Of a DNA stretch of 64,000 bases, positions 1 to 64,000 are shown one piece after another. The DNA is taken from contig CAXXVO010000005.1 in assembly GCA_963422645.2 (NCBI GenBank), positions 96,001 through 160,000 of the forward strand, read 5' to 3'. Source of the stretch: Alphaproteobacteria bacterium (GTDB lineage Bacteria > Pseudomonadota > Alphaproteobacteria > UBA828). Positions within the stretch are counted from its first letter, which is position 1; each line of letters starts with the position of its first letter. The translations under genes and the position numbers were made by a program. The notes under the pieces are model-generated. The model was given only the letters and a program-made list of their open reading frames with translations, was not told where the DNA came from and did not search any database.

Positions 1-594
1 GATGCCTAAGCAGAGCTGGAAGAACCCCGGCTCCGGCACGTGGCCCTTCTCGATCAGGTTCGCCGCCAGCCGCACGCCGCCCACGTCGAAGACCTCCAGC
101 TCCGGCACGACCCCCCACTCCCGCATGGAATCGGCCATGTAGCGCAGCTGCGGTGGCGAGTTGATCATGACGCTGTCGTCGCGCACGCCGCCCGAGTTCA
201 TGGTTGCCACGTCGAGGCTGCAAATCTCGGGCCTGAGCTCGCCCACGTGGGCGATCCGCCGCGCCGGCGCCGTGAAGGTCGTGCCCGGCCCGTAATCGTA
301 GGGGTCCTCCACACCGGGGCTGAGGCGCGCGCCGTAGCCCGTGGTGAGGTTCAGCACCACGTCGGTCTCGTTCTGGCGAATGCGGCCGGCGGTCTCGCGG
401 TAATGGTCGAGCTCCATGCTGGCCTTCCCGCTCTCGGGGTCGCGCACGTGAACGTGCACGATGGCGGCCCCCGCCCTGGCTGCATCGAGCGCGGAGTGCG
501 CGATTTCCGCCGGGGTCACGGGCACCGCCGGATTCCTGGCCACCGTGTCCGCCGAGCCCGTCACCGCACAGGTAATGATCACCTTGCGCGCCAT
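1..594 (-). CDS. 3-keto-5-aminohexanoate cleavage enzyme family (BKACE/DUF849), runs off the left window edge
   Basis: Manual translation from ATG at 594: MARKVIITCAVTGS...PVTPAEIA...AGAAIVHVHVRD...PELEVFD. RBS-like GGAGAGGGG upstream. Confidence 0.88.
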   Translation of the reverse strand, partial: MARKVIITCAVTGSADTVARNPAVPVTPAEIAHSALDAARAGAAIVHVHVRDPESGKASMELDHYRETAGRIRQNETDVVLNLTTGYGARLSPGVEDPYDYGPGTTFTAPARRIAHVGELRPEICSLDVATMNSGGVRDDSVMINSPPQLRYMADSMREWGVVPELEVFDVGGVRLAANLIEKGHVPEPGFFQLCLGI

Positions 595-761
595 GTCTCC
601 CCTCTCCCGAATCGCCCTGCCGGAGCCGATGCCCCTCGGGCGATGATGCCACGAATGCCCCCACCCCGCGACCGCGCCCCGGCCCGCGCTGCGCCGGCGC
701 AGACAAATATTAGGGCGGGATTCGCCGGGACTAAGCGGGACAAGCCAAGAGCCTTTCCCCG

Positions 762-1193
762 TCACCCGTCGAGAAGATTGACGGTGCGCAGCCCGGGGTA
801 GATCGCGAATCCGCGATCCAGCGTGACCCACTCACAGCCGTGTTCGATGGCGAGCGCGGCGTGATAGGCATCCGGCAGTCGATTCCCCGTGAGCTGAAGC
901 GTGACGGCCATGCCGCGGAATATGCGCCAGTGGCCGTCTCCGGGTCGCAGCGTCGCGCTCCCCGGCTGAGCAAGCAACGCATCGACGAATTCAACCGCCG
1001 TCCCGCTGGGCGTGGGCGGATGAAATATTTTGGTGTGCGTCAGCACCCGCAGCACGCCACTGAGCACGAGTTCCGACAACCCGACCCGTTCCCTGCCGGC
1101 CAAGGCATCGTTCAGCCACGCGCGGCAGCATTCATGGTGGACAGCGTCCTCGCGGAACGCGCTCACCAGGATGTTGACGTCAGGGCTCTGCAT
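762..1193 (-). CDS. vapC: PIN-domain toxin (VapC)
   Basis: PDVNILV...LPDAYHAALAIEHGCEWVTLDRGF; overlaps the upstream antitoxin gene. Confidence 0.9.
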   Translation of the reverse strand: MQSPDVNILVSAFREDAVHHECCRAWLNDALAGRERVGLSELVLSGVLRVLTHTKIFHPPTPSGTAVEFVDALLAQPGSATLRPGDGHWRIFRGMAVTLQLTGNRLPDAYHAALAIEHGCEWVTLDRGFAIYPGLRTVNLLDG

Positions 1194-1422
1194 CCATGAT
1201 GGCCTGGAGCGCCGCATTGTCCGTCAGGTCCACACCCGGCTGCACGCCCCTTCCCCGAAACGTTGGAATGCGCGGCGCGTCGGTCGGGTCGCCGCCGAGA
1301 GAACTGCTCAGATACTCGCGTAGCGCCTGCTCGAACGTTTCCTTCAGGGTCCTTTTCTCGTGTGCGGCGCGAGCCTTTACGGCCGTCAGGAGCGCGTCAT
1401 TGACGTCGATGGTCGTCCTCAT
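1180..1422 (-). CDS. vapB: RHH-type antitoxin (VapB)
   Basis: 80 aa, MRTTIDVNDALLTAVKARAA...PGVDLTDNAAL; directly upstream of the PIN toxin. Confidence 0.85.
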   Translation of the reverse strand: MRTTIDVNDALLTAVKARAAHEKRTLKETFEQALREYLSSSLGGDPTDAPRIPTFRGRGVQPGVDLTDNAALQAIMDAEP

Positions 1423-1423
1423 A

Positions 1424-1455
1424 TGTGAATATGTATCATAAAATATGTTTTCACA
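1424..1455. promoter_or_regulatory. Candidate vapBC autoregulatory operator
   Basis: AT-rich imperfect inverted repeat TGTGAA(1424-1429)...TTCACA(1450-1455) abutting the vapB start codon. Confidence 0.5.
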
Positions 1456-1570
1456 CAATCGCACTCGGCCATTTCGCGGCGAGGCACGGCGTCGCCACTT
1501 CACCTGTCGAACTGAGACACGAAGCGGTTCGTCGCCAGCCCGGTTGCCCGTGGCGTGCACGCCACATAGT

Positions 1571-4086
1571 CTCAGACTTCCTGACCTCGTGATGCTGGCT
1601 GTTCTGGGCAGCGTGCCGGGAACTCCTTGAATTCTGATACATTTCGGTTGTTTCAGGCGGTTTTTCGCTGGGTGTCGCGCCCGAGGTCTGATATTATAAT
1701 TTGATACCAATTGCACGGTCTCAACCATGCCCAGTACCCTCCCAATGTGCCCTCCAGAGGCGGTCTCGATCGGCAACAGCTGCTTCGCCGTCCTGATCTC
1801 GGACGACACCTTCACCTACTTTTCCAACCTCATTCCCTTTGACAGCCACGCCGCCGATGACCGCACGGCCATGCTCTTGCGGATCGGCCGCCTCGCGGCG
1901 ATCAGCGCGGTCTCGCCGCAGGAACTGGCTGACGCTTTCGCTGTCTCGCGCGCGACGGTGCAGCGCGCACGACGGCGCTACCTGGCCGAGGGCGAAGCGG
2001 GGTTCATGAAGCCCCGGCGCGGTCGCGGGCCGTCGGTGTTCACTCCGGAGTTGGCGGAGAAGGCGACGGCGTTGCTGGCATCGGGCCTGAGCGGCTCTGC
2101 GGCGGCCCGGGTTCTCGGCGTGTCAGCGCCATCGGTCAACAAGTGGCGCCGTCAGGGACTGATCGGCAACACGGAGGCGGATGGGGAGCCCGGACGCTCA
2201 GCGCTGGCTGCGCCGCCTGACGCGGGTGCGGCTCCTGAAGGCCGTGTCGATGAAGAGAGTACCGGTGCCCCGGGGCCGGAGACGGCGCCGGGGCTGGAAG
2301 CGCAGCCGCAAACGGATCGCAGCGCGCGCGATCGGCGGGACCGGCAGGCGCCGATGGGGCGTGCGACTTGCGATGTTCCGGCTCGGGTTCTGGCCAGTTG
2401 TGGACAGGCGGGGCCGGTCGAACCGCAGTTCGCCGCCGCCGCCCGCGGTGTCCGCTTCGGCGGCGTGCTCGCCGCCCTGCCGGCCCTGCTGAAGGAAGGT
2501 CTTCTCTCCGAGACCGGTCTCCTGCCATTGCTGCCGAAGGGCTATTACGGCTTGCCTACGATCCTGCTCTTCCTGGCCTTCATGACCTTGGCGCGGGTGC
2601 GCAACCCCGAGAGCCTGCGCTACCAGGCGCCGGGCGAATGGGGCGCCATTCTCGGCCTCGATCGCTGCCCCGAGGTCAAGACGCTGCGCCGCAAGATCGC
2701 TCTCATCGCCGACGACGAGGCCGGCGTGCGGGCGTGGCAGCTCGCCCTTGCCAGGCGCTGGCAGGCGCCGACGAGCCGGAGCTCTGGGCGACGCTGGCCA
2801 TCGACGGGCACGTCAAGGTCTACTCCGGCCGCAAGGGGCGCTTGCCCAAGCACTTCGTCTCGCGCGAGAAGCTGTGCCTGCCGGCGAGCGCCAGCTACTG
2901 GATCAACGCTCTGGGCGGCAAGCGCTGCTCTGTCTGCACAAGCCGCTGGACCCGAAGATGGTCGCGGCCATCGAAGCCGACGTGGTGCCGGCGCTGCAGG
3001 AGCTTGGGATCGTTGGCGCCGGGGCGCCGGACCTGACCGCCGAGCATCCCGGCCAGCCGGCGCTCACCCTGGTCTTCGACCGCGAGGGCTGGAGCCCGGA
3101 TCTGTTCCGCCGGCTGGCGAGGCGCGGCGTCGCCTGCCTGACCTGGCACAAGAACTTCAGGGGCGAGGACTGGCCGGCCGAGGACTTCGGCGCGATGACC
3201 GTTCCCATTCACGGACCGGCGGCGGACGGCAGCGCCACCATGCGGCTGGCTGAGAAGCCGGTGACGTTGCCGAACGGCTTCAGGGTGCGCCAGATCCGCC
3301 GCCTGCTCGACAACGGCCGTCAGGTGCCGCTGATCACCACCGATCCGCACAAGCCGATGGCTGAGGTTGCGGGCGCCATGTTCTCGCGCTGGTCGCAGGA
3401 GAACTTCTTCAAGTACATGCGTGACGAGTTCAATCTCGACGCCCTGCCGACCCACGAGCTCGAGCCTCTCGATCCCGCCGCCATGGTCGTCAACCCGCTG
3501 CGGCGGGCCTATGACAAGGCAATCCATCGCCTCGACCGCCAGCTTGGCCGCCTGCGCAACCGCATCGCCGACACGGCCCGGAAGAAGCAGCCGACGGCGG
3601 AACTCAGGAGGGAAGTCAGGGACCTCCAGGATGTCCGCGACATCGTCAGGGCCAGCCGCAGGGAGACGCCCAAGCACTGCCGGGCCGGCGACCTCGACGA
3701 AGCCGAGCAGCTCGATGCCTTGCCCGCGCGCGAGCGCCTCCTCCTCGACGTCATCCGGATGATCGCCTACCGCGCCGAAACCCGCATGATGCTTCCCGTC
3801 ATGCAGGCGCAGGGCCACAAGCCCCATCCCCGGAAACTGCTTCAAGCGCTGCTCACCGCCGATGCCGACATCCTGCCGGATCCTGGCAATGGCCTCCTGC
3901 GGGTCCACATTCTTGGCCTCGCAAACGACGCCTGCGACCGTTGGATCGATGCGGTTCTGAGCGACCTGAACGCCACCGAAACGGTCTTCCCCGGCACCCG
4001 TCTGCGCATAGTCTACGACATCGACGGGGCCTCGGAATCCGCGCGGCTCGTGTCACCTAAAATCAGCAGAGGTCAGGAAGTCTGAG
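1571..4086 (+). mobile_element. Insertion sequence with 18-bp perfect terminal inverted repeats and a large DDE-type transposase
   Basis: CTCAGACTTCCTGACCTC (1571-1588) is the reverse complement of GAGGTCAGGAAGTCTGAG (4069-4086). GT flanks both sides, a possible 2-bp duplication. Confidence 0.85.
1727..4085 (+). pseudogene. HTH-containing DDE transposase split over three frames
   Basis: N-terminal HTHs, then IDGHVKVY, VFDREGW and RWSQENFFK in successive frames. Frameshifts near 2766 and 2921. Confidence 0.8.
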
Positions 4087-4164
4087 GTTACAAAACCGGT
4101 GCCGTTCTTAAGACGTCGCGCGGTGGGGCTCACAGACAAGTCTCGACGTCGGGCTGTGGGGCCT

Positions 4165-4283
4165 TCCAGGAGACGACCTAGTCGCGAGCCACGCGGAGCG
4201 CGTCGGCGGCGTCGTCCTCCAGGAATTTGCACACGGTCATGTCGCCGGCGCCGCACAGGGTTCCTTCGCCGAAAGCGGCTGTC
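4165..4283 (-). pseudogene. Degenerate copy of the 3' end of the dehydrogenase at 4891-5410
   Basis: GAGDMTVCKFLEDDAADALRVARD* versus GAGDMSVCRLLEDDAGVALRVPGDW. Confidence 0.7.
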
Positions 4284-4359
4284 CAAGAGCAACAGAAGGC
4301 GTGGGGATCAATGGTGGTAGGGAAAGGGGGCCATGCAGTTCGACCGATAGTCGGGGCGG

Positions 4360-4557
4360 TCACCATGTCCAGTATTGGTCGCGGATTCGCTCGGTTACGG
4401 CTTTCTGGGACTCGTCGATCTCACGGATATTGGTTTGCTCGCGGGCGATTTTCTCGGGTGCGTTCGAATCGGATTGTGCGTCGAGGGGGGCGGGGTCTTC
4501 GGCGTCCACGAGTCTGAGGGGCGCACGAGGGTTCGGTGGTTCGGTTATGTCCATGGC
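4360..4557 (-). CDS. Small hypothetical protein (MDITEPPNP...DQYWTW)
   Basis: Short ORF with protein-like composition; no family recognised. Confidence 0.3.
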   Translation of the reverse strand, partial: AMDITEPPNPRAPLRLVDAEDPAPLDAQSDSNAPEKIAREQTNIREIDESQKAVTERIRDQYWTW

Positions 4558-4659
4558 GCGCAACACCCTTTCGAGGTTCCGATGCCGGGCGTACACGGCG
4601 GCGTGTGCAGCCGACAACCTACAATATCTGGTAGAGGCTCAGCGCGTCAACCGCGATCA

Positions 4660-4809
4660 CTAGAGTGTTTCCGTTTCGAACGGAAACGCGCTGATTCTTT
4701 GTCGCTCACGGCAGCCGGCTTGCAGCCGGCGCCTCCGCGAGGGCGCCGCATTAGCGGCGGGCCGCGGTCGCGGCCTGTCGCGCGTCCGTCAAGGGCGGAC
4801 GCGCTCTGG
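4660..4809. repeat. Palindrome-rich REP/MITE-like element
   Basis: About six consecutive stem-loops; the ends CTAGAGTGTTTCCG and CGGACGCGCTCTGG are imperfectly complementary. Confidence 0.45.
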
Positions 4810-4890
4810 CGTTCAGGCAGAGGGCGCGGGAGTGTCGGGCGGAGGGCCGTCCTGCGATCTCGCGCGCCTACCGGCGCGACGGGCCTTGTC

Positions 4891-5410
4891 TCAACTCTCG
4901 TCCTCGGGGTGGGGGACTTCCCAGGACGCGACCCAGTCGCCGGGGACGCGGAGCGCGACGCCGGCGTCGTCCTCCAGCAGCCTGCACACGCTCATGTCGC
5001 CGGCGCCTGAGCCGTAGCGCGCGCCGGCCTCGCGGAAGCGGGCGTGCGCGGCCTCGATGAGGTCGTTGCGGACGCCGGTCTCGCGCATGAGATCGGCGAT
5101 CAGGTCCAGGTCCTTGAGGCAGAGCGCGATGGGGAAGGAGGGGTCGTAGTGGCCGGCGAAGACCGCGGGCACGTCGTGGTGCATGACGTAGCTGTCCGCA
5201 GCCCCACCCTTCATCGCCTCCCACCAGACTTCCGGCTCCAGGCCTGCGACCTTGGCGGCGACCATGGCTTCGGCGATCGCCGCGGCGTGGACCATCCAGA
5301 GCATGTTGTTGACGAGCTTCGCGACGTAGGCGTTGCCGTGCGGGCCCACCCGGCGGATTTCGCCCATGGCCTCGATCACCGGGCGCACGCGCTCGACCGC
5401 GGCGGGGCCG
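4891..5410 (-). pseudogene. C-terminal half of a 3-hydroxyisobutyrate/6-phosphogluconate-type NAD(P) dehydrogenase
   Basis: VGPHGNAYVAKLVNN...AEAM...F.IAL.LKDL. The Rossmann N-terminus is absent; the frame runs antisense into the next gene. Confidence 0.8.
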
Positions 5411-6147
5411 AGCTGATCAGCTACCACGACACGCTGGCCGATGCCGTGGCGGGCTGCGACATGGTCCTGGAGAGCGTGCCCGAGAAGGTCGACATCAAGC
5501 GCGCCGTGTTCGCGGATTTGGACAAGCTGGTCTCGAAGGAGTGCATTCTCGCCTCCAACACCTCCGGCATCCCGGTCACCACGCTGCAGGAGGGCAACTC
5601 GGCGCCGGGCCGCGTCGTCGGCATGCACTGGTCGAACCCGCCCTTCATCATCCCGGTCATCGAGGTCATCGCCGGCGCCGAGACCACGCAGGCCACCTGC
5701 GACCGGATGGTGCAGGCGATCAGGGACCTCAACCTGCTGCCCGTGGTGGTGAAGAAGGACGTCCCCGGCTTCGTCGAGAATCGCATCCTCTACGCGATCA
5801 TGCGCGAGGCCTGCGATCTGGTGGAGCAGGGCGTGATCGAGCCCGAGGGCCTGGACACCTGCGTCTCCTGGGGCATCGGCTACAAGCTCGCGGTCGTGGG
5901 ACCGATGTCGCTGCTCGACATGGCCGGCCTCGACATCTACCAGGCGGTCGGCAGCTACCTGAACGCCGACCTCTGCAACCGCGACAGCGTGAGCAGCTAC
6001 ATCACGGAGCGGACCGAGAAGGGCGATCTCGGCATGAAGACCGGGACCGGCATCTTCTCCTACACCCCCGACGACATCAAAGCCCTGCAGGGCAAGCGGG
6101 CCGGCCAGCTCGTCGCCGTCCGCCGCGCGCTAGAGGGCCGCTCCTAG
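5411..6147 (+). pseudogene. 5'-truncated 3-hydroxyacyl-CoA dehydrogenase family protein, FHMPC dehydrogenase-like
   Basis: ESVPEKVDIK, ASNTSG, GMHWSNPP, KDVPGFVENR. The GxGxxG N-terminus and a start codon are missing. Confidence 0.8.
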
Positions 6148-6621
6148 CGGGCGGCGCAGCACCAGCATGGCCGACGCGCACCGTACCCGCCGGCTCGCCC
6201 ATATCGACTGCCCGGGCGGCGGGCAGGTCTGGGTCGATGGCACCACGCTTTACATCGGCCACATGCGCTGGCCGTCGGGCACCACCATCGTCGACGTGGC
6301 CGACCCTGCGAACCCGCGCATCCTCGCGCGGATCGAGCTGCCGGAGGGCTGGCACTCGCACAAGGTCCGCACCGCGAACGGCGTCATGCTGGTCAATCAC
6401 GAGCGCCTCGGCGGCGGCGGCAACGACGCCAACGGGTTCGGCGGCGGGCTCGGCATCTACGACGTTTCGAATCCCGCCAAGCCGAACCTCGTCACCAAGT
6501 GGCGCACCGCCGGCAAGGGCGTGCACCGCTTCACCTTCGACGGGCGCTACGCCTACATCTCGCCGACTGCCGAGGGCTACGTCGGCAACATCGTGATGAT
6601 CCTCGATCTCGCCGACCCGGC

Positions 6622-8188
6622 TGTAGGGGGACGAAAGTCATTGCGAATCCGGAAGATGCCGGGAAGAAGGCGGAAGAAGGCGGACGGTCAAGGGGTTGGC
6701 GGCGTTTCCGGGGTCTGGCGGGCCGGACGAAAGTCTTTGCGAATCCGGCCCGGAAAGGGCCGTGAATTGGCTGGAAGCGGGGATTTTCGGGGCGTTTCAG
6801 GGGTGCTGAAAGGCCTGTAAATCGGGGCGGTTCCGGGGCCCAGACCAGGGCGTTGCAAAGCATGGAGTGGCGGAAAATGTTGTGCGACATTGGGGCCGTC
6901 TCTGGCGATTGTGACCGTCACCACGAGACAAAGCCCCCCGGCGAACTTCTTGCAAGTTCGCCGAGGGGCACCCGCCCCAAAACCTCAACAAATCCGAGCG
7001 GATCAGGCCCCGATCCCCGCTGAAAGACCGCGCGCGCTCACCGCCGGCGCAAGCGGCGTCAGCCGACACACCCAGCTCACCGTGCCCTCCCCGGTCTCCG
7101 CCGGCTATATCGTCATCGAGTGGGGCTGATCGCGATGCGCCGCACCCTCGTCCCCGCAGGCGGCGGCATCGACAGCACCGCCCTCGCCCTCCTCGTCCTG
7201 CGCGAGACCGAAGACGAGGTCGTCCTCTCCTACTACCGCGAGCCGGCCCGCGAACTCCCGGAGCGCATCGCCCGCGAGCAGGCCGCAAGCGAGGCCGTCG
7301 CAGACTGGCTCTCCCGCAACGTCCGGCCCGTGCGCCACGTCAGCCGCGACGCCCTGCGCCTCGACCTCGACGCCGGCGCCGAATACCCGATCAGGGGCGG
7401 GAGAGGGTGGGAGGGCGTCTGCGACCCCACATTCGGCCCCTGGGGCCTCGACCGGTACGCAACCCACGCCGACGAGGCCGAGCGCCACCGCGCCGACCGG
7501 GTGATGCTCGGCATCACCTCGTGGGACACCGCCGACGACATGCACCGCATGTACTGGTATCCCGTCTACCGCGCGCGCACCGCCGTCCCCATGGAACTCC
7601 CCTTCTTCCCCGGCTGGGAGGACGGCGCGCAGTGGCCGCCGTCGCGGGACGACCCCTTCGGACCCGTCGCCGGGCGCTTCATGCTCCAGGCCCTGCTCCC
7701 GCCCGGGCTGGAGGCGCTCACCTGGCGATGCACCGTCGCGGCAGAGCCCTGCGGACGCTGCCCCCGATGCCGCCTCAACGCCTTCTTCGAGCGCTTCTGC
7801 CGGGGACGCCCGGCGGACCAGGTCGCCCGCATCGACGACGCCCTCGAACGACACCGCGGCGCAGGCCGATGGTACGCCGACGCCGACCCCGGAAGATGGA
7901 CCGATCACGACGGATACGACGCCGCAGAACGCGCCGTCGAAGACCCCGAATGGTGGAAGGCCGAACTCGAACGCCCGTGCCGCCCCGGCGCCCGCCCCGG
8001 TCCCGACCGCGCCTGAAACCCCCACGCACCGCCCGTGCACGGGCCCCGAAACCCCCGCGCAGCGCTCCTTCATGGCCCATGCACAGGCCGGTTTTTCCAG
8101 CCCGGTTCAGCCCCGAAAACCAGCCGATTTTCCAGGCCATTCGCAAAGACTTCCGGCCGCGATTCGCAAAGACTTCCGGCCGGCTACA
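6622..8188 (+). mobile_element. Non-autonomous Mu/Tn7-like mini-transposon (1567 bp)
   Basis: TGTAG...CTACA termini; 5-bp duplication CCGGC (6617-6621, 8189-8193); repeated GRAAGTCWTTGCGAAT motifs at both ends; no transposase. Confidence 0.92.
7135..8016 (+). CDS. QueC-like PP-loop ATP pyrophosphatase with a Cys4 zinc motif
   Basis: N-terminal TLVPAGGGIDST (SGGxDS variant); C-terminal TWRC-x6-CGRCPRCRL. Confidence 0.75.
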   Translation: MRRTLVPAGGGIDSTALALLVLRETEDEVVLSYYREPARELPERIAREQAASEAVADWLSRNVRPVRHVSRDALRLDLDAGAEYPIRGGRGWEGVCDPTFGPWGLDRYATHADEAERHRADRVMLGITSWDTADDMHRMYWYPVYRARTAVPMELPFFPGWEDGAQWPPSRDDPFGPVAGRFMLQALLPPGLEALTWRCTVAAEPCGRCPRCRLNAFFERFCRGRPADQVARIDDALERHRGAGRWYADADPGRWTDHDGYDAAERAVEDPEWWKAELERPCRPGARPGPDRA

Positions 8189-8878
8189 CCGGCGCTGCCG
8201 CAGGAGGTGGGCCGCTGGTGGATCCCCGGCCAGTGGCAGGCGGGCGGCGAGGAGTACCCTTGGGAGAACTGGGTGGCGCCCCGCTGCCATCACCCGCTCC
8301 GCCTCGGCGACCGGCTCTACGTCAGCTACTGGCACCACGGCCTCTTCATCCTCGACATCGAGGACATGACCCGGCCGAAGCACGTTGCCGGCGTCAACAC
8401 CAGCCCCGCCTTCCCGCACCCCACCCACACCTGCCTGCCCTTCCCCTACAAGCTCAAGGGCCGGCACATCATGGTGGTGGCGGACGAGGACGTGGCGAAG
8501 CTCTGGCCCTCGCCGCCGGCCTTCGCCTGGGTCTACGACATCACCGACGAGCGCTGCCCCATCCCCATCAGCACCATCCACGTGGATGGAGTCGATCAGG
8601 ATGGCAGCCCCCAGCCCGACATGACCGGCTGCCACCAGCCCTCGGACCGATTCACCGGCAACGTCGTGCCCTTCGCCTGGTTCGCCCAGGGCCTGCGCCT
8701 GGTGGACGTGTCGGACCCCTTCGCGCCCTGCGAGGTCGCACGCTACGTCCCCGACCCGCCCGAGGGATGCGAGCGCGCCTCCTCCAACGACGTCACCGTC
8801 GACGACCGCGGCCTCATCTACCTGATCGACCGTCAGCGCGGCGTCGACATCATCGAGACCGACGCTCTCTGAACCGCC

Positions 8879-9763
8879 ATGCCCCAGCTTCGCCCCGAAG
8901 AGCGCGCGTTCTTCCATGAAAAGGGCTATCTGATGGTCGAGAATGCGGTGGATGCCGCCCTGCTCTCACGACTGAAGCAGGAGTTCGCCGCGTGGGTGGA
9001 GGAGAGCCGGTCTCGCAATGCGGCTTGGGGCGACACCGTGGACGGCCGGCCCCGCTTCGACCTCGAGACGGGTCACAGCAGCGAGAAGCCGTGCCTTCGC
9101 CGGGTCAACGCACCGATGGAGGTCTCGGAGGCCTATCTTGCGGCCTCGCTGGAGAGCCGCATGGTTGACTGCGTCGCCGATCTCATCGGGCCGAACGTGA
9201 AGCTGCACCACACTAAGATCAACTCTAAGCTCCCGGGCGCGCACACCGAGGTCAAATGGCACCAGGACTTCGCGTTCACGCCGCACAGCAACGACGACGT
9301 GGTCACGGCGCTGCTCATGGTTGACGAGGTCACCGAGGAGAACGGCCCGCTCCAGGTCGTTGGCGGCACGCACCGCGGGCCCATCCACAGCCACTGGCAC
9401 GAGGGCGTGTTCACGGGCGCGGTCGCGGACGACGTGGCCGCCACGAGCGTGCCGTCCGCCGAGACCTGCGTGGGCCCGGCGGGCGCGGTGTGCCTGATGC
9501 ACACGCGCCTGCTGCACGGCTCCGCCTCCAACCGCTCCGAGCGGCCGCGCACGCTGCACATCTCGGTCTACAGCGCCGACGACGCGCTCGCCATGTCGCC
9601 CAACCCGGTCCCGAGCCGCTACGAGGGCCGGCTGGTTCGGGGTGAGCGCACCGGGCGCGTGCGCTCGATGAACTACGAGCTCGAATTGCCGCAGCTGCCG
9701 ACCGGGGCCTCGTTCTTCGACCAGCAGGCCCGCCACGGAGACGCCGGCGCCGCGAACTCGTGA
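8879..9763 (+). CDS. Phytanoyl-CoA dioxygenase (PhyH) family Fe(II)/2OG oxygenase
   Basis: WHQD, ENGPL, GSH-like GTH, LLHGS..N.S.RPR. Confidence 0.9.
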   Translation: MPQLRPEERAFFHEKGYLMVENAVDAALLSRLKQEFAAWVEESRSRNAAWGDTVDGRPRFDLETGHSSEKPCLRRVNAPMEVSEAYLAASLESRMVDCVADLIGPNVKLHHTKINSKLPGAHTEVKWHQDFAFTPHSNDDVVTALLMVDEVTEENGPLQVVGGTHRGPIHSHWHEGVFTGAVADDVAATSVPSAETCVGPAGAVCLMHTRLLHGSASNRSERPRTLHISVYSADDALAMSPNPVPSRYEGRLVRGERTGRVRSMNYELELPQLPTGASFFDQQARHGDAGAANS

Positions 9764-9814
9764 GCCGAGCCGCCGCCTCGCTTCCCGGCTAAGTCCCCGC
9801 CGTCCTTGCCATCA

Positions 9815-11083
9815 TTACTGAGGCAAGTGCGAGTGCCACGCGCCCCTGTACACTATGGGCAGCAGCGACGGGTCCGTGACGCTGGGGACCTCATGCACGC
9901 GAACCACGCTGCGGCCGATACCGCAGTCCCCGAATTCATCGCAGCTCAGCGTGCCGAGGATGCCTTGAAAGTCTGCGGTGCCGGCCAGCGCATCGCGGAG
10001 CGCCGCGCGGTCGATGGTGAGCGTCTCCCCATCGACGACCGCAACCTGCTCGATCGCCGAGAGCAGCAGCGTCGTCGCGTCATAGCCGTGCGCCCAGTAC
10101 GAAGACGTTGGCGGCCCGCCGAAGGCGGCCTCGAACGCGGCGAGCACGTCGGCGGCGCTCCTGCCCGTCGCCTGGTTCGTGTTCCCGCTGTCTCCGGGAT
10201 CGGGCGCCGTGAAGTAGAGGCCTGCGCTCTCGGGCAGCGCAAGAAGATCCGTCGTCAAGGTGGCGGCGCCGCCGATCATGGTCACGTCGCCCAGGGCGTT
10301 GCTCTTGGCCGCCTGCTGAATTAGAGCCATTGCCTCCCCCGGGAAGAGAGGGATGAACACGCCCTCGGGCGCTGCGGCGGCGAGCTTGGCCAGCACGGCG
10401 GCCATGTCGGTCTGGCCCTTCTCCACCCGGGCGATGACCGGCACTTCGCCGCCATGCGCGCGGACCTCGACCGCAAAGGCATTCGCGATGGCACTGGTGT
10501 AGGCGTCGCCGTCGTGGACTGTCCCCATCGTGCGCAACCCGAGTTCGTCGAAGCTGAAGTGCGCGACGACGCTCGCCTCGATCAGGTCGTTGTCCGTCAC
10601 GCGGTAGTAGCCCGCGTGGTGGTCGGGCCCGACATTACCGGCGAGGTCGGAGGTGAGCCGGGGCGAGGTGTTGGCCGGCGAGATCATCGAGAGCCCGGCC
10701 GCGCTGAGGATCGGCGATGCCTCCACCGCCGCACCGGAGCAGAGCGTCCCGATGACGCCGACCACCCGCGCGTCGGCAGCGACGATCTCGGCCGCCGCGC
10801 GCCCGCCCTCGCCCGAGCATTTCTCGTCGAGGGTCTGGATGGAAACCGGGTGCCCGTGAATGGGCCCGAAATCCTCGATCGCCAGGTCGATGGCGGTTCC
10901 GATGAGAGGCGACACGGAGGTCACCACCGTCTCGGAAAGAAGCGCGCGAATTTCGATCGGCTCGCCGCCCTTGATCTCAACCGCGCCGAGCGGCCCCGCT
11001 GCGAAACCGTTGCCGCACACGAGGATCGCCGACACAGCGGCGGCAAGCACCGATGCTCGTGTTGTGAGAGTCACGTTGCCCAT
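9815..11083 (-). CDS. Branched-chain amino acid-type ABC substrate-binding protein
   Basis: Signal peptide, GVIGTLCSG, ISPANTSP, GYDA, GILGTLSCDEFGD. Confidence 0.88.
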   Translation of the reverse strand: MGNVTLTTRASVLAAAVSAILVCGNGFAAGPLGAVEIKGGEPIEIRALLSETVVTSVSPLIGTAIDLAIEDFGPIHGHPVSIQTLDEKCSGEGGRAAAEIVAADARVVGVIGTLCSGAAVEASPILSAAGLSMISPANTSPRLTSDLAGNVGPDHHAGYYRVTDNDLIEASVVAHFSFDELGLRTMGTVHDGDAYTSAIANAFAVEVRAHGGEVPVIARVEKGQTDMAAVLAKLAAAAPEGVFIPLFPGEAMALIQQAAKSNALGDVTMIGGAATLTTDLLALPESAGLYFTAPDPGDSGNTNQATGRSAADVLAAFEAAFGGPPTSSYWAHGYDATTLLLSAIEQVAVVDGETLTIDRAALRDALAGTADFQGILGTLSCDEFGDCGIGRSVVRVHEVPSVTDPSLLPIVYRGAWHSHLPQ

Positions 11084-11323
11084 GGCCAGTTCCTTCCCTG
11101 CTTGTCGGTCGTGGTCGTCCAGTGACAAGGTCGCGTCAGTTCTCTGGAACGGGTCTCGCAGCACTATGAACCAAATGCGGGACCGTGACATGGAGTCGAT
11201 CGTACCCGTCGCGATGCGGCCACGACGGGAACCGGGCGCGGGCGCGGCGGCGCGGGCTTGCTATCGTTGCGGCCGGCCGCGGGCGAAAGAGTCGGCGGCA
11301 GCTCTCTCGGGGAGGAGTCGCCG

Positions 11324-12160
11324 GTGAGCAACCCGCGCACCGTAACCGATCATTACACCAGCGGCGACCTGCTGGCGCGGCTCGAGGCAAGGCTGCGGGA
11401 GGACGGGGTCGATCCGTCGCGACCGACCGTCGAGGCGCTGGCGCCCTACGACCACTTCCACGGCCGCGGCCTGGAAGCGACCGAGGACATGGCGGCGCTG
11501 CTCCAGATCGCCGAGACCGACCACATTCTGGATGTCGGCAGCGGCCTCGGCGGGCCCGCGCGCTACCTCGCCCAGCGCTTCGGCTGCCGTGTCAGCGGGA
11601 TCGATCTGACGCCTGAGTTCTGCGACGTCGCGCGCCACCTGACGGCGCTGCTGGGCCTTGAGGACCGGGTCTCCACCGGGCAGGGCGACGCCCTGGCGAT
11701 GCCCTATGACGACGCCTCGTTCGACGGTGCCTACTCGATGAACGTCTCAATGAACATCGCCGACAAGCGTGCGCTCTATCGGGAAATCCGCCGCGTGCTG
11801 AAGCCCGGCGCCTGGCTGGTGCTGTCGGAGGCTGCGCAAGGGCCGGGAGGCAAGCCGGACTACCCGACGCCGTGGGCACGGACCGCCGCGTCGAGCTTTC
11901 TCGCGACCGAGGCCGAGACCCGCGCGAGCCTCGAAGCCTGCGGGTTCGCCATCGAGAGCCTGCGCGATACCACCGAGGCCGCGCTCGCCTACGGCGCCCG
12001 CTCGCGCGCACTGGTGGAGGCCGGCGGCAAGCCGCTGCACCGCGCGGTCTCGCTGATCCACGGCCCGCTCGCCGAGCAGGCTTCGACAAACTCGGCACGA
12101 GCGCTGAGGGAGCGCCGCGCGGTGCCGATCGAGCTTCTTTGCCGCGCGCTGCCGCAGTAG
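11324..12160 (+). CDS. Class I SAM-dependent methyltransferase
   Basis: LDVGSGLGGPAR, GIDLT, GDALAMPY...FD; GGAGGAG RBS before GTG. Confidence 0.88.
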   Translation: MSNPRTVTDHYTSGDLLARLEARLREDGVDPSRPTVEALAPYDHFHGRGLEATEDMAALLQIAETDHILDVGSGLGGPARYLAQRFGCRVSGIDLTPEFCDVARHLTALLGLEDRVSTGQGDALAMPYDDASFDGAYSMNVSMNIADKRALYREIRRVLKPGAWLVLSEAAQGPGGKPDYPTPWARTAASSFLATEAETRASLEACGFAIESLRDTTEAALAYGARSRALVEAGGKPLHRAVSLIHGPLAEQASTNSARALRERRAVPIELLCRALPQ

Positions 12161-12196
12161 AGCGAGTCCTGCGCGCTCGATTGGCGGCGCCGGCTC

Positions 12197-13105
12197 TCAG
12201 CTCCCGCCGTCGTGGTAAGCCCGCGCGATATCCGCGCGGCGACAGATCCAGACGTCATCGTGGCGCAGCACGTGCTCCAGAAAGCGCCGCAGCGCCGCGA
12301 GACGCGCCGGCCGCCCGATGACCCGGCAGTGCAGGCCCACGGAGAGCATCGCCGGGCGCCCGTTGACGCCCTCCCGGTAAAGCTCGTCGAAGGCCGCGCA
12401 GAGGTATTCGGCAAATGCGATCGGCGAGGCAAAGCCGTTCGGCGTGCTGAATTTCATGTCGTTGGTGTCGAGCGCGTAAGGAATGACGAGGTGGCGCCCG
12501 CCCCCCTCCAGCTCGAGCCAGTAGGGAATGTCGTCGTCGTAGGCATCCGAATCGTAGAGCAGGCCGCCGCACTCGATCGCGAGCCGGCGTGAGTTCTCGC
12601 TCATCCGGCCGCAGTAGAAGCCGACCGGCGCCTCTCCCGTCTGCTCGCGGATCGTCTCCTTCGCCATCAGGATGTGCTCGCGCTCGACGTCCTCAGGCAC
12701 ATCGGCGTAGTCGAACCAGCGCCAATTGTGGCTCGCGACCTCGAAGCCCTGGCTCGCGCAGTAACGGCCGACCTCCGGATTCAGCGCGAGCGCCTGGCCC
12801 ACGCCGAATATGGTCGCCGTCACGTCCAGCTCCTCGAAGAGCCGCAGAATGCGCCAGACCCCGGCACGCGCGCCGTAGTCGTAATGGCTCTCGGTATTGT
12901 GGTCCCGCTGGCCCACGCGCGCCTCGATGCCGCAAATCTCGTGGATATAGCTCTCCGAGGTGGCATCGTCGTTCTGGATCGACCGCTCGGCGCCCTCCTC
13001 GTAGTTGAGGACGAGGCTCAGCGCGAGCGGGCTGTCGTCCCGCCAGGGCGGACGCGGGCGCGAGCGGCCGTACCCGACAAAGTCGCGATCGTTCATGGCG
13101 GTCAT
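12197..13105 (-). CDS. puuE: Allantoinase PuuE (polysaccharide deacetylase fold)
   Basis: RDFVGYG, VLNYEEGAE, YGARAGVWR, YDSDAYDDD.PYW, PYALDTND, GLHCRVIGRP. Confidence 0.85.
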   Translation of the reverse strand: MTAMNDRDFVGYGRSRPRPPWRDDSPLALSLVLNYEEGAERSIQNDDATSESYIHEICGIEARVGQRDHNTESHYDYGARAGVWRILRLFEELDVTATIFGVGQALALNPEVGRYCASQGFEVASHNWRWFDYADVPEDVEREHILMAKETIREQTGEAPVGFYCGRMSENSRRLAIECGGLLYDSDAYDDDIPYWLELEGGGRHLVIPYALDTNDMKFSTPNGFASPIAFAEYLCAAFDELYREGVNGRPAMLSVGLHCRVIGRPARLAALRRFLEHVLRHDDVWICRRADIARAYHDGGS

Positions 13106-13391
13106 GTCGTGAAGCTCCTGTATTCGATGTCATCGCAACGCCGCGGCCCACCGCTCCCAGCGCCCGAAATCGGGCTGCGACACCCGCTCGTGCAGGGGCG
13201 CTCAGAATAGATAGGGCCGCTCGCCCTTGCACGCGGCGATTAGGGCCGGCGGGCCTGCGTCGGGGTCGTCGCGTCGCCCCCGCCTCGCTCGGGCCGGCCG
13301 TGGTGTCTCATGCCGATTCGGGCTAGGGTCGCGCCCGCTTGGCGGCCGAGGCCGTCGGGTGGGGAGAGGCATCTGACGCGGCGGGATAGCC

Positions 13392-15455
13392 ATGCGATTT
13401 GCGGTCGATACCGGGGGCACCTTCACCGACCTTGTCGTCGAGTCCGACGACGGGGGCCTGCGCATGTACAAGGCGCCGACCACGCCCTCGGACCCGATCG
13501 CCGGCGTTCTGGAGACGCTGTCCCGCGCCGCAGACGACCTGGGCGAAAGCCGCGAGGCCCTGCTCGGCCGCGGCGAGCTGCTGATCCACGGCACCACGCA
13601 TGCGATCAACGCCATCGTCACCGACAATACCGCCCGCACGGCCTTCCTCACCACCAAGGGCCATCCGGACGTGCTGGTGTTTCGCGAGGGCGGGCGCATC
13701 GAGCCTTTCAACTTCACCGTGCCCTACCCCGAGCCCTACGTGCCGCGCTCGCTTACCTACGAGGTGCCCGAGCGGGTGACCTACGACGGCAGCGTCGCCG
13801 AGCCGCTGGACGAGGCCGCCGTCGTCGCGATCATCGAAGCGCTCAAGGGCCAGGAGATCGAGGCGGTCGGCGTCTGCCTGCTCTGGTCGATCGTGAACCC
13901 CGCCCACGAGCTCCGCGTCGGCGCGCTGCTGGAGCGTCACCTGCCAGGCGTCCCCTACACCCTCTCGCACGTGCTCAACCCCTCGCTCCGCGAATACCGC
14001 CGCGCGTCGTCGACCAGCATCGACGCCTCGCTCAAGCCGCTCATGGGCAGCTATCTCGGCGGCCTGGAGTCGCGCCTGCGCGACGCGGGCTTCGGCGGCC
14101 GGGTCCTGGTGGTCACGACCCAGGGCGGCGCCATGGATGCGGCCGACATGGCGAGCGCGCCGATCCATTCGATCAACTCGGGGCCTGCGATGGCGCCCAT
14201 CGCCGGCCGCGCCTACGCCGAGGCCGATACCGGTGTCGACACCGCCATCATTGCCGACACCGGCGGCACCACCTTCGACGTGAGCCTGGTGCGCGGCGGG
14301 CGCATCCCGTGGACCCGGGAGACCTGGATCGGCCAGCCCTACCGCGGCCACATGACCGGCTTCCCGGCAGTGGACGTGAAGAGCATCGGCGCGGGCGGCG
14401 GCAGCATCGCCTGGGTCGACGAGGGCGGTCTGCTCCACGTCGGGCCGAAGAGCGCCGGCGCCGTGCCCGGCCCGGTCTGCTACGGCGCTGGCGGCACCGA
14501 GCCGACCGTGACCGATGCGTCGGTGATCCTCGGCTGGATCGACCCCGCCCACTTCCTCGGCGGCACCATGGCGCTGGAGACCGAGGCGGCCCGGAACGCC
14601 ATCGAGACCCACGTCGCGAGCAAGCTCGGCCTCTCGCTCCACGAGGCGGCGGCGGCCATCATGAGCGTCGCCACCGAGAACATGGTGCACGCCATCGAAG
14701 ACATCACGGTCAACCAGGGGATCGACCCGCGCGAGGCCGCCATCGTCGGCGGAGGCGGCGCGGCCGGCCTGAACGCGGTCGCCATCGCGCGCCGCCTCGG
14801 CTGCGCGCAGGTGATCCTGCCCGAGGTCGCGGCCGCGCTCAGCGCCCACGGCGCGCTGATCTCGGAGCTCCGGGCCGAGTACAGCGGCACGCTCTACACC
14901 TCCACCGGCGGCTTCGACTTCAACGGCGTGAACGCCCTGCTCGAAGGGCTGGAGCAGAAGTGCCGGGCCTTCATCGAGGGGCCGGGCGCGGGCTCGCTGG
15001 AGCAGGTCGTGGAGTTCACCGCCGAGGCGCGCTATCCCAGCCAGATCTGGGAGATCGAGGTGCCGCTGCGCGCGGACCGGATCGAGGACGAGCGAGCGCT
15101 CACGGCCTTCATCGAAGACTTCCACAAGACCCACGAGGCGTTGTTCACCTTCGCCGACATCGAATCGACGATCGAGACCGTCGGCTGGCGTGCCAACGTG
15201 CGCTGCCGGCTCCGGGACGGCGTCAACCTGAGCGTGGAGAGCGCCGGCGGCGGGCCGGAGATCGCGCACAGCCGCTCGGTCTATTTCCCGGACACGGGCT
15301 TCGTCGAGGCGCGCGTCGTGCATTTCGACGGCATGGGCCCGGGCGAGACCGTGGAAGGGCCCGCGATCATCGAATCGTCCTTCACCACCGTTGTGATCGA
15401 CCCCGGGGCCGAGGCCGAGCGCCGGCCCTCGGGCAGTCTCCTGATAACGCCGTGA
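13392..15455 (+). CDS. Hydantoinase/oxoprolinase subunit A
   Basis: DTGGTFTD, HGTT, SGPA, DTGGTTFDVS, GAGGGSIA, PTVTDA. Confidence 0.93.
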   Translation: MRFAVDTGGTFTDLVVESDDGGLRMYKAPTTPSDPIAGVLETLSRAADDLGESREALLGRGELLIHGTTHAINAIVTDNTARTAFLTTKGHPDVLVFREGGRIEPFNFTVPYPEPYVPRSLTYEVPERVTYDGSVAEPLDEAAVVAIIEALKGQEIEAVGVCLLWSIVNPAHELRVGALLERHLPGVPYTLSHVLNPSLREYRRASSTSIDASLKPLMGSYLGGLESRLRDAGFGGRVLVVTTQGGAMDAADMASAPIHSINSGPAMAPIAGRAYAEADTGVDTAIIADTGGTTFDVSLVRGGRIPWTRETWIGQPYRGHMTGFPAVDVKSIGAGGGSIAWVDEGGLLHVGPKSAGAVPGPVCYGAGGTEPTVTDASVILGWIDPAHFLGGTMALETEAARNAIETHVASKLGLSLHEAAAAIMSVATENMVHAIEDITVNQGIDPREAAIVGGGGAAGLNAVAIARRLGCAQVILPEVAAALSAHGALISELRAEYSGTLYTSTGGFDFNGVNALLEGLEQKCRAFIEGPGAGSLEQVVEFTAEARYPSQIWEIEVPLRADRIEDERALTAFIEDFHKTHEALFTFADIESTIETVGWRANVRCRLRDGVNLSVESAGGGPEIAHSRSVYFPDTGFVEARVVHFDGMGPGETVEGPAIIESSFTTVVIDPGAEAERRPSGSLLITP

Positions 15456-15471
15456 CCCAGGGAGCCGGGCG

Positions 15472-17250
15472 ATGGCAAGGAACACGCTGACCCTCAACGC
15501 AGACGGCACGCTCGACGGCGTGCAGATGGCGATCGTCAACAAGCGGATGGAGGCTATCTGCGGCAAGATGGCCAACACGCTGCTGCGCACCGGACGCTCC
15601 GGCGTGCTCAACAGCGCGCGCGACTTCTCCTGCTGCATCGTGACCGCCGAGAACCGACTGCTCACCGTCAACGAGAGCCTGCCGATTCACGTCCTGCGCG
15701 GTGCCGACATGATGTGCGAATCGATGCAGGAGTTTCACGCCGACCTCAAGCGGGGCGACGCCTACCTCCACAACTCGCCCTACCACGGCTGCTCCCACCC
15801 CGCCGACCACACGACGCTCGTGCCGGTGGTGGATGACGAAGGCGTGCACCGCTTCACCATGGTCGCCAAGGCGCATCAGGCCGATTGCGGCAACTCCATC
15901 GCCACCACCTATCACGGCAGTGCGCGGGACGTGTACGAGGAAGGCGCGCTGATCTTCCCGGCGGTCCAGATCCAGCGCGACTACGAGGACATCGAGGACA
16001 TCGTGCGCATGTGCCGGCTCCGCATCCGCGTGCCGGAGCAGTGGTGGGGCGACTATCTCGCGGCACTCGGCGCGGCGCGGATCGGCGAGCGCGAGATCAT
16101 GGCCTTCGGCAACGAGATCGGCTGGGACACCCTCGCCCAGTTCGCCGAGCAGTGGTTCGACTACAGCGAGCAGTTGATGATCGCGGCCGTGCGCAAGATG
16201 CCCGGCGGCCGCGCCGTGACCACCTCGATGCACGACCCCTTCCCCAATGCAGAGGACGGCATCCCGGTCAAGATCGTGGTCGAGGTGGACCCCGAGGAGG
16301 CCATGGTCGACATCGACCTTCGCGACAACCCCGACGCGATGCCCTGCGGTCTCAACCTGTCGCAGGCCTGCTGCGAGAGCACGCTGCTGCTCGGCGTGTT
16401 CAACAGCATCCCGGACGCGGTGCCGACCAACACCGGTTCCTTCCGCCGCGTGCGCATGCACCTCAAGGAGAACAGCGTCTGCGGCATTCCCAAGCATCCG
16501 ACCAGCTGCTCGGTGGCGACCACCAACCTCGCCGACCGCGTGGGCAACGCGGTGAGCCGGGCAATCGCGGACTTGGGCGACGGCTACGGCATGGCGAGCA
16601 CCGGCTCGATCATCCCGCCCTCCCTCGGCGTCATCTCCGGCACGAGCGAGAAGACCAAGGGCGCTTACGTCAATCAGATCTTCCTGGGCTGGGGCGGCGG
16701 CGCGGCCAGCGCCCAGGCCGACGCCTGGCTCTCGATCGGCCATCTCGGCAACGCCGGCATGTCCTATCAGGATTCCATCGAGCTCGACGAGATGCGCTTC
16801 CCGCTCACCGTGCGCGGGCGGCACTTCATCACCGATTCGGGTGGCCACGGCCGCACGCGTGGCGGCGCCGGCGTCTACTGCGAGTTCGGACCGACCGAGG
16901 GCGATCTGGAAGTGGGCTACGTCAGCGACGGCAACGTCACGGCGCCCGAGGGCGCGCGCGGCGGCACCCCAGGCGAGCGCGCCAACCAGTTCCGGCGCGA
17001 TGCCAACGGCGATCTGCACCGGCTCGACCCCTGCGCCCAGGCGATCATCCCCGAGGGCCACACCATCGTCTCCTACTCCTGCGGCGGCGGCGGCTACGGT
17101 GCGCCGACGGAGCGGCCGGCAGAGCAGGTGGCGAGCGACGTCCGCGAGCGCTGGGTCTCCCCCGAAGCCGCGCGCGACACCTACCGCGTGGCCCTCGACG
17201 AATCCGGCGCCCTCGACCAGCCCGCAACGGAGCAACTGCGCAACGCCTGA
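15472..17250 (+). CDS. Hydantoinase B/oxoprolinase subunit
   Basis: RDFS, NSPYHGCSHPAD, HQAD.G, EEG, DSGGHGRTRGG, GGGGYG. Confidence 0.93.
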   Translation: MARNTLTLNADGTLDGVQMAIVNKRMEAICGKMANTLLRTGRSGVLNSARDFSCCIVTAENRLLTVNESLPIHVLRGADMMCESMQEFHADLKRGDAYLHNSPYHGCSHPADHTTLVPVVDDEGVHRFTMVAKAHQADCGNSIATTYHGSARDVYEEGALIFPAVQIQRDYEDIEDIVRMCRLRIRVPEQWWGDYLAALGAARIGEREIMAFGNEIGWDTLAQFAEQWFDYSEQLMIAAVRKMPGGRAVTTSMHDPFPNAEDGIPVKIVVEVDPEEAMVDIDLRDNPDAMPCGLNLSQACCESTLLLGVFNSIPDAVPTNTGSFRRVRMHLKENSVCGIPKHPTSCSVATTNLADRVGNAVSRAIADLGDGYGMASTGSIIPPSLGVISGTSEKTKGAYVNQIFLGWGGGAASAQADAWLSIGHLGNAGMSYQDSIELDEMRFPLTVRGRHFITDSGGHGRTRGGAGVYCEFGPTEGDLEVGYVSDGNVTAPEGARGGTPGERANQFRRDANGDLHRLDPCAQAIIPEGHTIVSYSCGGGGYGAPTERPAEQVASDVRERWVSPEAARDTYRVALDESGALDQPATEQLRNA

Positions 17251-17330
17251 GTGCTGGGCGGACGGAAGGTCTACTCTCACCCCGAAAAAAATTTGGTTGG
17301 AGGCAGAGTGGGTTTTGGGTGGTCGCAGAA

Positions 17331-17346
17331 TGGATTCGGCGTTGCA
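17331..17346 (+). promoter_or_regulatory. Possible sigma-54 -24/-12 promoter
   Basis: TGGATTCGGCGTTGCA fits GG-N10-GC, about 85 bp upstream of the binding-protein gene. Confidence 0.3.
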
Positions 17347-17431
17347 CCCCGAGGCACGAGTTGACACGATCCGAGGCAGGCAGGGACGGCCCTGCGCGCG
17401 AACTCAAACTTCGTTGAGGAGGAAAATCTCG

Positions 17432-18808
17432 ATGGTCGAACGCAAGGAACAGGAACATCTGCTGCGGCAGGCAGCTCGCGGTCAGCTGCTGCGTGGGGAG
17501 ATCGACAGACGCCAGTTCATGACCCGCAGCATTGCCGCCGGCCTCGGCCTGGCGGGCGCGAGCGTGGTGGCGAACTATGGCTCCGGCAGCGCATTCGCGC
17601 AGGAGCGGCCGCTCACGCCGACCTTCTATCAGTGGATCGAGGACCTGCATCCCTCGATTCCCCAGGTCAACGAGCAGTTCCCTGACATCAACTACCAGAT
17701 CGCACCGGTCGAGGGTTTCGGCATCGAGCGTTTCGTCGCCGAGGCGCGCAGCCAGGAGAGCACCTGGGATGTCTATGTCGGCCAGACCCCATTCGTTGAA
17801 ATGACCTCGATGATCAAGGCCGACGTCATCGAGCCGTGGGATCCCTACATCCCCCAGGACGTGATCGATGACATGATCCCGGCGATCCGCGACGAGTGCA
17901 CCATCGACGGCAAGCTCTACGGCTGGCCCTTCCTGCTCGACGTGATCGGCATGGGCTGGCACTCGAGCATCACCGACGCAGCAGGCGTCGGCGAGACGCC
18001 GCCCGCGACCTGGGACGAATACCTCGCCAACTCCCAGGCCGTGGTGGACAGCGGTGCGGCACCCTTCGGCGCGACCTTCGACGCGCACGGCTGGCGCTCG
18101 CTCGCGCCCATGACCCACAGCCTGAACAGTAACGTCTACACCGAGGACGGTCTCTTCGACTTCACGCACGATGCGGCGGTCGAAGCGCTCATGCTGATGA
18201 AGAAGATCATGGCCGTCTCGCACCCCGACATCCTGCTCGCGGGCGCGACCGACGGCGGCGTCAACGGCACACCCGACGAGGTCGCCTTTGCCGCCCAGCG
18301 TGTCGGCTATTACACCAAGTATTTCAATGCCCCGTTGCGTTTTGCTCAGTATTGGGACGAACCGGGTGCGCTGAAGATGGCCGGGCTTCCCAAGTTCACC
18401 GGCGGCGAGGGCTCGACCGTGTTCTGGACCACAGGCTGCGCGCTCTTCAAGCATGGCAAGAACAAGGAGCAGGTCGCCGAATACATCCGTGCCCTCACCT
18501 ACGACCGGCAGATCTGGCAGGACTCGATCGCCGGCACCGAGACGGCACATCCCGGGCAGCTGCCGCCCTACAAGTCGATCTTCGCCGAGTGGGAGGCCAA
18601 CCCGCCTGAGTGGATGCTGCCCTACGTGGGGCTGGTCCGGGGCCAGCTCGATCGAGCCAAGGCGATCACCAACCACCTGATCGGCCTGCAGCAGTTCATC
18701 ATCGGCCAGTCGACCTGGGAGACCTATCTCAAGGGCGAGGAGCCCGATCCGCGCGTCGCCCTGCAGAACACCATGGATGCGGTGCGCGCCGAGCTGGAAC
18801 GCATGTAG
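17432..18808 (+). CDS. CUT1-type ABC substrate-binding protein with a Tat-like signal
   Basis: GAGGAGG RBS; DRRQFM twin-arginine motif; DGKLYGWP; PPATWDE. Confidence 0.88.
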   Translation: MVERKEQEHLLRQAARGQLLRGEIDRRQFMTRSIAAGLGLAGASVVANYGSGSAFAQERPLTPTFYQWIEDLHPSIPQVNEQFPDINYQIAPVEGFGIERFVAEARSQESTWDVYVGQTPFVEMTSMIKADVIEPWDPYIPQDVIDDMIPAIRDECTIDGKLYGWPFLLDVIGMGWHSSITDAAGVGETPPATWDEYLANSQAVVDSGAAPFGATFDAHGWRSLAPMTHSLNSNVYTEDGLFDFTHDAAVEALMLMKKIMAVSHPDILLAGATDGGVNGTPDEVAFAAQRVGYYTKYFNAPLRFAQYWDEPGALKMAGLPKFTGGEGSTVFWTTGCALFKHGKNKEQVAEYIRALTYDRQIWQDSIAGTETAHPGQLPPYKSIFAEWEANPPEWMLPYVGLVRGQLDRAKAITNHLIGLQQFIIGQSTWETYLKGEEPDPRVALQNTMDAVRAELERM

Positions 18809-18945
18809 CAACGCCTTTCGCCCGGGGGATGGAGCGCGACGAGCGCGCCGTCCCTCGGCGCGTCGCGTACCGGCATTGACACCCTTGCTTGCCCTGCCCG
18901 CGGCGCGCCCGCCTTGCGGGCTCGCCTGACGCCGCGCGCAGCCCC

Positions 18946-19860
18946 ATGGCACAGCACTACAACGCGACCAAGGCGCTCCGGGACCTCAATACCTGGGTCC
19001 TGCTGGCGCCTGCGATAATTTTCTTCGTCGGCTATCAGGTCTACCCGATCATCCGGGTGATCTGGATCAGCTTCACCGACTTCGAGTTTCTGACCAATGA
19101 GCCGGCCAACTGGGTCGGCGTCGACAACTACATTGAGGCGTTCAACGACCCCTTGATGTGGACCAGCCTGTGGCGGGCGGCGCTCTTCACGATGATGTTC
19201 CTGCCGGGAACCATCATCTTCCCCCTGCTCCTCGCCATCCTGGTGGACCGCGTCAGGGAGCCGGGGCTCGCGACCTTCTATCGCGTGGTGCTGCTGATCC
19301 CGGCGATCATCCCTTCCACGCTCGTCTTCGTGCTGTGGAAGTGGATGTACAACTACCAAGTCGGCCCCATCAATTTCGTCCTGGTGGAGGTGCTGGAGAT
19401 CTTCACCTTCCACAACGCACCGCAATGGCTGGGCGGCACCCCGCTAACGTTGCCGTCAATCGCGATCATGGAGATCTGGTGGGGCCTCGGCTACCACACC
19501 ATCTTCTTCCTCGCCGGGCTCGCCGTCATTCCCAAGGACCTGAACGAGGCGGCGCGGCTTGATGGCGCCAACGAATGGCAGCTCTTCTGGCACGTGACAA
19601 TGCCGAGACTCGCGCCGATCATGATGATCCTGGTCGTGCTGCGCTTCGGCACCTCGATGGCGGTGATCGACGAATATCTCATCTTCGGCGGCTTCAACCG
19701 CGCCTCGCCGACCTATACCTGGACCATCTTCATGTATGACCAGGCCTTCAAGATCGGTTTGTGGCGCCAGGGATTTGCGGCTGCGATCGGCATGATCGGG
19801 TCGGTAGTGATGATGTTTTTCGTCATCATCTTGATCTACATCTTCCGGCCACGGGACTGA
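18946..19860 (+). CDS. Carbohydrate ABC permease
   Basis: WVGVDNY; EAARLDGA EAA loop. Confidence 0.92.
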   Translation: MAQHYNATKALRDLNTWVLLAPAIIFFVGYQVYPIIRVIWISFTDFEFLTNEPANWVGVDNYIEAFNDPLMWTSLWRAALFTMMFLPGTIIFPLLLAILVDRVREPGLATFYRVVLLIPAIIPSTLVFVLWKWMYNYQVGPINFVLVEVLEIFTFHNAPQWLGGTPLTLPSIAIMEIWWGLGYHTIFFLAGLAVIPKDLNEAARLDGANEWQLFWHVTMPRLAPIMMILVVLRFGTSMAVIDEYLIFGGFNRASPTYTWTIFMYDQAFKIGLWRQGFAAAIGMIGSVVMMFFVIILIYIFRPRD

Positions 19861-19867
19861 TCACGTC

Positions 19868-20755
19868 ATGGTCACACACACCGCCGCTCCCGCCCCGCTC
19901 CGGCGACGCCGCAGAAAGACGCGGCTCCAGCGCAATCGCAGCGCGCTCACCCGTCACGGGGTAATCTGGGTATTCGTATGGATCATCCTGCTGCCGCTGG
20001 CCTGGGTGCTGCTGCTCTCGGTCAAGTCGCTGCCCGATTCGATGCGCGGGCAGATCTGGCCGCGCAAGTTCAACTTCTCCCACTACGGCTACGTCTTCGA
20101 CAAGATCGAGACGCTGCCCACCAACCTCTTCAACAGCGTCTACGTGACCGGGGCGACGGTGTTCATCACCACCGCCTGCGCGGTGCTCGCCGGCTATGCG
20201 CTGGTTCATGTGAAGCCGCGCGGCACCGGGATCATCGTCACGGTCTTTCTGGTCTCGCTCTACTTCCCGATCCGCGTTGTCTCGATCATCTCGATCTACG
20301 AAATCCAGAATGCGCTCGACCTGATCAACAGCACCAGCGGGCTGATCCTGCCATACATCACGCTGAATCTGGCGATCAGCGTTCTCATCATGCGGGCCGT
20401 CTTCCAGCTCGTGCCCCATGAGTTGATCGAGGCGGCACGGATGGACGGCGCCGGCCACTGGCGCACCCTCTGGTTGGTCTGCCTGCCGCTGGTGCGCAAC
20501 GGGCTGGTGGTGGTCTTCATCGTCAACTTCGTCACCGCCTGGGGCGAGTTCCTGCTGGGGACGACGCTGACCAACGACCAGGAGGTCCGCACCATGCCGG
20601 TCGTCCTCGCCGCGGCTCAGGGCGGCATGGGGCAATGGGCCTGGCCGCGCATTGCGGCGGTCTACGTGGTGGTGGTCGCCCCCGGCATCATCGCCTTCAC
20701 CTTCGCCCAGCGGCTCTTCTTCAAGGGCCTGATGGAGGGCGTGACCAAAGGCTGA
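19868..20755 (+). CDS. Carbohydrate ABC permease
   Basis: EAARMDGA, WGEF, AQRLFFKGL. Confidence 0.92.
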   Translation: MVTHTAAPAPLRRRRRKTRLQRNRSALTRHGVIWVFVWIILLPLAWVLLLSVKSLPDSMRGQIWPRKFNFSHYGYVFDKIETLPTNLFNSVYVTGATVFITTACAVLAGYALVHVKPRGTGIIVTVFLVSLYFPIRVVSIISIYEIQNALDLINSTSGLILPYITLNLAISVLIMRAVFQLVPHELIEAARMDGAGHWRTLWLVCLPLVRNGLVVVFIVNFVTAWGEFLLGTTLTNDQEVRTMPVVLAAAQGGMGQWAWPRIAAVYVVVVAPGIIAFTFAQRLFFKGLMEGVTKG

Positions 20756-20806
20756 CGCCCCGGCGCGCCGGCGGAGCCGCCTCCGAAACGCGGCAGGGTT
20801 TGCACG

Positions 20807-21082
20807 CTAACGCCCGACCAGATCCGCTGCGATGCGTTTTGCGCGGTCGGTGAAGCCGGCGACGCTTTCGCCCTCGAAGCGCTGGCGGAAGCGTTCGGCG
20901 GCTTCGGCGATGTGGGCTTCGATCTTCTCCTGCGACGGCTTCCGCTTCGGCGGGACCAGCTCGCGCAGCACGGCCTCCGCGGCGAGCAGGCGGCAGGCCT
21001 GATCGACAACCAGCAATTCCAGAGCCAGGATCAGCTCGTCCCTCTTCTCGAGCTCCTCCTGAATGTTCCGTGGAATCGGCAT
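20807..21082 (-). CDS. Small helical hypothetical protein
   Basis: GAGGAG RBS before MPIPRNIQEELEKRDEL; GC3-biased codons. Confidence 0.55.
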   Translation of the reverse strand: MPIPRNIQEELEKRDELILALELLVVDQACRLLAAEAVLRELVPPKRKPSQEKIEAHIAEAAERFRQRFEGESVAGFTDRAKRIAADLVGR

Positions 21083-21158
21083 CGTTTCACTCCTCTGACC
21101 GCGACCGCTATCCTGCGCCTGAGAGCGGGCGATCTTACTCGAAAGCGACGGAAACATC

Positions 21159-21647
21159 GTGGGGCGACGCCGCGCAGCCAAGGCACCATCGAAGCGGCGA
21201 TGGCTTCGCTACGGCATCATCGTTGGGATACTTCTGCTCTTCGTGATCGTCTACGAAACCGGGCAGCAGTTGCGCCGCGGCGATACCGGAAGGGAGCAAC
21301 AAAGCGCTGCACCCGGCGCCGAAGAGGCCGTCGATCCCGAGGACTCCGTGCGCCGGCTCAAGCGCTACTACCACAGTCACGACCTGCCGGCCGGCTGGGA
21401 GGTCGGCGACACGGAGCGGGCCGATTCGGGCTCGGTCGAGGTGGAGGTCTACTTCTCCCCCGGCCTCCGCTCGAGCCGCCACGGCGAAGCAGCCAGATCA
21501 GGCGAGATCGGGCCGCACAATGCCTGCCCGACCGAGGAATCGGAGCTCTGGAGCAAGCTCGCCGAGGCGACCTTCGAGATCGAGGTGAACGACAAGACCG
21601 GGGTGATCGACCGCTTCGCCTGCACCCCGCCCACACCGGCCGGGTGA
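21159..21647 (+). CDS. Membrane-anchored hypothetical protein
   Basis: Basic N-terminus plus one TM helix (GIIVGILLLFVIVY); paired Cys. Confidence 0.6.
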   Translation: MGRRRAAKAPSKRRWLRYGIIVGILLLFVIVYETGQQLRRGDTGREQQSAAPGAEEAVDPEDSVRRLKRYYHSHDLPAGWEVGDTERADSGSVEVEVYFSPGLRSSRHGEAARSGEIGPHNACPTEESELWSKLAEATFEIEVNDKTGVIDRFACTPPTPAG

Positions 21648-21657
21648 GAATATCGAG

Positions 21658-22419
21658 TTAGACGGGCACCGGATCGATGATCACGTCGGCGTCGCCCGCG
21701 GCCTTGCCGCGCCATTGGGCGACGAGACCCATGCCCTGCGCTTTCTCGTCCGACGACATCTCCTTCACCACCGCCTCCAGCGCGGTGAGCGCGCTGCCGA
21801 TGCCATGCCGGGCGGCGAGCGAGAGCCACAGGAAGGCCTGAACGCGGTCCCTCTTCACGCCTTCGCCCGCCAGGTACATGTGGCCGAGACGGGCCTGAGA
21901 CTGGTAGTGCCCGGTCTCCGCCGCCTTGCGATACCACTCGGCGGCACGGGTGTGGTTCTGCGGCACGCCCTTGCCCTGGCTGTAGAGCACCCCGAGGTTG
22001 AAGCGGGCGTTGGCATCGCCGCCCCGGGCCGCGCGGCGCAGCCAGCGCACCGCTTCCGCCATGTCCTTGGCGACGCCGCTACCCATGGCGTACATCGCGC
22101 CGACGTTGCTCTGGGCCAGCGCGTTCCGGCCCTCGGCCGACTTCAGGTACCAGGCGAACGCCGCCGCCGCGTCGGCCTCGACGCCGTCTCCGTTGGCGTA
22201 AAGCGAGCCGACCCAGGCCTGCGCCTCGGCATTGCCGGCCTCGGCTAGCGGCAGCCAGAGCGACCGCGCCCTGTCGAAGTTGCGGGCCATGTAGGCGCGC
22301 CGCCCTTCCTCGATGGCGTCGCTCTCCTGCCGCGTACGTGCTGCCCGCGCCTCGGCTGCGCGGCGCGCAGCGGGGCGGCGCCCGCTACGGGACGGTCCCT
22401 TCGCTCTTCTTGTAGACAT
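21658..22419 (-). CDS. Sel1-repeat protein
   Basis: Four AQ..LG.MY..G.GV..D...A..W...AA repeats; the start position is uncertain. Confidence 0.88.
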   Translation of the reverse strand: MSTRRAKGPSRSGRRPAARRAAEARAARTRQESDAIEEGRRAYMARNFDRARSLWLPLAEAGNAEAQAWVGSLYANGDGVEADAAAAFAWYLKSAEGRNALAQSNVGAMYAMGSGVAKDMAEAVRWLRRAARGGDANARFNLGVLYSQGKGVPQNHTRAAEWYRKAAETGHYQSQARLGHMYLAGEGVKRDRVQAFLWLSLAARHGIGSALTALEAVVKEMSSDEKAQGMGLVAQWRGKAAGDADVIIDPVPV

Positions 22420-22690
22420 AGACGCAGTCCATATCCTCGTCGCCGTCGAACACCGGCTCGCCGTCAGCCTTGAGCCGGCGCAGAAAGTAATCCTGAACCG
22501 TCTGCGCGGCGTAGAAGGTGAGCGCCTGCTTGTAGAGCCAGGGGTCGGCGGACTCGTCCACCTTGTGGACCTCGCGCAGGGTCTTCTTCGGGTCAGCCGC
22601 GATCCCGACGTAGTAGTCGCCGAAGTCCCCGCCGAACTCCTTGATGTAGGCGAGGATCTCGTACTTAATCTGCTGGACGCTGAAGACCAT
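22385..22690 (-). CDS. 101-aa hypothetical protein
   Basis: Start overlaps the Rieske-like gene stop; strong codon bias. Confidence 0.75.
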   Translation of the reverse strand: MVFSVQQIKYEILAYIKEFGGDFGDYYVGIAADPKKTLREVHKVDESADPWLYKQALTFYAAQTVQDYFLRRLKADGEPVFDGDEDMDCVYVYKKSEGTVP

Positions 22691-23811
22691 CAGCGCAGGG
22701 CGGCCGCGTAGAGCGGGCCCGACCAGTGGACTTCGTGGCGCTTCAGCAGCCGCCCGATCACGTAGGTCTGGAGCAGGTGGGCGGCACGGTCCTCTTCGAG
22801 CGGGAGAGAGGCGAGGCTCGTCTCCGGTCTGGACGGCGTGCCGAACCGTGCCAGCTCGTCCTGCAGGCCCGCCGCGGCATTACCGGCCTCGTCGAGGGCG
22901 GCACGCAATGTGTCGACGTGCGCAGGCTCCATCGGCCCTGCACCGCTGATCCTGACCCGGGCAAGCGTCTCCTCCAGAGCGCTGGGCTGCAGCACGATGC
23001 TCACCAGATGGTCTTCCCCGCGCAACAGGATCAGGTTGGGCAGGAGCCAGTAGAGCGTCGCGGGCGCGCCCGAATTTTCGGCGTCCGCTCGGAGCACGAT
23101 GACGTCGGCGCCTCCCTTCTTCGCAGGCTTGGCCTCTGGCGCGAGCGAGCGCAGCAGCGCGCGGCCAAGGAGCTTCCAGTTGGCGTCGTACTCCACCCGG
23201 AAACTCTCGGTGTTCTCCCACGTCGCAGCGTCGTCGAGGGCAAGGGCATCGGCGGCACCGTCCAGCCGGTCGGCGAGCGGTGCGGCTTCAGGGTCGAGAT
23301 TGACGAAGAGGAGCGGCCCCTCTCTCTCCACCCTCACCGGCAGCAGCCGCTCGGGCCGGTAGCCGAGATACTGTCGCATGGTCAGCGTATCGTCGCCGAG
23401 CTCGTCGGCGGCGATCACCCCGCGATCGCGGCTGTAGCCGCACGAGGTGAACGAGCACCTGGTCTTCGAGCCGGTCTGGCACTGCGCCGGTACGAAGCGG
23501 CAGCCGCCGTGCTGCGCGAGGTTGTAGCGCCCGGTCAGCCCCTCCTTGCCGCGCTGCACGTGGACGCCGTGGTTGCCGACGGTATAGGGCAGAAGGTCGC
23601 CGACATTGGGAATTTCGCGCTGCGAGCCGATGCAGATCCAGCTCCGGGTCCAGATCTTCTCGTCTTCGAGGTCGGCGAAGACCTTGGAGCGGTAGGCGAT
23701 GGGCGTGAGGATGCTGGCCTTGCCGAAGCGCCCGCGCGACGGCTTGTAGAGGGCGGGATCCTGGAGATCGACGCCCTCATCCAGATAGTCGAGATCGGGC
23801 CGCATCGTCAT
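22690..23811 (-). CDS. Degenerate Rieske ring-hydroxylating oxygenase alpha-like protein
   Basis: E.EKIW.RSW..IG...EIPNVGD, LLFVNLDP, ANWKL, LLPNL; metal ligands are altered. Confidence 0.8.
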   Translation of the reverse strand: MTMRPDLDYLDEGVDLQDPALYKPSRGRFGKASILTPIAYRSKVFADLEDEKIWTRSWICIGSQREIPNVGDLLPYTVGNHGVHVQRGKEGLTGRYNLAQHGGCRFVPAQCQTGSKTRCSFTSCGYSRDRGVIAADELGDDTLTMRQYLGYRPERLLPVRVEREGPLLFVNLDPEAAPLADRLDGAADALALDDAATWENTESFRVEYDANWKLLGRALLRSLAPEAKPAKKGGADVIVLRADAENSGAPATLYWLLPNLILLRGEDHLVSIVLQPSALEETLARVRISGAGPMEPAHVDTLRAALDEAGNAAAGLQDELARFGTPSRPETSLASLPLEEDRAAHLLQTYVIGRLLKRHEVHWSGPLYAAALR

Positions 23812-23883
23812 CGGGCCAGACCCTCGGCCGCGCCGGATTGGGGCGGGCGCACCACCCGCCCCGTCCCTGCCTGCGGCGAGCCG

Positions 23884-26289
23884 CTACTTCCGCTTCTTGT
23901 TGAGCGGCGGATCGTAATCGGCGCGGCCACGGTGCTTGGTGGCGCCGCGCGGCGGCGGCGGCAGCGGCCCGTCCTGCGAGAAGCGGTCGAGCACGTTCTT
24001 CACCAGCCGCGAGATGTTGTTCTTCTCGGGATCGCCGTTGTTCCACGGCAGCGACCCGCAGAAGGCGATCGAGCTGAACGCGAAGCACCCGCCGCCATTG
24101 GGCGTCTCGTGATAGGCGATGTCCGAGCGCACGCGCGGGTGCTGGGTGCCGTCGAGGCCCTGCTGGTTGAAGCCGAAGTCCTCCATCACCAGCAGATAGC
24201 CCTCGGTATGGCGGCCCGCCGAGGTCGCGGTGATCAGCGTATGCGGGGGCGAGCCGAGCAGGGTGTCGACGATGTCGAGCTCGGTGCCCGCAGCACCGCC
24301 GCCGACGAGGCCGAAGTTGCCGATCTTCTCGTCGTAGCCGATGCCCTCGTAGGCCCACGAGACGCGCGGATCGTTACTCTCCGGCGTCCGCGAGTAGTAG
24401 CTGGAAATATCGAAGCCTTCCGACGACATGCCGGTGCCGGCGACCGAGTGCAGGTAGCGCCCGCGATAGCGCCACATGCCGCCGAGCTCGCCGGTCGACT
24501 GGTGGTAGTACTCGCCGGGATCGGCCCGCCAGGTCCTGATGCCGGACTCGCAGCGGCGCATCTCGGTGACGATGCCGCGGCCGAGATGGTCGTAGGCCGG
24601 ATGGAAGGAGTGGATCCAGTAGAAGCCGTCCGCGCCCATGTACATGAACCGGCCGCCGCGCTGGGTGTAGTCGTGGATCGCGTCGAGCTGCGGCCCGGAG
24701 TTGTGCTCCGGATGCGAGCCCGTGATCACGACGTTGTAGTTCTCCAGCCGCGCGAGGCCGTCATAGTTCACGTCCTCGTCGGTGATGACGTCGTACTCGT
24801 AGCCCAGCTGGTTGAGCCAGTAGATCAGATGCAGGTCGGCCGGATACTGCCAGGGCGCCTGCATCAGGAAGTGGTCGTACTGCGGCCGGACGCTGAGGAT
24901 CGGCCGCAGCCTCGACGAGAGGCAGAGGCCGCTGCCGTCCGTATGGGTGTCGTAGATCGAGCCGCCGTACTCGCGGTGCTCGGCCAGGAACATGTTCTGG
25001 TGCTGCATGATCGGCACGCGGTAGACCAGCAACTCCGCCCCGCCCGCGTTGTTGGCGAGATGCTCGTTGGCGTAGGCCATGTAGCTGATCGTCGGCATCA
25101 TCACCGCGATCTTGGTCTGCTCCTCGCCGGGGCGCGGCACCACGAAGAAGGGAATGTAGTCCTCGTCTCCCTCTTCCGTGGTGAGTTTCACGCAGTAGGA
25201 ATCGCTCTCGTAGTTCGCCGGCACGGTCCACTCGAAGTCGACCTCCCAGCGCGCATCGTCCACATCGTCGTCGTGGAAGTGGATCGCGCCATACTCTTCG
25301 GGCGCATGCTTCCAGTCGAAGTTGTCGCCCGAGAAGTTGTGGCCGGTCATGGCTCGGGTCGGGCAGTTGACGATCTGCGCATCGAACAGATAGGGCCCCT
25401 GATCCTTGCCGACGATGGTGTTGATGCCGTCCGAGAAGTCCCAGGCGGCGACGATGGTCTCGGAGAGTGCGCCGGTGGGGCCGGAGTTGCGCCGCTCGGT
25501 CAGGCCGCGCTGGGCGCCGAGCTTCATGGTCTCGATCTCTTCCCGGCTCAGCGCGCGATTGCAGATCCGGGGGCTGTCGATCTTCCCGTTGTAGTGGCCG
25601 TTGATGACGATGCCCGCAGGCACCGACGACTGCGCCGTGGGATCGTCGCTGTGCGCGCCGGTGTAGCCCGCGATCACCGCCGGGCTCGCGTCATGCCGGA
25701 CCGGCCCTGCGATCTTCTCCTTCGCGGGCCTGATCACGGGGTCTAGGGCATAGACCACCTGCGGCTCGTGATAGAGGATCGCCTGCCCCGTCTCGGCGTT
25801 GTAGCTCGCGGCGAGGAAGTGCCAGGCATGGTCGCGCAGCGGCGCGCCCGTGGTGACCTTCTTGCCGTTGATGCGGAGCTCGGCGCAGCCGTCCTCGTTG
25901 ATGAAGAGGCCGTAGCCCTTGTTCCTGTGCCACTTCGTGACCAGGCCCTGGGCGCCGTGCTTCCAGTATTTCGGATGGGTCTTGGGCGTCGTCGGCCAGA
26001 CCCAGCACTGCAGGGTGAAGCTCTGGACGCGAAGCTGCGAGTTGTCCTCCACGCAGCCGTAGGAGCCGCTGTGGATGACCTGACGGCGGCCCTTGTAGGT
26101 GCTGTTGAGGGCGGCCCGCCTCTTGCGCTCGATCAGGCCCGGCCCGCGCGGGTTGGTGTCGCCGTTGATCATCTTCACGAGCTGGGCGTCGTAGGACTTC
26201 GGCCCGTCGCAATTCACATAGAAGCGGATCGTATCGCCGGGATGGACGCCGAACTTGTCCGCATATCCCGTCAGTCTCATCCAAGCCAT
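23884..26289 (-). CDS. dmfA2: N,N-dimethylformamidase large (beta) subunit
   Basis: GYADK, LamG-like domain, YGAIHFHDDD, PTISYMAYANEH, SIYDTHTDGSG, GSHPEH; 801 aa. Confidence 0.9.
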   Translation of the reverse strand: MAWMRLTGYADKFGVHPGDTIRFYVNCDGPKSYDAQLVKMINGDTNPRGPGLIERKRRAALNSTYKGRRQVIHSGSYGCVEDNSQLRVQSFTLQCWVWPTTPKTHPKYWKHGAQGLVTKWHRNKGYGLFINEDGCAELRINGKKVTTGAPLRDHAWHFLAASYNAETGQAILYHEPQVVYALDPVIRPAKEKIAGPVRHDASPAVIAGYTGAHSDDPTAQSSVPAGIVINGHYNGKIDSPRICNRALSREEIETMKLGAQRGLTERRNSGPTGALSETIVAAWDFSDGINTIVGKDQGPYLFDAQIVNCPTRAMTGHNFSGDNFDWKHAPEEYGAIHFHDDDVDDARWEVDFEWTVPANYESDSYCVKLTTEEGDEDYIPFFVVPRPGEEQTKIAVMMPTISYMAYANEHLANNAGGAELLVYRVPIMQHQNMFLAEHREYGGSIYDTHTDGSGLCLSSRLRPILSVRPQYDHFLMQAPWQYPADLHLIYWLNQLGYEYDVITDEDVNYDGLARLENYNVVITGSHPEHNSGPQLDAIHDYTQRGGRFMYMGADGFYWIHSFHPAYDHLGRGIVTEMRRCESGIRTWRADPGEYYHQSTGELGGMWRYRGRYLHSVAGTGMSSEGFDISSYYSRTPESNDPRVSWAYEGIGYDEKIGNFGLVGGGAAGTELDIVDTLLGSPPHTLITATSAGRHTEGYLLVMEDFGFNQQGLDGTQHPRVRSDIAYHETPNGGGCFAFSSIAFCGSLPWNNGDPEKNNISRLVKNVLDRFSQDGPLPPPPRGATKHRGRADYDPPLNKKRK

Positions 26290-26389
26290 CGGGTGTCTCT
26301 CCCCCTAAATCGCGCGGGCCTCGGCGGCCGCTTGCGCGTCCTGATCGGTTAGCGCGTGGAACCCTGGAATGCTCGCGCAGGCCTGCGCC

Positions 26390-26830
26390 CTAGGACGCGG
26401 CCCAGTTGTCATCCCGGCGCTTCCAGCCCTGATGGAAGTGCTCGGGAAAACCGTCGGTCTCCTGGAACTCGTCGAGCCGCATCAGGAAGATGTCGTGCTG
26501 GGGGTCCTGCTCGTTGTCGTACACCTTGTCGGAGACGAACTCCGGCGGCACGCCCCGGATGCCGGAGCAGCGGGCGATGCGCCACTCCTTCTCGATCTTG
26601 GTGCAGACCACCACGAGCTTGCCCGTCGCCGGCTGGGCCCGCATCCGCAGCAGCACGCGGTTGAGCTGGAAGTCCTCGTGGATGCCGCCGCTGATCTCGG
26701 TGGTGTCACCCGGTGTCGCGCAGCGCAGGATCGAGCAACCGGCGACGCCCTTCATGGAGTCGATGCACGCCTTGTGCTCATCGATGAGACGATCCCGTTC
26801 GGGACTGCCTTTCGGCGGAATACGGATCAT
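26390..26830 (-). CDS. dmfA1: N,N-dimethylformamidase small (alpha) subunit-like protein
   Basis: LIDEHK...LNRVL..MR..P..GK...W.IA...G.RG.PP...HDIFLMR; directly upstream of the large subunit. Confidence 0.7.
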   Translation of the reverse strand: MIRIPPKGSPERDRLIDEHKACIDSMKGVAGCSILRCATPGDTTEISGGIHEDFQLNRVLLRMRAQPATGKLVVVCTKIEKEWRIARCSGIRGVPPEFVSDKVYDNEQDPQHDIFLMRLDEFQETDGFPEHFHQGWKRRDDNWAAS

Positions 26831-26871
26831 TCTGGGTCCCCCTCGCGTCTACTGCCACGGCCCTCAGATGC

Positions 26872-27570
26872 CTAGATCGTCAGGTACTTGTCGACGACCT
26901 CGTCGGTCAACCCGTCGATGGGGCCACCCTCGACGATCAGACCATTGTCCATGATGACAAACTCGTGCGCGAGCGCGCGCGCCACCCTGATGTGCTGCTC
27001 CGTCAGCACGAGCGTAAGCCCGACCTCGGTGTTCAGCCGCATGATCGTGGCCTCGATCTCCTGCACGATGTTGGGCTGGATGCCCTCCGTCGGCTCGTCG
27101 AGCAGCAGGATTTTCGGATCGGTCGCGAGCGCGCGTGAGATCGAGAGCTGCTGCTGCTGACCGCCCGAGAGCTGCCCTGCCCGCTTGTCCAGGTTCTCGG
27201 CGAGATAGGGAAAGAGGTCGAGGCACATGTCCGGGATCTTCCGCTTCTTGTCGTTGCGGGCGAAAGTTCCGAGCAGGATGTTCTCGCGCACCGAGAACTT
27301 GGGCAGGATGCCGCGCCCCTGCGGAATGTAGCCGACACCGATTTCGGAGCGCTGATGCGTGGGCATGGCGCTCGCGTCTTCTCCGGCGATCCTGAGCGTG
27401 CCGGTCATTTGCGTGGTCAGCCCCATGATGGTGCGCATCAGCGTGGTCTTGCCGACGCCGTTCCGCCCCAGCACCGCCAAGCAGTGGCCGTCCGCGACGC
27501 CCAGGCTCACGTTCTGGAGGATCGGCGTCTTGCCGTAAAAGGAGGTGACGCCTTCCAGCTCAAGCAGCAT
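26872..27570 (-). CDS. urtE: Urea/short amide ABC ATPase
   Basis: GRNGVGKTT, LSGGQQQQL, LDEPTEGIQPNI. Confidence 0.88.
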   Translation of the reverse strand: MLLELEGVTSFYGKTPILQNVSLGVADGHCLAVLGRNGVGKTTLMRTIMGLTTQMTGTLRIAGEDASAMPTHQRSEIGVGYIPQGRGILPKFSVRENILLGTFARNDKKRKIPDMCLDLFPYLAENLDKRAGQLSGGQQQQLSISRALATDPKILLLDEPTEGIQPNIVQEIEATIMRLNTEVGLTLVLTEQHIRVARALAHEFVIMDNGLIVEGGPIDGLTDEVVDKYLTI

Positions 27571-28315
27571 CGCTGATGCCCTCGGTGCCGAGATAGACCT
27601 CGCGCACCTTCGGATCGTTCTCCACCTCGTGCATGGGGCCCTCCGCCAGGGTCTTGCCCAGATGCATGAGCGTGATGATATCGGCGATCTCGCGCACGAA
27701 CGCCATGTCGTGCTCGACCACGACCAGCGTGTGCGAGCCCTTCAGCCGGTTGAAGATTTCGGAGGTACGGTGGGTCTCCTGCTCGGTCATGCCGGCGGTG
27801 GGCTCGTCCATGAGCAGGAGCTTGGGATCCTGGGTCAGCACCATGCCGATCTCGAGCCACTGCGTCTCGCCGTGGCTCAGGTTGCCGCCGAGCTCGTCCA
27901 GCCGTCCCTCAAGTCCGACCAGCTCGACGATCTCGTTCAGGCGGTCGCGCCCGGCGCGCTGGCTGAACGTGACCATGTTGATGAAGGGATTGGTGTTTCG
28001 CGTGTAGGCGACCTGCAGGTTCTCACGCACGGTGAGGTCCCTGAACACCGCCGGCACCTGGAATTTGCGGCCGATCCCGTGCTTCGAGATGCGGTGCTCC
28101 GGCAGTCCGGTGATATCGCGGCCCTGGAACATGATCTTGCCCGCCGTGACCTTCTGGCGGCCCGTGATCAGGTCCATCGTCGTGGTCTTGCCGGCGCCAT
28201 TGGGCCCGAGCAGGCAGCGCAGCTCGCCCTGCTCGACCTGGAAGCTGAATTCGTCGACGACCCTGTACTCGTCGTAGGCCTTGGTCAGGTCCGTGACTTC
28301 CAGAATCGCGCTCAT
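27560..28315 (-). CDS. urtD: Urea/short amide ABC ATPase
   Basis: GPNGAGKTT, GIGRKFQ, LSHGETQWLEIGM. Confidence 0.88.
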   Translation of the reverse strand: MSAILEVTDLTKAYDEYRVVDEFSFQVEQGELRCLLGPNGAGKTTTMDLITGRQKVTAGKIMFQGRDITGLPEHRISKHGIGRKFQVPAVFRDLTVRENLQVAYTRNTNPFINMVTFSQRAGRDRLNEIVELVGLEGRLDELGGNLSHGETQWLEIGMVLTQDPKLLLMDEPTAGMTEQETHRTSEIFNRLKGSHTLVVVEHDMAFVREIADIITLMHLGKTLAEGPMHEVENDPKVREVYLGTEGISDAA

Positions 28316-28327
28316 GTCCCCGCCCTC

Positions 28328-29470
28328 CTAGTCCGCCGCCCGCCGGGACCCGAGGGAGGGCTGAACCGGCGCGCGGCCGCGATAGGGGACAAGGCCGACG
28401 ATCATCTCGAACAGGCCGGCAATCCCCTTCGGCAGGAAGCGCACGACGACGATGAAAATCGTGCCGAGGATCACGAACCAGGCAGCCTGGAACGCGTCGC
28501 CCACGTAGCTCTGGATCGTGTTGATGAAGATGGCGCCGAAGATCGCGCCGAAGAGCGAGAGCCTGCCGCCGACGGCGGCCCAGATCACCATGGTGATGCT
28601 GAAGAAGATCTCGAGCGCGGTCGGCGAGACGTACTGGACGATCATCACCCAGACGATTCCCGCGATCGCGGCGATGAGGCCGGAGATCGTGAACACCGTC
28701 ACCTGATAGAAGGCGACGTTGTAGCCGAGGAAGCGCGCTCGTTCGGGGTCGTCTCGTATCGCCTGAATTATGGTGCCGAACTTGCTCGCGAGCAGCGCCT
28801 TGGTCCCGAGCGTGAGCGCGGCCAGAACACCGAGCGCCACCCAGTAGATCATGCTGCTGTAGGGGTCGACCTCGACACCGAACGCGTGGAACGCACTGGG
28901 CGGGGAAATGCCGTTGAAGCCCGCCGTGAAGGGCTGCATGTCGTAGGCCATGTTGTACCAGGCGCCGAGCATGGCGAGCGTCATGATGGCGACGAAGGCG
29001 CCCGCAAGACGCGCCTGGAACATCAGGATGCCGAAGATGACGAAGAAGAGGGTCGGGATTCCAAGCGCCAGGATCAGCCCGACCTCGGCATGCCAGAAGG
29101 GCTCCCACACCGTCGGCAGCTTCTCGAGCTCGTTGGTCAGCATGAAGCTCGGGATCGGGTCGTACTCCGGGTCCTGGTACTGCATCTGCATGGTGGCGCC
29201 CATGCCGTAGGCCGCCATGCCGAAGGCGATCCCCTGGCCCAGACTGAGGATGCCGCCAAAGCCCCACACCAGGCTCACCGAGAGCGCCAGCATGCCGAAG
29301 ACGCCGTAGCGCGCGAACTGGTTGAGCGCGAAGGGGTCGTCGCCCATGAAGATGGGAATTGTGGCGAGCCCGCCGAAGGCAACGACGTACACCGCCCACT
29401 GCGCGCGCTTGTCGTGATAGAGGTTGTGCCGCTGCTCCGTCGGCGCCAGTTTCAACCTGTCCAACAGCAT
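28328..29470 (-). CDS. urtC: Urea/short amide ABC permease
   Basis: LVWGFGGILSLGQ, AIRDD..RARFLGY, IWAAVGGR. Confidence 0.88.
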   Translation of the reverse strand: MLLDRLKLAPTEQRHNLYHDKRAQWAVYVVAFGGLATIPIFMGDDPFALNQFARYGVFGMLALSVSLVWGFGGILSLGQGIAFGMAAYGMGATMQMQYQDPEYDPIPSFMLTNELEKLPTVWEPFWHAEVGLILALGIPTLFFVIFGILMFQARLAGAFVAIMTLAMLGAWYNMAYDMQPFTAGFNGISPPSAFHAFGVEVDPYSSMIYWVALGVLAALTLGTKALLASKFGTIIQAIRDDPERARFLGYNVAFYQVTVFTISGLIAAIAGIVWVMIVQYVSPTALEIFFSITMVIWAAVGGRLSLFGAIFGAIFINTIQSYVGDAFQAAWFVILGTIFIVVVRFLPKGIAGLFEMIVGLVPYRGRAPVQPSLGSRRAAD

Positions 29471-29484
29471 GACGCTCGCCTGCC

Positions 29485-30387
29485 CTAGCGCCGCGCCATG
29501 CTGGGCGCGAAGATCCCCTGCGGACGGAAGCGCAGGAAGATCACGATCAGGATGAAGAGCACGAAGCGGGCGAAGGTGTCGTTGGTGAAGTAGGAGAAGA
29601 TCGAGAACATCTCGCCCATGATGCCGGCGGTCGCCAGGCTGCCGAAGAGCTCGCCGCCGCCCGTCACCACCACCAGGAAGGCCTCGACCACGTAGCCCAG
29701 CCCCATGTCCGGGAAGATCGTCTTGAGGCCCGCGAACATCGAGCCAGAGATTCCGGCAAGGCCCGCCCCATAGGCGAAGGTGAGGCCGTACACCCGGCTC
29801 GAATTGATGCCGAAGGACGCCGCCATTTGCGGGTTCTGCATGACCGCGCGGACCTGGATTCCAATATTGGTCTTGAACAGGATCGCCCAGGTCATGGCGA
29901 CCAGCACCAGCGCTCCGAAGAAGATGAAGATCCTGATCCACGGCACATGCACGAAGTCGATCGTCATCACGCTCGTCAGCCAATCGGGCACGGCGACGTA
30001 CTGCGGCTCGCCGCCGAAGATCAGCCGGATGCTCTGGACGAAGACCAAGGAAACGCCCCATGTCGCGAGGAGCGTGTCCAATGGTCGATCGTACAAATGT
30101 CGTATGAGTCCGCGCTCGACCAGCCAGCCGATGAAGCCGACGATAACGAACGAAATTGGCAGGCACAGAAGCCAGGGGACCCCGCCCAAAAACTGGAGCA
30201 TCCAGGTGAAGTACGCGCCCAGCATGATGAACTCGCCATGGGCCATGTTGATGACGCCCATGGTGCCGTAAATGATGGTGAGCCCGAGAGCCGCGACCAG
30301 CCAGATGCTGGCGAGGCTGAGCCCGATAATCAGCGCATTAATGAACGGTTCTGCGGCGAAGGGTGTCCAGAAATCGTGGACGCTCAT
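29485..30387 (-). CDS. urtB: Urea/short amide ABC permease
   Basis: GVINMAHGEFIMLGAY, LYDRPLDTLLATWG, RPQGIF. Confidence 0.9.
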   Translation of the reverse strand: MSVHDFWTPFAAEPFINALIIGLSLASIWLVAALGLTIIYGTMGVINMAHGEFIMLGAYFTWMLQFLGGVPWLLCLPISFVIVGFIGWLVERGLIRHLYDRPLDTLLATWGVSLVFVQSIRLIFGGEPQYVAVPDWLTSVMTIDFVHVPWIRIFIFFGALVLVAMTWAILFKTNIGIQVRAVMQNPQMAASFGINSSRVYGLTFAYGAGLAGISGSMFAGLKTIFPDMGLGYVVEAFLVVVTGGGELFGSLATAGIMGEMFSIFSYFTNDTFARFVLFILIVIFLRFRPQGIFAPSMARR

Positions 30388-30541
30388 GAATTGAGTCTCG
30401 CCTCTCTCCCTGTTGAGGCCCTGCCGGCGGTGCCCCGCGAGCACGAGCCCGGGAGGTCAGCCGACCGCCGCCCCCCACCGGGGAACGGCGGGGCGGAGGA
30501 ACTCTTCCCCCGCCCCGACACTATCAGATCGATCAGGTCTC

Positions 30542-31885
30542 TTACAGAACGTCCTTCTGGACCGAGCCGTCCGGACGGTGCAGGCCGTCGGCCTTGCAGA
30601 CGCCGCGCTCGGGATAGATCGCGTAGGGATCCGGCCCGACGTGCTCGTCGGCCTGGCGCACGATGGTGAACTGACCGTCCGCACCGCACTGGCCGATCTT
30701 GGGCTTGAGCCAGATGTTGAAGTTGTCCGGATCGATCCAGACCTTGCCCTCCGGGCTTTCCTCCGCGGTCAGCCCCACCGGGCCCTGGTCGCGCCAGTTG
30801 CCGCTCACGTCGCGGATCATGCGCGGCGTGATGGCTTCCCAGTCGCCGCCGGTCTCTTCGAGGGCCCGCTCGACACCCCTCTTCCACACGTAGATCCCGA
30901 GATAGGTCTCTTCCATGTTGTAGTGGGTGACGCCGCCGCCGCCGTACTGGCTTCCGAGATAACCCTCAACGAACTTCTCGTTGGTCGGGTTCTGCAGGGT
31001 CTGGAAGTAAGGCGCAGACAGGAAGTGACCGGCGCCGGCTTCGTTGCCCATGGCGCGGGTCTCGATCTCACCGGTGGTAAGCGATGCGATCGGCGTCTTG
31101 TCGGACTTGAAGCCTTCCTGCAGGAACTGCCGGTGCAGCGCGATGTCGGAGTCACCGACCACCGTCGACATGATCCAGTCGGGCTGCTGCTGGCGGATCT
31201 TGTTGAAGACCGGCGCGAACTCGGAGCCGCCGAGGGGGATGTAGTCCTCGCCCAGCACCTCGCCGCCGGCCCGCTCCAGCCAGACCTTGACGTTCTTGTT
31301 GGACTCTTTCGGCCAGATGTAGTTGGAGCCGACCAGATAGGTCTTGGGGCCGAAGTTCTCCACCATGAAGGGCACCAGGTCATAGGAGTGCTGGTTCGCC
31401 AGCGGCCCGGTGTTGATGATGTTCTGCATGCACTCCCGGCCCTCGTAGCAGGTCGGGTAGTAGTAGAGGTGGTCCCACTTCATCACGATCGGCATGACCG
31501 CACGCCGGCTCGCCGAGGTGTAGCTGCCATGCACCGACACCACGCGGTCCCGGAGGATCAGCTGCGTGATCTTCTCGGAATAGACCTTGATGTCGGACTT
31601 GGCGTCGACCACCACCGGCTCGACCATCTTGCCGGCGATGCCGCCCGCCGCATTGATCTCGTCGATCGCGTAGAGCGAGACCTGGGTCGAATCGTTCTCG
31701 ACGACCGAAAGGTTGCCTGTCTGCGACCAGAGCAGGCCGACCTTGATGTCTTCGTCGTTGTAGATCCAGGGCTTCGCGCCCCAGGCCTGCCCGAAATCCT
31801 TGACGTAGATGTGGGGGAAGGTGGCCGCGATGCCGGCCGTCCCCGCCAACGCTCCCTTAAGAATGGTCCGTCTGTTGACACGCAT
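30542..31885 (-). CDS. urtA: Urea/amide ABC substrate-binding protein (AmiC/UrtA/FmdD family) with a Tat signal
   Basis: NRRTILK, YTSASRRAV, YPTCYEG, GSNYIWP. Confidence 0.88.
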   Translation of the reverse strand: MRVNRRTILKGALAGTAGIAATFPHIYVKDFGQAWGAKPWIYNDEDIKVGLLWSQTGNLSVVENDSTQVSLYAIDEINAAGGIAGKMVEPVVVDAKSDIKVYSEKITQLILRDRVVSVHGSYTSASRRAVMPIVMKWDHLYYYPTCYEGRECMQNIINTGPLANQHSYDLVPFMVENFGPKTYLVGSNYIWPKESNKNVKVWLERAGGEVLGEDYIPLGGSEFAPVFNKIRQQQPDWIMSTVVGDSDIALHRQFLQEGFKSDKTPIASLTTGEIETRAMGNEAGAGHFLSAPYFQTLQNPTNEKFVEGYLGSQYGGGGVTHYNMEETYLGIYVWKRGVERALEETGGDWEAITPRMIRDVSGNWRDQGPVGLTAEESPEGKVWIDPDNFNIWLKPKIGQCGADGQFTIVRQADEHVGPDPYAIYPERGVCKADGLHRPDGSVQKDVL

Positions 31886-32040
31886 GTTCGAGGTCTCCCT
31901 TGCATTTCGCCGATGTCACAACGCCCAGGGGGCAGATCACGCCCCCCGCCGCCGCTGCGACGACCGGATTCGTCCGCGCTCGCGGCAGTCTCCCTTGTCC
32001 AACGAAAATGTCAACAGAGCGACTGGCTATCCACGGCATT

Positions 32041-32076
32041 TACGAATTTCGGCCTCAGTGGCTACGAAATTCGTAG
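32041..32076. promoter_or_regulatory. Candidate operator upstream of the urt-dmf operon
   Basis: TACGAATTTC-N15-GAAATTCGTA perfect inverted repeat; the right arm lies in the palindrome CTACGAA-A-TTCGTAG. Confidence 0.5.
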
Positions 32077-32176
32077 GGTAGACCATGTCTGCGGGTCTGC
32101 GGGCGGTTGCGTTCTACTCGCTCGCTTGGAATCATTGGCGCCGACCAGCGACAGCGGCGACGAGAGGAGCAGGGCC

Positions 32177-32308
32177 ATGAACCCAAAATCCAAGCGCATT
32201 CTTCAGCTCTGCGCCGACAACGTGTTCTGGGTGTTTCTGGCCCTGATGATCGTCCTCGGCTCCGCCCTGGATACGCCGCTGATCAACGTCGGGCTGACGG
32301 CCCGCTGA
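32177..32308 (+). CDS. 43-aa single-TM small protein
   Basis: GAGAGGAG RBS; MNPKSKRILQLCADNVFWVFLALMIVLGSALDTPLINVGLTAR. Confidence 0.55.
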   Translation: MNPKSKRILQLCADNVFWVFLALMIVLGSALDTPLINVGLTAR

Positions 32309-32399
32309 GCGCCGCTGCAGGTCGCGCGCCGGAGGTGAGGGCCGCGCCGACGCCGGGGTCGAGAGGGCACCGAAGCGCCCTGACGGGGCGGCGAACACG

Positions 32400-33671
32400 A
32401 TGAGCCGGCGAGCGAGACGACGGCAGTCTGCGGCCAGCGCCGGTCGCACCCGCGCCGGCAATCCGGCCGCCCCCCACGCGGACGTCCTCGCCCGCGCGGT
32501 GCGACACATGAAGGAAGGCCGCCCGCACAGGGCGGATCAGCTCCTCTCCAAGCTGCTGGCAGGCGATGGGGCCGAGGACCCGAGCGTCCTGCACTATGCC
32601 GGCATCGCCCGCTACCGTTGCAGCCGATTCGACGAGGCGGCTGCGCTGCTGCGCCAGGCGACCGAGGCGGCGCCGACCTATGCCGAAGCGCACAACAGCC
32701 TCGGCATCCTCCTCCTCGAGACCGGGCAGGACTCCGAGGCCCGCGCTGTGCTTGAGCGCGCTGTGGCGCTCCGCCCCGACTACGCCAACGCTCACACCAA
32801 TCTCGGCAACGCGCTGAGCACGGCCGGTGCGTTGGAAGAAGCGGCGACGGCCTACCGCAGGGCCATCGCCCTCGACCCTTACGACCTGCAGGCGCACCAC
32901 CGGCTGGCGTGGACCCATCTCGCCCTCGGCGCGGTGGACCAGGCCCTCGCCGCCTGCGCCAGCGCGCTCGTCATCGACCCCTTCTGCCAGAACGCGCTGG
33001 CGACCTGCGCGCTCGCCGAGCAATTCGCGGGTGATGGCGACGCCGGCAGCGGGCTCTATGACTTCGACCGCTTCGTGACCCGGGTCTCCCTCACGCCGCC
33101 GCCCGGCAGCGGCGACATCGACACCTTCAACGAGGCGCTCGCAACCGCCGTTCGCGAGGCGCCCTCCCTGGTCTGGGAGCCTCCCAACCGCGTGACCCGC
33201 AACGGTGCGGTGACACAGGACCTGCTGGCCGCGCCGAGCCCACCCATCCGCAACCTGGAGCGCGCACTGCGTGCCGCGATCGACGCCTACCGGGAGACAC
33301 TCAGGGCGGACCCGGAGAGCCCCTTCCTCGCCCGCATCCCCCGGCGCTACCGGCTCACGCTGATCGCCTCCATCTTGACCGCGGGCGGCCGGCACCCGCC
33401 GCACATTCACGAGGGCGCGTGGCTGAGCGGGGTCTATTACGTCACTGTGCCCCCACAAATTGGTGCCGAGAGCACCGACCGCGGCGGCTGGCTCGAGTTC
33501 GGCCGTCCCGACCACGACCCGCCGGAAGGGAGCACCTTCCGCTGCGCCAGCCTCTCCCCCCGCGCCGGCACGGCGCTGCTTTTCCCCTCCTATGTCTTTC
33601 ACGGGACGCTGCCCTTCGACGGGCCGGGCGAGCGTATCGGCATCGCCTTCGACGCCTATCCTGAGCCCTAA
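32400..33671 (+). CDS. TPR-repeat protein fused to a putative 2OG-Fe(II) oxygenase
   Basis: AEAHNSLG and ANAHTNLG TPRs; HPPHIH..AWLSGVYYV, LLFPSYVFHGTLPF, RIGIAFD. Confidence 0.88.
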   Translation: MSRRARRRQSAASAGRTRAGNPAAPHADVLARAVRHMKEGRPHRADQLLSKLLAGDGAEDPSVLHYAGIARYRCSRFDEAAALLRQATEAAPTYAEAHNSLGILLLETGQDSEARAVLERAVALRPDYANAHTNLGNALSTAGALEEAATAYRRAIALDPYDLQAHHRLAWTHLALGAVDQALAACASALVIDPFCQNALATCALAEQFAGDGDAGSGLYDFDRFVTRVSLTPPPGSGDIDTFNEALATAVREAPSLVWEPPNRVTRNGAVTQDLLAAPSPPIRNLERALRAAIDAYRETLRADPESPFLARIPRRYRLTLIASILTAGGRHPPHIHEGAWLSGVYYVTVPPQIGAESTDRGGWLEFGRPDHDPPEGSTFRCASLSPRAGTALLFPSYVFHGTLPFDGPGERIGIAFDAYPEP

Positions 33672-33792
33672 GGCCAAGTTAAGGGTCTTTGTACGGCATT
33701 CCGTCACGCCCCTATCACGGCGTTACCGCGCGGGCGGACAGAACAGGCCCCAAACCGAGGTCGTGTCCCCAAGCGTGGAGTTAGATACAAAC

Positions 33793-35564
33793 AAAACAGT
33801 CATGGTCCCCGCGGTTCTGAGCCACCCCGTGGCATGAAACAGGAGCGGTTCGGCTGACGTTTTCCTTGCGCTTGCACCCATTTGCCGTGTCAGGATGGGT
33901 ATTGGCGGAGGTGGGGACGTGTGAGCGTCGTTATATCGGTGACGTAGTTCCCGATGACAAAACTGCTTCCGGCGGCCGGCTCCGCACCCCGTATTGTACC
34001 CGGCCCGTGGCCGTGGACGCGCGGCAAATTGCACCGCACCCGCTCGTCGGATGCGTGTTCTTCCGACCGCTGTCCCCGCCTCCACCGTGGCGATGCCACG
34101 GCGTGATCGTACGCCGCCGTGGCGAGAGCGCAAATGAGGAGGAAGGCGATGAAGACGGAAGGCTTGCACGTCGTCCGGCCGCGCGCGGCGGGTCTGGACG
34201 TGCACAAGATGGAGATCACCGCGACGGTTCGCCTCTGTGAGGGCGAGGGTGAGCCGGTGGTGGAGACGCGCTGCTTCGGCACGCTGCCGAGCGGTCTGGA
34301 GGAGATGGTCGCGTGGCTGACCGGTCACGGCGTCGAGGCTGCGGTGATGGAAGGGACCGGGGTCTACTGGCAGGCGCCCTTCGCGGCCCTGGAGGCGGCC
34401 GGGCTCGAGGCGATCCTGGTGCATGCGCGTCAGGTGAAGCAGTTGAAGGGGCGCAAGACCGACGTGGCGGACAGCGTGTGGCTGGCCTGCGTGTGCCAGT
34501 TCGGGCTCTGCACGCCTTCCCACGTTCCGCCTGAGCCGTTCCGGGAGCTGCGCGCACTGAGCCGCCAGCGCCGCGTCCTGGTCAGGCAGCGCTCCGCCGT
34601 GCGCAACCGCGTGCAGAAGATCATCGACCGCGCCGGTGCGCGCATCGGCGGCATCCTCTCCGACGTCTTCGGCGTCAACGGCCGGAAGATCCTCGACGGC
34701 CTGGCGCAGGGGACGGCGCGCGAGGTCATCCTCGCCTCGCTCACCAGCCACGTTGCGAACAAGCTGGAGGGGCTCGGCGAGGCGCTCACCCTGAGCCTGG
34801 GCGACAACGACCGCTTCATGCTCAACGACCTGCTGGAGGAGCATGACGCGCTTGAGGCGCGCATCGCGTCCTACACCAGGAAGATCGACGGGCAGATGAC
34901 ACCGTGGGAGGAGCAGCTCCGTCTGCTGACCACCATCCCCGGCATCGACCGCACCGCCGCCTCGACCATCCTCATCGAGATCGGCCCCGACATCGGCGTG
35001 TTCGCCTCCAAGGAGCACTTCGCCGCCTGGGCCGGGCTCTGCCCCGGCAACAACGAGAGCGGGGGCAAGCGCCGCAACGCACGCACCCGCATGGGCTCCA
35101 AGACCCTGCGCGCCTGCCTCGTCGAGTGTGCCCACGGCGCGGCCCGAACCAAGGGGTGCCAGTTCGAGGCTCATCACCGCGCCCTCGCCGCCCGGCGCGG
35201 CTACAAGCGCGCCATCGTCGCCGGCGCTCACAAGATGCTGCGCATCATCTATGTGGTGCTCAAGACCGGCAGGCCCTACTACGACCGCACGGCCGACTAC
35301 GACGCTCTGATGGTCAAGCGCAACGCTCCTCGGTGGATCCGCATGCTCCGCCGCTACGGCTACATCGAGCCCGTAGGCGCGGAACTCAAGGCCGCCTGAG
35401 CGGCCCGCATCTCGTCAGCCGGCTACGCGGGACCGCTTCGGACCACATCGGGGAAGTCCACCGCTCGTCTCCGCCGCGCCGACCCTGGCGGTCTCAGCCA
35501 ACGCCGTGACCTCGGGGTTGGAGCGTCACCGCGCGTCCCTCGCCAGAATCTGTTTCACGGCAAA
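33793..35564 (+). mobile_element. IS110-family element 1, copy A
   Basis: Appears identical to 45073-46844; bounded by an A-rich core (CAAAA|CAGT...CACGGC|AAA); no terminal inverted repeat. Confidence 0.93.
34149..35399 (+). CDS. IS110 DEDD recombinase
   Basis: GLDVHK, MEGTGVYW, RKTDVADS, TIPGI, GLCPGNNESGGK. Confidence 0.95.
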   Translation: MKTEGLHVVRPRAAGLDVHKMEITATVRLCEGEGEPVVETRCFGTLPSGLEEMVAWLTGHGVEAAVMEGTGVYWQAPFAALEAAGLEAILVHARQVKQLKGRKTDVADSVWLACVCQFGLCTPSHVPPEPFRELRALSRQRRVLVRQRSAVRNRVQKIIDRAGARIGGILSDVFGVNGRKILDGLAQGTAREVILASLTSHVANKLEGLGEALTLSLGDNDRFMLNDLLEEHDALEARIASYTRKIDGQMTPWEEQLRLLTTIPGIDRTAASTILIEIGPDIGVFASKEHFAAWAGLCPGNNESGGKRRNARTRMGSKTLRACLVECAHGAARTKGCQFEAHHRALAARRGYKRAIVAGAHKMLRIIYVVLKTGRPYYDRTADYDALMVKRNAPRWIRMLRRYGYIEPVGAELKAA

Positions 35565-35725
35565 ATAGTTGGAGTGAGTCACGGTAACTACCCAGGTACC
35601 CCAATCCTGAGTTGAGGACGGTGATTATGGCGGCGGCCGCGGCCTGGTTCTGCCACCGCGATTGGTTCTTGACCTCATAGAGTTGCGGGACTATGGACTG
35701 CTCTCTCGCGTGACGGGAGCGGTCC

Positions 35726-36391
35726 ATGGGGTATTTCGGCTCGAAGGCGACAGCAGGTCTGTGCCAAGCGCTGATTGCGCTGATGCCGCCGCACTCCGTC
35801 TACATCGAAAGCCACCTTGGGGGCGGGGCGCTGATGAAGCGCAAGCCGCCGGCCGTGCGTTCGATCGGCATCGACCGCGATGCGCAGGCGCTCGAGGCCT
35901 TCGTCTGCGACTACCCGGTCGATCTGGTTCACGGCTGTGCCCATGACTTCCTGGCCTCGTTCCCGTTCCTGGGCCCGGAGCTGGTTTACAGCGATCCGCC
36001 CTATCTGCACGCGACCCGCCGCTCGGCGCAGCGCTACCGCTTCGAGTACGAGGAGGCCGGCCACGTCGCGCTTCTCGCGCTGCTCAAGGCTCTGCCCTGC
36101 CAGGTCATGATCTCGGGCCATCCGTCGGCGCTCTATGACGAGGTGCTGGCGGGATGGCGCCGGCTGGCGCTGCAGGTCACGACCCAGGGTCTGGTGCGAA
36201 CCGAGGTCGTCTGGTTCAACTACGCCCCCGACCGGATGCATTGGGCCAGCCACGCAGGCCGGAACTTCACCGACCGCCAGCGCATCAAGCGCAAGGCAGC
36301 CAACTGGGGCCGGCGCTACCAGGCCTTGCCGCCGGGCGAACGCCTCGCCGTGCTCGCCGCCATGATGGCCGTCGAGGCCGAAGACACGTGA
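35726..36391 (+). CDS. Short D12/Dam-like N6-adenine DNA methyltransferase
   Basis: YFGSK (motif X), YIESHLGGGA (motif I), GID, YSDPPY (motif IV), MISG, EVVWFNY. Confidence 0.85.
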   Translation: MGYFGSKATAGLCQALIALMPPHSVYIESHLGGGALMKRKPPAVRSIGIDRDAQALEAFVCDYPVDLVHGCAHDFLASFPFLGPELVYSDPPYLHATRRSAQRYRFEYEEAGHVALLALLKALPCQVMISGHPSALYDEVLAGWRRLALQVTTQGLVRTEVVWFNYAPDRMHWASHAGRNFTDRQRIKRKAANWGRRYQALPPGERLAVLAAMMAVEAEDT

Positions 36392-37929
36392 CGGTGTCGC
36401 ACTGGCACGAAGACCTCGCCGCCCGTAACGAGGCCTTCTGCTGCCTGAAGGAGCTTCTCGAGCCATCATCCCTCGCAACCACTGTCGTCGTTGCCGTCCG
36501 GGAATGGGGGCAGGGGCTGCTGCGATCAGCCACCGCGCTCGCCCGGGAAAATGCCGCACTCGAGCAGGAGAACGCGGCCCTGCGCGAGCGCATCGCCGAA
36601 CTCGAGCGCAGCGCGGCCCTCAACAGCACCACAAGCAGCAAGCCCCCCGCCAGCGACGGGCTCAAGAAGAAAAGCGGAGCCCAGAGGCGCACCCAAAGCC
36701 AGCGCGGAAAGTCCGGCGGGCCCAGTGGCGGCCAGCCCGGCCACAAGGGAACCACCCTCGCGCGGAGCGACAGCCCGGACCGTGTCGTCGATCACCACCC
36801 CTCCACCTGTTCCGGCTGTGGCGTCGAGCTCTCGGACGCCGACCGGCAAGGCGCGCCCGCCTGTCGGCAGGTCTTCGACGTACCCGAGCCGCAGCCTCTC
36901 GAGGTCACCGAACACCGCGCCCATCGCTGCCTCTGCGGCGCATGCGGCACGCTGACACGAGCCGCCTTCCCGCCGGGCGTCACCGCCCCGGTCCAGTACG
37001 GCCCTCGCATCACCGCTTGGGTGAGTTACCTGCTGTACGCCCAGTTCGTGCCCGAGAAGCGTCTGGCCGAACTCATGAGCGACATCTTCGCGGTGTCCAT
37101 CTCCACTGCCACGATCGCCGCCATGGGCCGGCGCACAGCGCAGCGCTTCGAGGGCTTCCTCGACCATGTCGCCGATCTGATCCGCACGCAGGCGCCGGTC
37201 AAGCACCTCGACGAGACCGGCCTGCGTATCGCCGCCCGTACCCGCTGGCTCCATGTGCTGTGCACCCCGTTGCTCACCGTCCTGCGCATCGGCGAGGGAC
37301 GCGGCGATGTCGAAAAGAACCTGAAAGGCATCCTCGTCCACGACGACTTCGCCCCCTACTTCACCATCAAGGGCGTCCGCCACGGCGCCTGCAACGCACA
37401 TCACCTGCGCGAACTCCAGGCCCTGATCGACATCGAGAAGGAGGAATGGGCGGCGAGCATGCACCGCCTGCTTCAGCGCGCTCAGCGCAGGGCCGCCCGC
37501 TTCGCCCGTGAGAAAGACCGTCAAGTCCCCGCCTCCCTGGTGGCCCGCATCTCAAGGGCATGGGACCGTATCCTCGAAGAAGCCATCGCCTTCCATGAGG
37601 CCCAACCGCCGCTCCAGATCGCAAAGCGAGGGCGAAAGAAACGCCGCATCGGCCACAACCTCGCGCGCCGCCTTCAAAAGCATAAGGAGGGCTGCCTGCG
37701 CTTCCTCACCGACCTGCGCACGCCGTTCACGAATAACGAGGCGGAGCGTGACATCCGTATGAACAAAGTGCATGAGAAGATCTCAGGCGGCTTCCGCTCC
37801 CTGCAAGGCGCCTGCAACTTCGCCGGAATGCGCAGCGTCATCGTCACCGCTCGAAAGCAAGGCTGGAACATCCTGCAAATCCTGGCGCACCCGGAACCGA
37901 TGCAGCTGATCCCTATACTGCGCTCCTGA
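36388..37929 (+). CDS. tnpC: IS66 transposase
   Basis: NSTTSSKPPASD, GGQPGHKG, Zn fingers, HLDETG, CNAHHLREL, FTNNEAERDIR; GTGA overlap with the MTase stop. Confidence 0.93.
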   Translation: MTVSHWHEDLAARNEAFCCLKELLEPSSLATTVVVAVREWGQGLLRSATALARENAALEQENAALRERIAELERSAALNSTTSSKPPASDGLKKKSGAQRRTQSQRGKSGGPSGGQPGHKGTTLARSDSPDRVVDHHPSTCSGCGVELSDADRQGAPACRQVFDVPEPQPLEVTEHRAHRCLCGACGTLTRAAFPPGVTAPVQYGPRITAWVSYLLYAQFVPEKRLAELMSDIFAVSISTATIAAMGRRTAQRFEGFLDHVADLIRTQAPVKHLDETGLRIAARTRWLHVLCTPLLTVLRIGEGRGDVEKNLKGILVHDDFAPYFTIKGVRHGACNAHHLRELQALIDIEKEEWAASMHRLLQRAQRRAARFAREKDRQVPASLVARISRAWDRILEEAIAFHEAQPPLQIAKRGRKKRRIGHNLARRLQKHKEGCLRFLTDLRTPFTNNEAERDIRMNKVHEKISGGFRSLQGACNFAGMRSVIVTARKQGWNILQILAHPEPMQLIPILRS

Positions 37930-38681
37930 ACTTCTCCGGCTCATCCTGAGTATCGCTGTCCTCTCATCTTGTTCGCGACGCGGCGTTCATCATCCTCTCG
38001 CGCTCAAGAGAGTAGGCACCCCCGCGGCGTGGGGGCGTTGACGCAAAAGGAACTGGCTTGTTCCATAAGAGAGAGGGGGTACCTGGGCAGTTACGAGTCA
38101 CGAGATTGGGTGGGTTGCTTTGTCTCCTGATTAAGTGTTATGTTACTGGTAGTTGTGGAATTGCGCAAGAGAATTGTAGCGGTACCGTTCTGATGTAAGA
38201 GAGGAGGGCTTGGAGGACTATGTTGCAATCAGGGAAGTGAATGCGTATGTCGGAGATGATTGATCTGTCATTGGGGAGGGGCATGCGGTGGATATGATTG
38301 TGAATAGAGGCGATAAGGCGGTGACCGGGAGCGACGTATCCGGGTGGGACGGTCTTACTGGTATTATATGGAGTATTGCAGGTGATCCGGGCCAGAATGC
38401 GGCTCCGAGATCCCGTCGTCGCCCTCAACTAGAGGCACGTCCGCACCAAATCCTCGTCGCGGATAGCCATGCGCGCGACGGTAGCGCACAGCCAGAGTCG
38501 TTACCAGTGACTTGAGAAATCCCAGCCGATAGCGATCACAACGCCGTCCGCCTCCACGGCCGAACCGCATCCTTATCAACCAGTTACACAGCGAACCGGT
38601 CGCCCCCCGCCACGCGCGGGTCCGTGAGGGCAAAAGCCAAATGGCTGAGCTACTCGACCGCTGATCACAGCGGTTGATCTA

Positions 38682-39864
38682 GTCACCTGAATCTAAAGTT
38701 CGTGGCATAAATTTTGTTCGACCCGAAGGCAGAAGCGCTTGACGGCGGCGAGGATGTCGTCGGCTGATTTGGTCCACCTGAAGGGTCGGGGATTTTCGTT
38801 GTGGGTTTCGATGAAGGCGTGGATGTCGGCTTCGAGCTGGCGGGTGGATGTGTGCACCCCGCGTTGCAGCTGCTTGCGTGTCAGCTCGGCGAACCAGCGC
38901 TCGACCTGATTGAGCCACGACGCCGATGTCGGCGTGAAGTGGACGTGCCAATGCGGACGCCGCGCCAGCCAGGCCTTGACCCCCGCCGTCTTGTGGGTGG
39001 CGTAGTTGTCCATGACGACGTGGATGTCCAGCCCGTCCGGGACATTGCGATCGATCACCTTCAGGAAGTCGAGGAACTCCCTGGCCCGGTGGCGGCGATA
39101 GCACTTGCCTATGACCGAGCCGGTGGCAACGTCGAGGGCGGCGAAGAGCGAGGTCGTGCCGTTGCGCTTGTAGTCATGGGTGCGCCGCTCAGGGATGCCC
39201 GGCAGCATCGGCAGGACCGGCTGGCTGCGGTCGAGCGCCTGGATCTGGCTCTTTTCGTCGACACAGAGCACCAGCGCGCGATCCGGCGGCGACATGTAGA
39301 GGCCTACGATGTCGCGGACCTTCTCCACGAAGTGCGGATCGGCCGACAGCTTGAAGGTCTCGGCCCGATGGGGCTGCAGGCCGAAGGCGCCCCAGATGCG
39401 CCAGATCGACGTGTGCGACAGCCCCGCCTCCTTCGCCATCGAGCGCAGCGACCAGTGGGTGGCGTCCGCAGGCGTCGAGGTGAGCGTCCGCTCGATCACT
39501 TGCGCCACCTTCTCGTCCGCGATGGTCCGCGGCCGTCCCGGCCGGGGTTCGTCCGACAGACCCTCGATGCGGTCCTTGACGAAGCGCCTCCGCCACTTGC
39601 CGACGGTGTGTTCGTGCACGCCGATCTCTGCGGCCACCGCCTTGTTGCCAAGCCCGTCCGCGCAAAGCAGGATCATGCGGCAGCGATCCGACATGGAGCG
39701 CGCCACACGGTGGCGGCGAACCTGCGCTTCCAGAAACGACCGCTCCTCACCGCTCAAGACCAGGGCCGCCAGCGGCCGTCCCGTACCGCGCGCCATCGAG
39801 ATGACCTCCTCTGTCCGACTCGGAGAGCCACCCTACAATGAACCCTACTTCCGTGCCAGGTGAC
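38682..39864 (-). mobile_element. IS630-family element
   Basis: CTAGTCACCTG...CAGGTGACTAG ends; TA duplication at 38680-38681 and 39865-39866. Confidence 0.92.
38693..39796 (-). CDS. IS630 transposase
   Basis: [28 protein letters not shown]. Confidence 0.95.
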
Positions 39865-40007
39865 TAGCCCTCTGTTGTTTTGGTTCTGTGTCCCGGCCAC
39901 AATAATTCGGGTATGGTGAATTGCGGCTGGCGCATGCAGGGGCCCTCGCTCCGGGTTCACTGCAAATCGCGGGGTGGCCACACCGTTCAATCGACTGGGA
40001 GGGAGTC

Positions 40008-40349
40008 ATGAAGGTATTGGCGGGGACACTCGCCCTGAGCGGGCTCTTGGCGTTTCTCGATGCCTGCGGATACACCCCCCATGATTCTCCTGAGGACATC
40101 GCCCGGTCCCATGACAGGGTTCTGGAGACCCTGACGAGCGACATCGATACGCCCGGTCCTGCTCCCGTGTACTCCAGAAGCCATAGTGCTGCCGAACTGC
40201 TCTCGACGCCGGAGCCCGTGCTGGACTTCAACTGCGAGGAGGTCCGTGCGGAGTTGGGTCCCTTCGCGAGGGCTGCGGCGCGCCACCGTGACCTGGGCTG
40301 GTCGGGGGCAGACGAATTCAGTTTCTCGTTCAAGTCGTGCGAATTCTAG
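40008..40349 (+). CDS. Putative lipoprotein, possibly truncated
   Basis: GGAGGGAG RBS; MKVLAGTLALSGLLAFLDAC with a lipobox-like Cys. Confidence 0.4.
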   Translation: MKVLAGTLALSGLLAFLDACGYTPHDSPEDIARSHDRVLETLTSDIDTPGPAPVYSRSHSAAELLSTPEPVLDFNCEEVRAELGPFARAAARHRDLGWSGADEFSFSFKSCEF

Positions 40350-40601
40350 CGCCCGAACAGGACGATGGGTCATCAAACGCTCTGGTAGAATATTGCTAGG
40401 GTCGGTGCCACGGGCGGACAAGCGCCCAGTCGCGCGTCGCGACAGGATCGCATGCGGCACTCGAAGGGCGTTCGGCCAGCCACGTCGAACTCGGCCGCGC
40501 CTCCATTGCTCAGCCAACACTGAGACTGGAGCGCCCCATGGGAGCTGCTCACCAATGGCCTGTCCAATTGGGAATGCGGGGGGCTGGCTAGGGAGGTTCT
40601 G

Positions 40602-42716
40602 ATGCAACCGACTTCGGGGCCGCGGCCCAAGTCCTGGTTAATTGTGTTGAGCCTGATGGCCGTCCCGCTCTTCGCGATGGTCTGCGCTTCCGATGCGCGC
40701 GCGGACACGCCAGTAGAGGTTGAGCAGGAAGTCGCCGAGGAAGCGGAGGTCGAGGTCGGGCCATCGGCCAGTGCCACGACCACACCGCTCATCCCCCGCA
40801 AGGTCCTGTTCGGCAACCCGGACAAGATAAACGTCCAGATCAGCCCGGACGGGCGTTTCCTGAGCTACGCCGCCCCGGTGGACGGGGTGCTCAACGTCTG
40901 GGTAGGGCCGGTGGATGACCCGGCGGCGGCCCGGCCCGTCACCCGGGACACGTTCGGGGGAATCGGCAACTACTTCTGGGCCGACGCCGGCGATCACATC
41001 GGCTACCTCATGGACTGGCAAGGCGACGAGAACGCGCATCTCTATTCCGTCGAATTGGATACCGGCGCGATCTGGGACTTGACCCCAATGGTCGGCGCGC
41101 GGGCGGTCATCGTGGGGGGCAGCCCCAAGTTCCCCAACGAGCTGCTTGTGGGTCTGAACGGCCGCGACCCCCGATACAACGATATCTATCGGATCAACGT
41201 CAGAACCGGGGAAAGGCGGCTGGTGCAGGTGAACGACCGGTTCGCCGGCTTCCTCATCGATGACGATTTCAACATTCGCTTCGCCAGCCGTCCCTCCGAG
41301 GACGGGGGCAGCGAACTGCTGCGCTCCACCGCTGGCGGCGGCTGGGAGTCGTTTATCAAATTCCCGCTGGAAGATGTCGAGACCGGCAAGATCTTCGGCT
41401 TCGACGAGACAGGGCGGGTCCTGTATCTGGCGGACAACCGGGGGCGGGATACCTCCGCTCTTACCGCCATCAACCTGGACACCGGGGAACAGACCGTCAT
41501 CGCCGCCGACGCCAGGGCCGATGTGAACGGCGTGATGAGACACCCCAGGGAACGGACCATCCAGGCCGTCGACTTCATCTATGATCGCAGGGAGTACCGC
41601 ATTTTGGACGACTCCATCGCCCCCGACATGGAATACTTGCGCACGGTGGCCGATGGCGACTTTCAGGTGATCAGCCGCCCCCTGGACGACAGCCGCTGGA
41701 TCGTGGTCTACCCGGTGGACGACGGGCCGGCGCGCTACTACAGCTATGACCGAGCCAGGAAAGAGGCGACGTTCCTGTTCACGCACGCGAAAGAGTTGGA
41801 GGGGCTGCCGCTGGCCAAATTGCACCCGGTCGTTATCACGTCGCGCGACGGGCTGGACCTGGTGAGCTACTACATGCTGCCGGTGGAGAGCGACAGGGAT
41901 GGCTCGGGGCGTCCGGACCACCCCTTGCCGATGGTCCTGCATGTGCATGGCGGCCCCCATGAGCGGGTGGAGTGGAACTATTGTCCGTTGTGCCAACTCC
42001 TGGCCAACCGGGGCTACGCCGTGTTGACCGTAAACTTCCGGGGCTCCACCGGGTTCGGCAAGGCGTTCGTCAACGCCGCCAACTTGGAGTGGGGCGGCAA
42101 GATGCACGACGACCTGATCGACGCCGTGCAGTGGGCCATCGAGCAGGGGATCGCCGACCCGCAGCGGGTGGCGATTTATGGTGCCAGCTACGGCGGCTAC
42201 GCCACTCTGGTGGGCCTGACCCTTACCCCGGATACCTTCGCCTGCGGCGTGGACATCGTCGGCCCTTCGAACCTAGTTACCCTGCTGAACAGCATTCCAC
42301 CTTACTGGGAGCCGGCGATCGAGCGGATGGTCCGTCAGATCGGCGACCATCGCACCGAGGCGGGCCGGGCCTTCCTGGCCGAGCGTTCCCCGCTTACGCA
42401 CGTCGAGCGCATCAGCAAGCCCCTGCTCATCGGCCACGGCGCCCACGACCCTCGGGTCAAGCTAGCCGAGGCTGAGCAGATCGTTCAGGCCATGCTGGCC
42501 AGGAACCTCCCGGTCACTGCCGTCATCTATCCCGACGAAGGGCACAGCATCAGTCGGCCCGAGAACACACTCTCCTTCCTGGCAGTAGCGGAAGCCTTCC
42601 TGGCCGAGTGTCTGGGAGGGAGGCACGAGCCGGTGGGGGATGACTTCGCGGGCTCGTCCATCGTCGTGCCGGTCGGAGCGGAGCATATTCCGGGGCTCGT
42701 GGAAGCTCTCGAATAG
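40602..42716 (+). CDS. S9 family peptidase with a signal peptide
   Basis: VHGGP, NFRGSTGFGK, GASYGGY, DPRV, YPDEGH. Confidence 0.93.
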   Translation: MQPTSGPRPKSWLIVLSLMAVPLFAMVCASDARADTPVEVEQEVAEEAEVEVGPSASATTTPLIPRKVLFGNPDKINVQISPDGRFLSYAAPVDGVLNVWVGPVDDPAAARPVTRDTFGGIGNYFWADAGDHIGYLMDWQGDENAHLYSVELDTGAIWDLTPMVGARAVIVGGSPKFPNELLVGLNGRDPRYNDIYRINVRTGERRLVQVNDRFAGFLIDDDFNIRFASRPSEDGGSELLRSTAGGGWESFIKFPLEDVETGKIFGFDETGRVLYLADNRGRDTSALTAINLDTGEQTVIAADARADVNGVMRHPRERTIQAVDFIYDRREYRILDDSIAPDMEYLRTVADGDFQVISRPLDDSRWIVVYPVDDGPARYYSYDRARKEATFLFTHAKELEGLPLAKLHPVVITSRDGLDLVSYYMLPVESDRDGSGRPDHPLPMVLHVHGGPHERVEWNYCPLCQLLANRGYAVLTVNFRGSTGFGKAFVNAANLEWGGKMHDDLIDAVQWAIEQGIADPQRVAIYGASYGGYATLVGLTLTPDTFACGVDIVGPSNLVTLLNSIPPYWEPAIERMVRQIGDHRTEAGRAFLAERSPLTHVERISKPLLIGHGAHDPRVKLAEAEQIVQAMLARNLPVTAVIYPDEGHSISRPENTLSFLAVAEAFLAECLGGRHEPVGDDFAGSSIVVPVGAEHIPGLVEALE

Positions 42717-42842
42717 AATGAAACGGCCCCGCCGATTCGGACAGCCTGGCGGCTTGGTTTCGGTGTATTCCGCGTGATGCTCAGGCCGCCAGAATCCCCT
42801 ACCCAAAATCACGTGAGACGAGCCGCAGTCGCGTAGCTTGGG

Positions 42843-43895
42843 CTAAAAGCTGAAGGTGAAGAGTTTAAATTCGCGTGCGGGTCTTTCGAATTCCGAGGCC
42901 GTGAACCGGTCCGGCACTGCGGACCAGTCATCGTAGATATCGCCACCGATATAGAATCGCCCCGTCGTGCCGGGGTCTGCGAGCGAGGTACTTGTCGCGA
43001 AGAGCTCGTAGGAATGCTCTGGCGGGCGTGATCCGACTCGATCGTCATGAGGCACGAACTCCACGAGACCGTCACCGTCGACGTCCGCGTGGATCCAGTC
43101 GAGGTGGAGCAGGCGATGATAGCTGCGGTCGGCCATCAAGGCGCTCAGTTCGATGTTGAACCGTGAGATGATCGATTCAGCGTCCGGAAGAGAGCGCTGG
43201 ACAGCGAAGTGCAGGGAGCGCGACAGAAGGGGTGTGAAGCCGAACGCCAGTCGGGTTCGCGCTTCCTCTGGATGGTTGCTGAGGAGATACTGGACGACCA
43301 GCTCGTCCATCAGCGTGTAGTCCGCCTCGCCGCTGAGGACCATTGCCACGCTGTCCTCCAGGCCGCGCGAGTCGACGAGAATCGAGCCGGCGGCCGTCTC
43401 GACCGCCTCGCCATAGGCGTACCCGGCTACCAGGGCGATCCGCTCGCCGGCGAGCGCAGCCAGCGTGGTTGCGGATACGTCGCTGCCCCGGCGCCCGACG
43501 AGGACCAACCTGTTCTCAAGATACGGCTGGGAGTAAATAAGCTGGCGTTCGCGCTCCGCATCAATCCAGAGCGCTGCGCTTCCGTCAAACTCGCCGCTCA
43601 GCAGCGAGGACGTAAACTTGGCTTCGTCCACGATGACCGTGTCGGCAATGATGCCGAGGCGTTCGAGAGCCTCCTCGACCAGATCGAGGGCGAAGCGCGG
43701 CTGTCCCGGCGGGTTGGTGAACGGCGACCAGGCCGTCGACACCAGTTGCAGGTGCCGGTCCTTCTCCGTGGCCATGACCGGGATTGCGATGATCAGGAGT
43801 AACAGCGCTACGATCGCCGACCCGAACCAGAGAAGTAGCCGCTTTGGGCGCATGAGTCGTGAACTGTCCAGTTCCCGAGCGTCGTTGGCTGACAT
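42843..43895 (-). CDS. Periplasmic substrate-binding protein (amino-acid family 3-like)
   Basis: WSPFT, ERERQLIYSQPYL, GYAYG. Confidence 0.75.
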   Translation of the reverse strand: MSANDARELDSSRLMRPKRLLLWFGSAIVALLLLIIAIPVMATEKDRHLQLVSTAWSPFTNPPGQPRFALDLVEEALERLGIIADTVIVDEAKFTSSLLSGEFDGSAALWIDAERERQLIYSQPYLENRLVLVGRRGSDVSATTLAALAGERIALVAGYAYGEAVETAAGSILVDSRGLEDSVAMVLSGEADYTLMDELVVQYLLSNHPEEARTRLAFGFTPLLSRSLHFAVQRSLPDAESIISRFNIELSALMADRSYHRLLHLDWIHADVDGDGLVEFVPHDDRVGSRPPEHSYELFATSTSLADPGTTGRFYIGGDIYDDWSAVPDRFTASEFERPAREFKLFTFSF

Positions 43896-45072
43896 GGTGC
43901 TTCTCCTATGCCCATTCGCTTCGACAGGAGACCATGGGGCCGTTCTCGCTCCAATGGCAAGAGTCGCATATTGGGCGGCCTCGCTTCGAGCGGAACTTCG
44001 CCGATGTAGCCGGCGGATATCACTCGACGTAGCCGGTGATTGTTACCCAAATGGCCACCCCGGAGCGAAGCGACGCGATCAAGCCCGGCCCTCAAGTCCG
44101 GCAACACGGCGCGGGTGCCACGTATCCAGTCCCACTGGAGGGAGGACCCGTTCCGCGCCGCTCTGGCGCCGGTTCGACGCCCTTCCAGCACGGAGTCCGC
44201 CATGCTCGATGCCCACCAGGCGGTGGACGCTCGCGCCCGTCGTTCCCGCCTCAGTCTGTTCCGACGTCTATGATCGCAGAGATAGACTGCCCGACCCTTT
44301 CGGCCGCTGCCTCGATCTCGCGATCTCCCAGATGGGCATAGCGCAGCGTCGTGCGCACATCGGAATGACCGAGCAGCCGGGAGACGACCGGAACCGGCAC
44401 GCCGTTCATCACCGCGTGGCTGGCATGGGAGTGGCGGAGGTCGTGAAGGCGAACGTCCTCAATGCCGGCTTCCCGCCGGGCGCGATCCCAGAACGCGAGG
44501 TTGCAGCTGCGGGGCCGGGCGGGATCTCTCGGGGACGGAAAGACGAACGGGCTTCCACCGCGCGGCCGGCGTTCGAGAATGCGCCGGGCCGGAGTGTTGA
44601 GGGGAACGATCCTTGGCCCGGTCTTGCCGTCGGCAAGGACCAGCCTGTCGCGATCGACTTCCGACCAGCGCAGCCGGAGGATTTCGCTCCTGCGGCATCC
44701 GGTCAGAAGCAGGAGCCGGATGATATTTGCCTGCTCACGCCTACTGTCGCGGGTCTGCCTGTCCAGGACGTTGTGGAGCCGGGATATCTCCTCCCGTGAC
44801 AGAAAGTGCGTGAGCACCCGTCTTGGGTTCCGTTCCACGGCCCGCGCCGGGTTGGTGCCGAGGTGGCCGCGGGCGAACGTGAAGTTGATGATCTGGGTGA
44901 GTAGATCGAGCGCGTGATTGGCGTTGCCGGGCGCGGTCCGGCTGAACCGGTCGAACCATCGCCCGACCTGGGCCTAGGCAATGCGATCGAGCGGCTTGGA
45001 GCCGAAGGCGGGCAGCAGCTGGCGGTCGAGCAGGGACTGGACGCCCTTTCTCGTGGACGGCTTGTATCCGTC

Positions 45073-46844
45073 AAAACAGTCATGGTCCCCGCGGTTCTGA
45101 GCCACCCCGTGGCATGAAACAGGAGCGGTTCGGCTGACGTTTTCCTTGCGCTTGCACCCATTTGCCGTGTCAGGATGGGTATTGGCGGAGGTGGGGACGT
45201 GTGAGCGTCGTTATATCGGTGACGTAGTTCCCGATGACAAAACTGCTTCCGGCGGCCGGCTCCGCACCCCGTATTGTACCCGGCCCGTGGCCGTGGACGC
45301 GCGGCAAATTGCACCGCACCCGCTCGTCGGATGCGTGTTCTTCCGACCGCTGTCCCCGCCTCCACCGTGGCGATGCCACGGCGTGATCGTACGCCGCCGT
45401 GGCGAGAGCGCAAATGAGGAGGAAGGCGATGAAGACGGAAGGCTTGCACGTCGTCCGGCCGCGCGCGGCGGGTCTGGACGTGCACAAGATGGAGATCACC
45501 GCGACGGTTCGCCTCTGTGAGGGCGAGGGTGAGCCGGTGGTGGAGACGCGCTGCTTCGGCACGCTGCCGAGCGGTCTGGAGGAGATGGTCGCGTGGCTGA
45601 CCGGTCACGGCGTCGAGGCTGCGGTGATGGAAGGGACCGGGGTCTACTGGCAGGCGCCCTTCGCGGCCCTGGAGGCGGCCGGGCTCGAGGCGATCCTGGT
45701 GCATGCGCGTCAGGTGAAGCAGTTGAAGGGGCGCAAGACCGACGTGGCGGACAGCGTGTGGCTGGCCTGCGTGTGCCAGTTCGGGCTCTGCACGCCTTCC
45801 CACGTTCCGCCTGAGCCGTTCCGGGAGCTGCGCGCACTGAGCCGCCAGCGCCGCGTCCTGGTCAGGCAGCGCTCCGCCGTGCGCAACCGCGTGCAGAAGA
45901 TCATCGACCGCGCCGGTGCGCGCATCGGCGGCATCCTCTCCGACGTCTTCGGCGTCAACGGCCGGAAGATCCTCGACGGCCTGGCGCAGGGGACGGCGCG
46001 CGAGGTCATCCTCGCCTCGCTCACCAGCCACGTTGCGAACAAGCTGGAGGGGCTCGGCGAGGCGCTCACCCTGAGCCTGGGCGACAACGACCGCTTCATG
46101 CTCAACGACCTGCTGGAGGAGCATGACGCGCTTGAGGCGCGCATCGCGTCCTACACCAGGAAGATCGACGGGCAGATGACACCGTGGGAGGAGCAGCTCC
46201 GTCTGCTGACCACCATCCCCGGCATCGACCGCACCGCCGCCTCGACCATCCTCATCGAGATCGGCCCCGACATCGGCGTGTTCGCCTCCAAGGAGCACTT
46301 CGCCGCCTGGGCCGGGCTCTGCCCCGGCAACAACGAGAGCGGGGGCAAGCGCCGCAACGCACGCACCCGCATGGGCTCCAAGACCCTGCGCGCCTGCCTC
46401 GTCGAGTGTGCCCACGGCGCGGCCCGAACCAAGGGGTGCCAGTTCGAGGCTCATCACCGCGCCCTCGCCGCCCGGCGCGGCTACAAGCGCGCCATCGTCG
46501 CCGGCGCTCACAAGATGCTGCGCATCATCTATGTGGTGCTCAAGACCGGCAGGCCCTACTACGACCGCACGGCCGACTACGACGCTCTGATGGTCAAGCG
46601 CAACGCTCCTCGGTGGATCCGCATGCTCCGCCGCTACGGCTACATCGAGCCCGTAGGCGCGGAACTCAAGGCCGCCTGAGCGGCCCGCATCTCGTCAGCC
46701 GGCTACGCGGGACCGCTTCGGACCACATCGGGGAAGTCCACCGCTCGTCTCCGCCGCGCCGACCCTGGCGGTCTCAGCCAACGCCGTGACCTCGGGGTTG
46801 GAGCGTCACCGCGCGTCCCTCGCCAGAATCTGTTTCACGGCAAA
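45073..46844 (+). mobile_element. IS110-family element 1, copy B
   Basis: Direct copy of 33793-35564 at offset 11280, inside the integrase gene. Confidence 0.93.
45429..46679 (+). CDS. IS110 DEDD recombinase
   Basis: Same protein as 34149-35399. Confidence 0.95.
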   Translation: MKTEGLHVVRPRAAGLDVHKMEITATVRLCEGEGEPVVETRCFGTLPSGLEEMVAWLTGHGVEAAVMEGTGVYWQAPFAALEAAGLEAILVHARQVKQLKGRKTDVADSVWLACVCQFGLCTPSHVPPEPFRELRALSRQRRVLVRQRSAVRNRVQKIIDRAGARIGGILSDVFGVNGRKILDGLAQGTAREVILASLTSHVANKLEGLGEALTLSLGDNDRFMLNDLLEEHDALEARIASYTRKIDGQMTPWEEQLRLLTTIPGIDRTAASTILIEIGPDIGVFASKEHFAAWAGLCPGNNESGGKRRNARTRMGSKTLRACLVECAHGAARTKGCQFEAHHRALAARRGYKRAIVAGAHKMLRIIYVVLKTGRPYYDRTADYDALMVKRNAPRWIRMLRRYGYIEPVGAELKAA

Positions 46845-47015
46845 TGGGCTTCCTTCCACGCACCCTCGATGAAGTCCCGAAATAGCGGAGCGACCCGCCT
46901 GGGCGCTCTGGTCGCTTCCGGTTCCGCCTTGCGCGCATGGCATTCCCGGCGGGCCTCCGCGACGGTCTTCAGCGACACCGGGCCGAGCGAGACCCGTCTC
47001 GATCGCCCGTCAGTA

Positions 47016-47126
47016 CGCGCGGCCGAAGAAGCCGGCCAGCAGCACTACCGTCATGATGTAGGGAAGGATCAGTATCAGATCTGTCGGCGCCTGGCCGATC
47101 ACCGGCAGGTCCACGCCCTGCAGGCG
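47016..47126 (-). pseudogene. C-terminal fragment of a nucleoside-type ABC permease
   Basis: Manual translation RLQGVDLPVIGQAPTDLILILPYIMTVVLLAGFFGRA. Confidence 0.6.
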
Positions 47127-47232
47127 CGGTGGCGGCAGTCGTCGTGGCGGCCGACGAGGAGGCGGCCATCGCGCGCGCTACGGTCGAGGTGCTGAAGCGC
47201 GGCCTGCGGCACCGCGGCGGCCCGGGCGGCGG

Positions 47233-48231
47233 TCAGACGTATGCGCCTTCGAGCACGCCGCGCAGCGCGCCGCGATCCATGAAGCGCGGGCCCGCCTTCG
47301 GCTCGGCCTCCCAGCGCGCGAGCCAGGTACCGTCGACCGTGAGCTCGAGCTCCTCGGAGTCGGCGCGGCTGTTGCGCTCGTGCCATTTCTCCTCGAACTC
47401 CCCGGCCCAGACCTTGAAGTCGGGCTTGAGGCCGGGCTCGTCCACCCGCCGCATCGGCACGGACGGAATGTTGATGCCCGGCGGCGTGCCGGGCGCATGC
47501 CAGCGCAGGTCGACGGCCCAGCGCACCGCGTCGGTGTGGTTCTCCGTGGAGCGGTGGGGGATGAGATTGCTGTGGAGGATGACCGAGCCCAGCGGCGCCT
47601 CGCAGGTCACGATCTCCTCGGCCGCGACGTCCGCCCCATCCATGATGAGATACCAGGAATCGCGGTTCGCCGTGGTCTGGCTCTCGATGTCGTGGTGGTA
47701 GATCCGGGGCGGGTTGTGGGCGCCGCGCAGGAACTGTAGCGCGCCGTTCTCCCGCGTCGCGTCGACGAGCGGAATCCAGATGGTGGGAATGAACGTGGCC
47801 TCCGCATCCGGCGTGAAATAGGCGGCGTCCTGGTGCCACGGCACGGTGAGCCGGCTGGTCTCGGGCGTCTTGGACCGGAGCACCCAGTTGGCATGGCCGT
47901 CGATGTCGCGGCCGATGAGCTGCTCGACGATGTCGAGGAGCTGGTGCGAGCGCCAGAGCTCCGCCAGGGCCGGTCCGAACTTGCCGCGCAGGTTGGCGAG
48001 GACACCGGCGCCGGGAAAATCCCGGTTGAGGGCGGCAAGACGCGTGGAGAAGCCCTTGTCGGCGTGGGTGTCGGCGATGTGGCCGCGCTCGTGCAGTATC
48101 GCCGCGATGCCGTCGACCAGCTCGTCCAGCTCGGCGATCACGGAAGCGAGCTCGGCCGGCCGAAAGAGATCGGGGACGAGCAGGAATCCGTCTTCCCTGT
48201 ACTCCTCCAGTTGTTCCCTGCTGAGACTCAT
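47233..48231 (-). CDS. PhyH family dioxygenase
   Basis: PWHQD, WIPLVDATRENGAL, HRSTEN...RWAVDLR. Confidence 0.9.
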   Translation of the reverse strand: MSLSREQLEEYREDGFLLVPDLFRPAELASVIAELDELVDGIAAILHERGHIADTHADKGFSTRLAALNRDFPGAGVLANLRGKFGPALAELWRSHQLLDIVEQLIGRDIDGHANWVLRSKTPETSRLTVPWHQDAAYFTPDAEATFIPTIWIPLVDATRENGALQFLRGAHNPPRIYHHDIESQTTANRDSWYLIMDGADVAAEEIVTCEAPLGSVILHSNLIPHRSTENHTDAVRWAVDLRWHAPGTPPGINIPSVPMRRVDEPGLKPDFKVWAGEFEEKWHERNSRADSEELELTVDGTWLARWEAEPKAGPRFMDRGALRGVLEGAYV

Positions 48232-48433
48232 CGTCTGTGTCTCCTTTGCACTATCGCCGGAAGGGCCTCCACACACGGTGTCAATCGAATAGCAGTGCAA
48301 GCCGTCGCAGCCGGGGTGGTCGATTCACTCCGAGCAAGAATGTCCGCCGTTCGGTGGCGTCGCCATCGGACAGGGCGCAAGGGGCAAGACGGCCGACGGC
48401 TTCATGCGTGTAGCCGCGTTCGCATCGCGCCAG

Positions 48434-49234
48434 TCATACAGCCTTCCCGAGTTCTTCGGAAATCTCGCGAACCGCCCTTCCTCCGGCCATCGCTGTTTCC
48501 AATTCCTCCCGCGCGATATCGCCCTTGTCCCAGTTGCCGAGCGTTCGGCCACGGTTCAGAACCATGAACCTGTCGCCGACAGCGAAGGCATGATGAATGT
48601 TGTGCGTGATGAAGATCACGCTCAGGCCGCGCGTCCTCAAAAGATCGACGTACTTCAGCACGGTCGCGGTTTGGTGGACGCCGAGCGACGACGTCGGCTC
48701 GTCGAGGATGAGTACCCGAGCGCCGAAATGCACCGCTCGCGCAATCGCCAGACACTGCCGCTCTCCTCCCGACAATGTCCCCACCGCCTGGTGCGGGTCG
48801 CGTACGTCGATGCCGATCCATGCCATTTCCTCGCGCGCTGTCCGCATGGCGCGCCGTATGTCGAAGAGACGAAGTGGACCGAACGATTTGACCGGCTCCC
48901 GCCCCATGAAGAAATTTCGTATCACCGACATCAGCGGGATCATGGCAAGATCCTGGTGAACGGTGGCAATCCCGAGATCCAGGGCCTCGCGTGGGTTCCG
49001 GAGACGAACCTCCGTGCCGTTCACGAAGATCTGACCCGCGGTCGGCCTGAAGACGCCTGACAGGATCTTGATGACGGTCGACTTGCCGGCACCGTTGTCG
49101 CCAAGCAGGCACAAGACCTCGCCCGGGCGGACCGCAAGCGACACCCCGGCCAACGCCACGACCGCGCCGAAGTTCTTCTTAAGGTCCCTTGCCTCCACCA
49201 TGGGAGCGCTGCCCGGTGCCCGGTCGCGTTCCAT
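48434..49234 (-). CDS. Sugar ABC ATPase
   Basis: [21 protein letters not shown]. Confidence 0.92.
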
Positions 49235-50325
49235 TAGCGTTCACCCGTAACGCGCCGACGGATGTAGTTGTTGGCGGCGACGGCGGCCAACAACATCCCG
49301 CTGAGAAAGACGAGGTAGTAGTCGAGGTCGAAGCTCGTGTACGTCAAACCGATTTGGACCATACCGAAAATCACCGCTCCCACGGCGGCGCCGATGGCCG
49401 ATCCGTAGCCTCCGGTCAGAAGACAGCCCCCGACCACCGCCGCGATAACGGCTTCGAATTCCTTCAGCGCGCCAGCCAGGGTGTGCGTCGTACCGATCGT
49501 CAACACGGTAATGATTGCGACCAGCGCGGCCGAGCACGCGGTGCCCAAGAAGAGAGTCGTCTTCACTCTCTCTACCGGCACGCCGGAGGTTCGCGCTGCG
49601 CGAGCATCGCCTCCCGACGCGTAGATCCAGTTGCCGAATCTGGTACGCACCAGGACAAATGTGGCAACGAGCGTGAGGAGCAAGAGCCACAACACTTCAA
49701 CCGGCACGCCTTTCGCCTTGGGCAAGCCGCTCCTGAACGTGTCGATCCAGCCCTCGGATCCCATCCACAGGAAAGCCGATTCGAACGCGTCGTCGGCGAG
49801 GAACAGCCTCAGCCAGTCGCCTTCGGTGGCTTCCTTCACGCCCGTCAATATGGTGACGCCCGTGATCATCTTGAGTCCGACCAGGGTTGCGCCCTTGAGG
49901 CCGAACATGAAGGCGAGCGTGACGATGAACGAAGGCAAACCGGTCCGGAGCACGATCTGGGCGTTGATGAACCCGTAGCATGCCGCCATCGCGAACGTTA
50001 CGATGATCGCCAACCAGAGAGGAAAATCCCAAACAATCAGGCACGCCCCGAAAATCATGCCGGAGAAGCCAATCATCGAGCCAATCGAGAGATCGAATTC
50101 GCCCGCAATCATGAGAAGCGACGCAGCCACGGCCAGAATGCCGAGCTGTGCCGCCGGCACCATCCAGCTCATGATCCCGGCTATCGTGAACATCGACGCG
50201 TTGGCGGTGAAAAGGAAGAACACCACCACAACCACAAAACCTGCGACCGCGCCGAGTTCCGGTCGGCGCATGACGCGCACGAACAGCGGCGTCCGGAGGA
50301 GTCGCTCGTCGCGGCTCTCCGTCAT
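49234..50325 (-). CDS. Sugar ABC permease
   Basis: [32 protein letters not shown]. Confidence 0.92.
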
Positions 50326-51341
50326 CTATTGCTCCTCGCTCAACGAGCAGCTCACACCAAGGGTCTATGGCCGAGGACTTGTGGCCGCCGCGTCGCCGCG
50401 CGGCGACGCGATTGCCACGACGAAGCGGTCCGCACTTTCATGCAGACCGCTCGCCGCCAATCGAGGTTTATCGATATCCGTTCTTCGTCTGTTCGAGCAC
50501 CGACGCGGCGTTGGACGCGTCAATGACCAGCGGGCCGGAACCGATGTGATCCACAATGAACGTGATTCCATAGCGGGCCTTCAGATTGAGCGCGATCACC
50601 GGCAGGTATCCTTGTAGATAGGGCTGCTGGTCGATGGTGAAGGTGATCCTGCCGTCGCGGATATCTTCAAGCACCTCCTCGGAGAGGTTGAAGGTCGAGT
50701 GGAGGATCTCGTCGGCCAAACCCATCTCCTCGACCGTATCTGCGATCGTGGGCGCAGTGGTCGTGCTCATCGAGACTATGACGTCGACCTCCGGATCCGA
50801 CTCGAGAACGCCTCTTGTTCTGGCGGCGACGTCTGAGGGATTCCAGTTGGACGGCACGACGCCGGCGGGGCTGCCGAAACCCTCATCCAAACCATTGCAA
50901 ATCGCGTCGAGAAGGATGTTGCCGGGCAACAGGTTGAAGCACACGGCTTTGGTGCCGCCCAGCTCCTTGAGGCGCTTGCCGGAGATAACGCCGGCTTCGT
51001 ACAGGTCTTCTCCGACAAAGAACATGGTGCCGGTCTGCTCCTGCGTGCCCACACCAAGGTTGATCGATACAGCCGGAATCCCGGCATCCACCGCCGCCCG
51101 AATCCCCGGCCCGAGGGCGTCCACGTCGGTGACCGCCACGATCAGCCCGTCCGGTTCTTGAGCGGTGGCGGAACGAATCAGGTTGTGCATCGCCACCAAG
51201 TCGGCCCCGCCTTCGGGGGCCTGGTAGCTGAGCTCCGCCCCGATAAGAGCCGATGCATCCTCGGCTCCCTTCTTGACCGGCGCCCAGAAGCTGTCGCCCG
51301 CCGCAGCATGCGTGATCATGACGATTCTCAAGGTTCTTTCT

Positions 51342-53220
51342 GTAACTGCCCAGGTTCTTGCTGTGAAAATTCTCTGGGATTCGGCACAACGCTACCCACG
51401 CGACGCCCGTGTGCTCCTCTGTGGTCGCCGGGTTTCACAGCTCACGATGCCCCTCTTGCGGACTGCGACCGGTAAGCTACCCCGATGTGGCCCGAAGTCC
51501 GCCCGCGCGACGGGCACCGATTTTCATTCTATGGGGTGGTCCAGCACGGCGTCGACCATGATCGTTTATGAGAATGGCTCCGCTGTTGGAGAACCCGTGC
51601 CAGGTGAGCTTACGCGCACTTGACGGTGGCGATGAGCCGATCCGATGGGCTGGTCAGGGCTTCGATGATATTCCAGCCCTGCTTTCTGGCGGTGGTGATG
51701 ACGCTGCGCAGGATGGCGAAGTTCTCGGCCCCCTGCGCGGACCGGAAGCCCCCGGAGATCTTCTGGCGCAGCTTCATCATCCGAAGGTCGCGCTCGGCCT
51801 CGTTGTTCGTGAACCCGACCTCGAGGTCGATCAGGAACCGGAGCACCGCGCATTTGTGGTCGCGCAGCCTCAAGGCCAGATTGTGACCGATCCTTCGCTT
51901 CCGGCGCTTCTTCCTCTTGCCAGGCGAGAACGGTGGTTGGCTCTCGTGAAAGGCCAGCGCATCGGCGATGATCTCGTCGTATCGGCGCTCGATCAGCGCC
52001 ACAAGCCTCGCCGGAACGGCGATATCCTTGTCCAGCGCGATGCGGGCGGCGCGATTGGCTCGGCGCAGGAGCTGCTGCATCCGCCGGGCCCAAGCCTCCC
52101 CTTCGATGTCCACCAGCGCCTGCAACTCCCGCAGGTGATGGGCGTTGCACAGGCCGTGCTCCACCCCTTCCATCGCGAAGTACGGCTTCCAGTGATCGTG
52201 CACGACGATGCCGGAGACACCCGAGAGCAGGGCGCCGCGCTTGCCGCTGACCCGGTACGCCGCCAGCAGCGGCGTGCAGATCACATGAAGCCACTGCGTC
52301 TGACCGCCGATCCGCAAGCCGGTCTCGTCCATGTGTTTCACCCGCGCCGTGCCCGCCGCCAGGTCCTGTATGTGCAAGGCCGCGTCCCGCAGCCGCTCGG
52401 CCGCCCTCTCGCTCATCGTCGCCAACGTCGCAGCCGTCACCGGCGCGCCGAAGAGCTCGGCCATCACCTGCGACAGCCGATCCTCCGGCAGGAAGTGAGC
52501 GTGCTGAAGGTAGACCGCCACCCCGGCAATGCGCGGGCCGTACTGCACCGGCGCCGACACCCCGTCGGGGAACGCCGCCCGGGTCACCGTCCCGCAATGC
52601 CCGCAGCACTTGGCATGCGCCCGGTGCTCGGTCACCTCCAGGGGGCTCGGCTCGGGCAGATCGAACACCTGGCGGGCGACGGGCGTTCCCGCCCTGGCCG
52701 CGTCCGAAAGCGGCGAACCGCATCCCTTGCAGGAAGCCGGGACGTGATCCTTCACCCGATCCGGGTGATCGGCGCGGCGCAGCGTCTTGCCCTTGTGGCC
52801 GGGCTGGCCACCGGGCTTGCGGCCCGATTTGCCGCGCAGGCTTCGGGTTCGCCGCTTCGAATTCGGCTTCCTCAGCCCATCGCTCGAAGGCGGCTTGCCG
52901 CTGTTGAGGCCGAGACGGCGCTCCAACTCCTCGATGCGCTCGACGAGACGCGCGACTTGCTCTTCCAGCCGCGCGTTCTGCTGCCGAAGCCAGGCATTTT
53001 CCTCCCGAAGCCGGGCGTTCTCCTCCTCCAGGCGGGCGATCTTCTGCGCGGGCGTTTCGGGCGCTGCTCCCGTCGAAGGGCCGCGCGGCGACTCGGGATT
53101 GCTCATGTCGTTGTTGAGTCATTTCCCGAAATTCCCGTCAAGCCCTTTCCACCAACTCCGAACGAGAAACGCCTCAATCCACTGGCCCAAAATGACAAAT
53201 CAGACGACCTGGGCAGTTAC
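51342..53220 (-). mobile_element. IS66-family element (single ORF, no passenger gene)
   Basis: TIR GTAACTGCCCAGGT; duplication TTCTTTCT (51334-51341, 53221-53228). Confidence 0.95.
51610..53106 (-). CDS. tnpC: IS66 transposase
   Basis: KPPSSD, GGQPGHKG, HMDETG, CNAHHLREL, FTNNEAERDLR. Confidence 0.95.
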   Translation of the reverse strand: MSNPESPRGPSTGAAPETPAQKIARLEEENARLREENAWLRQQNARLEEQVARLVERIEELERRLGLNSGKPPSSDGLRKPNSKRRTRSLRGKSGRKPGGQPGHKGKTLRRADHPDRVKDHVPASCKGCGSPLSDAARAGTPVARQVFDLPEPSPLEVTEHRAHAKCCGHCGTVTRAAFPDGVSAPVQYGPRIAGVAVYLQHAHFLPEDRLSQVMAELFGAPVTAATLATMSERAAERLRDAALHIQDLAAGTARVKHMDETGLRIGGQTQWLHVICTPLLAAYRVSGKRGALLSGVSGIVVHDHWKPYFAMEGVEHGLCNAHHLRELQALVDIEGEAWARRMQQLLRRANRAARIALDKDIAVPARLVALIERRYDEIIADALAFHESQPPFSPGKRKKRRKRRIGHNLALRLRDHKCAVLRFLIDLEVGFTNNEAERDLRMMKLRQKISGGFRSAQGAENFAILRSVITTARKQGWNIIEALTSPSDRLIATVKCA

Positions 53221-53473
53221 TTCTTTCTTCATCAGCAAACGAAGCGGACGCAATCAGCACGCTGCCCAGAATTGTCGCCGATGCGACCGTGGCTCTAATC
53301 AAATGCTTCATTGGTTCCTCCCAGTTGACATTCGACCTCCGAACGTATGTGGCGTGAGGTCCAATTGCTCTCGCATTCAGCCATAGAGGAAAGGGGGGGG
53401 ACTCCCCACCATTTGTAAAGAGGGCTCCGGCACGCGCGAGTAGGCGTGCTTGGCACTCTGTGTGGTTTCTGCG

Positions 53474-54727
53474 TCACGCTGCATGGGCTTGTCTCGCGAA
53501 GGCGGGATTGAAGACGGTCTGGTTTTCGAGCATCGCGCAGGCGACGCCGAGCAGGCGGTCGGCGACGCCGCGAAGTGCACGAGCGTGGCCGTGGCCGCGG
53601 GCACGCAGCGCGGCGTATTTCGCCTTGCTGACGGGGTCGTGCTGTATCGCGACCCCGGCCCAGTGGTAGACGGCGTCCTGGAGCCGGTTGTGAGACGCGA
53701 GACGTCGTATGACGATGAGCGACTTGCCGGACCGCTTGGTCACGGGAGCGACGCCGGACAGGCATCGCAAGGCCTGGTAGTCTCGCCGGCGCAGAGGATC
53801 GTGTGCTTCTGCGAGCAGCGTGGCGAGGACGATCCTGCCGACGCCGGGAAGCGAGCTCAGGATTTCCACGTCACGCTGCGCATTTGTTCCCGGCTCGTCC
53901 TCCGGGGAGGCTGCCGATCGGGACAGCGTTGCGCTCAGACGGTCGAGTTCGCCATAGGCCTTGGCGAGCTGCTGCGCGATGACGGCAAGCTGCGAGAAGA
54001 CGACCTCGATATGAGCGACTGCGGCCTCGGTCGTGCCGGGTGCGACGGACACCGCCTGCTCGCGCATGATCCGGAGCGCGGTTTCGGCATCGATCCGGCG
54101 CACCCGATGGCGCTTCAGGAGCTTGGCGACGGTGGCGGCGCGGACGCGCTGCGCCTTTGCGGGCGTCGGCGCAAGGCACCAGAGCTCGCGAACCCAGGCC
54201 CTGGTGAGATCGCTTTCGACCTTGAGGAGCTGCGGATAGTAGCGCCAGAGCTGCTGGCGGGCCCGGTTCACCAGCCGGGTCCTGTCGCGGGTCAGGTCGT
54301 TGGCGATCCGCGACCACTCGCGCAGCTCGACGATCTCCGGCGCTGCCGGGTCCAGGCGCCGGAACGCATGGCCATCGGTCCGCAGGGCATCGGCGAGCAC
54401 GCGGGCGTCGCGGCGATCGTCCTTGGCGCCGGCCGGCGAGAAGCGGTCGCGGAAGCGGTCGAGCTGCTTCGGATTCACGGAGTGGACCGTGAAGCCGCGT
54501 TCCATCATGGTCTCGACGACGGGTCCGTGCGGGATCTCGATGGCGACCCCGATCGCGTGCGGGTCGACGCCCGCCCTGGCGAGGATCCAGGCCGCCATCT
54601 CTGCGAGACCGGCTCCGCCGTGACTGAAGGCCCGCTCGGCCGACACCTCGCCAGCGCTGTCGACAACGCAGACCTGGTGGGTCTCCGAGCCCCAGTCGAT
54701 CCCCGCAAAATACTCAAGCATGTGCAT
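53474..54727 (-). CDS. IS110 DEDD recombinase
   Basis: GIDWG, AIE, KDDRRDA, SLPGVG, GVAPVTKRSGK. Confidence 0.95.
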   Translation of the reverse strand: MHMLEYFAGIDWGSETHQVCVVDSAGEVSAERAFSHGGAGLAEMAAWILARAGVDPHAIGVAIEIPHGPVVETMMERGFTVHSVNPKQLDRFRDRFSPAGAKDDRRDARVLADALRTDGHAFRRLDPAAPEIVELREWSRIANDLTRDRTRLVNRARQQLWRYYPQLLKVESDLTRAWVRELWCLAPTPAKAQRVRAATVAKLLKRHRVRRIDAETALRIMREQAVSVAPGTTEAAVAHIEVVFSQLAVIAQQLAKAYGELDRLSATLSRSAASPEDEPGTNAQRDVEILSSLPGVGRIVLATLLAEAHDPLRRRDYQALRCLSGVAPVTKRSGKSLIVIRRLASHNRLQDAVYHWAGVAIQHDPVSKAKYAALRARGHGHARALRGVADRLLGVACAMLENQTVFNPAFARQAHAA

Positions 54728-54759
54728 GGCATTCCCTTCGCGCCCTTGTGCAAACGGAC

Positions 54760-54920
54760 CGCCACGATGCCTTCCCGTCCCTGTACTGGCGCTCAAGGCG
54801 CAAACTCCCCACCAGGCGTCCATCGTGGCCAGGGACCGAGGCACAGGTCCCCCCCAGGTGCTCTCGGCGCAGGGGGCGCTCGGTTGCTCTCGATCCCTTG
54901 GCCCGTCCCGTCCGCAATGG
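54760..54920 (-). ncRNA. Predicted bridge RNA target- and donor-binding loops
   Basis: Four segments match the element's own junction and its target site in the expected order; boundaries are approximate. Confidence 0.7.
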
Positions 54921-55185
54921 ACGGGACTGCCACGATGGCAGGGAGCTTCGATGAGCTGCACCTGGCCACTGGCTTCCCCTCCGCGCTACGCGCTCCGGCG
55001 AAGCCAGTGGCCAGCCAGCACTGCTGCGATGAAGGTCGAGGAAATGGCTAAGCAACGTCTGCACCCCGAAACGGCTGAAGCGTCATGAGAGGTACAGGGG
55101 GGCAAGTTCGCGAGAACAGATCACGACGAGGTGCCGTCCAGTCGGCGGTCCTCGTCTCGGGCAATTCTCCTCAGCCAAGCCGGCG

Positions 55186-56183
55186 TGTCGACGGCGGAGG
55201 AATAATGCACCACGCTGTGGGACACGACCCGGTCCGGTCGCGGCGACGCAAAATTTCGCCACCCATGGCCCCTTGTCGGTAGTGTCGAGGGGCGGGGGAT
55301 GTACGGCGTGGAGATCTATGCGGCGGTTCGTCTGGCGGTTGTCGATGAGGGTCTGAGCCATCACGAGGCGGCGCGGCGGTTCGGCATCGACCGGCGGACG
55401 GTGAAGAAGATGCTGAGCTATTCGGCGCCGCCGGGCTACCGCCGGACCAAGCCGGACGGGTTCACCGGCATCATCGATGCGATCCTTGTCGCGCGGGACG
55501 CGCGCGGAGCGCACGATGAGGCGGACAGGGATCCGGATGTGCCGCGCAAGCAGCGGCACACGGCGCATCGGATCTTCGAGCGACTGCGGGACGAGCACGG
55601 GTTCACGGGTAGCTACACGATCGTGAAGGACTATGTGCGGTCCCGCCGGCAGTCGACGCGGGAGGCCTTCGTTCCGCTGCATCACCCGCCGGGCCATGCC
55701 CAGGTCGACTTCGGCGAGGCGGTGGTGAAGTTGCGGGGGCAACGCGAGAAGGTCGCCTTCTTCTGCCTGATCCTGCCCCATTCCAATGTCTGGTTCGTGA
55801 AGGCCTATCCCCGGGAGACGAACGAGGCCTTCCTCGACGGCCATGTCAGCGCCTTCGCCTTCCTCGGCGGGGTCCCCCGATCAATCCTGTACGACAACAC
55901 GACGCTCGCGGTGGTGCGGATCCTGGGCGACGGCACCCGCCGGCGCACTCGTGCGTTCACGCATCTGCAGTCGCACTACCTGTTCCGCGACCGCTTCGGC
56001 CGGCCCGGCAAGGGCAACGATAAGGGCAAGGTCGAGGCTCTGGTGAAGATGGCGCGCCGCAAGTTCCTCGTGCCGATCCCGAAGGTGCACGACCTGGACG
56101 TTCTGAACGAGCGGCTGGCGGCACGTTGCCTGGAGCGTCTCGATGTGCTGGAGCAAGGCGAGCGGGCGGCGGCGCTGTTGGCC
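55186..56183 (+). pseudogene. istA: IS21-family left end and truncated istA
   Basis: TGTCGACG end; RKQRHTA.RIFERL, GHAQVDFG, LYDN, NDKGKVE; C-terminus and istB are missing. Confidence 0.85.
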
Positions 56184-56590
56184 GAGGCGGCCGGCATGAT
56201 CCAGGAATACGAGGCCCGGATCACGGCGCTCGAGCGGCTGGTCGGCAAACAGGCCCTGGAGATCGAGTTCCTAAGGGGGGCTCAAAGGCAAGGACGGCGG
56301 TCGGGAAGCGCGCCCATGTCCGTCATCACTGGCCCGAAGAAGGGCTCTCCATCGCCGAAGGATGCCGACTGATGGGGATAGCGCGCTCCACCTATTACAG
56401 GGAACCGGAGGGATCGGCCGACGACACCGCCCTGGTAGAGGCCATGCACGCGATCAAGGACGAGTTGGAAGCCTATGGCTGGCGGCGCATGCAGGTGGCG
56501 CTCAGGCATCGGGGCTGGATCGTGAACCACAAGAAGATCCAACGCCCGATGCGCGAGCATGCCATGCAGCCGCCGCGCCGGCGCCGATTC
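56184..56590 (+). pseudogene. IS3-family orfA end / orfB start fragment
   Basis: LERLVGKQALEIEFL; CRLMGIARSTYY...YGWRRM...VNHKKI. Confidence 0.8.
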
Positions 56591-57134
56591 TACCACGCTG
56601 CTGGTGCTTCGGCAGCGTGCCCGAGGTCGTCTCACTCAGTGGTGTGACAACGGTCACCCGTTCAAGAGTATGACCCGGGTCGCGATCGGCGTTTGACATT
56701 GATGGCAGGGGCGATCTGCCCCGGACCTCGTATAAGAGACTGACTCTTTGCCAAGCGACTCCTGCTGCCGAAGCAGTTCTGGCCGGTGAGCTCGCGTCGG
56801 GTCCGAGAAGGCTTGGCGATGGGCCCGGAGAAGGACGCAGCGCGTGCCGCCTAGAGATTTTCGCTTTGGCGGGCGGGGGCGTCTGACCTGATCGTCGATA
56901 TTGCCTTGGCCTCGCCAGCTGGCAAGTCACCCGGCGGCCTTTTGATCTTGCCGCAATGCACATGAAATAGTAACTGCCCAGGTACCCCCTCTCTCTTATG
57001 GAACAAGCCAGTTCCTTTTGCGTCAACGCCCCCACGCCGCGGGGGTGCCTACTCTCTTGAGCGCGAGAGGATGATGAACGCCGCGTCGCGAACAAGATGA
57101 GAGGACAGCGATACTCAGGATGAGCCGGAGAAGT

Positions 57135-58673
57135 TCAGGAGCGCAGTATAGGGATCAGCTGCATCGGTTCCGGGTGCGCCAGGATTTGCAGGATGTTCCA
57201 GCCTTGCTTTCGAGCGGTGACGATGACGCTGCGCATTCCGGCGAAGTTGCAGGCGCCTTGCAGGGAGCGGAAGCCGCCTGAGATCTTCTCATGCACTTTG
57301 TTCATACGGATGTCACGCTCCGCCTCGTTATTCGTGAACGGCGTGCGCAGGTCGGTGAGGAAGCGCAGGCAGCCCTCCTTATGCTTTTGAAGGCGGCGCG
57401 CGAGGTTGTGGCCGATGCGGCGTTTCTTTCGCCCTCGCTTTGCGATCTGGAGCGGCGGTTGGGCCTCATGGAAGGCGATGGCTTCTTCGAGGATACGGTC
57501 CCATGCCCTTGAGATGCGGGCCACCAGGGAGGCGGGGACTTGACGGTCTTTCTCACGGGCGAAGCGGGCGGCCCTGCGCGCGCGCTGAAGCAGGCGGTGC
57601 ATGCTCGCCGCCCATTCCTCCTTCTCGATGTCGATCAGGGCCTGGAGTTCGCGCAGGTGATGTGCGTTGCAGGCGCCGTGGCGGACGCCCTTGATGGTGA
57701 AGTAGGGGGCGAAGTCGTCGTGGACGAGGATGCCTTTCAGGTTCTTTTCGACATCGCCGCGTCCCTCGCCGATGCGCAGGACGGTGAGCAACGGGGTGCA
57801 CAGCACATGGAGCCAGCGGGTACGGGCGGCGATACGCAGGCCGGTCTCGTCGAGGTGCTTGACCGGCGCCTGCGTGCGGATCAGATCGGCGACATGGTCG
57901 AGGAAGCCCTCGAAGCGCTGCGCTGTGCGCCGGCCCATGGCGGCGATCGTGGCAGTGGAGATGGACACCGCGAAGATGTCGCTCATGAGTTCGGCCAGAC
58001 GCTTCTCGGGCACGAACTGGGCGTACAGCAGGTAACTCACCCAAGCGGTGATGCGAGGGCCGTACTGGACCGGGGCGGTGACGCCCGGCGGGAAGGCGGC
58101 TCGTGTCAGCGTGCCGCATGCGCCGCAGAGGCAGCGATGGGCGCGGTGTTCGGTGACCTCGAGAGGCTGCGGCTCGGGTACGTCGAAGACCTGCCGACAG
58201 GCGGGCGCGCCTTGCCGGTCGGCGTCCGAGAGCTCGACGCCACAGCCGGAACAGGTGGAGGGGTGGTGATCGACGACACGGTCCGGGCTGTCGCTCCGCG
58301 CGAGGGTGGTTCCCTTGTGGCCGGGCTGGCCGCCACTGGGCCCGCCGGACTTTCCGCGCTGGCTTTGGGTGCGCCTCTGGGCTCCGCTTTTCTTCTTGAG
58401 CCCGTCGCTGGCGGGGGGCTTGCTGCTTGTGGTGCTGTTGAGGGCCGCGCTGCGCTCGAGTTCGGCGATGCGCTCGCGCAGGGCCGCGTTCTCCTGCTCG
58501 AGTGCGGCATTTTCCCGGGCGAGCGCGGTGGCTGATCGCAGCAGCCCCTGCCCCCATTCCCGGACGGCAACGACGACAGTGGTTGCGAGGGATGATGGCT
58601 CGAGAAGCTCCTTCAGGCAGCAGAAGGCCTCGTTACGGGCGGCGAGGTCTTCGTGCCAGTGCGACACCGTCAC
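57135..58673 (-). CDS. tnpC: IS66 transposase
   Basis: As copy 1 but one codon shorter (RARRAA versus RAQRRAA). Confidence 0.93.
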   Translation of the reverse strand: MTVSHWHEDLAARNEAFCCLKELLEPSSLATTVVVAVREWGQGLLRSATALARENAALEQENAALRERIAELERSAALNSTTSSKPPASDGLKKKSGAQRRTQSQRGKSGGPSGGQPGHKGTTLARSDSPDRVVDHHPSTCSGCGVELSDADRQGAPACRQVFDVPEPQPLEVTEHRAHRCLCGACGTLTRAAFPPGVTAPVQYGPRITAWVSYLLYAQFVPEKRLAELMSDIFAVSISTATIAAMGRRTAQRFEGFLDHVADLIRTQAPVKHLDETGLRIAARTRWLHVLCTPLLTVLRIGEGRGDVEKNLKGILVHDDFAPYFTIKGVRHGACNAHHLRELQALIDIEKEEWAASMHRLLQRARRAARFAREKDRQVPASLVARISRAWDRILEEAIAFHEAQPPLQIAKRGRKKRRIGHNLARRLQKHKEGCLRFLTDLRTPFTNNEAERDIRMNKVHEKISGGFRSLQGACNFAGMRSVIVTARKQGWNILQILAHPEPMQLIPILRS

Positions 58674-59335
58674 GTGTCTTCGGCCTCGACGGCCATCATG
58701 GCGGCGAGCACGGCGAGGCGTTCGCCCGGCGGCAAGGCCTGGTAGCGCCGGCCCCAGTTGGCTGCCTTGCGCTTGATGCGCTGGCGGTCGGTGAAGTTCC
58801 GGCCTGCGTGGCTGGCCCAATGCATCCGGTCGGGGGCGTAGTTGAACCAGACGACCTCGGTTCGCACCAGACCCTGGGTCGTGACCTGCAGCGCCAGCCG
58901 GCGCCATCCCGCCAGCACCTCGTCATAGAGCGCCGACGGATGGCCCGAGATCATGACCTGGCAGGGCAGAGCCTTGAGCAGCGCGAGAAGCGCGACGTGG
59001 CCGGCCTCCTCGTACTCGAAGCGGTAGCGCTGCGCCGAGCGGCGGGTCGCGTGCAGATAGGGCGGATCGCTGTAAACCAGCTCCGGGCCCAGGAACGGGA
59101 ACGAGGCCAGGAAGTCATGGGCACAGCCGTGAACCAGATCGACCGGGTAGTCGCAGACGAAGGCCTCGAGCGCCTGCGCATCGCGGTCGATGCCGATCGA
59201 ACGCACGGCCGGCGGCTTGCGCTTCGTCAGCGCCCCGCCCCCAAGGTGGCTTTCGATGTAGACGGAGTGCGGCGGCATCAGCGCAATCAGCGCTTGGCAC
59301 AGACCTGCTGTCGCCTTCGAGCCGAAATACCCCAT
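58670..59335 (-). CDS. Short D12/Dam-like N6-adenine DNA methyltransferase
   Basis: As copy 1 with one M-to-T change; DPPY intact. Confidence 0.85.
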   Translation of the reverse strand: MGYFGSKATAGLCQALIALMPPHSVYIESHLGGGALTKRKPPAVRSIGIDRDAQALEAFVCDYPVDLVHGCAHDFLASFPFLGPELVYSDPPYLHATRRSAQRYRFEYEEAGHVALLALLKALPCQVMISGHPSALYDEVLAGWRRLALQVTTQGLVRTEVVWFNYAPDRMHWASHAGRNFTDRQRIKRKAANWGRRYQALPPGERLAVLAAMMAVEAEDT

Positions 59336-59709
59336 GGACCGCTCCCGTCACGCGAGAGAGCAGTCCATAGTCCCGCAACTCTATGAGGTCAAGAACCAAT
59401 CGCGGTGGCAGAACCAGACCGCGGCCGCCGCCATAATCACCGTCCTCAACTCAGGATTGGGGTACCTGGGTAGTTACATGAAATAAGCATTTTGCATCCT
59501 GTCGGCGAACGCACCGGCTTGTTTCATAAGAGCGATTGATCCCATGTCACAATGAGGGATCACAAGTGCACGCCGAACAACAGGCGGCCGAGGTGGCCGT
59601 ACAGGGCGAGGGGAAATCAAGAAAGCCCCTCATCCCGAGTAGGCCTGCACGACCTATTCGAGGAACAGCGCGACGGGAAAACTCTTCGCCGGCGGGGACG
59701 GGATGCGCG

Positions 59710-60705
59710 TCACGCGAAGGGCAGAAGCACCGTCGAGCCGGTGGTGCGCCGTTCCTCGATGGCGCGGTGCACGTCGGCGGCCTCGCGCAGCGGATAGCGG
59801 TTGCGGACGATGATCGTCACCGCCCCCGACGCAACGACGTCGAACAACTCCTGCGCCGAAGCGACCAGGTCCTCGCGTTCCTCGACATAGTGCATGAGCG
59901 CCGGGCGGGTGACGAACAGCGAGCCACGCGCGCCCAGATCCACGACATCGACGGGGTCCGGCGCGCCCGAGGCATGGCCGTAGCTCGCCAGGATGCCGAG
60001 CGGTCGCAAACAGTCCAACGAGCGGGTGAACGTGTCCTTGCCGATGCTCTCGTATACCACCGGGCAGCCCTTGCCTTCGGTGACCTCCATGACCAGCGGC
60101 ACAAAATCTTCGCGCGAATAGACGGCGACATGGTCGGCACCGTGGGCCTTGGCGAGTTCCGCCTTCTCGTCGGTGGACACCGTGCCGATCACGACAGCAC
60201 CCAGGTGCTTGGCCCACTGGCACAGGATCAGCCCCATGCCGCCCGCCGCCGCATGGACCAGCACCGCATCGCCCGGCTGCACCCGGTAGGTTCGGCGTAA
60301 GAGATACTGGGCGGTGAGACCCTTGAGCGTGATGCCGGCGGCGTCTTCCTCGGAGATGCCGTCGGGCAGCCTGACCATCCGCTTGGCCGGCATCACCCGG
60401 CGCTGCGCATAGGCGCCGTGCGGTGGGCTGGCATAGGTGACCCGGTCGCCGACCGCGCATTCCGTCACGCCGTCGCCGACCGCTTCGACCGTCCCCGCGC
60501 CCTCAATCCCTAAGACGAAGGGCAGCGGCGGCACCGGCCAGGGATGCGGCATGCCGCGCCGGTTGTAGGTGTCGATATAGTTCACCCCGATGGCGCCGTG
60601 CCGGATCAGAACTTCGCCCGGTCCCGGCTCGCCGACCGGCCAGTCCTGCCAACGGAAGACGTCGGGCGTGCCCTTTTCGTGGATGACGGCAGCTTTGTTG
60701 CTCAT
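59710..60705 (-). CDS. qor: NADPH:quinone oxidoreductase (MDR family)
   Basis: GVNYID, GIEGAG, LVHAAAGGMG, GSLFVTRP, RTTGSTVL. Confidence 0.92.
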   Translation of the reverse strand: MSNKAAVIHEKGTPDVFRWQDWPVGEPGPGEVLIRHGAIGVNYIDTYNRRGMPHPWPVPPLPFVLGIEGAGTVEAVGDGVTECAVGDRVTYASPPHGAYAQRRVMPAKRMVRLPDGISEEDAAGITLKGLTAQYLLRRTYRVQPGDAVLVHAAAGGMGLILCQWAKHLGAVVIGTVSTDEKAELAKAHGADHVAVYSREDFVPLVMEVTEGKGCPVVYESIGKDTFTRSLDCLRPLGILASYGHASGAPDPVDVVDLGARGSLFVTRPALMHYVEEREDLVASAQELFDVVASGAVTIIVRNRYPLREAADVHRAIEERRTTGSTVLLPFA

Positions 60706-60920
60706 GGCTTCTCCCGGTGTGGCATGCGTCCTGATGCCGTAGTCCCGGTCTTCTTTACCATTTTCCGCGAGCGACAGGAGAAAGCTGCGGTGCCGGACGA
60801 ATGCCGTTCTACCGGCGACGGCGACGAAGGGGTCGCGGGCGGACCCGCAAGCCTTGGCAACGCTTCCATGTCGACGCTAGCCTTGTCGATCCACCGGGCT
60901 GATCGACGGGAGGCCGCGCC

Positions 60921-61604
60921 ATGTATGACGCGATCGTTGTGGGGGCACGGTGTGCCGGCGCCTCTCTTGCGATGCTTCTTGCGCGCAAGCGCTACCGCGT
61001 GCTGCTCTTCGATCGGGCGACCTTCCCGAGCGATCAGACCATGTCGACGCATCTCGTCTGGCAGAACGAGACCAATCGTCTGCGCAAGTGGGGCTTGCTC
61101 GACAAGGTCGCCGCATCGGATTGTCCACCGATGTCGTCCTTCATCATCGACTTCGGGGCTTTTTCGCTCGCCGGCGAACCGCCTCCGCTGGACGGTCAGA
61201 AGCACGCGTTCGCTCCGAGACGCTACGTGCTCGACAAGATCCTGGTCGATGCCGCCGGGGAGGCCGGCGCCGAGGTCAGGGAGGGCTTCTTCGTCCGGGA
61301 TCTCGCAGGCGACGGCGACCGCGTGACCGGAATTGTGGGAACGGACAAGACCGGCTCCACCGCAAGAGAGACCGCCCGGATCGTCATCGGTGCGGACGGC
61401 ATGAACTCGCTGGTGGCGCGCGCGGTGCGGGCGCAAGAATACAACGCGAAGCCGCGGCTCCAAGGCACCTACTTCACTTACTGGAGCAATGTGCCCGTCG
61501 ACGGTGTGGAGTTCTACGTTGGGGAATGGCGAGGGGCATACGCCATGCCCACCAACGACGGCATGACGGTGGTCGGCGCGAACTGGACCGCTCGGGATGG
61601 GTAG
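60921..61604 (+). pseudogene. FAD-dependent oxidoreductase, 3'-truncated
   Basis: VVGARCAG, PRRYVLD, IGADG; the C-terminal GDA motif half is missing. Confidence 0.8.
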
Positions 61605-61728
61605 CCTACGACAAGGCGAGGGGGGCCGAGATCGTGTCCCTGGATCTGCCGAACGGGGTGCTGGGGGCGCCGATGACCTACCTGCTCGACGGCGTGCAGC
61701 ACATCGCGTTGACCGTCGGGGGGGGGGG
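61598..61728 (+). pseudogene. C-terminal fragment of a PQQ-dependent dehydrogenase-like gene
   Basis: VAYDKARGAEIVSLDLP...GAPMTYLLDGVQHIALTVGG. Confidence 0.7.
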
Positions 61729-62240
61729 ACTCCCCACCATTTGTAAAGAGGGCTCCGGCACGCGCGAGTAGGCGTGCTTGGCACTCTGTGTGGTTTCTGC
61801 GTCACGCTGCATGGGCTTGTCTCGCGAAGGCGGGATTGAAGACGGTCTGGTTTTCGAGCATCGCGCAGGCAACGCCGAGCAGGCGGTCGGCGACGCCGCG
61901 AAGTGCACGAGCGTGGCCGTGGCCGCGGGCACGCAGCGCGGCGTATTTCGCCTTGCTGACGGGGTCGTGCTGTATCGCGACCCCGGCCCAGTGGTAGACG
62001 GCGTCCTGGAGCCGGTTGTGAGACGCGAGACGTCGTATGACGATGAGCGACTTGCCGGACCGCTTGGTCACGGGAGCGACGCCGGACAGGCATCGCAAGG
62101 CCTGGTAGTCTCGCCGGCGCAGAGGATCGTGTGCTTCTGCGAGCAGCGTGGCGAGGACGATCCTGCCGACGCCGGGAAGCGAGCTCAGGATTTCCACGTC
62201 ACGCTGCGCATTTGTTCCCGGCTCGTCCTCCGGGGAGGCT
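61727..62240 (-). mobile_element. IS110-family element 2, partial copy interrupted by the Mu-like element
   Basis: Matches 53399 onward (one substitution seen) and is cut at ...GGAGGCT|TGTAG. Confidence 0.92.
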
Positions 62241-62412
62241 TGTAGCCGGCCGAAAGTCTTTGCGAATCGCGGCCGGAAGTCTTTGCGAATGGCCTGGAAA
62301 ATCGTCTGGTTTTCGGGGCTGAATCGGGCTGGAAAAACCGGCCTGTGCATGGGCCGTGAAGGAGCGCTGCGCGGGGGGTTCAGGGCCCGTGCACGGGCGG
62401 TGCGTGAGGGTT

Positions 62413-63297
62413 TCAGGCGCGGTCGGGACCGGGGCGGGCGCCGGGGCGGCACGGGCGTTCGAGTTCGGCCTTCCACCATTCGGGGTCTTCGACGGCGCGT
62501 TCTGCGGCGTCGTATCCGTCGTGACCGGTCCATCTTCCGGGGTCGGCGTCGGCGTACCATCGGCCTGCGCCGCGGTGTCGTTCGAGGGCGTCGTCGATGC
62601 GGGCGATCCCGTCCGCCGGGCGTCCCCGGCAGAAGCGCTCGAAGAAGGCGTTGAGGCGGCATCGGGGGCAGCGTCCGCAGGGCTCTGCCGCGACGGTGCA
62701 TCGCCAGGTGAGCGCCTCCAGCCCGGGCGGGAGCAGGGCCTGGAGCATGAAGCGCCCGGCGACGGGTCCGAAGGGGTCGTCCCGCGACGGCGGCCACTGC
62801 GCGCCGTCCTCCCAGCCGGGGAAGAAGGGGAGTTCCATGGGGACGGCGGTGCGCGCGCGGTAGACGGGATACCAGTACATGCGGTGCATGTCGTCGGCGG
62901 TGTCCCACGAGGTGATGCCGAGCATCACCCGGTCGGCGCGGTGGCGCTCGGCCTCGTCGGCGTGGGTTGCGTACCGGTCGAGGCCCCAGGGGCCGAATGT
63001 GGGGTCGCAGACGCCCTCCCACCCTCTCCCGTCCCTGATCGGGTATCCGGCGCCGGCATCGAGGTCGAGGCGCAGGGCGTCGCGCGACACGTGGCGCACG
63101 GGCCGGACGTTGCGGGAGAGCCAGTCTGCGACGGCCTCGCTTGCGGCCTGCTCGCGGGCGATGCGCGCGGGCAGTTCGCGGGCCGGCTCGCGGTAGTAGG
63201 AGAGGACGACCTCGTCTTCGGTCTCGCGCAGGACGAGGAGGGCGAGGGCGGTGCTGTCGATGCCGCCGCCTGCGGGGACGAGGGTGCGTCTTGGAAT
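62413..63297 (-). CDS. QueC-like PP-loop protein, copy 2; no ATG (ATT start or pseudogene)
   Basis: Six internal substitutions relative to copy 1; the start region is replaced. Confidence 0.6.
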   Translation of the reverse strand: MPRRTLVPAGGGIDSTALALLVLRETEDEVVLSYYREPARELPARIAREQAASEAVADWLSRNVRPVRHVSRDALRLDLDAGAGYPIRDGRGWEGVCDPTFGPWGLDRYATHADEAERHRADRVMLGITSWDTADDMHRMYWYPVYRARTAVPMELPFFPGWEDGAQWPPSRDDPFGPVAGRFMLQALLPPGLEALTWRCTVAAEPCGRCPRCRLNAFFERFCRGRPADGIARIDDALERHRGAGRWYADADPGRWTGHDGYDAAERAVEDPEWWKAELERPCRPGARPGPDRA

Positions 63298-63298
63298 C

Positions 63299-64000
63299 CT
63301 AGCCCCACTCGATGACGATATAGCCGGCGGAGACCGGGGAGGGCACGGTGAGCTGGGTGTGTCGGCTGACGCCGCTTGCGCCGGCGGGGGCGGAGGAGGT
63401 TCCGTCTGCGCCGTCTGCGCCGTTGCGTCCGTAGACCGCTCTCTTGCCGCCCTTGCCGCCGCGCGCCGTGCCGCCGAGGACGGCGGTGTTGCTGCCGTCG
63501 CCGCCGTCGGTGCCGGGGCGCGCCGTGCTGGTAAGGAGGGTGGGCGGTCCGTCCGTGCCGTCCACGCCGTTGCTTCCCACGGACCACCAGTAGGAGCTGC
63601 CCGGCGAGACCGCGATCTCGAAGTAGATGAAGCCGCCGCCGCCGCCGTCGCCGCCACGCCAGGTGGTGCGCCTGTCGGGGCCCCTGCCGCCGGAGGTGAT
63701 GCGGGTATAGCTGCCGCCGTCGCCGGCGGCGCCGCCCCGCAACTGCACGCGCACGCGGGTCACGCCCGTGGGCGCGACCCAGTACCCGGAGTCGGGCGTG
63801 GTGAAGGTCTTGCGCCCGCGCGGCGTGGGCCGGGGCGCCGGCTCGGGCGCGGGACGCGGCGGCGCCGTGCGCTCGCTGAGGTTGGCCAGCCGCGTGCGCT
63901 CGGCCGCGCTGAACACCTCGCCCCGCATCTGGCGGAAGGGGTGCAGGCCGGAGCCGTCGAGGGTGGCGACGCCGCCCGGATCGCCGAAGGCGTCGATCAT
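63299..64000 (-). CDS. Gly-rich phage tail-fibre-like protein, C-terminal part
   Basis: GGVATLDGSG; KTFTTP.SG.W.AP.GVTRVRVQL.GG...GGGGG...IAVSPG...GYIVIEW pattern. Confidence 0.7.
   Translation of the reverse strand: MIDAFGDPGGVATLDGSGLHPFRQMRGEVFSAAERTRLANLSERTAPPRPAPEPAPRPTPRGRKTFTTPDSGYWVAPTGVTRVRVQLRGGAAGDGGSYTRITSGGRGPDRRTTWRGGDGGGGGFIYFEIAVSPGSSYWWSVGSNGVDGTDGPPTLLTSTARPGTDGGDGSNTAVLGGTARGGKGGKRAVYGRNGADGADGTSSAPAGASGVSRHTQLTVPSPVSAGYIVIEWG

Follow-up and report, generated by a model that had tools for sequence, protein, structure and literature searches.

A transposase-less element in an alphaproteobacterial genome is probably the immobile stump of a Mu-like prophage

Does a short segment with transposon-like ends, no transposase and a single intact gene represent a small mobile system, or is it what remains of a larger element that decayed where it had landed? 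Positions 6622-8188 of the window (the whole 64,000-nucleotide stretch of alphaproteobacterial DNA analyzed here) raise this question. An earlier, sequence-only reading had proposed that the segment is an internal-deletion derivative of a transposable prophage, either mobilisable in trans as a satellite or eroded in place, and had put it forward as a candidate for an undescribed system. We examined its boundaries, its internal junctions, its relatives elsewhere in the assembly (99.58% complete, 23 contigs, 8.48% contamination) and the gene that it carries. On this evidence it is likely that the segment is an immobile stump of a Mu-like prophage, decayed in place by the insertion of another transposon followed by a deletion at a microhomology.

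The segment begins with TGTAG at 6622 and finishes with CTACA at 8188. The sequence across the left boundary is ...GACCCGGC / TGTAGGGGGACGAAAGTCATTGCGAATCC... and that across the right boundary is ...CTTCCGGCCGGCTACA / CCGGCGCT..., with an exact CCGGC on both flanks. The features that define the insertion are as follows.

6167-6621, plus strand: 5' part of an LVIVD-repeat host gene (open reading frame, translation, uninterrupted ortholog)
6617-6621, no strand: target-site duplication, left copy CCGGC (sequence, and the 6616>8189 joint with 5 ambiguous letters in run X7)
6622-6838, plus strand: true left end of the Mu-like element, with TGTAG and AAGTC(A/T)TTGCGAAT repeats at 6635-6648 and 6731-6744
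8017-8188, plus strand: right end of the element, with CTACA and minus-strand repeats at 8139-8152 and 8162-8175
8189-8193, no strand: target-site duplication, right copy CCGGC (sequence, and the run X7 joint)
8189-8872, plus strand: 3' part of the LVIVD-repeat host gene (open reading frame, ortholog)

With the insert and one CCGGC taken out, the two flanking reading frames continue one another in frame. The split host protein reads ...ILDLADPA / PALPQEVGRWW..., and the ortholog in genome G038 of the same genus runs uninterrupted across the site as ...ILDLADPAQPQEVGRWW... (also given as ...LADPAQPQEVGRWW). The host-gene ortholog P0042 matches the Pfam LVIVD family at 2.1e-16, and the LVIVD-repeat gene is carried by all 21 of the 21 genomes of the genus. 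The empty site is also represented in sequencing data: a contig of run X7, which comes from another organism (depth 138), links 6616 to 8189 and omits 1,572 bases, and the 5 letters at its joint that are compatible with either side make it the predicted empty site. A contig of run X1, a run labelled with the species of the best holder of this sequence, likewise has an empty-site joint, at a depth of 6.1 against about 16 on the flanks; its shorter side has just 25 letters, which is under the side-length caution limit, and it could originate from a related strain. The ends, the exact CCGGC duplication and the reconstructable host gene, all of which had been noticed from the letters, are therefore borne out by the sequence, the X7 joint and the unbroken G038 ortholog.

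Inside both termini we found a subterminal repeat, AAGTC(A/T)TTGCGAAT (14-16 nt), which occurs six times in the window against 0.34 expected (none of 100 shuffles gave six). Four of the six lie in the 6622-8188 element and two at 62253-62291; with the terminus included, the end consensus is TGTAG-N6-G-R-AAGTC-W-TTGCGAAT. Measured from the termini and all in one orientation, the left sites of the element are at 14 and 110 (96 bp apart) and the right sites at 14 and 37 (23 bp apart). This anatomy is like that of Mu, in which the left-end sites are spaced apart and the right-end sites are adjacent, and TG..CA termini and a 5-bp duplication are further points of likeness.

The interior of the left side is less simple. 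Genome-wide BLAST divides the 419-bp left arm at element position 217. Element positions 1-217 have matches of 98-99% at about two dozen loci, and 24 genomic termini share the terminus of this copy. Element positions 216-419 (6837-7040) match 23 other loci at 99.5-100%; at all 23 of these loci the 204-bp piece has the same upstream interior and is followed, after ...GCGCTCA (CGCGCGCGCTCA), by a flank that is always different. A shared interior combined with differing flanks at 23 sites identifies the 204-bp piece as one end of a mobile element, here called transposon B.

6837-7040, minus strand: terminal 204 bp of transposon B, ending ...CGCGCGCGCTCA at 7040 (BLAST, junction alignments)

Transposon B measures 5,189 bp; about 20 copies are present in the genome, of which at least 12 are full. 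It encodes a 523-aa HTH_32 and rve transposase, a 277-aa AAA_22 ATPase, an AAA_25 protein and a DUF3991/Toprim protein, and its ends, TGAGCGCGCGC...GCGCACGCTCA, do not resemble those of the TGTAG element. When the segment is aligned to an intact left arm and to intact B, the crossover between the two falls at 6837-6838, within a 2-nt GG, and the sibling left arm diverges from the window copy beyond 6838. On the other side of the stump, the junction alignment shows an intact right arm that is continuous across 7040/7041. Therefore, 7040/7041 is the boundary at which B inserted, and ~6837 is the endpoint of a deletion. The 419-bp left arm is two things, a true left end and the stump of an unrelated transposon. 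The sequence-only reading, which took it for one arm fused at 7041, needs correcting in this respect, as only 6622-6838 belongs to the end of the element and 6837-7040 belongs to B; its description of what follows, some 29 codons of a tail gene and then a QueC-like reading frame, holds.

The right arm has a second, longer copy in the same window, in inverted orientation.

7041-7129, plus strand: remnant of a glycine-rich tail-fibre gene, its last 28 codons and stop (87 nt 100% identical to 63301-63387)
7135-8016, plus strand: intact QueC-like PP-loop gene, 293 aa, with a GGGIDS loop and C199..C206xxC209xxC212
62241-64000, minus strand: right arm of the second copy, with the right end, a QueC-like gene (~62413-63294) and a glycine-rich tail gene (BLAST)

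The inverted match covers 62241-63387, with 1,048 nt at 98% identity and 87 nt at 100%, which confirms the earlier observation that the right arm recurs at 62241 in a longer element. Beyond the edge of the window this copy continues with tail-J and an IS21 copy; no left end with a matching duplication was found for it in the assembly. Full-length sibling tail-fibre genes match Pfam Gly_rich_2 at 2.7e-9.

In order to place these two copies among their relatives, we searched the genome for the terminal 27-mer, allowing up to two substitutions. The search returned 85 termini, 44 left-type and 41 right-type, that fall into several subtypes. Twenty same-contig pairs of left and right ends have exact 5-bp duplications and span 893-22,672 bp (0.9-22.7 kb), and the element studied here is the third smallest of these 20. 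Matching duplications across contigs gave six more pairs, against 0.5 expected by chance. The genome holds at least 40, roughly 40, insertions of Mu-like transposable phages. In three or four elements an IS21 copy lies at left-arm position 198 or 187; since orientations and fragments differ among these elements, we read the position as an insertion hotspot and not as inheritance. Another alphaproteobacterial record, which has only one rve match, contains many copies of the end motif of the family. A separate candidate for a full-length copy, the 29.5 kb that separate two left-type ends in G050, was rejected, its reading frames being host-like as judged from the ORF listing alone.

The sibling insertions carry the phage genes that the window copy does not. 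The longest left arm (9.5 kb, C6:351607-363749) contains, all read towards its left end, GemA-like, HNH, endolysin, small and large terminase, portal and MuF genes. The longest right arms contain, all read towards the right end, a tail J gene (FNIII-A_GpJ, Phage-tail_3), one or two glycine-rich fibre genes and the QueC-like gene, and the 22.7-kb copy additionally has a Dam methylase, a capsid-like gene (weak match) and a Phage_tail_S virion-morphogenesis gene. The sibling GemA-like protein is 38% identical to a PF06252 protein, and the sibling small terminase is DUF3486-like. These Mu-type late and middle genes are present in siblings only, the window copy retaining just 28 codons of a tail gene.

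Two phages resemble this family in sequence. The portal is 52% identical to that of Microcystis phage Mae-JY22 (PP438414.1) and 55% identical to that of the IMG/VR contig G051 (43.6 kb, CheckV 95%). On one strand of G051, Dam, fibre, J, tape measure and capsid genes are read towards one end; on the other strand, genes for a putative transposase, HU, an AAA_22 ATPase, Gam, GemA, lysis, terS, terL, portal and MuF are read towards the other end. The family studied here shares this two-armed order, which ends ...terS-terL-portal-MuF, and because G051 with its related portal has an equal layout, the divergent order is not a local rearrangement. G051 differs from the family in its contig ends, where no TGTAG-type inverted repeat is present and GATAAAT-type repeats are found instead, and in the terminal gene of its tail arm, which is a Dam (D12) methylase and not a QueC-like gene. 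Its putative transposase (592 aa) has no rve match in the first 499 residues. The portal matched a single record in a phage collection of 50,697 records, and no copy turned up in the 20 other genomes of the genus.

Sibling copies share with Mu the DUF3486-like small terminase, MuF, the GemA-like protein and virion morphogenesis, and an accessory gene comes last before the right end. In Mu, however, the late genes are read in a single direction, whereas here the packaging genes are read out towards one end and the capsid and tail genes to the other; the terminal position is held in Mu by mom and here by the QueC-like gene. Also unlike Mu, the copies here have no A, B, Gam or repressor gene, as judged by searches that are in part weak negatives.

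These searches covered the assembly by profile and by protein query. Profiles PF09299 and PF02316 gave no matches in the assembly, and since the control genomes were equally silent these are weak negatives; the Gam profile PF07352 also gave none in the assembly. Of the 114 matches to the rve profile (PF00665), 67 are of IS21 type and about 20 come from B; the others are IS3-like elements and a few single matches of unassigned type. Neither the transposase, ATPase and Gam of G051 nor the early proteins of Mae-JY22 had a tblastn match in the assembly, and no early genes were found in any sibling copy with the queries used. Four regions considered as candidate Mu-like prophages (C1, C6:1-9200, C10:170-215 kb and C13:74-112 kb) were examined and are not Mu-like. 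The sequence-only reading had looked to a parent with MuA/TnsB and MuB/TnsC genes linked to these ends; none was found in the assembly, which weakens an assignment to the Mu/Tn7 group. The part of that assignment that stands is the TG..CA termini, the 5-bp duplication, the multiple end sites and the Mu-type late genes of the siblings. Because the ends and the late genes fit, we keep the Mu-like assignment; to judge from the end anatomy and the phage late genes, the enzyme that moved these elements was probably of Mu type.

TG..CA ends, 5-bp duplications and asymmetric end-repeat arrays are common to Tn7, Tn5053 and Mu, and on the ends by themselves the segment could be the remnant of a Tn7- or Tn5053-type transposon and not of a phage. 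The interiors speak otherwise: every sibling with internal sequence has phage head, tail or lysis genes, no TnsA/B/C- or TniA/B/Q-like gene set adjoins these ends, and the nearby pair of rve and AAA_22 genes belongs to transposon B only, the ends of which are different. We regard a transposon of this kind as extremely unlikely.

Whether the small element decayed in place or travelled in its present form can be judged from its copies. BLAST of 6622-8188 against the whole genome returned the element itself as the sole full-length match, and no second copy of either the 6837 or the 7040/7041 junction is present in the genome. Copies with the 7040/7041 junction beside different duplications, which would have marked a mobile satellite in the sequence-only reading, were sought genome-wide, and the junction occurs once. 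Among the 20 duplication-flanked elements, comparison of all 190 pairs gave a best reciprocal single-match coverage of 0.51, and in none of the pairs is the overall structure shared. No deletion derivative was seen twice, which favours independent decay of each insertion. The proposal of an internal-deletion derivative of a transposable prophage is thus upheld as to the derivative and, given the single-copy junctions, as to erosion in place, but not as to a mobilisable satellite. Nor is an undescribed system borne out.

The likely history of the preferred reading, decay in place, would have three steps. A phage genome would first have inserted into the LVIVD-repeat gene by a cut-and-join reaction of MuA type, making the CCGGC duplication. 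The 5.2-kb transposon B would then have inserted into the last tail-fibre gene of the phage, 28 codons upstream of its stop. Finally, a single illegitimate deletion, with the GG overlap at 6837-6838, would have fused left-arm position 217 to the interior of B, and all intervening phage genes together with all of B except 204 bp would have been lost. The left end with its two transposase sites and the last 1.15 kb of the right arm would have survived as the parts outside the deletion. We infer the order of the second and third steps. The QueC-like gene owes its retention to its place as the terminal gene of the tail arm, within the surviving 1.15 kb; it was not chosen as cargo. The B stump inside the element fits an accident rather than a selected cargo architecture, and in this the element is unlike a laboratory mini-Mu, since the mini form here is an accident and includes a foreign transposon stump.

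The element may nevertheless have been small before it landed at this site; a single copy is known. In the strongest form of this alternative it would be a non-autonomous mini-Mu satellite that arrived small, could still be moved in trans by a helper transposase and carries the QueC-like gene as cargo. Both ends do retain the terminal sequence and two predicted binding-site repeats each, the absence of early genes in some 40 family insertions would fit a spread of derivatives without an early region, and the low-depth X1 contig has the empty-site joint. Against this stand the single-copy junctions, the absence of shared structure in all 190 duplication-flanked pairs, with no derivative seen copied, and the dead stump of another transposon on board. 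No helper was found in the nearly complete assembly with the queries used, and an outside helper phage is conceivable; the X1 joint, with its short side, may come from a related strain. We consider a satellite very unlikely. A wider form of the same idea is similarly improbable in our view: the roughly 40 copies without early genes would together form a set of non-autonomous derivatives that an infecting helper phage mobilises in trans, with the QueC-like gene preserved for a modification or defence benefit to host or element, and the other alphaproteobacterial record with the same end motif would be a second case.

A different concern is that assembly across the repeats of a repeat-rich draft produced a chimeric join, so that the internal structure would not be real. 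The draft is indeed rich in repeats (the IS21-type rve matches, the copies of B and other high-copy repeats), six left and right ends pair by their duplications across contigs, and among the short-read contigs listed none spans 6837 or 7040 with 31 letters on both sides, so that the internal junctions rest on the present assembly. However, at 6837 the sequence passes from within the left arm to within B over only two shared bases, whereas a repeat collapse joins inside shared sequence. Run X1 contains 0.81 of the sampled words of 6400-8400, and the outer boundaries are confirmed independently by the empty site. An assembly artefact therefore seems very unlikely, and decay in place remains our preferred account.

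The gene that survived in the stump begins 6 nt past the stop of the tail gene and finishes 172 nt before the terminus. Part of it is retained at 23 of the 29 non-variant right ends. The genome has 16 copies near full length, 13 of them without a frameshift, and a median pN/pS of about 0.5 among these 13 is a weak sign of constraint. No RNA data sets carrying 6400-8400 were listed.

The 293-aa product has no Pfam family at E<=0.01, and its match to phrog_1550, annotated as QueC-like, is limited to residues 10-64 (4.6e-5). A word-indexed protein search returned two clusters. In a set of 1.84 billion proteins the family has 39 representatives, most of them viral according to a feature search. 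When 33 family members were aligned, 10 matched QueC (PF06508; best E 1.5e-4) and 9 matched ATP_bind_3, all of them weakly, while the family profile matched 2pg3 at 2.9e-6. The nearest ESM-Atlas clusters are viral, with some members that carry PF06508. An AlphaFold model (pLDDT 87.5, pTM 0.88) has as its best PDB fold matches in Foldseek the QueC structures 2pg3 and 3bl5 and the Cap9 structure 9nto_B, at E ~1e-4 and a target TM of 0.57-0.62.

PMC13329287 gives the canonical QueC signature as an SGGxDS loop, a C(x)8CxxCxxC zinc motif, YxQxHxxE, VPxRN and YPDC, and describes the QueC scaffold as repeatedly repurposed. The window protein shares with QueC, with Cap9 (type IV CBASS) and with QatC the PP-loop and a C-terminal cysteine cluster. 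Its loop is GGGIDS, against a family consensus of SGGxDS, and its cysteines are spaced C199-x6-C206-x2-C209-x2-C212 and not C-x8-CxxCxxC, three of the four being nearly invariant in the 33 sequences. It also has an extra helical C-terminal part compared with QueC. YxQxHxxE is not evident at the aligned place, and the conserved P85-x-R87 and W130-D131, read by eye, may correspond to VPxRN and YPDC. Unlike the genes for Cap9 and QatC, the QueC-like gene has no Cap10, CD-NTase or QatABD partner adjoining it. The protein, a divergent PP-loop/zinc-cluster enzyme, is QueC-like at the level of the superfamily and is not a QueC.

Among 48 other genomes of the order, two carry the gene. Another species of the genus has a 53%-identical homolog in an unrelated prophage, where it follows virion and fibre-like genes and precedes an endolysin. 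In two different prophage types the QueC-like gene is thus a solitary gene behind a tail-fibre gene, and its presence in an unrelated prophage indicates that it travels as an accessory gene of the late region. The protein had no match in the phage collection, nor in IMG/VR when used as a single-sequence query. In position it is like mom, as the last gene of the late or tail arm beside the right end, the place where G051 has its D12 methylase, but neither its sequence nor its fold is related to Mom or to methylases. According to PMC3299994, FluMu-type prophages are without a Mom-encoding gene. From its position, and by analogy with the Dam gene in the same place in G051, the protein would plausibly serve a phage modification (anti-restriction-type) function.

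Taken as a whole, the locus has the look of ordinary genome decay that left a nested transposon stump, not of a new mobile system. What appeared to be a transposase-less mini-element with one cargo gene is a by-product of nested insertion and deletion, and it warns against reading stumps as systems. At the scale of the genome, 85 termini without early genes, together with a very large load of insertion sequences, offer material for the study of how transposable prophages are inactivated. The family belongs to two-armed Mu-like phages with few characterised relatives, and it brings with it a small, mostly viral family of putative QueC-like enzymes, which occupies the place of the DNA-modification genes of Mu-like phages.

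Four right arms of the Mu-like phage family in the genome assembly (G000) have a tandem order in common, in which a glycine-rich gene is followed by a 106-nt QueC-like start, a second glycine-rich gene and a full QueC-like gene. They lie on three contigs:

C7:154392-157179, right arm with the tandem arrangement
C8:147543-150332, right arm with the tandem arrangement
C8:583393-586169, right arm with the tandem arrangement
C10:463180-464690, right arm with the tandem arrangement

The fibre proteins of these arms diverge widely between copies (61-100% identical), whereas identity among their QueC-like proteins is 93-100%.

Window 61721-62240, which flanks the second, longer Mu-like element as far as 62240, is a 99.8% copy of 53393-53912, and the sequence at 53393-53912 runs on unbroken at 53913; a third, partial copy is present on contig C16. 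The duplication at the right end of the second element is matched by none of the assembly's left ends, and therefore the other half of this element is lost or moved. Across the assembly, six left/right ends that lie far apart or on separate contigs have a 5-bp duplication in common (for example the left end at C6:164266 with the right end at C5:244783), while 0.5 such matches are expected by chance. This excess points either to repeats that recombined with one another or to contigs joined through them during assembly.

The insertion-sequence load of this genome is heavy. A 2,382-bp element of the IS21 family is the source of 67 rve matches genome-wide, and the majority of its copies are 100% identical. 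Four different phage remnants carry it at left-arm position 198 (or 187), with both orientations found, which suggests that this position is an insertion hotspot for the element. One of its copies and three other high-copy repeats are located as follows:

C6:161734-164115, copy of the IS21-family element directly past the window end
Window 35584-38094 and 56970-59477, repeat with 40 near-full copies in the genome
Window 33792-35564 and 45072-46844, repeat with 48 near-full copies in the genome
Window 2748-4085, repeat with 86 near-full copies in the genome

The terminal motif of the phage family is also shared by two alphaproteobacterial MAG records (G049 and G050; loci L036-L040); with no more than two mismatches allowed, one record has 5 ends and the other 17. 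The record with 17 ends has a single rve match, distant from every end. One locus (L039) additionally contains a tail-J-like stretch and a gene for a QueC-like protein of 276 aa. In the IMG/VR contig of a related Mu-like phage (G051), a Pfam search of the first 499 residues of the putative transposase (592 aa) detected no rve domain, and a six-frame search of the contig (L048-L050) gave zero rve matches; phages of this group may have a transposase too divergent for PF00665 to detect.

Transposon B, an unrelated mobile element of 5,189 bp, has left a stump at window 6837-7040 and is found as a full copy at C8:135589-140777 (L007). Its products are an HTH+rve transposase, an AAA_22 ATPase, an AAA_25 (RecA/DnaB-like) protein and a DUF3991/Toprim protein. 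Full copies, at 99.8-100% identity, number at least 12. As a highly active transposon with primase- and helicase-like genes on board, it may merit separate study.

Follow-up and report, generated by a model that had tools for sequence, protein, structure and literature searches.

How an insertion sequence chooses its sites when these are runs of a single base is the question raised by an element in an alphaproteobacterial genome, which we found within the 64,000-nucleotide stretch of DNA that was analysed (contig CAXXVO010000005.1 of assembly GCA_963422645.2, positions 96,001 to 160,000; hereafter the window). The non-coding left end of this element contains four guide-like segments on the minus strand: GCGCCCCC (54879-54872), GGGGGGG (54855-54849), TGGTGGGGAGT (54814-54804) and GTACAGGG (54786-54779). 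An earlier note, made from the letters alone, had read these as the bridge RNA of an IS110 element, ordered like the guides of IS621 and with a target loop set to a C/G homopolymer. The segments, both of the element's ends as well as a second run of 11 G all lie where that note placed them; TGGTGGGGAGT is indeed identical to the right end at 53401-53411, and the GTACAGGG segment is complementary to the left end at 55092-55099. Our analysis indicates that this is very probably an IS110-group bridge-RNA element whose target loop reads a C tract and whose core is CC. What is directly observed comprises the protein family, the RNA fold, the match of the guides to ends and flanks, the co-variation of guides and flanks across lineages, and C-rich sites that pre-exist the element.

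The element occupies 53401-55096 (minus strand, 1,696 bp), starting with TGTACC and finishing with GGGGAGT. Copies of 100% identity stop at these boundaries, and the same ends are present in relatives with unrelated flanks; within the window alone, the left end could be placed one C to either side, and the TGTAC start is taken from the unoccupied sites of relatives. The genome of the window (G000) contains three copies that are 100% identical over their remaining parts, of which only the one in the window is intact, while another on contig C16 is cut at nucleotide 1463 and a 3' remnant is again found in the window. A tblastn search of the whole genome returned no relatives beyond these three copies, and a megablast comparison of the element with plasmids gave no match. 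Another genome of the same genus (G041) contains two copies at 94-95% identity. The truncated copies (L002 from 2964 onward, contig C16; window 62241-62300) are cut by unrelated DNA, probably the ends of other mobile elements. The location is an IS-rich stretch (window 51566-53300 and 55299-56650): by reading of the translations, the minus-strand ORF at 51610-53106 is presumably an IS66-type transposase, the plus-strand ORF at 55299-56372 is presumably an IS21 IstA-type protein, and an IS3-type OrfB presumably starts from ~56126.

Within the window, TGGTGGGGAGT is found three times (53401-53411, 54804-54814 and 61729-61739; shuffle expectation 0.02, with 0 of 100 shuffles reaching three). The left-end sequence CCCTGTAC is found at 55092-55099 (minus), with its reverse complement at 54779-54786, and six occurrences in total compare with 0.82 expected. 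Four more CCCTGTAC sites (window 9844, 28261, 48195 (+), 59599 (-)) were examined as possible left ends and rejected, as none continues as one.

The left end is long and non-coding (369 nt, 55096-54728), the right end is short (73 nt, 53473-53401), and the termini TGTACC and GGGGAGT form no inverted repeats. This agrees with the published description of the IS110 group as having a long non-coding left end, a short right end and no long terminal inverted repeats (PMC11208160). Elements of the IS1111 group share the DEDD recombinase and RNA-guided site choice, but are described as carrying their seekRNA or bridge RNA in the right end; because the RNA here lies in the 369-nt left end and not in the 73-nt right end, the element belongs with the IS110 group. 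The encoded recombinase (417 aa) matches the Pfam domains PF01548 (E 3.6e-35) and PF02371 (E 7.4e-16) and the NCBIfam model NF033542, "IS110 family RNA-guided transposase" (171 bits, cut-off 140). Its GID, IE, D..D and SG motifs align with the DEDD and Ser-Gly residues of IS621, whose roles are described by Hiraizumi et al. 2024 (PMC11208158), and by these motifs the recombinase is an IS110-family DEDD/Ser protein. Similarity to characterized members is remote, both for IS621 (E 1.5e-6, over two short stretches) and for ISCro4 (PDB 9t56; E 1.7e-5).

Table 1. Coordinates of the element's features in the window; the RNA, its guides and the promoter motifs are predicted.
Feature	Position	Strand	Basis or remark
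Recombinase gene, 417 aa plus stop	53474-54727	minus	Intact ORF (54727-53477 without stop)
Scaffold of the bridge RNA, 167 nt (5' stem-loop followed by target-binding and donor-binding loops)	54761-54927	minus	RNAalifold, 37 sequences
5' stem-loop GUCCCGUCC-AUUGC-GGACGGGAC	54905-54927	minus	Single-sequence folds; outside consensus pairs
Left target guide (LTG), GCGCCCCC(U), 5' side of first internal loop	54871-54879	minus	
Right target guide (RTG), GGGGGGG (54849-54855) plus A at 54848	54848-54855	minus	
Left donor guide (LDG), UGGUGGGGAGU plus UU opposite core	54802-54814	minus	Identical to right end 53411-53401
Right donor guide (RDG), GUACAGG plus G	54779-54786	minus	Reverse complement of CC+TGTAC at left end
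Long near-perfect hairpin	54962-55014	minus	Inverted self-match and fold
Left flank C6: left target C4 plus CC core copy (55098-55097)	55097-55102	minus	
Right flank C8: CC core copy (53400-53399) plus right target	53393-53400	minus	
-35-like TTTACA	53414-53419	minus	13 nt from right end
-10-like TACCTC in left end	55089-55094	minus	17 bp from -35 across predicted circle junction
3' remnant of second copy	61729-62240	minus	Element nt 1188-1699 of 1,699-nt query
C11 tract (G11 on plus strand) adjoining remnant right end	61718-61728	minus	

To establish the fold, relatives were collected by scanning one genome per species. This search uncovered 189 encoding stretches, from which 79 loci with 41 distinct upstream regions were kept; L062 and L072 were unalignable and L057 was too short, and the final alignment comprises 37 sequences. 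In the consensus fold there are two stem-loops, and the internal loop of each encloses a small inner hairpin. Across its 30 pairs, 95.8% of cells are paired, compared with 30-49% when the partners are slid, a percentage that is inflated because the structure was derived from the same alignment; compensatory changes, whose counts are inflated less, are found in 19 of the 30 pairs as against 4-10 in the slid controls, and none of 500 shuffles reaches the observed values. Among the relatives the first loop is variable and the second almost constant, with a conserved LDG and a near-invariant GUACAGG. The same division between a variable first loop and a conserved second loop is described for IS621 orthologues (Durrant et al. 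2024, PMC11208160). A search of Rfam 15 (E up to 1) gave no match on the left end or the RNA, and two weak unrelated matches elsewhere.

The long hairpin of Table 1 sits in an insert of ~130 nt that separates the left terminus from the bridge RNA and is present in the window clade only; left ends measure 229-254 nt in more distant relatives, compared with ~370 here. This insert may serve as a leader or processing site, or may be a small insertion. In two Vicinamibacterales relatives, a matching right end lies ~2-2.3 kb past the recombinase gene (at 6060 in L053 and at 5757 in L067), which points to elements enlarged by additional DNA. The length of the G run in the RTG also differs between relatives, from 7 to 13 (10, 9 and 13 in L046, L048 and L051 of OY729512.2; 8 in L070), and at 54849 a contig from run X1 has one G fewer; the run seems to be subject to homopolymer slippage, or else to assembly error.

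In the mechanism that we propose, the 5' non-coding end would encode a bridge RNA of ~167 nt that has two internal loops. One of them, the donor loop (UGGUGGGGAGU / GUACAGG), would recognise the element's own joined ends, ...GGGGAGT-CC-TGTAC..., as formed by excision to a circle, while the target loop (GCGCCCCC / GGGGGGG) would recognise a C tract of ~11-12 bases preceded by G. Recombination would then take place at the CC core and leave the core on both sides of the insert. Single bases of the guides may contribute in further ways. The core positions of the LDG read UU, so that only G.U wobble pairs would be possible with the core, and the third G of the RDG (54779) and the A at 54848 sit at the positions of the handshake guides described for IS621 (Hiraizumi et al. 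2024, PMC11208158). By this analogy both are candidate handshake guides, which would match the C at position 7 of the target and the T at position 7 of the donor.

In the published scheme for IS621, the two left guides repeat the DNA sequence, the LTG that of the left target and core (top strand) and the LDG that of the right end and core; the two right guides are complements, the RTG of core and right target and the RDG of core and left end (PMC11208160). The window RNA fits this scheme both in guide order (LTG, RTG, LDG, RDG) and in strand. The intact copy is flanked as TTG-C6 / TGTACC ... GGGGAGT / C8-TTT, such that G-C6 faces GCGCCCCC(U) and C8 faces G7. The left flanks of four close copies end in C5-C7, and every element end in G000 and G041 touches a C run. 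The LTG of the window lineage reads GCG-C5, with G before the run at the intact copy and A at the C16 copy; in the lineage of G041/L026 it reads GCA-C5, and 3/3 left flanks have A followed by C5-7. Where the RTG contains at least seven G, the right flank starts with C7-C12 in 9 of 11 elements, and the other two read C5-T-C3 and C5-A-C2.

The guides of relatives with other target loops match other flanks. A sister element with 84% protein identity and the same ends has GGUGAGG in place of GGGGGGG, and 18/18 of its right flanks read CCTCACC. These 18 copies (L029-L042, L044, L049, L084 and L099, chromosome OZ220750.1) all adjoin CCTCACCC, and 16 of them lie inside a dispersed repeat reading CCTCACCCYNNYCCTCTCCCC. 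In other lineages, CCUUUUC-type guides are found with CCTTTTC flanks, CCAGCCG with CCAGCCG, and CCTTGTC with CCTTGTC, and the left guide UUGCCCACC is found with TTTGCCCACC flanks. For a comparison across lineages, we took one representative per distinct guide loop and dropped lineages whose end was not found inside the locus. The right-flank prefix match to the RTG averages 6.42 for a lineage's own loop and 3.06 for the loops of other lineages (19 lineages), and the left-flank suffix match to the LTG 5.64 as against 3.10 (25 lineages). None of 10,000 permutations reaches the observed match for either guide, figures that overstate independence because the lineages are related. This co-variation is the decisive evidence, drawn from sequence comparison, for reading the loops as guides. 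Together with the fold covariation and the matches of guides to ends, it bears out the identification of an IS110 bridge RNA with IS621 guide order, and the counts for the poly-G guides and for the sister element speak equally for a target loop set to the homopolymer.

One alternative is that the protein, or the structure of G/C-tract DNA, picks the site, and that the RNA-like complementarity is a by-product of, for instance, promoter or leader sequences. Poly(dG).poly(dC) is known to have an unusual structure, which would speak for such a choice. The abstract of a 2026 preprint also describes a sequence-plus-structure logic for another IS110 element. We nevertheless regard this explanation as very unlikely, given that both halves of the target guide co-vary with the flanks, over 19 and 25 lineages, that the fold carries compensatory changes, and that the recombinase belongs to a family shown to be RNA-guided.

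The exact boundary of the element, and with it the core, was read from relatives whose targets are not homopolymers. CC stands at the end and start of all flanks in all lineages examined. A Bradyrhizobium relative is found in its occupied site as TTTGCCCACCC / TGTAC...AGGT / CCTACG, and 40 of 45 unoccupied repeats read TTTGCCCACCCTACG, three having CC and two another base. For a Vicinamibacterales relative, 6/6 unoccupied sites read GTCACCCGGAGG, and the occupied site reads GTCACCC / ... / CCGGAGG. A 2-bp duplication of CC is thus seen in two relatives (40/45 and 6/6), and is unreadable in the window since the target is a homopolymer. In G045, a single unoccupied-looking site, identified with a pattern from the L060 lineage, has CC where CCC was expected. 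These data support a CC core, as had been proposed from the window sequence. A left end at C-TGTAC was considered and dropped, as the unoccupied sites of the Bradyrhizobium and Vicinamibacterales relatives place the start at TGTAC.

Because only CC is duplicated in the relatives, the element starts with TGTAC, and from this start, assigned by homology, the predicted circle junction is GGGGAGT-CC-TGTACC and the target of the intact copy TTG-C12-TTT. The junction GGGGAGT-CC-CTGTAC, suggested in the earlier note, has to be replaced accordingly, and of its reconstructed target, TTG-C11-TTT, the homopolymer stands while the length becomes C12 after the one-C shift of the boundary. No circle joint was seen in the contigs, which came from three RNA libraries and a further run.

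The C tracts themselves could in principle belong to the element or be made on insertion, as terminal homopolymers or by untemplated addition. Such an origin would agree with the contact of every end in G000 and G041 with a C run, and with differences in run length from copy to copy, which slippage or addition would produce. Against it stand relatives that share these ends but whose flanks are no homopolymers and fit the guides of the element concerned; in relatives only CC is duplicated, and C-rich sites exist without the element. In G041, an occupied site reads TA-C5 / element / C11-GTTGCCGGCTG, and a tandem paralogue 1.2 kb away is empty and reads TA-C12-GCCGGCTG, upstream of a second periplasmic-binding-protein gene. 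The two sites (L132/L127, contig C9, ~200990-204640) belong to tandem Peripla_BP_4 genes, each with a C11-C12 tract ~25 nt before the ribosome-binding site, of which one is occupied; the orthologous region of G033 is without the tract. The C16 copy, with CA-C5 to its left, interrupts a VTT/DedA-type gene, and the closest orthologue (94% identity) reads TTCA-C6-T-C4 at this point, from which it follows that a strict homopolymer is not required. Finally, an RNA-library contig joins 53400 to 55123 through a 9-base run and 19 other letters that resemble the left flank, which is the empty form of the intact copy's site; this is one contig of depth 3.5, related but not identical in sequence. These C-rich empty sites show that the tract is what the element targets and not something that it brings along, and an origin of the runs in the element or in its insertion is extremely improbable.

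The lengths of the empty runs differ from prediction, with 9 in place of 12 in the spanning contig and 12 in place of 14 in the paralogue, a mismatch that we put down to homopolymer instability, assembly error, or the comparison of different loci and strains. For the remnant, none of 20 genomes of the genus has an orthologue of the flank (61400-61717) that reaches the run; matches begin 119 nt away, and this copy yields no empty site.

Long C tracts are scarce in the host genome. G000 (5.9 Mb, 67% G+C) contains 34 C/G runs of at least 8 and five of at least 10, compared with 144 of at least 10 expected under an iid model, and two of these runs touch right ends of the element, a contact that exceeds chance. 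Four unoccupied runs of 10-12 bases (C19:103397-103408, C9:147498-147507, C9:457199-457208 and C10:116010-116019) are candidate free targets; the unoccupied C12 run lies ~22 nt upstream of an ATG. By a rough test of codon composition, 10 of the 13 runs of at least 9 in G000 lie outside coding-like frames. Of the insertion sites with readable context, that of the intact copy is intergenic, upstream of a small ORF, that of G041 is intergenic, and that of the C16 copy falls in Thr-Pro-Leu-Pro codons. The suggestion that runs of Gly codons might be the target therefore finds no counterpart at these sites, two of which are intergenic and the third in Thr-Pro-Leu-Pro codons of the VTT/DedA-type gene; phase-variable sites, the other example proposed, are likewise an unsupported idea. 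The remnant abuts the 11-G run at 61718-61728 as first described.

Expression of the RNA may depend on circularisation. A promoter search of the left end found no sigma-70-like site inside it, and one in the flank at 55191-55164. The right end contains the TTTACA (53419-53414) to which a -35 role had been ascribed, and a TTGACA-like hexamer (at least 4/6 matches) is found 13-14 nt from the right end in 23/23 representative relatives, which favours that assignment on motif grounds. Across CC plus TG, this -35-like hexamer would stand 17-18 bp from TACCNN in the left end. TAnnnT is present at the -10 position in 13/23 relatives, and the window copy lacks the final T (TACCTC, weak). The circle junction of IS621 is described as rebuilding a promoter for the RNA (PMC11208160), and by analogy the arrangement TTTACA-17 bp-TACCTC may drive the RNA here. 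RNA-library contigs cover 54758-54908 (one difference) and 54568-54781; these contigs are without strand or ends, and DNA carry-over is possible.

It is conceivable that the element is of this kind but that its copies are now inactive, as fossils in an IS-rich island that are silenced by guide self-pairing or by a weak junction promoter. Other DNA cuts short two of the three copies, the window copy has a weak -10-like hexamer and, within its target loop, an inner stem with a C.A mismatch, and the four long runs stand unoccupied. Moreover, a homopolymer target makes the LTG and RTG complementary to one another, and in the minimum-energy fold predicted for the free RNA five C of the LTG are paired with five G of the RTG. 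Against this, identity among the copies is 100%, the ORF has kept its full 417 aa, and the RNA-library contigs reach across 54758-54908 with a single difference, subject to the same possible carry-over. We consider such inactivity unlikely, though well within consideration.

Compared with IS621 of E. coli, as far as it is described in PMC11208160 and PMC11208158, the window element shares the DEDD/Ser recombinase, an RNA in the long left end, a 5' stem-loop followed by the target and donor loops, the order and strand logic of LTG, RTG, LDG and RDG, the inclusion of the core in the pairings, and a -35 box in the right end. It differs in its core, which is CT with a near-invariant T in IS621 but CC in all lineages examined here, and which places it outside the IS621-like orthologues as published. 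Further differences are an RTG of 7 nt including the core in place of 4, a homopolymer target in place of a REP sequence, the extra ~130 nt with a long hairpin in the left end, and the UU at the core positions of the LDG. With only remote protein similarity, it is not a close orthologue of IS621. The ISCro4 / IS622-type bridge recombinases (PDB 9t56; 10.1101/2025.05.14.653916) have in common with it, by their descriptions, the family and domain layout, and here too similarity is remote. ISPpu9 and ISPpu10 are described as targeting REP sequences, and the OZ220750.1 sister and the Bradyrhizobium and Vicinamibacterales relatives are likewise found in dispersed repeats; the window element, likened to these two by description, has instead a rare homopolymer target and a low copy number.

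Large-scale prediction of bridge RNAs and of guide-target concordance has already been published (PMC11208160), and the kind of element is therefore known. A full-text search of the literature found no report that ties IS110 or bridge RNA to homopolymer or poly-C targets; Supplementary Data 2 of Durrant et al., a list of the natural target motifs for each guide pair, may hold such elements. The known mechanism is unchanged by these results, which support an ordinary IS110 element with a guide naturally set to long C runs and, as far as sequence can tell, relatives with other guides at correspondingly different sites.

Of the 39 distinct relatives, 14 have an RTG of G7 or longer; the records bear the labels Alpha- and Gammaproteobacteria, Acidobacteria and Chloroflexota, which are uncertain because most are metagenome bins. 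Poly-C targeting is therefore a habit of the clade rather than an isolated case. In the 79 retained loci, poly-C targeters number at least 1-3 per genome, and the relatives that target repeats at least 6-18. We tentatively suggest, as a possible if doubtful history, that homopolymer programming is an old and self-limiting state of the clade, in which self-pairing of the guides and the scarcity of tracts (five of at least 10 bases in 5.9 Mb) would keep the copy number low, and from which two substitutions (GGGGGGG to GGUGAGG) would have put the sister element on a dispersed repeat, with at least 18 copies.

Because the bridge RNAs of this clade combine a single donor loop with many different target loops, they form a natural series that can be used to test the rules of pairing outside IS621: the CC core, the 7-nt right target guide, the U opposite the core G, and the would-be handshake positions. 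A homopolymer target raises in addition the ambiguity of register and the self-pairing of the two target guides. For the biology of genomes, the result is an insertion sequence confined to very rare sites, with a near relative that has spread through a repeat family after two changes of its guide.
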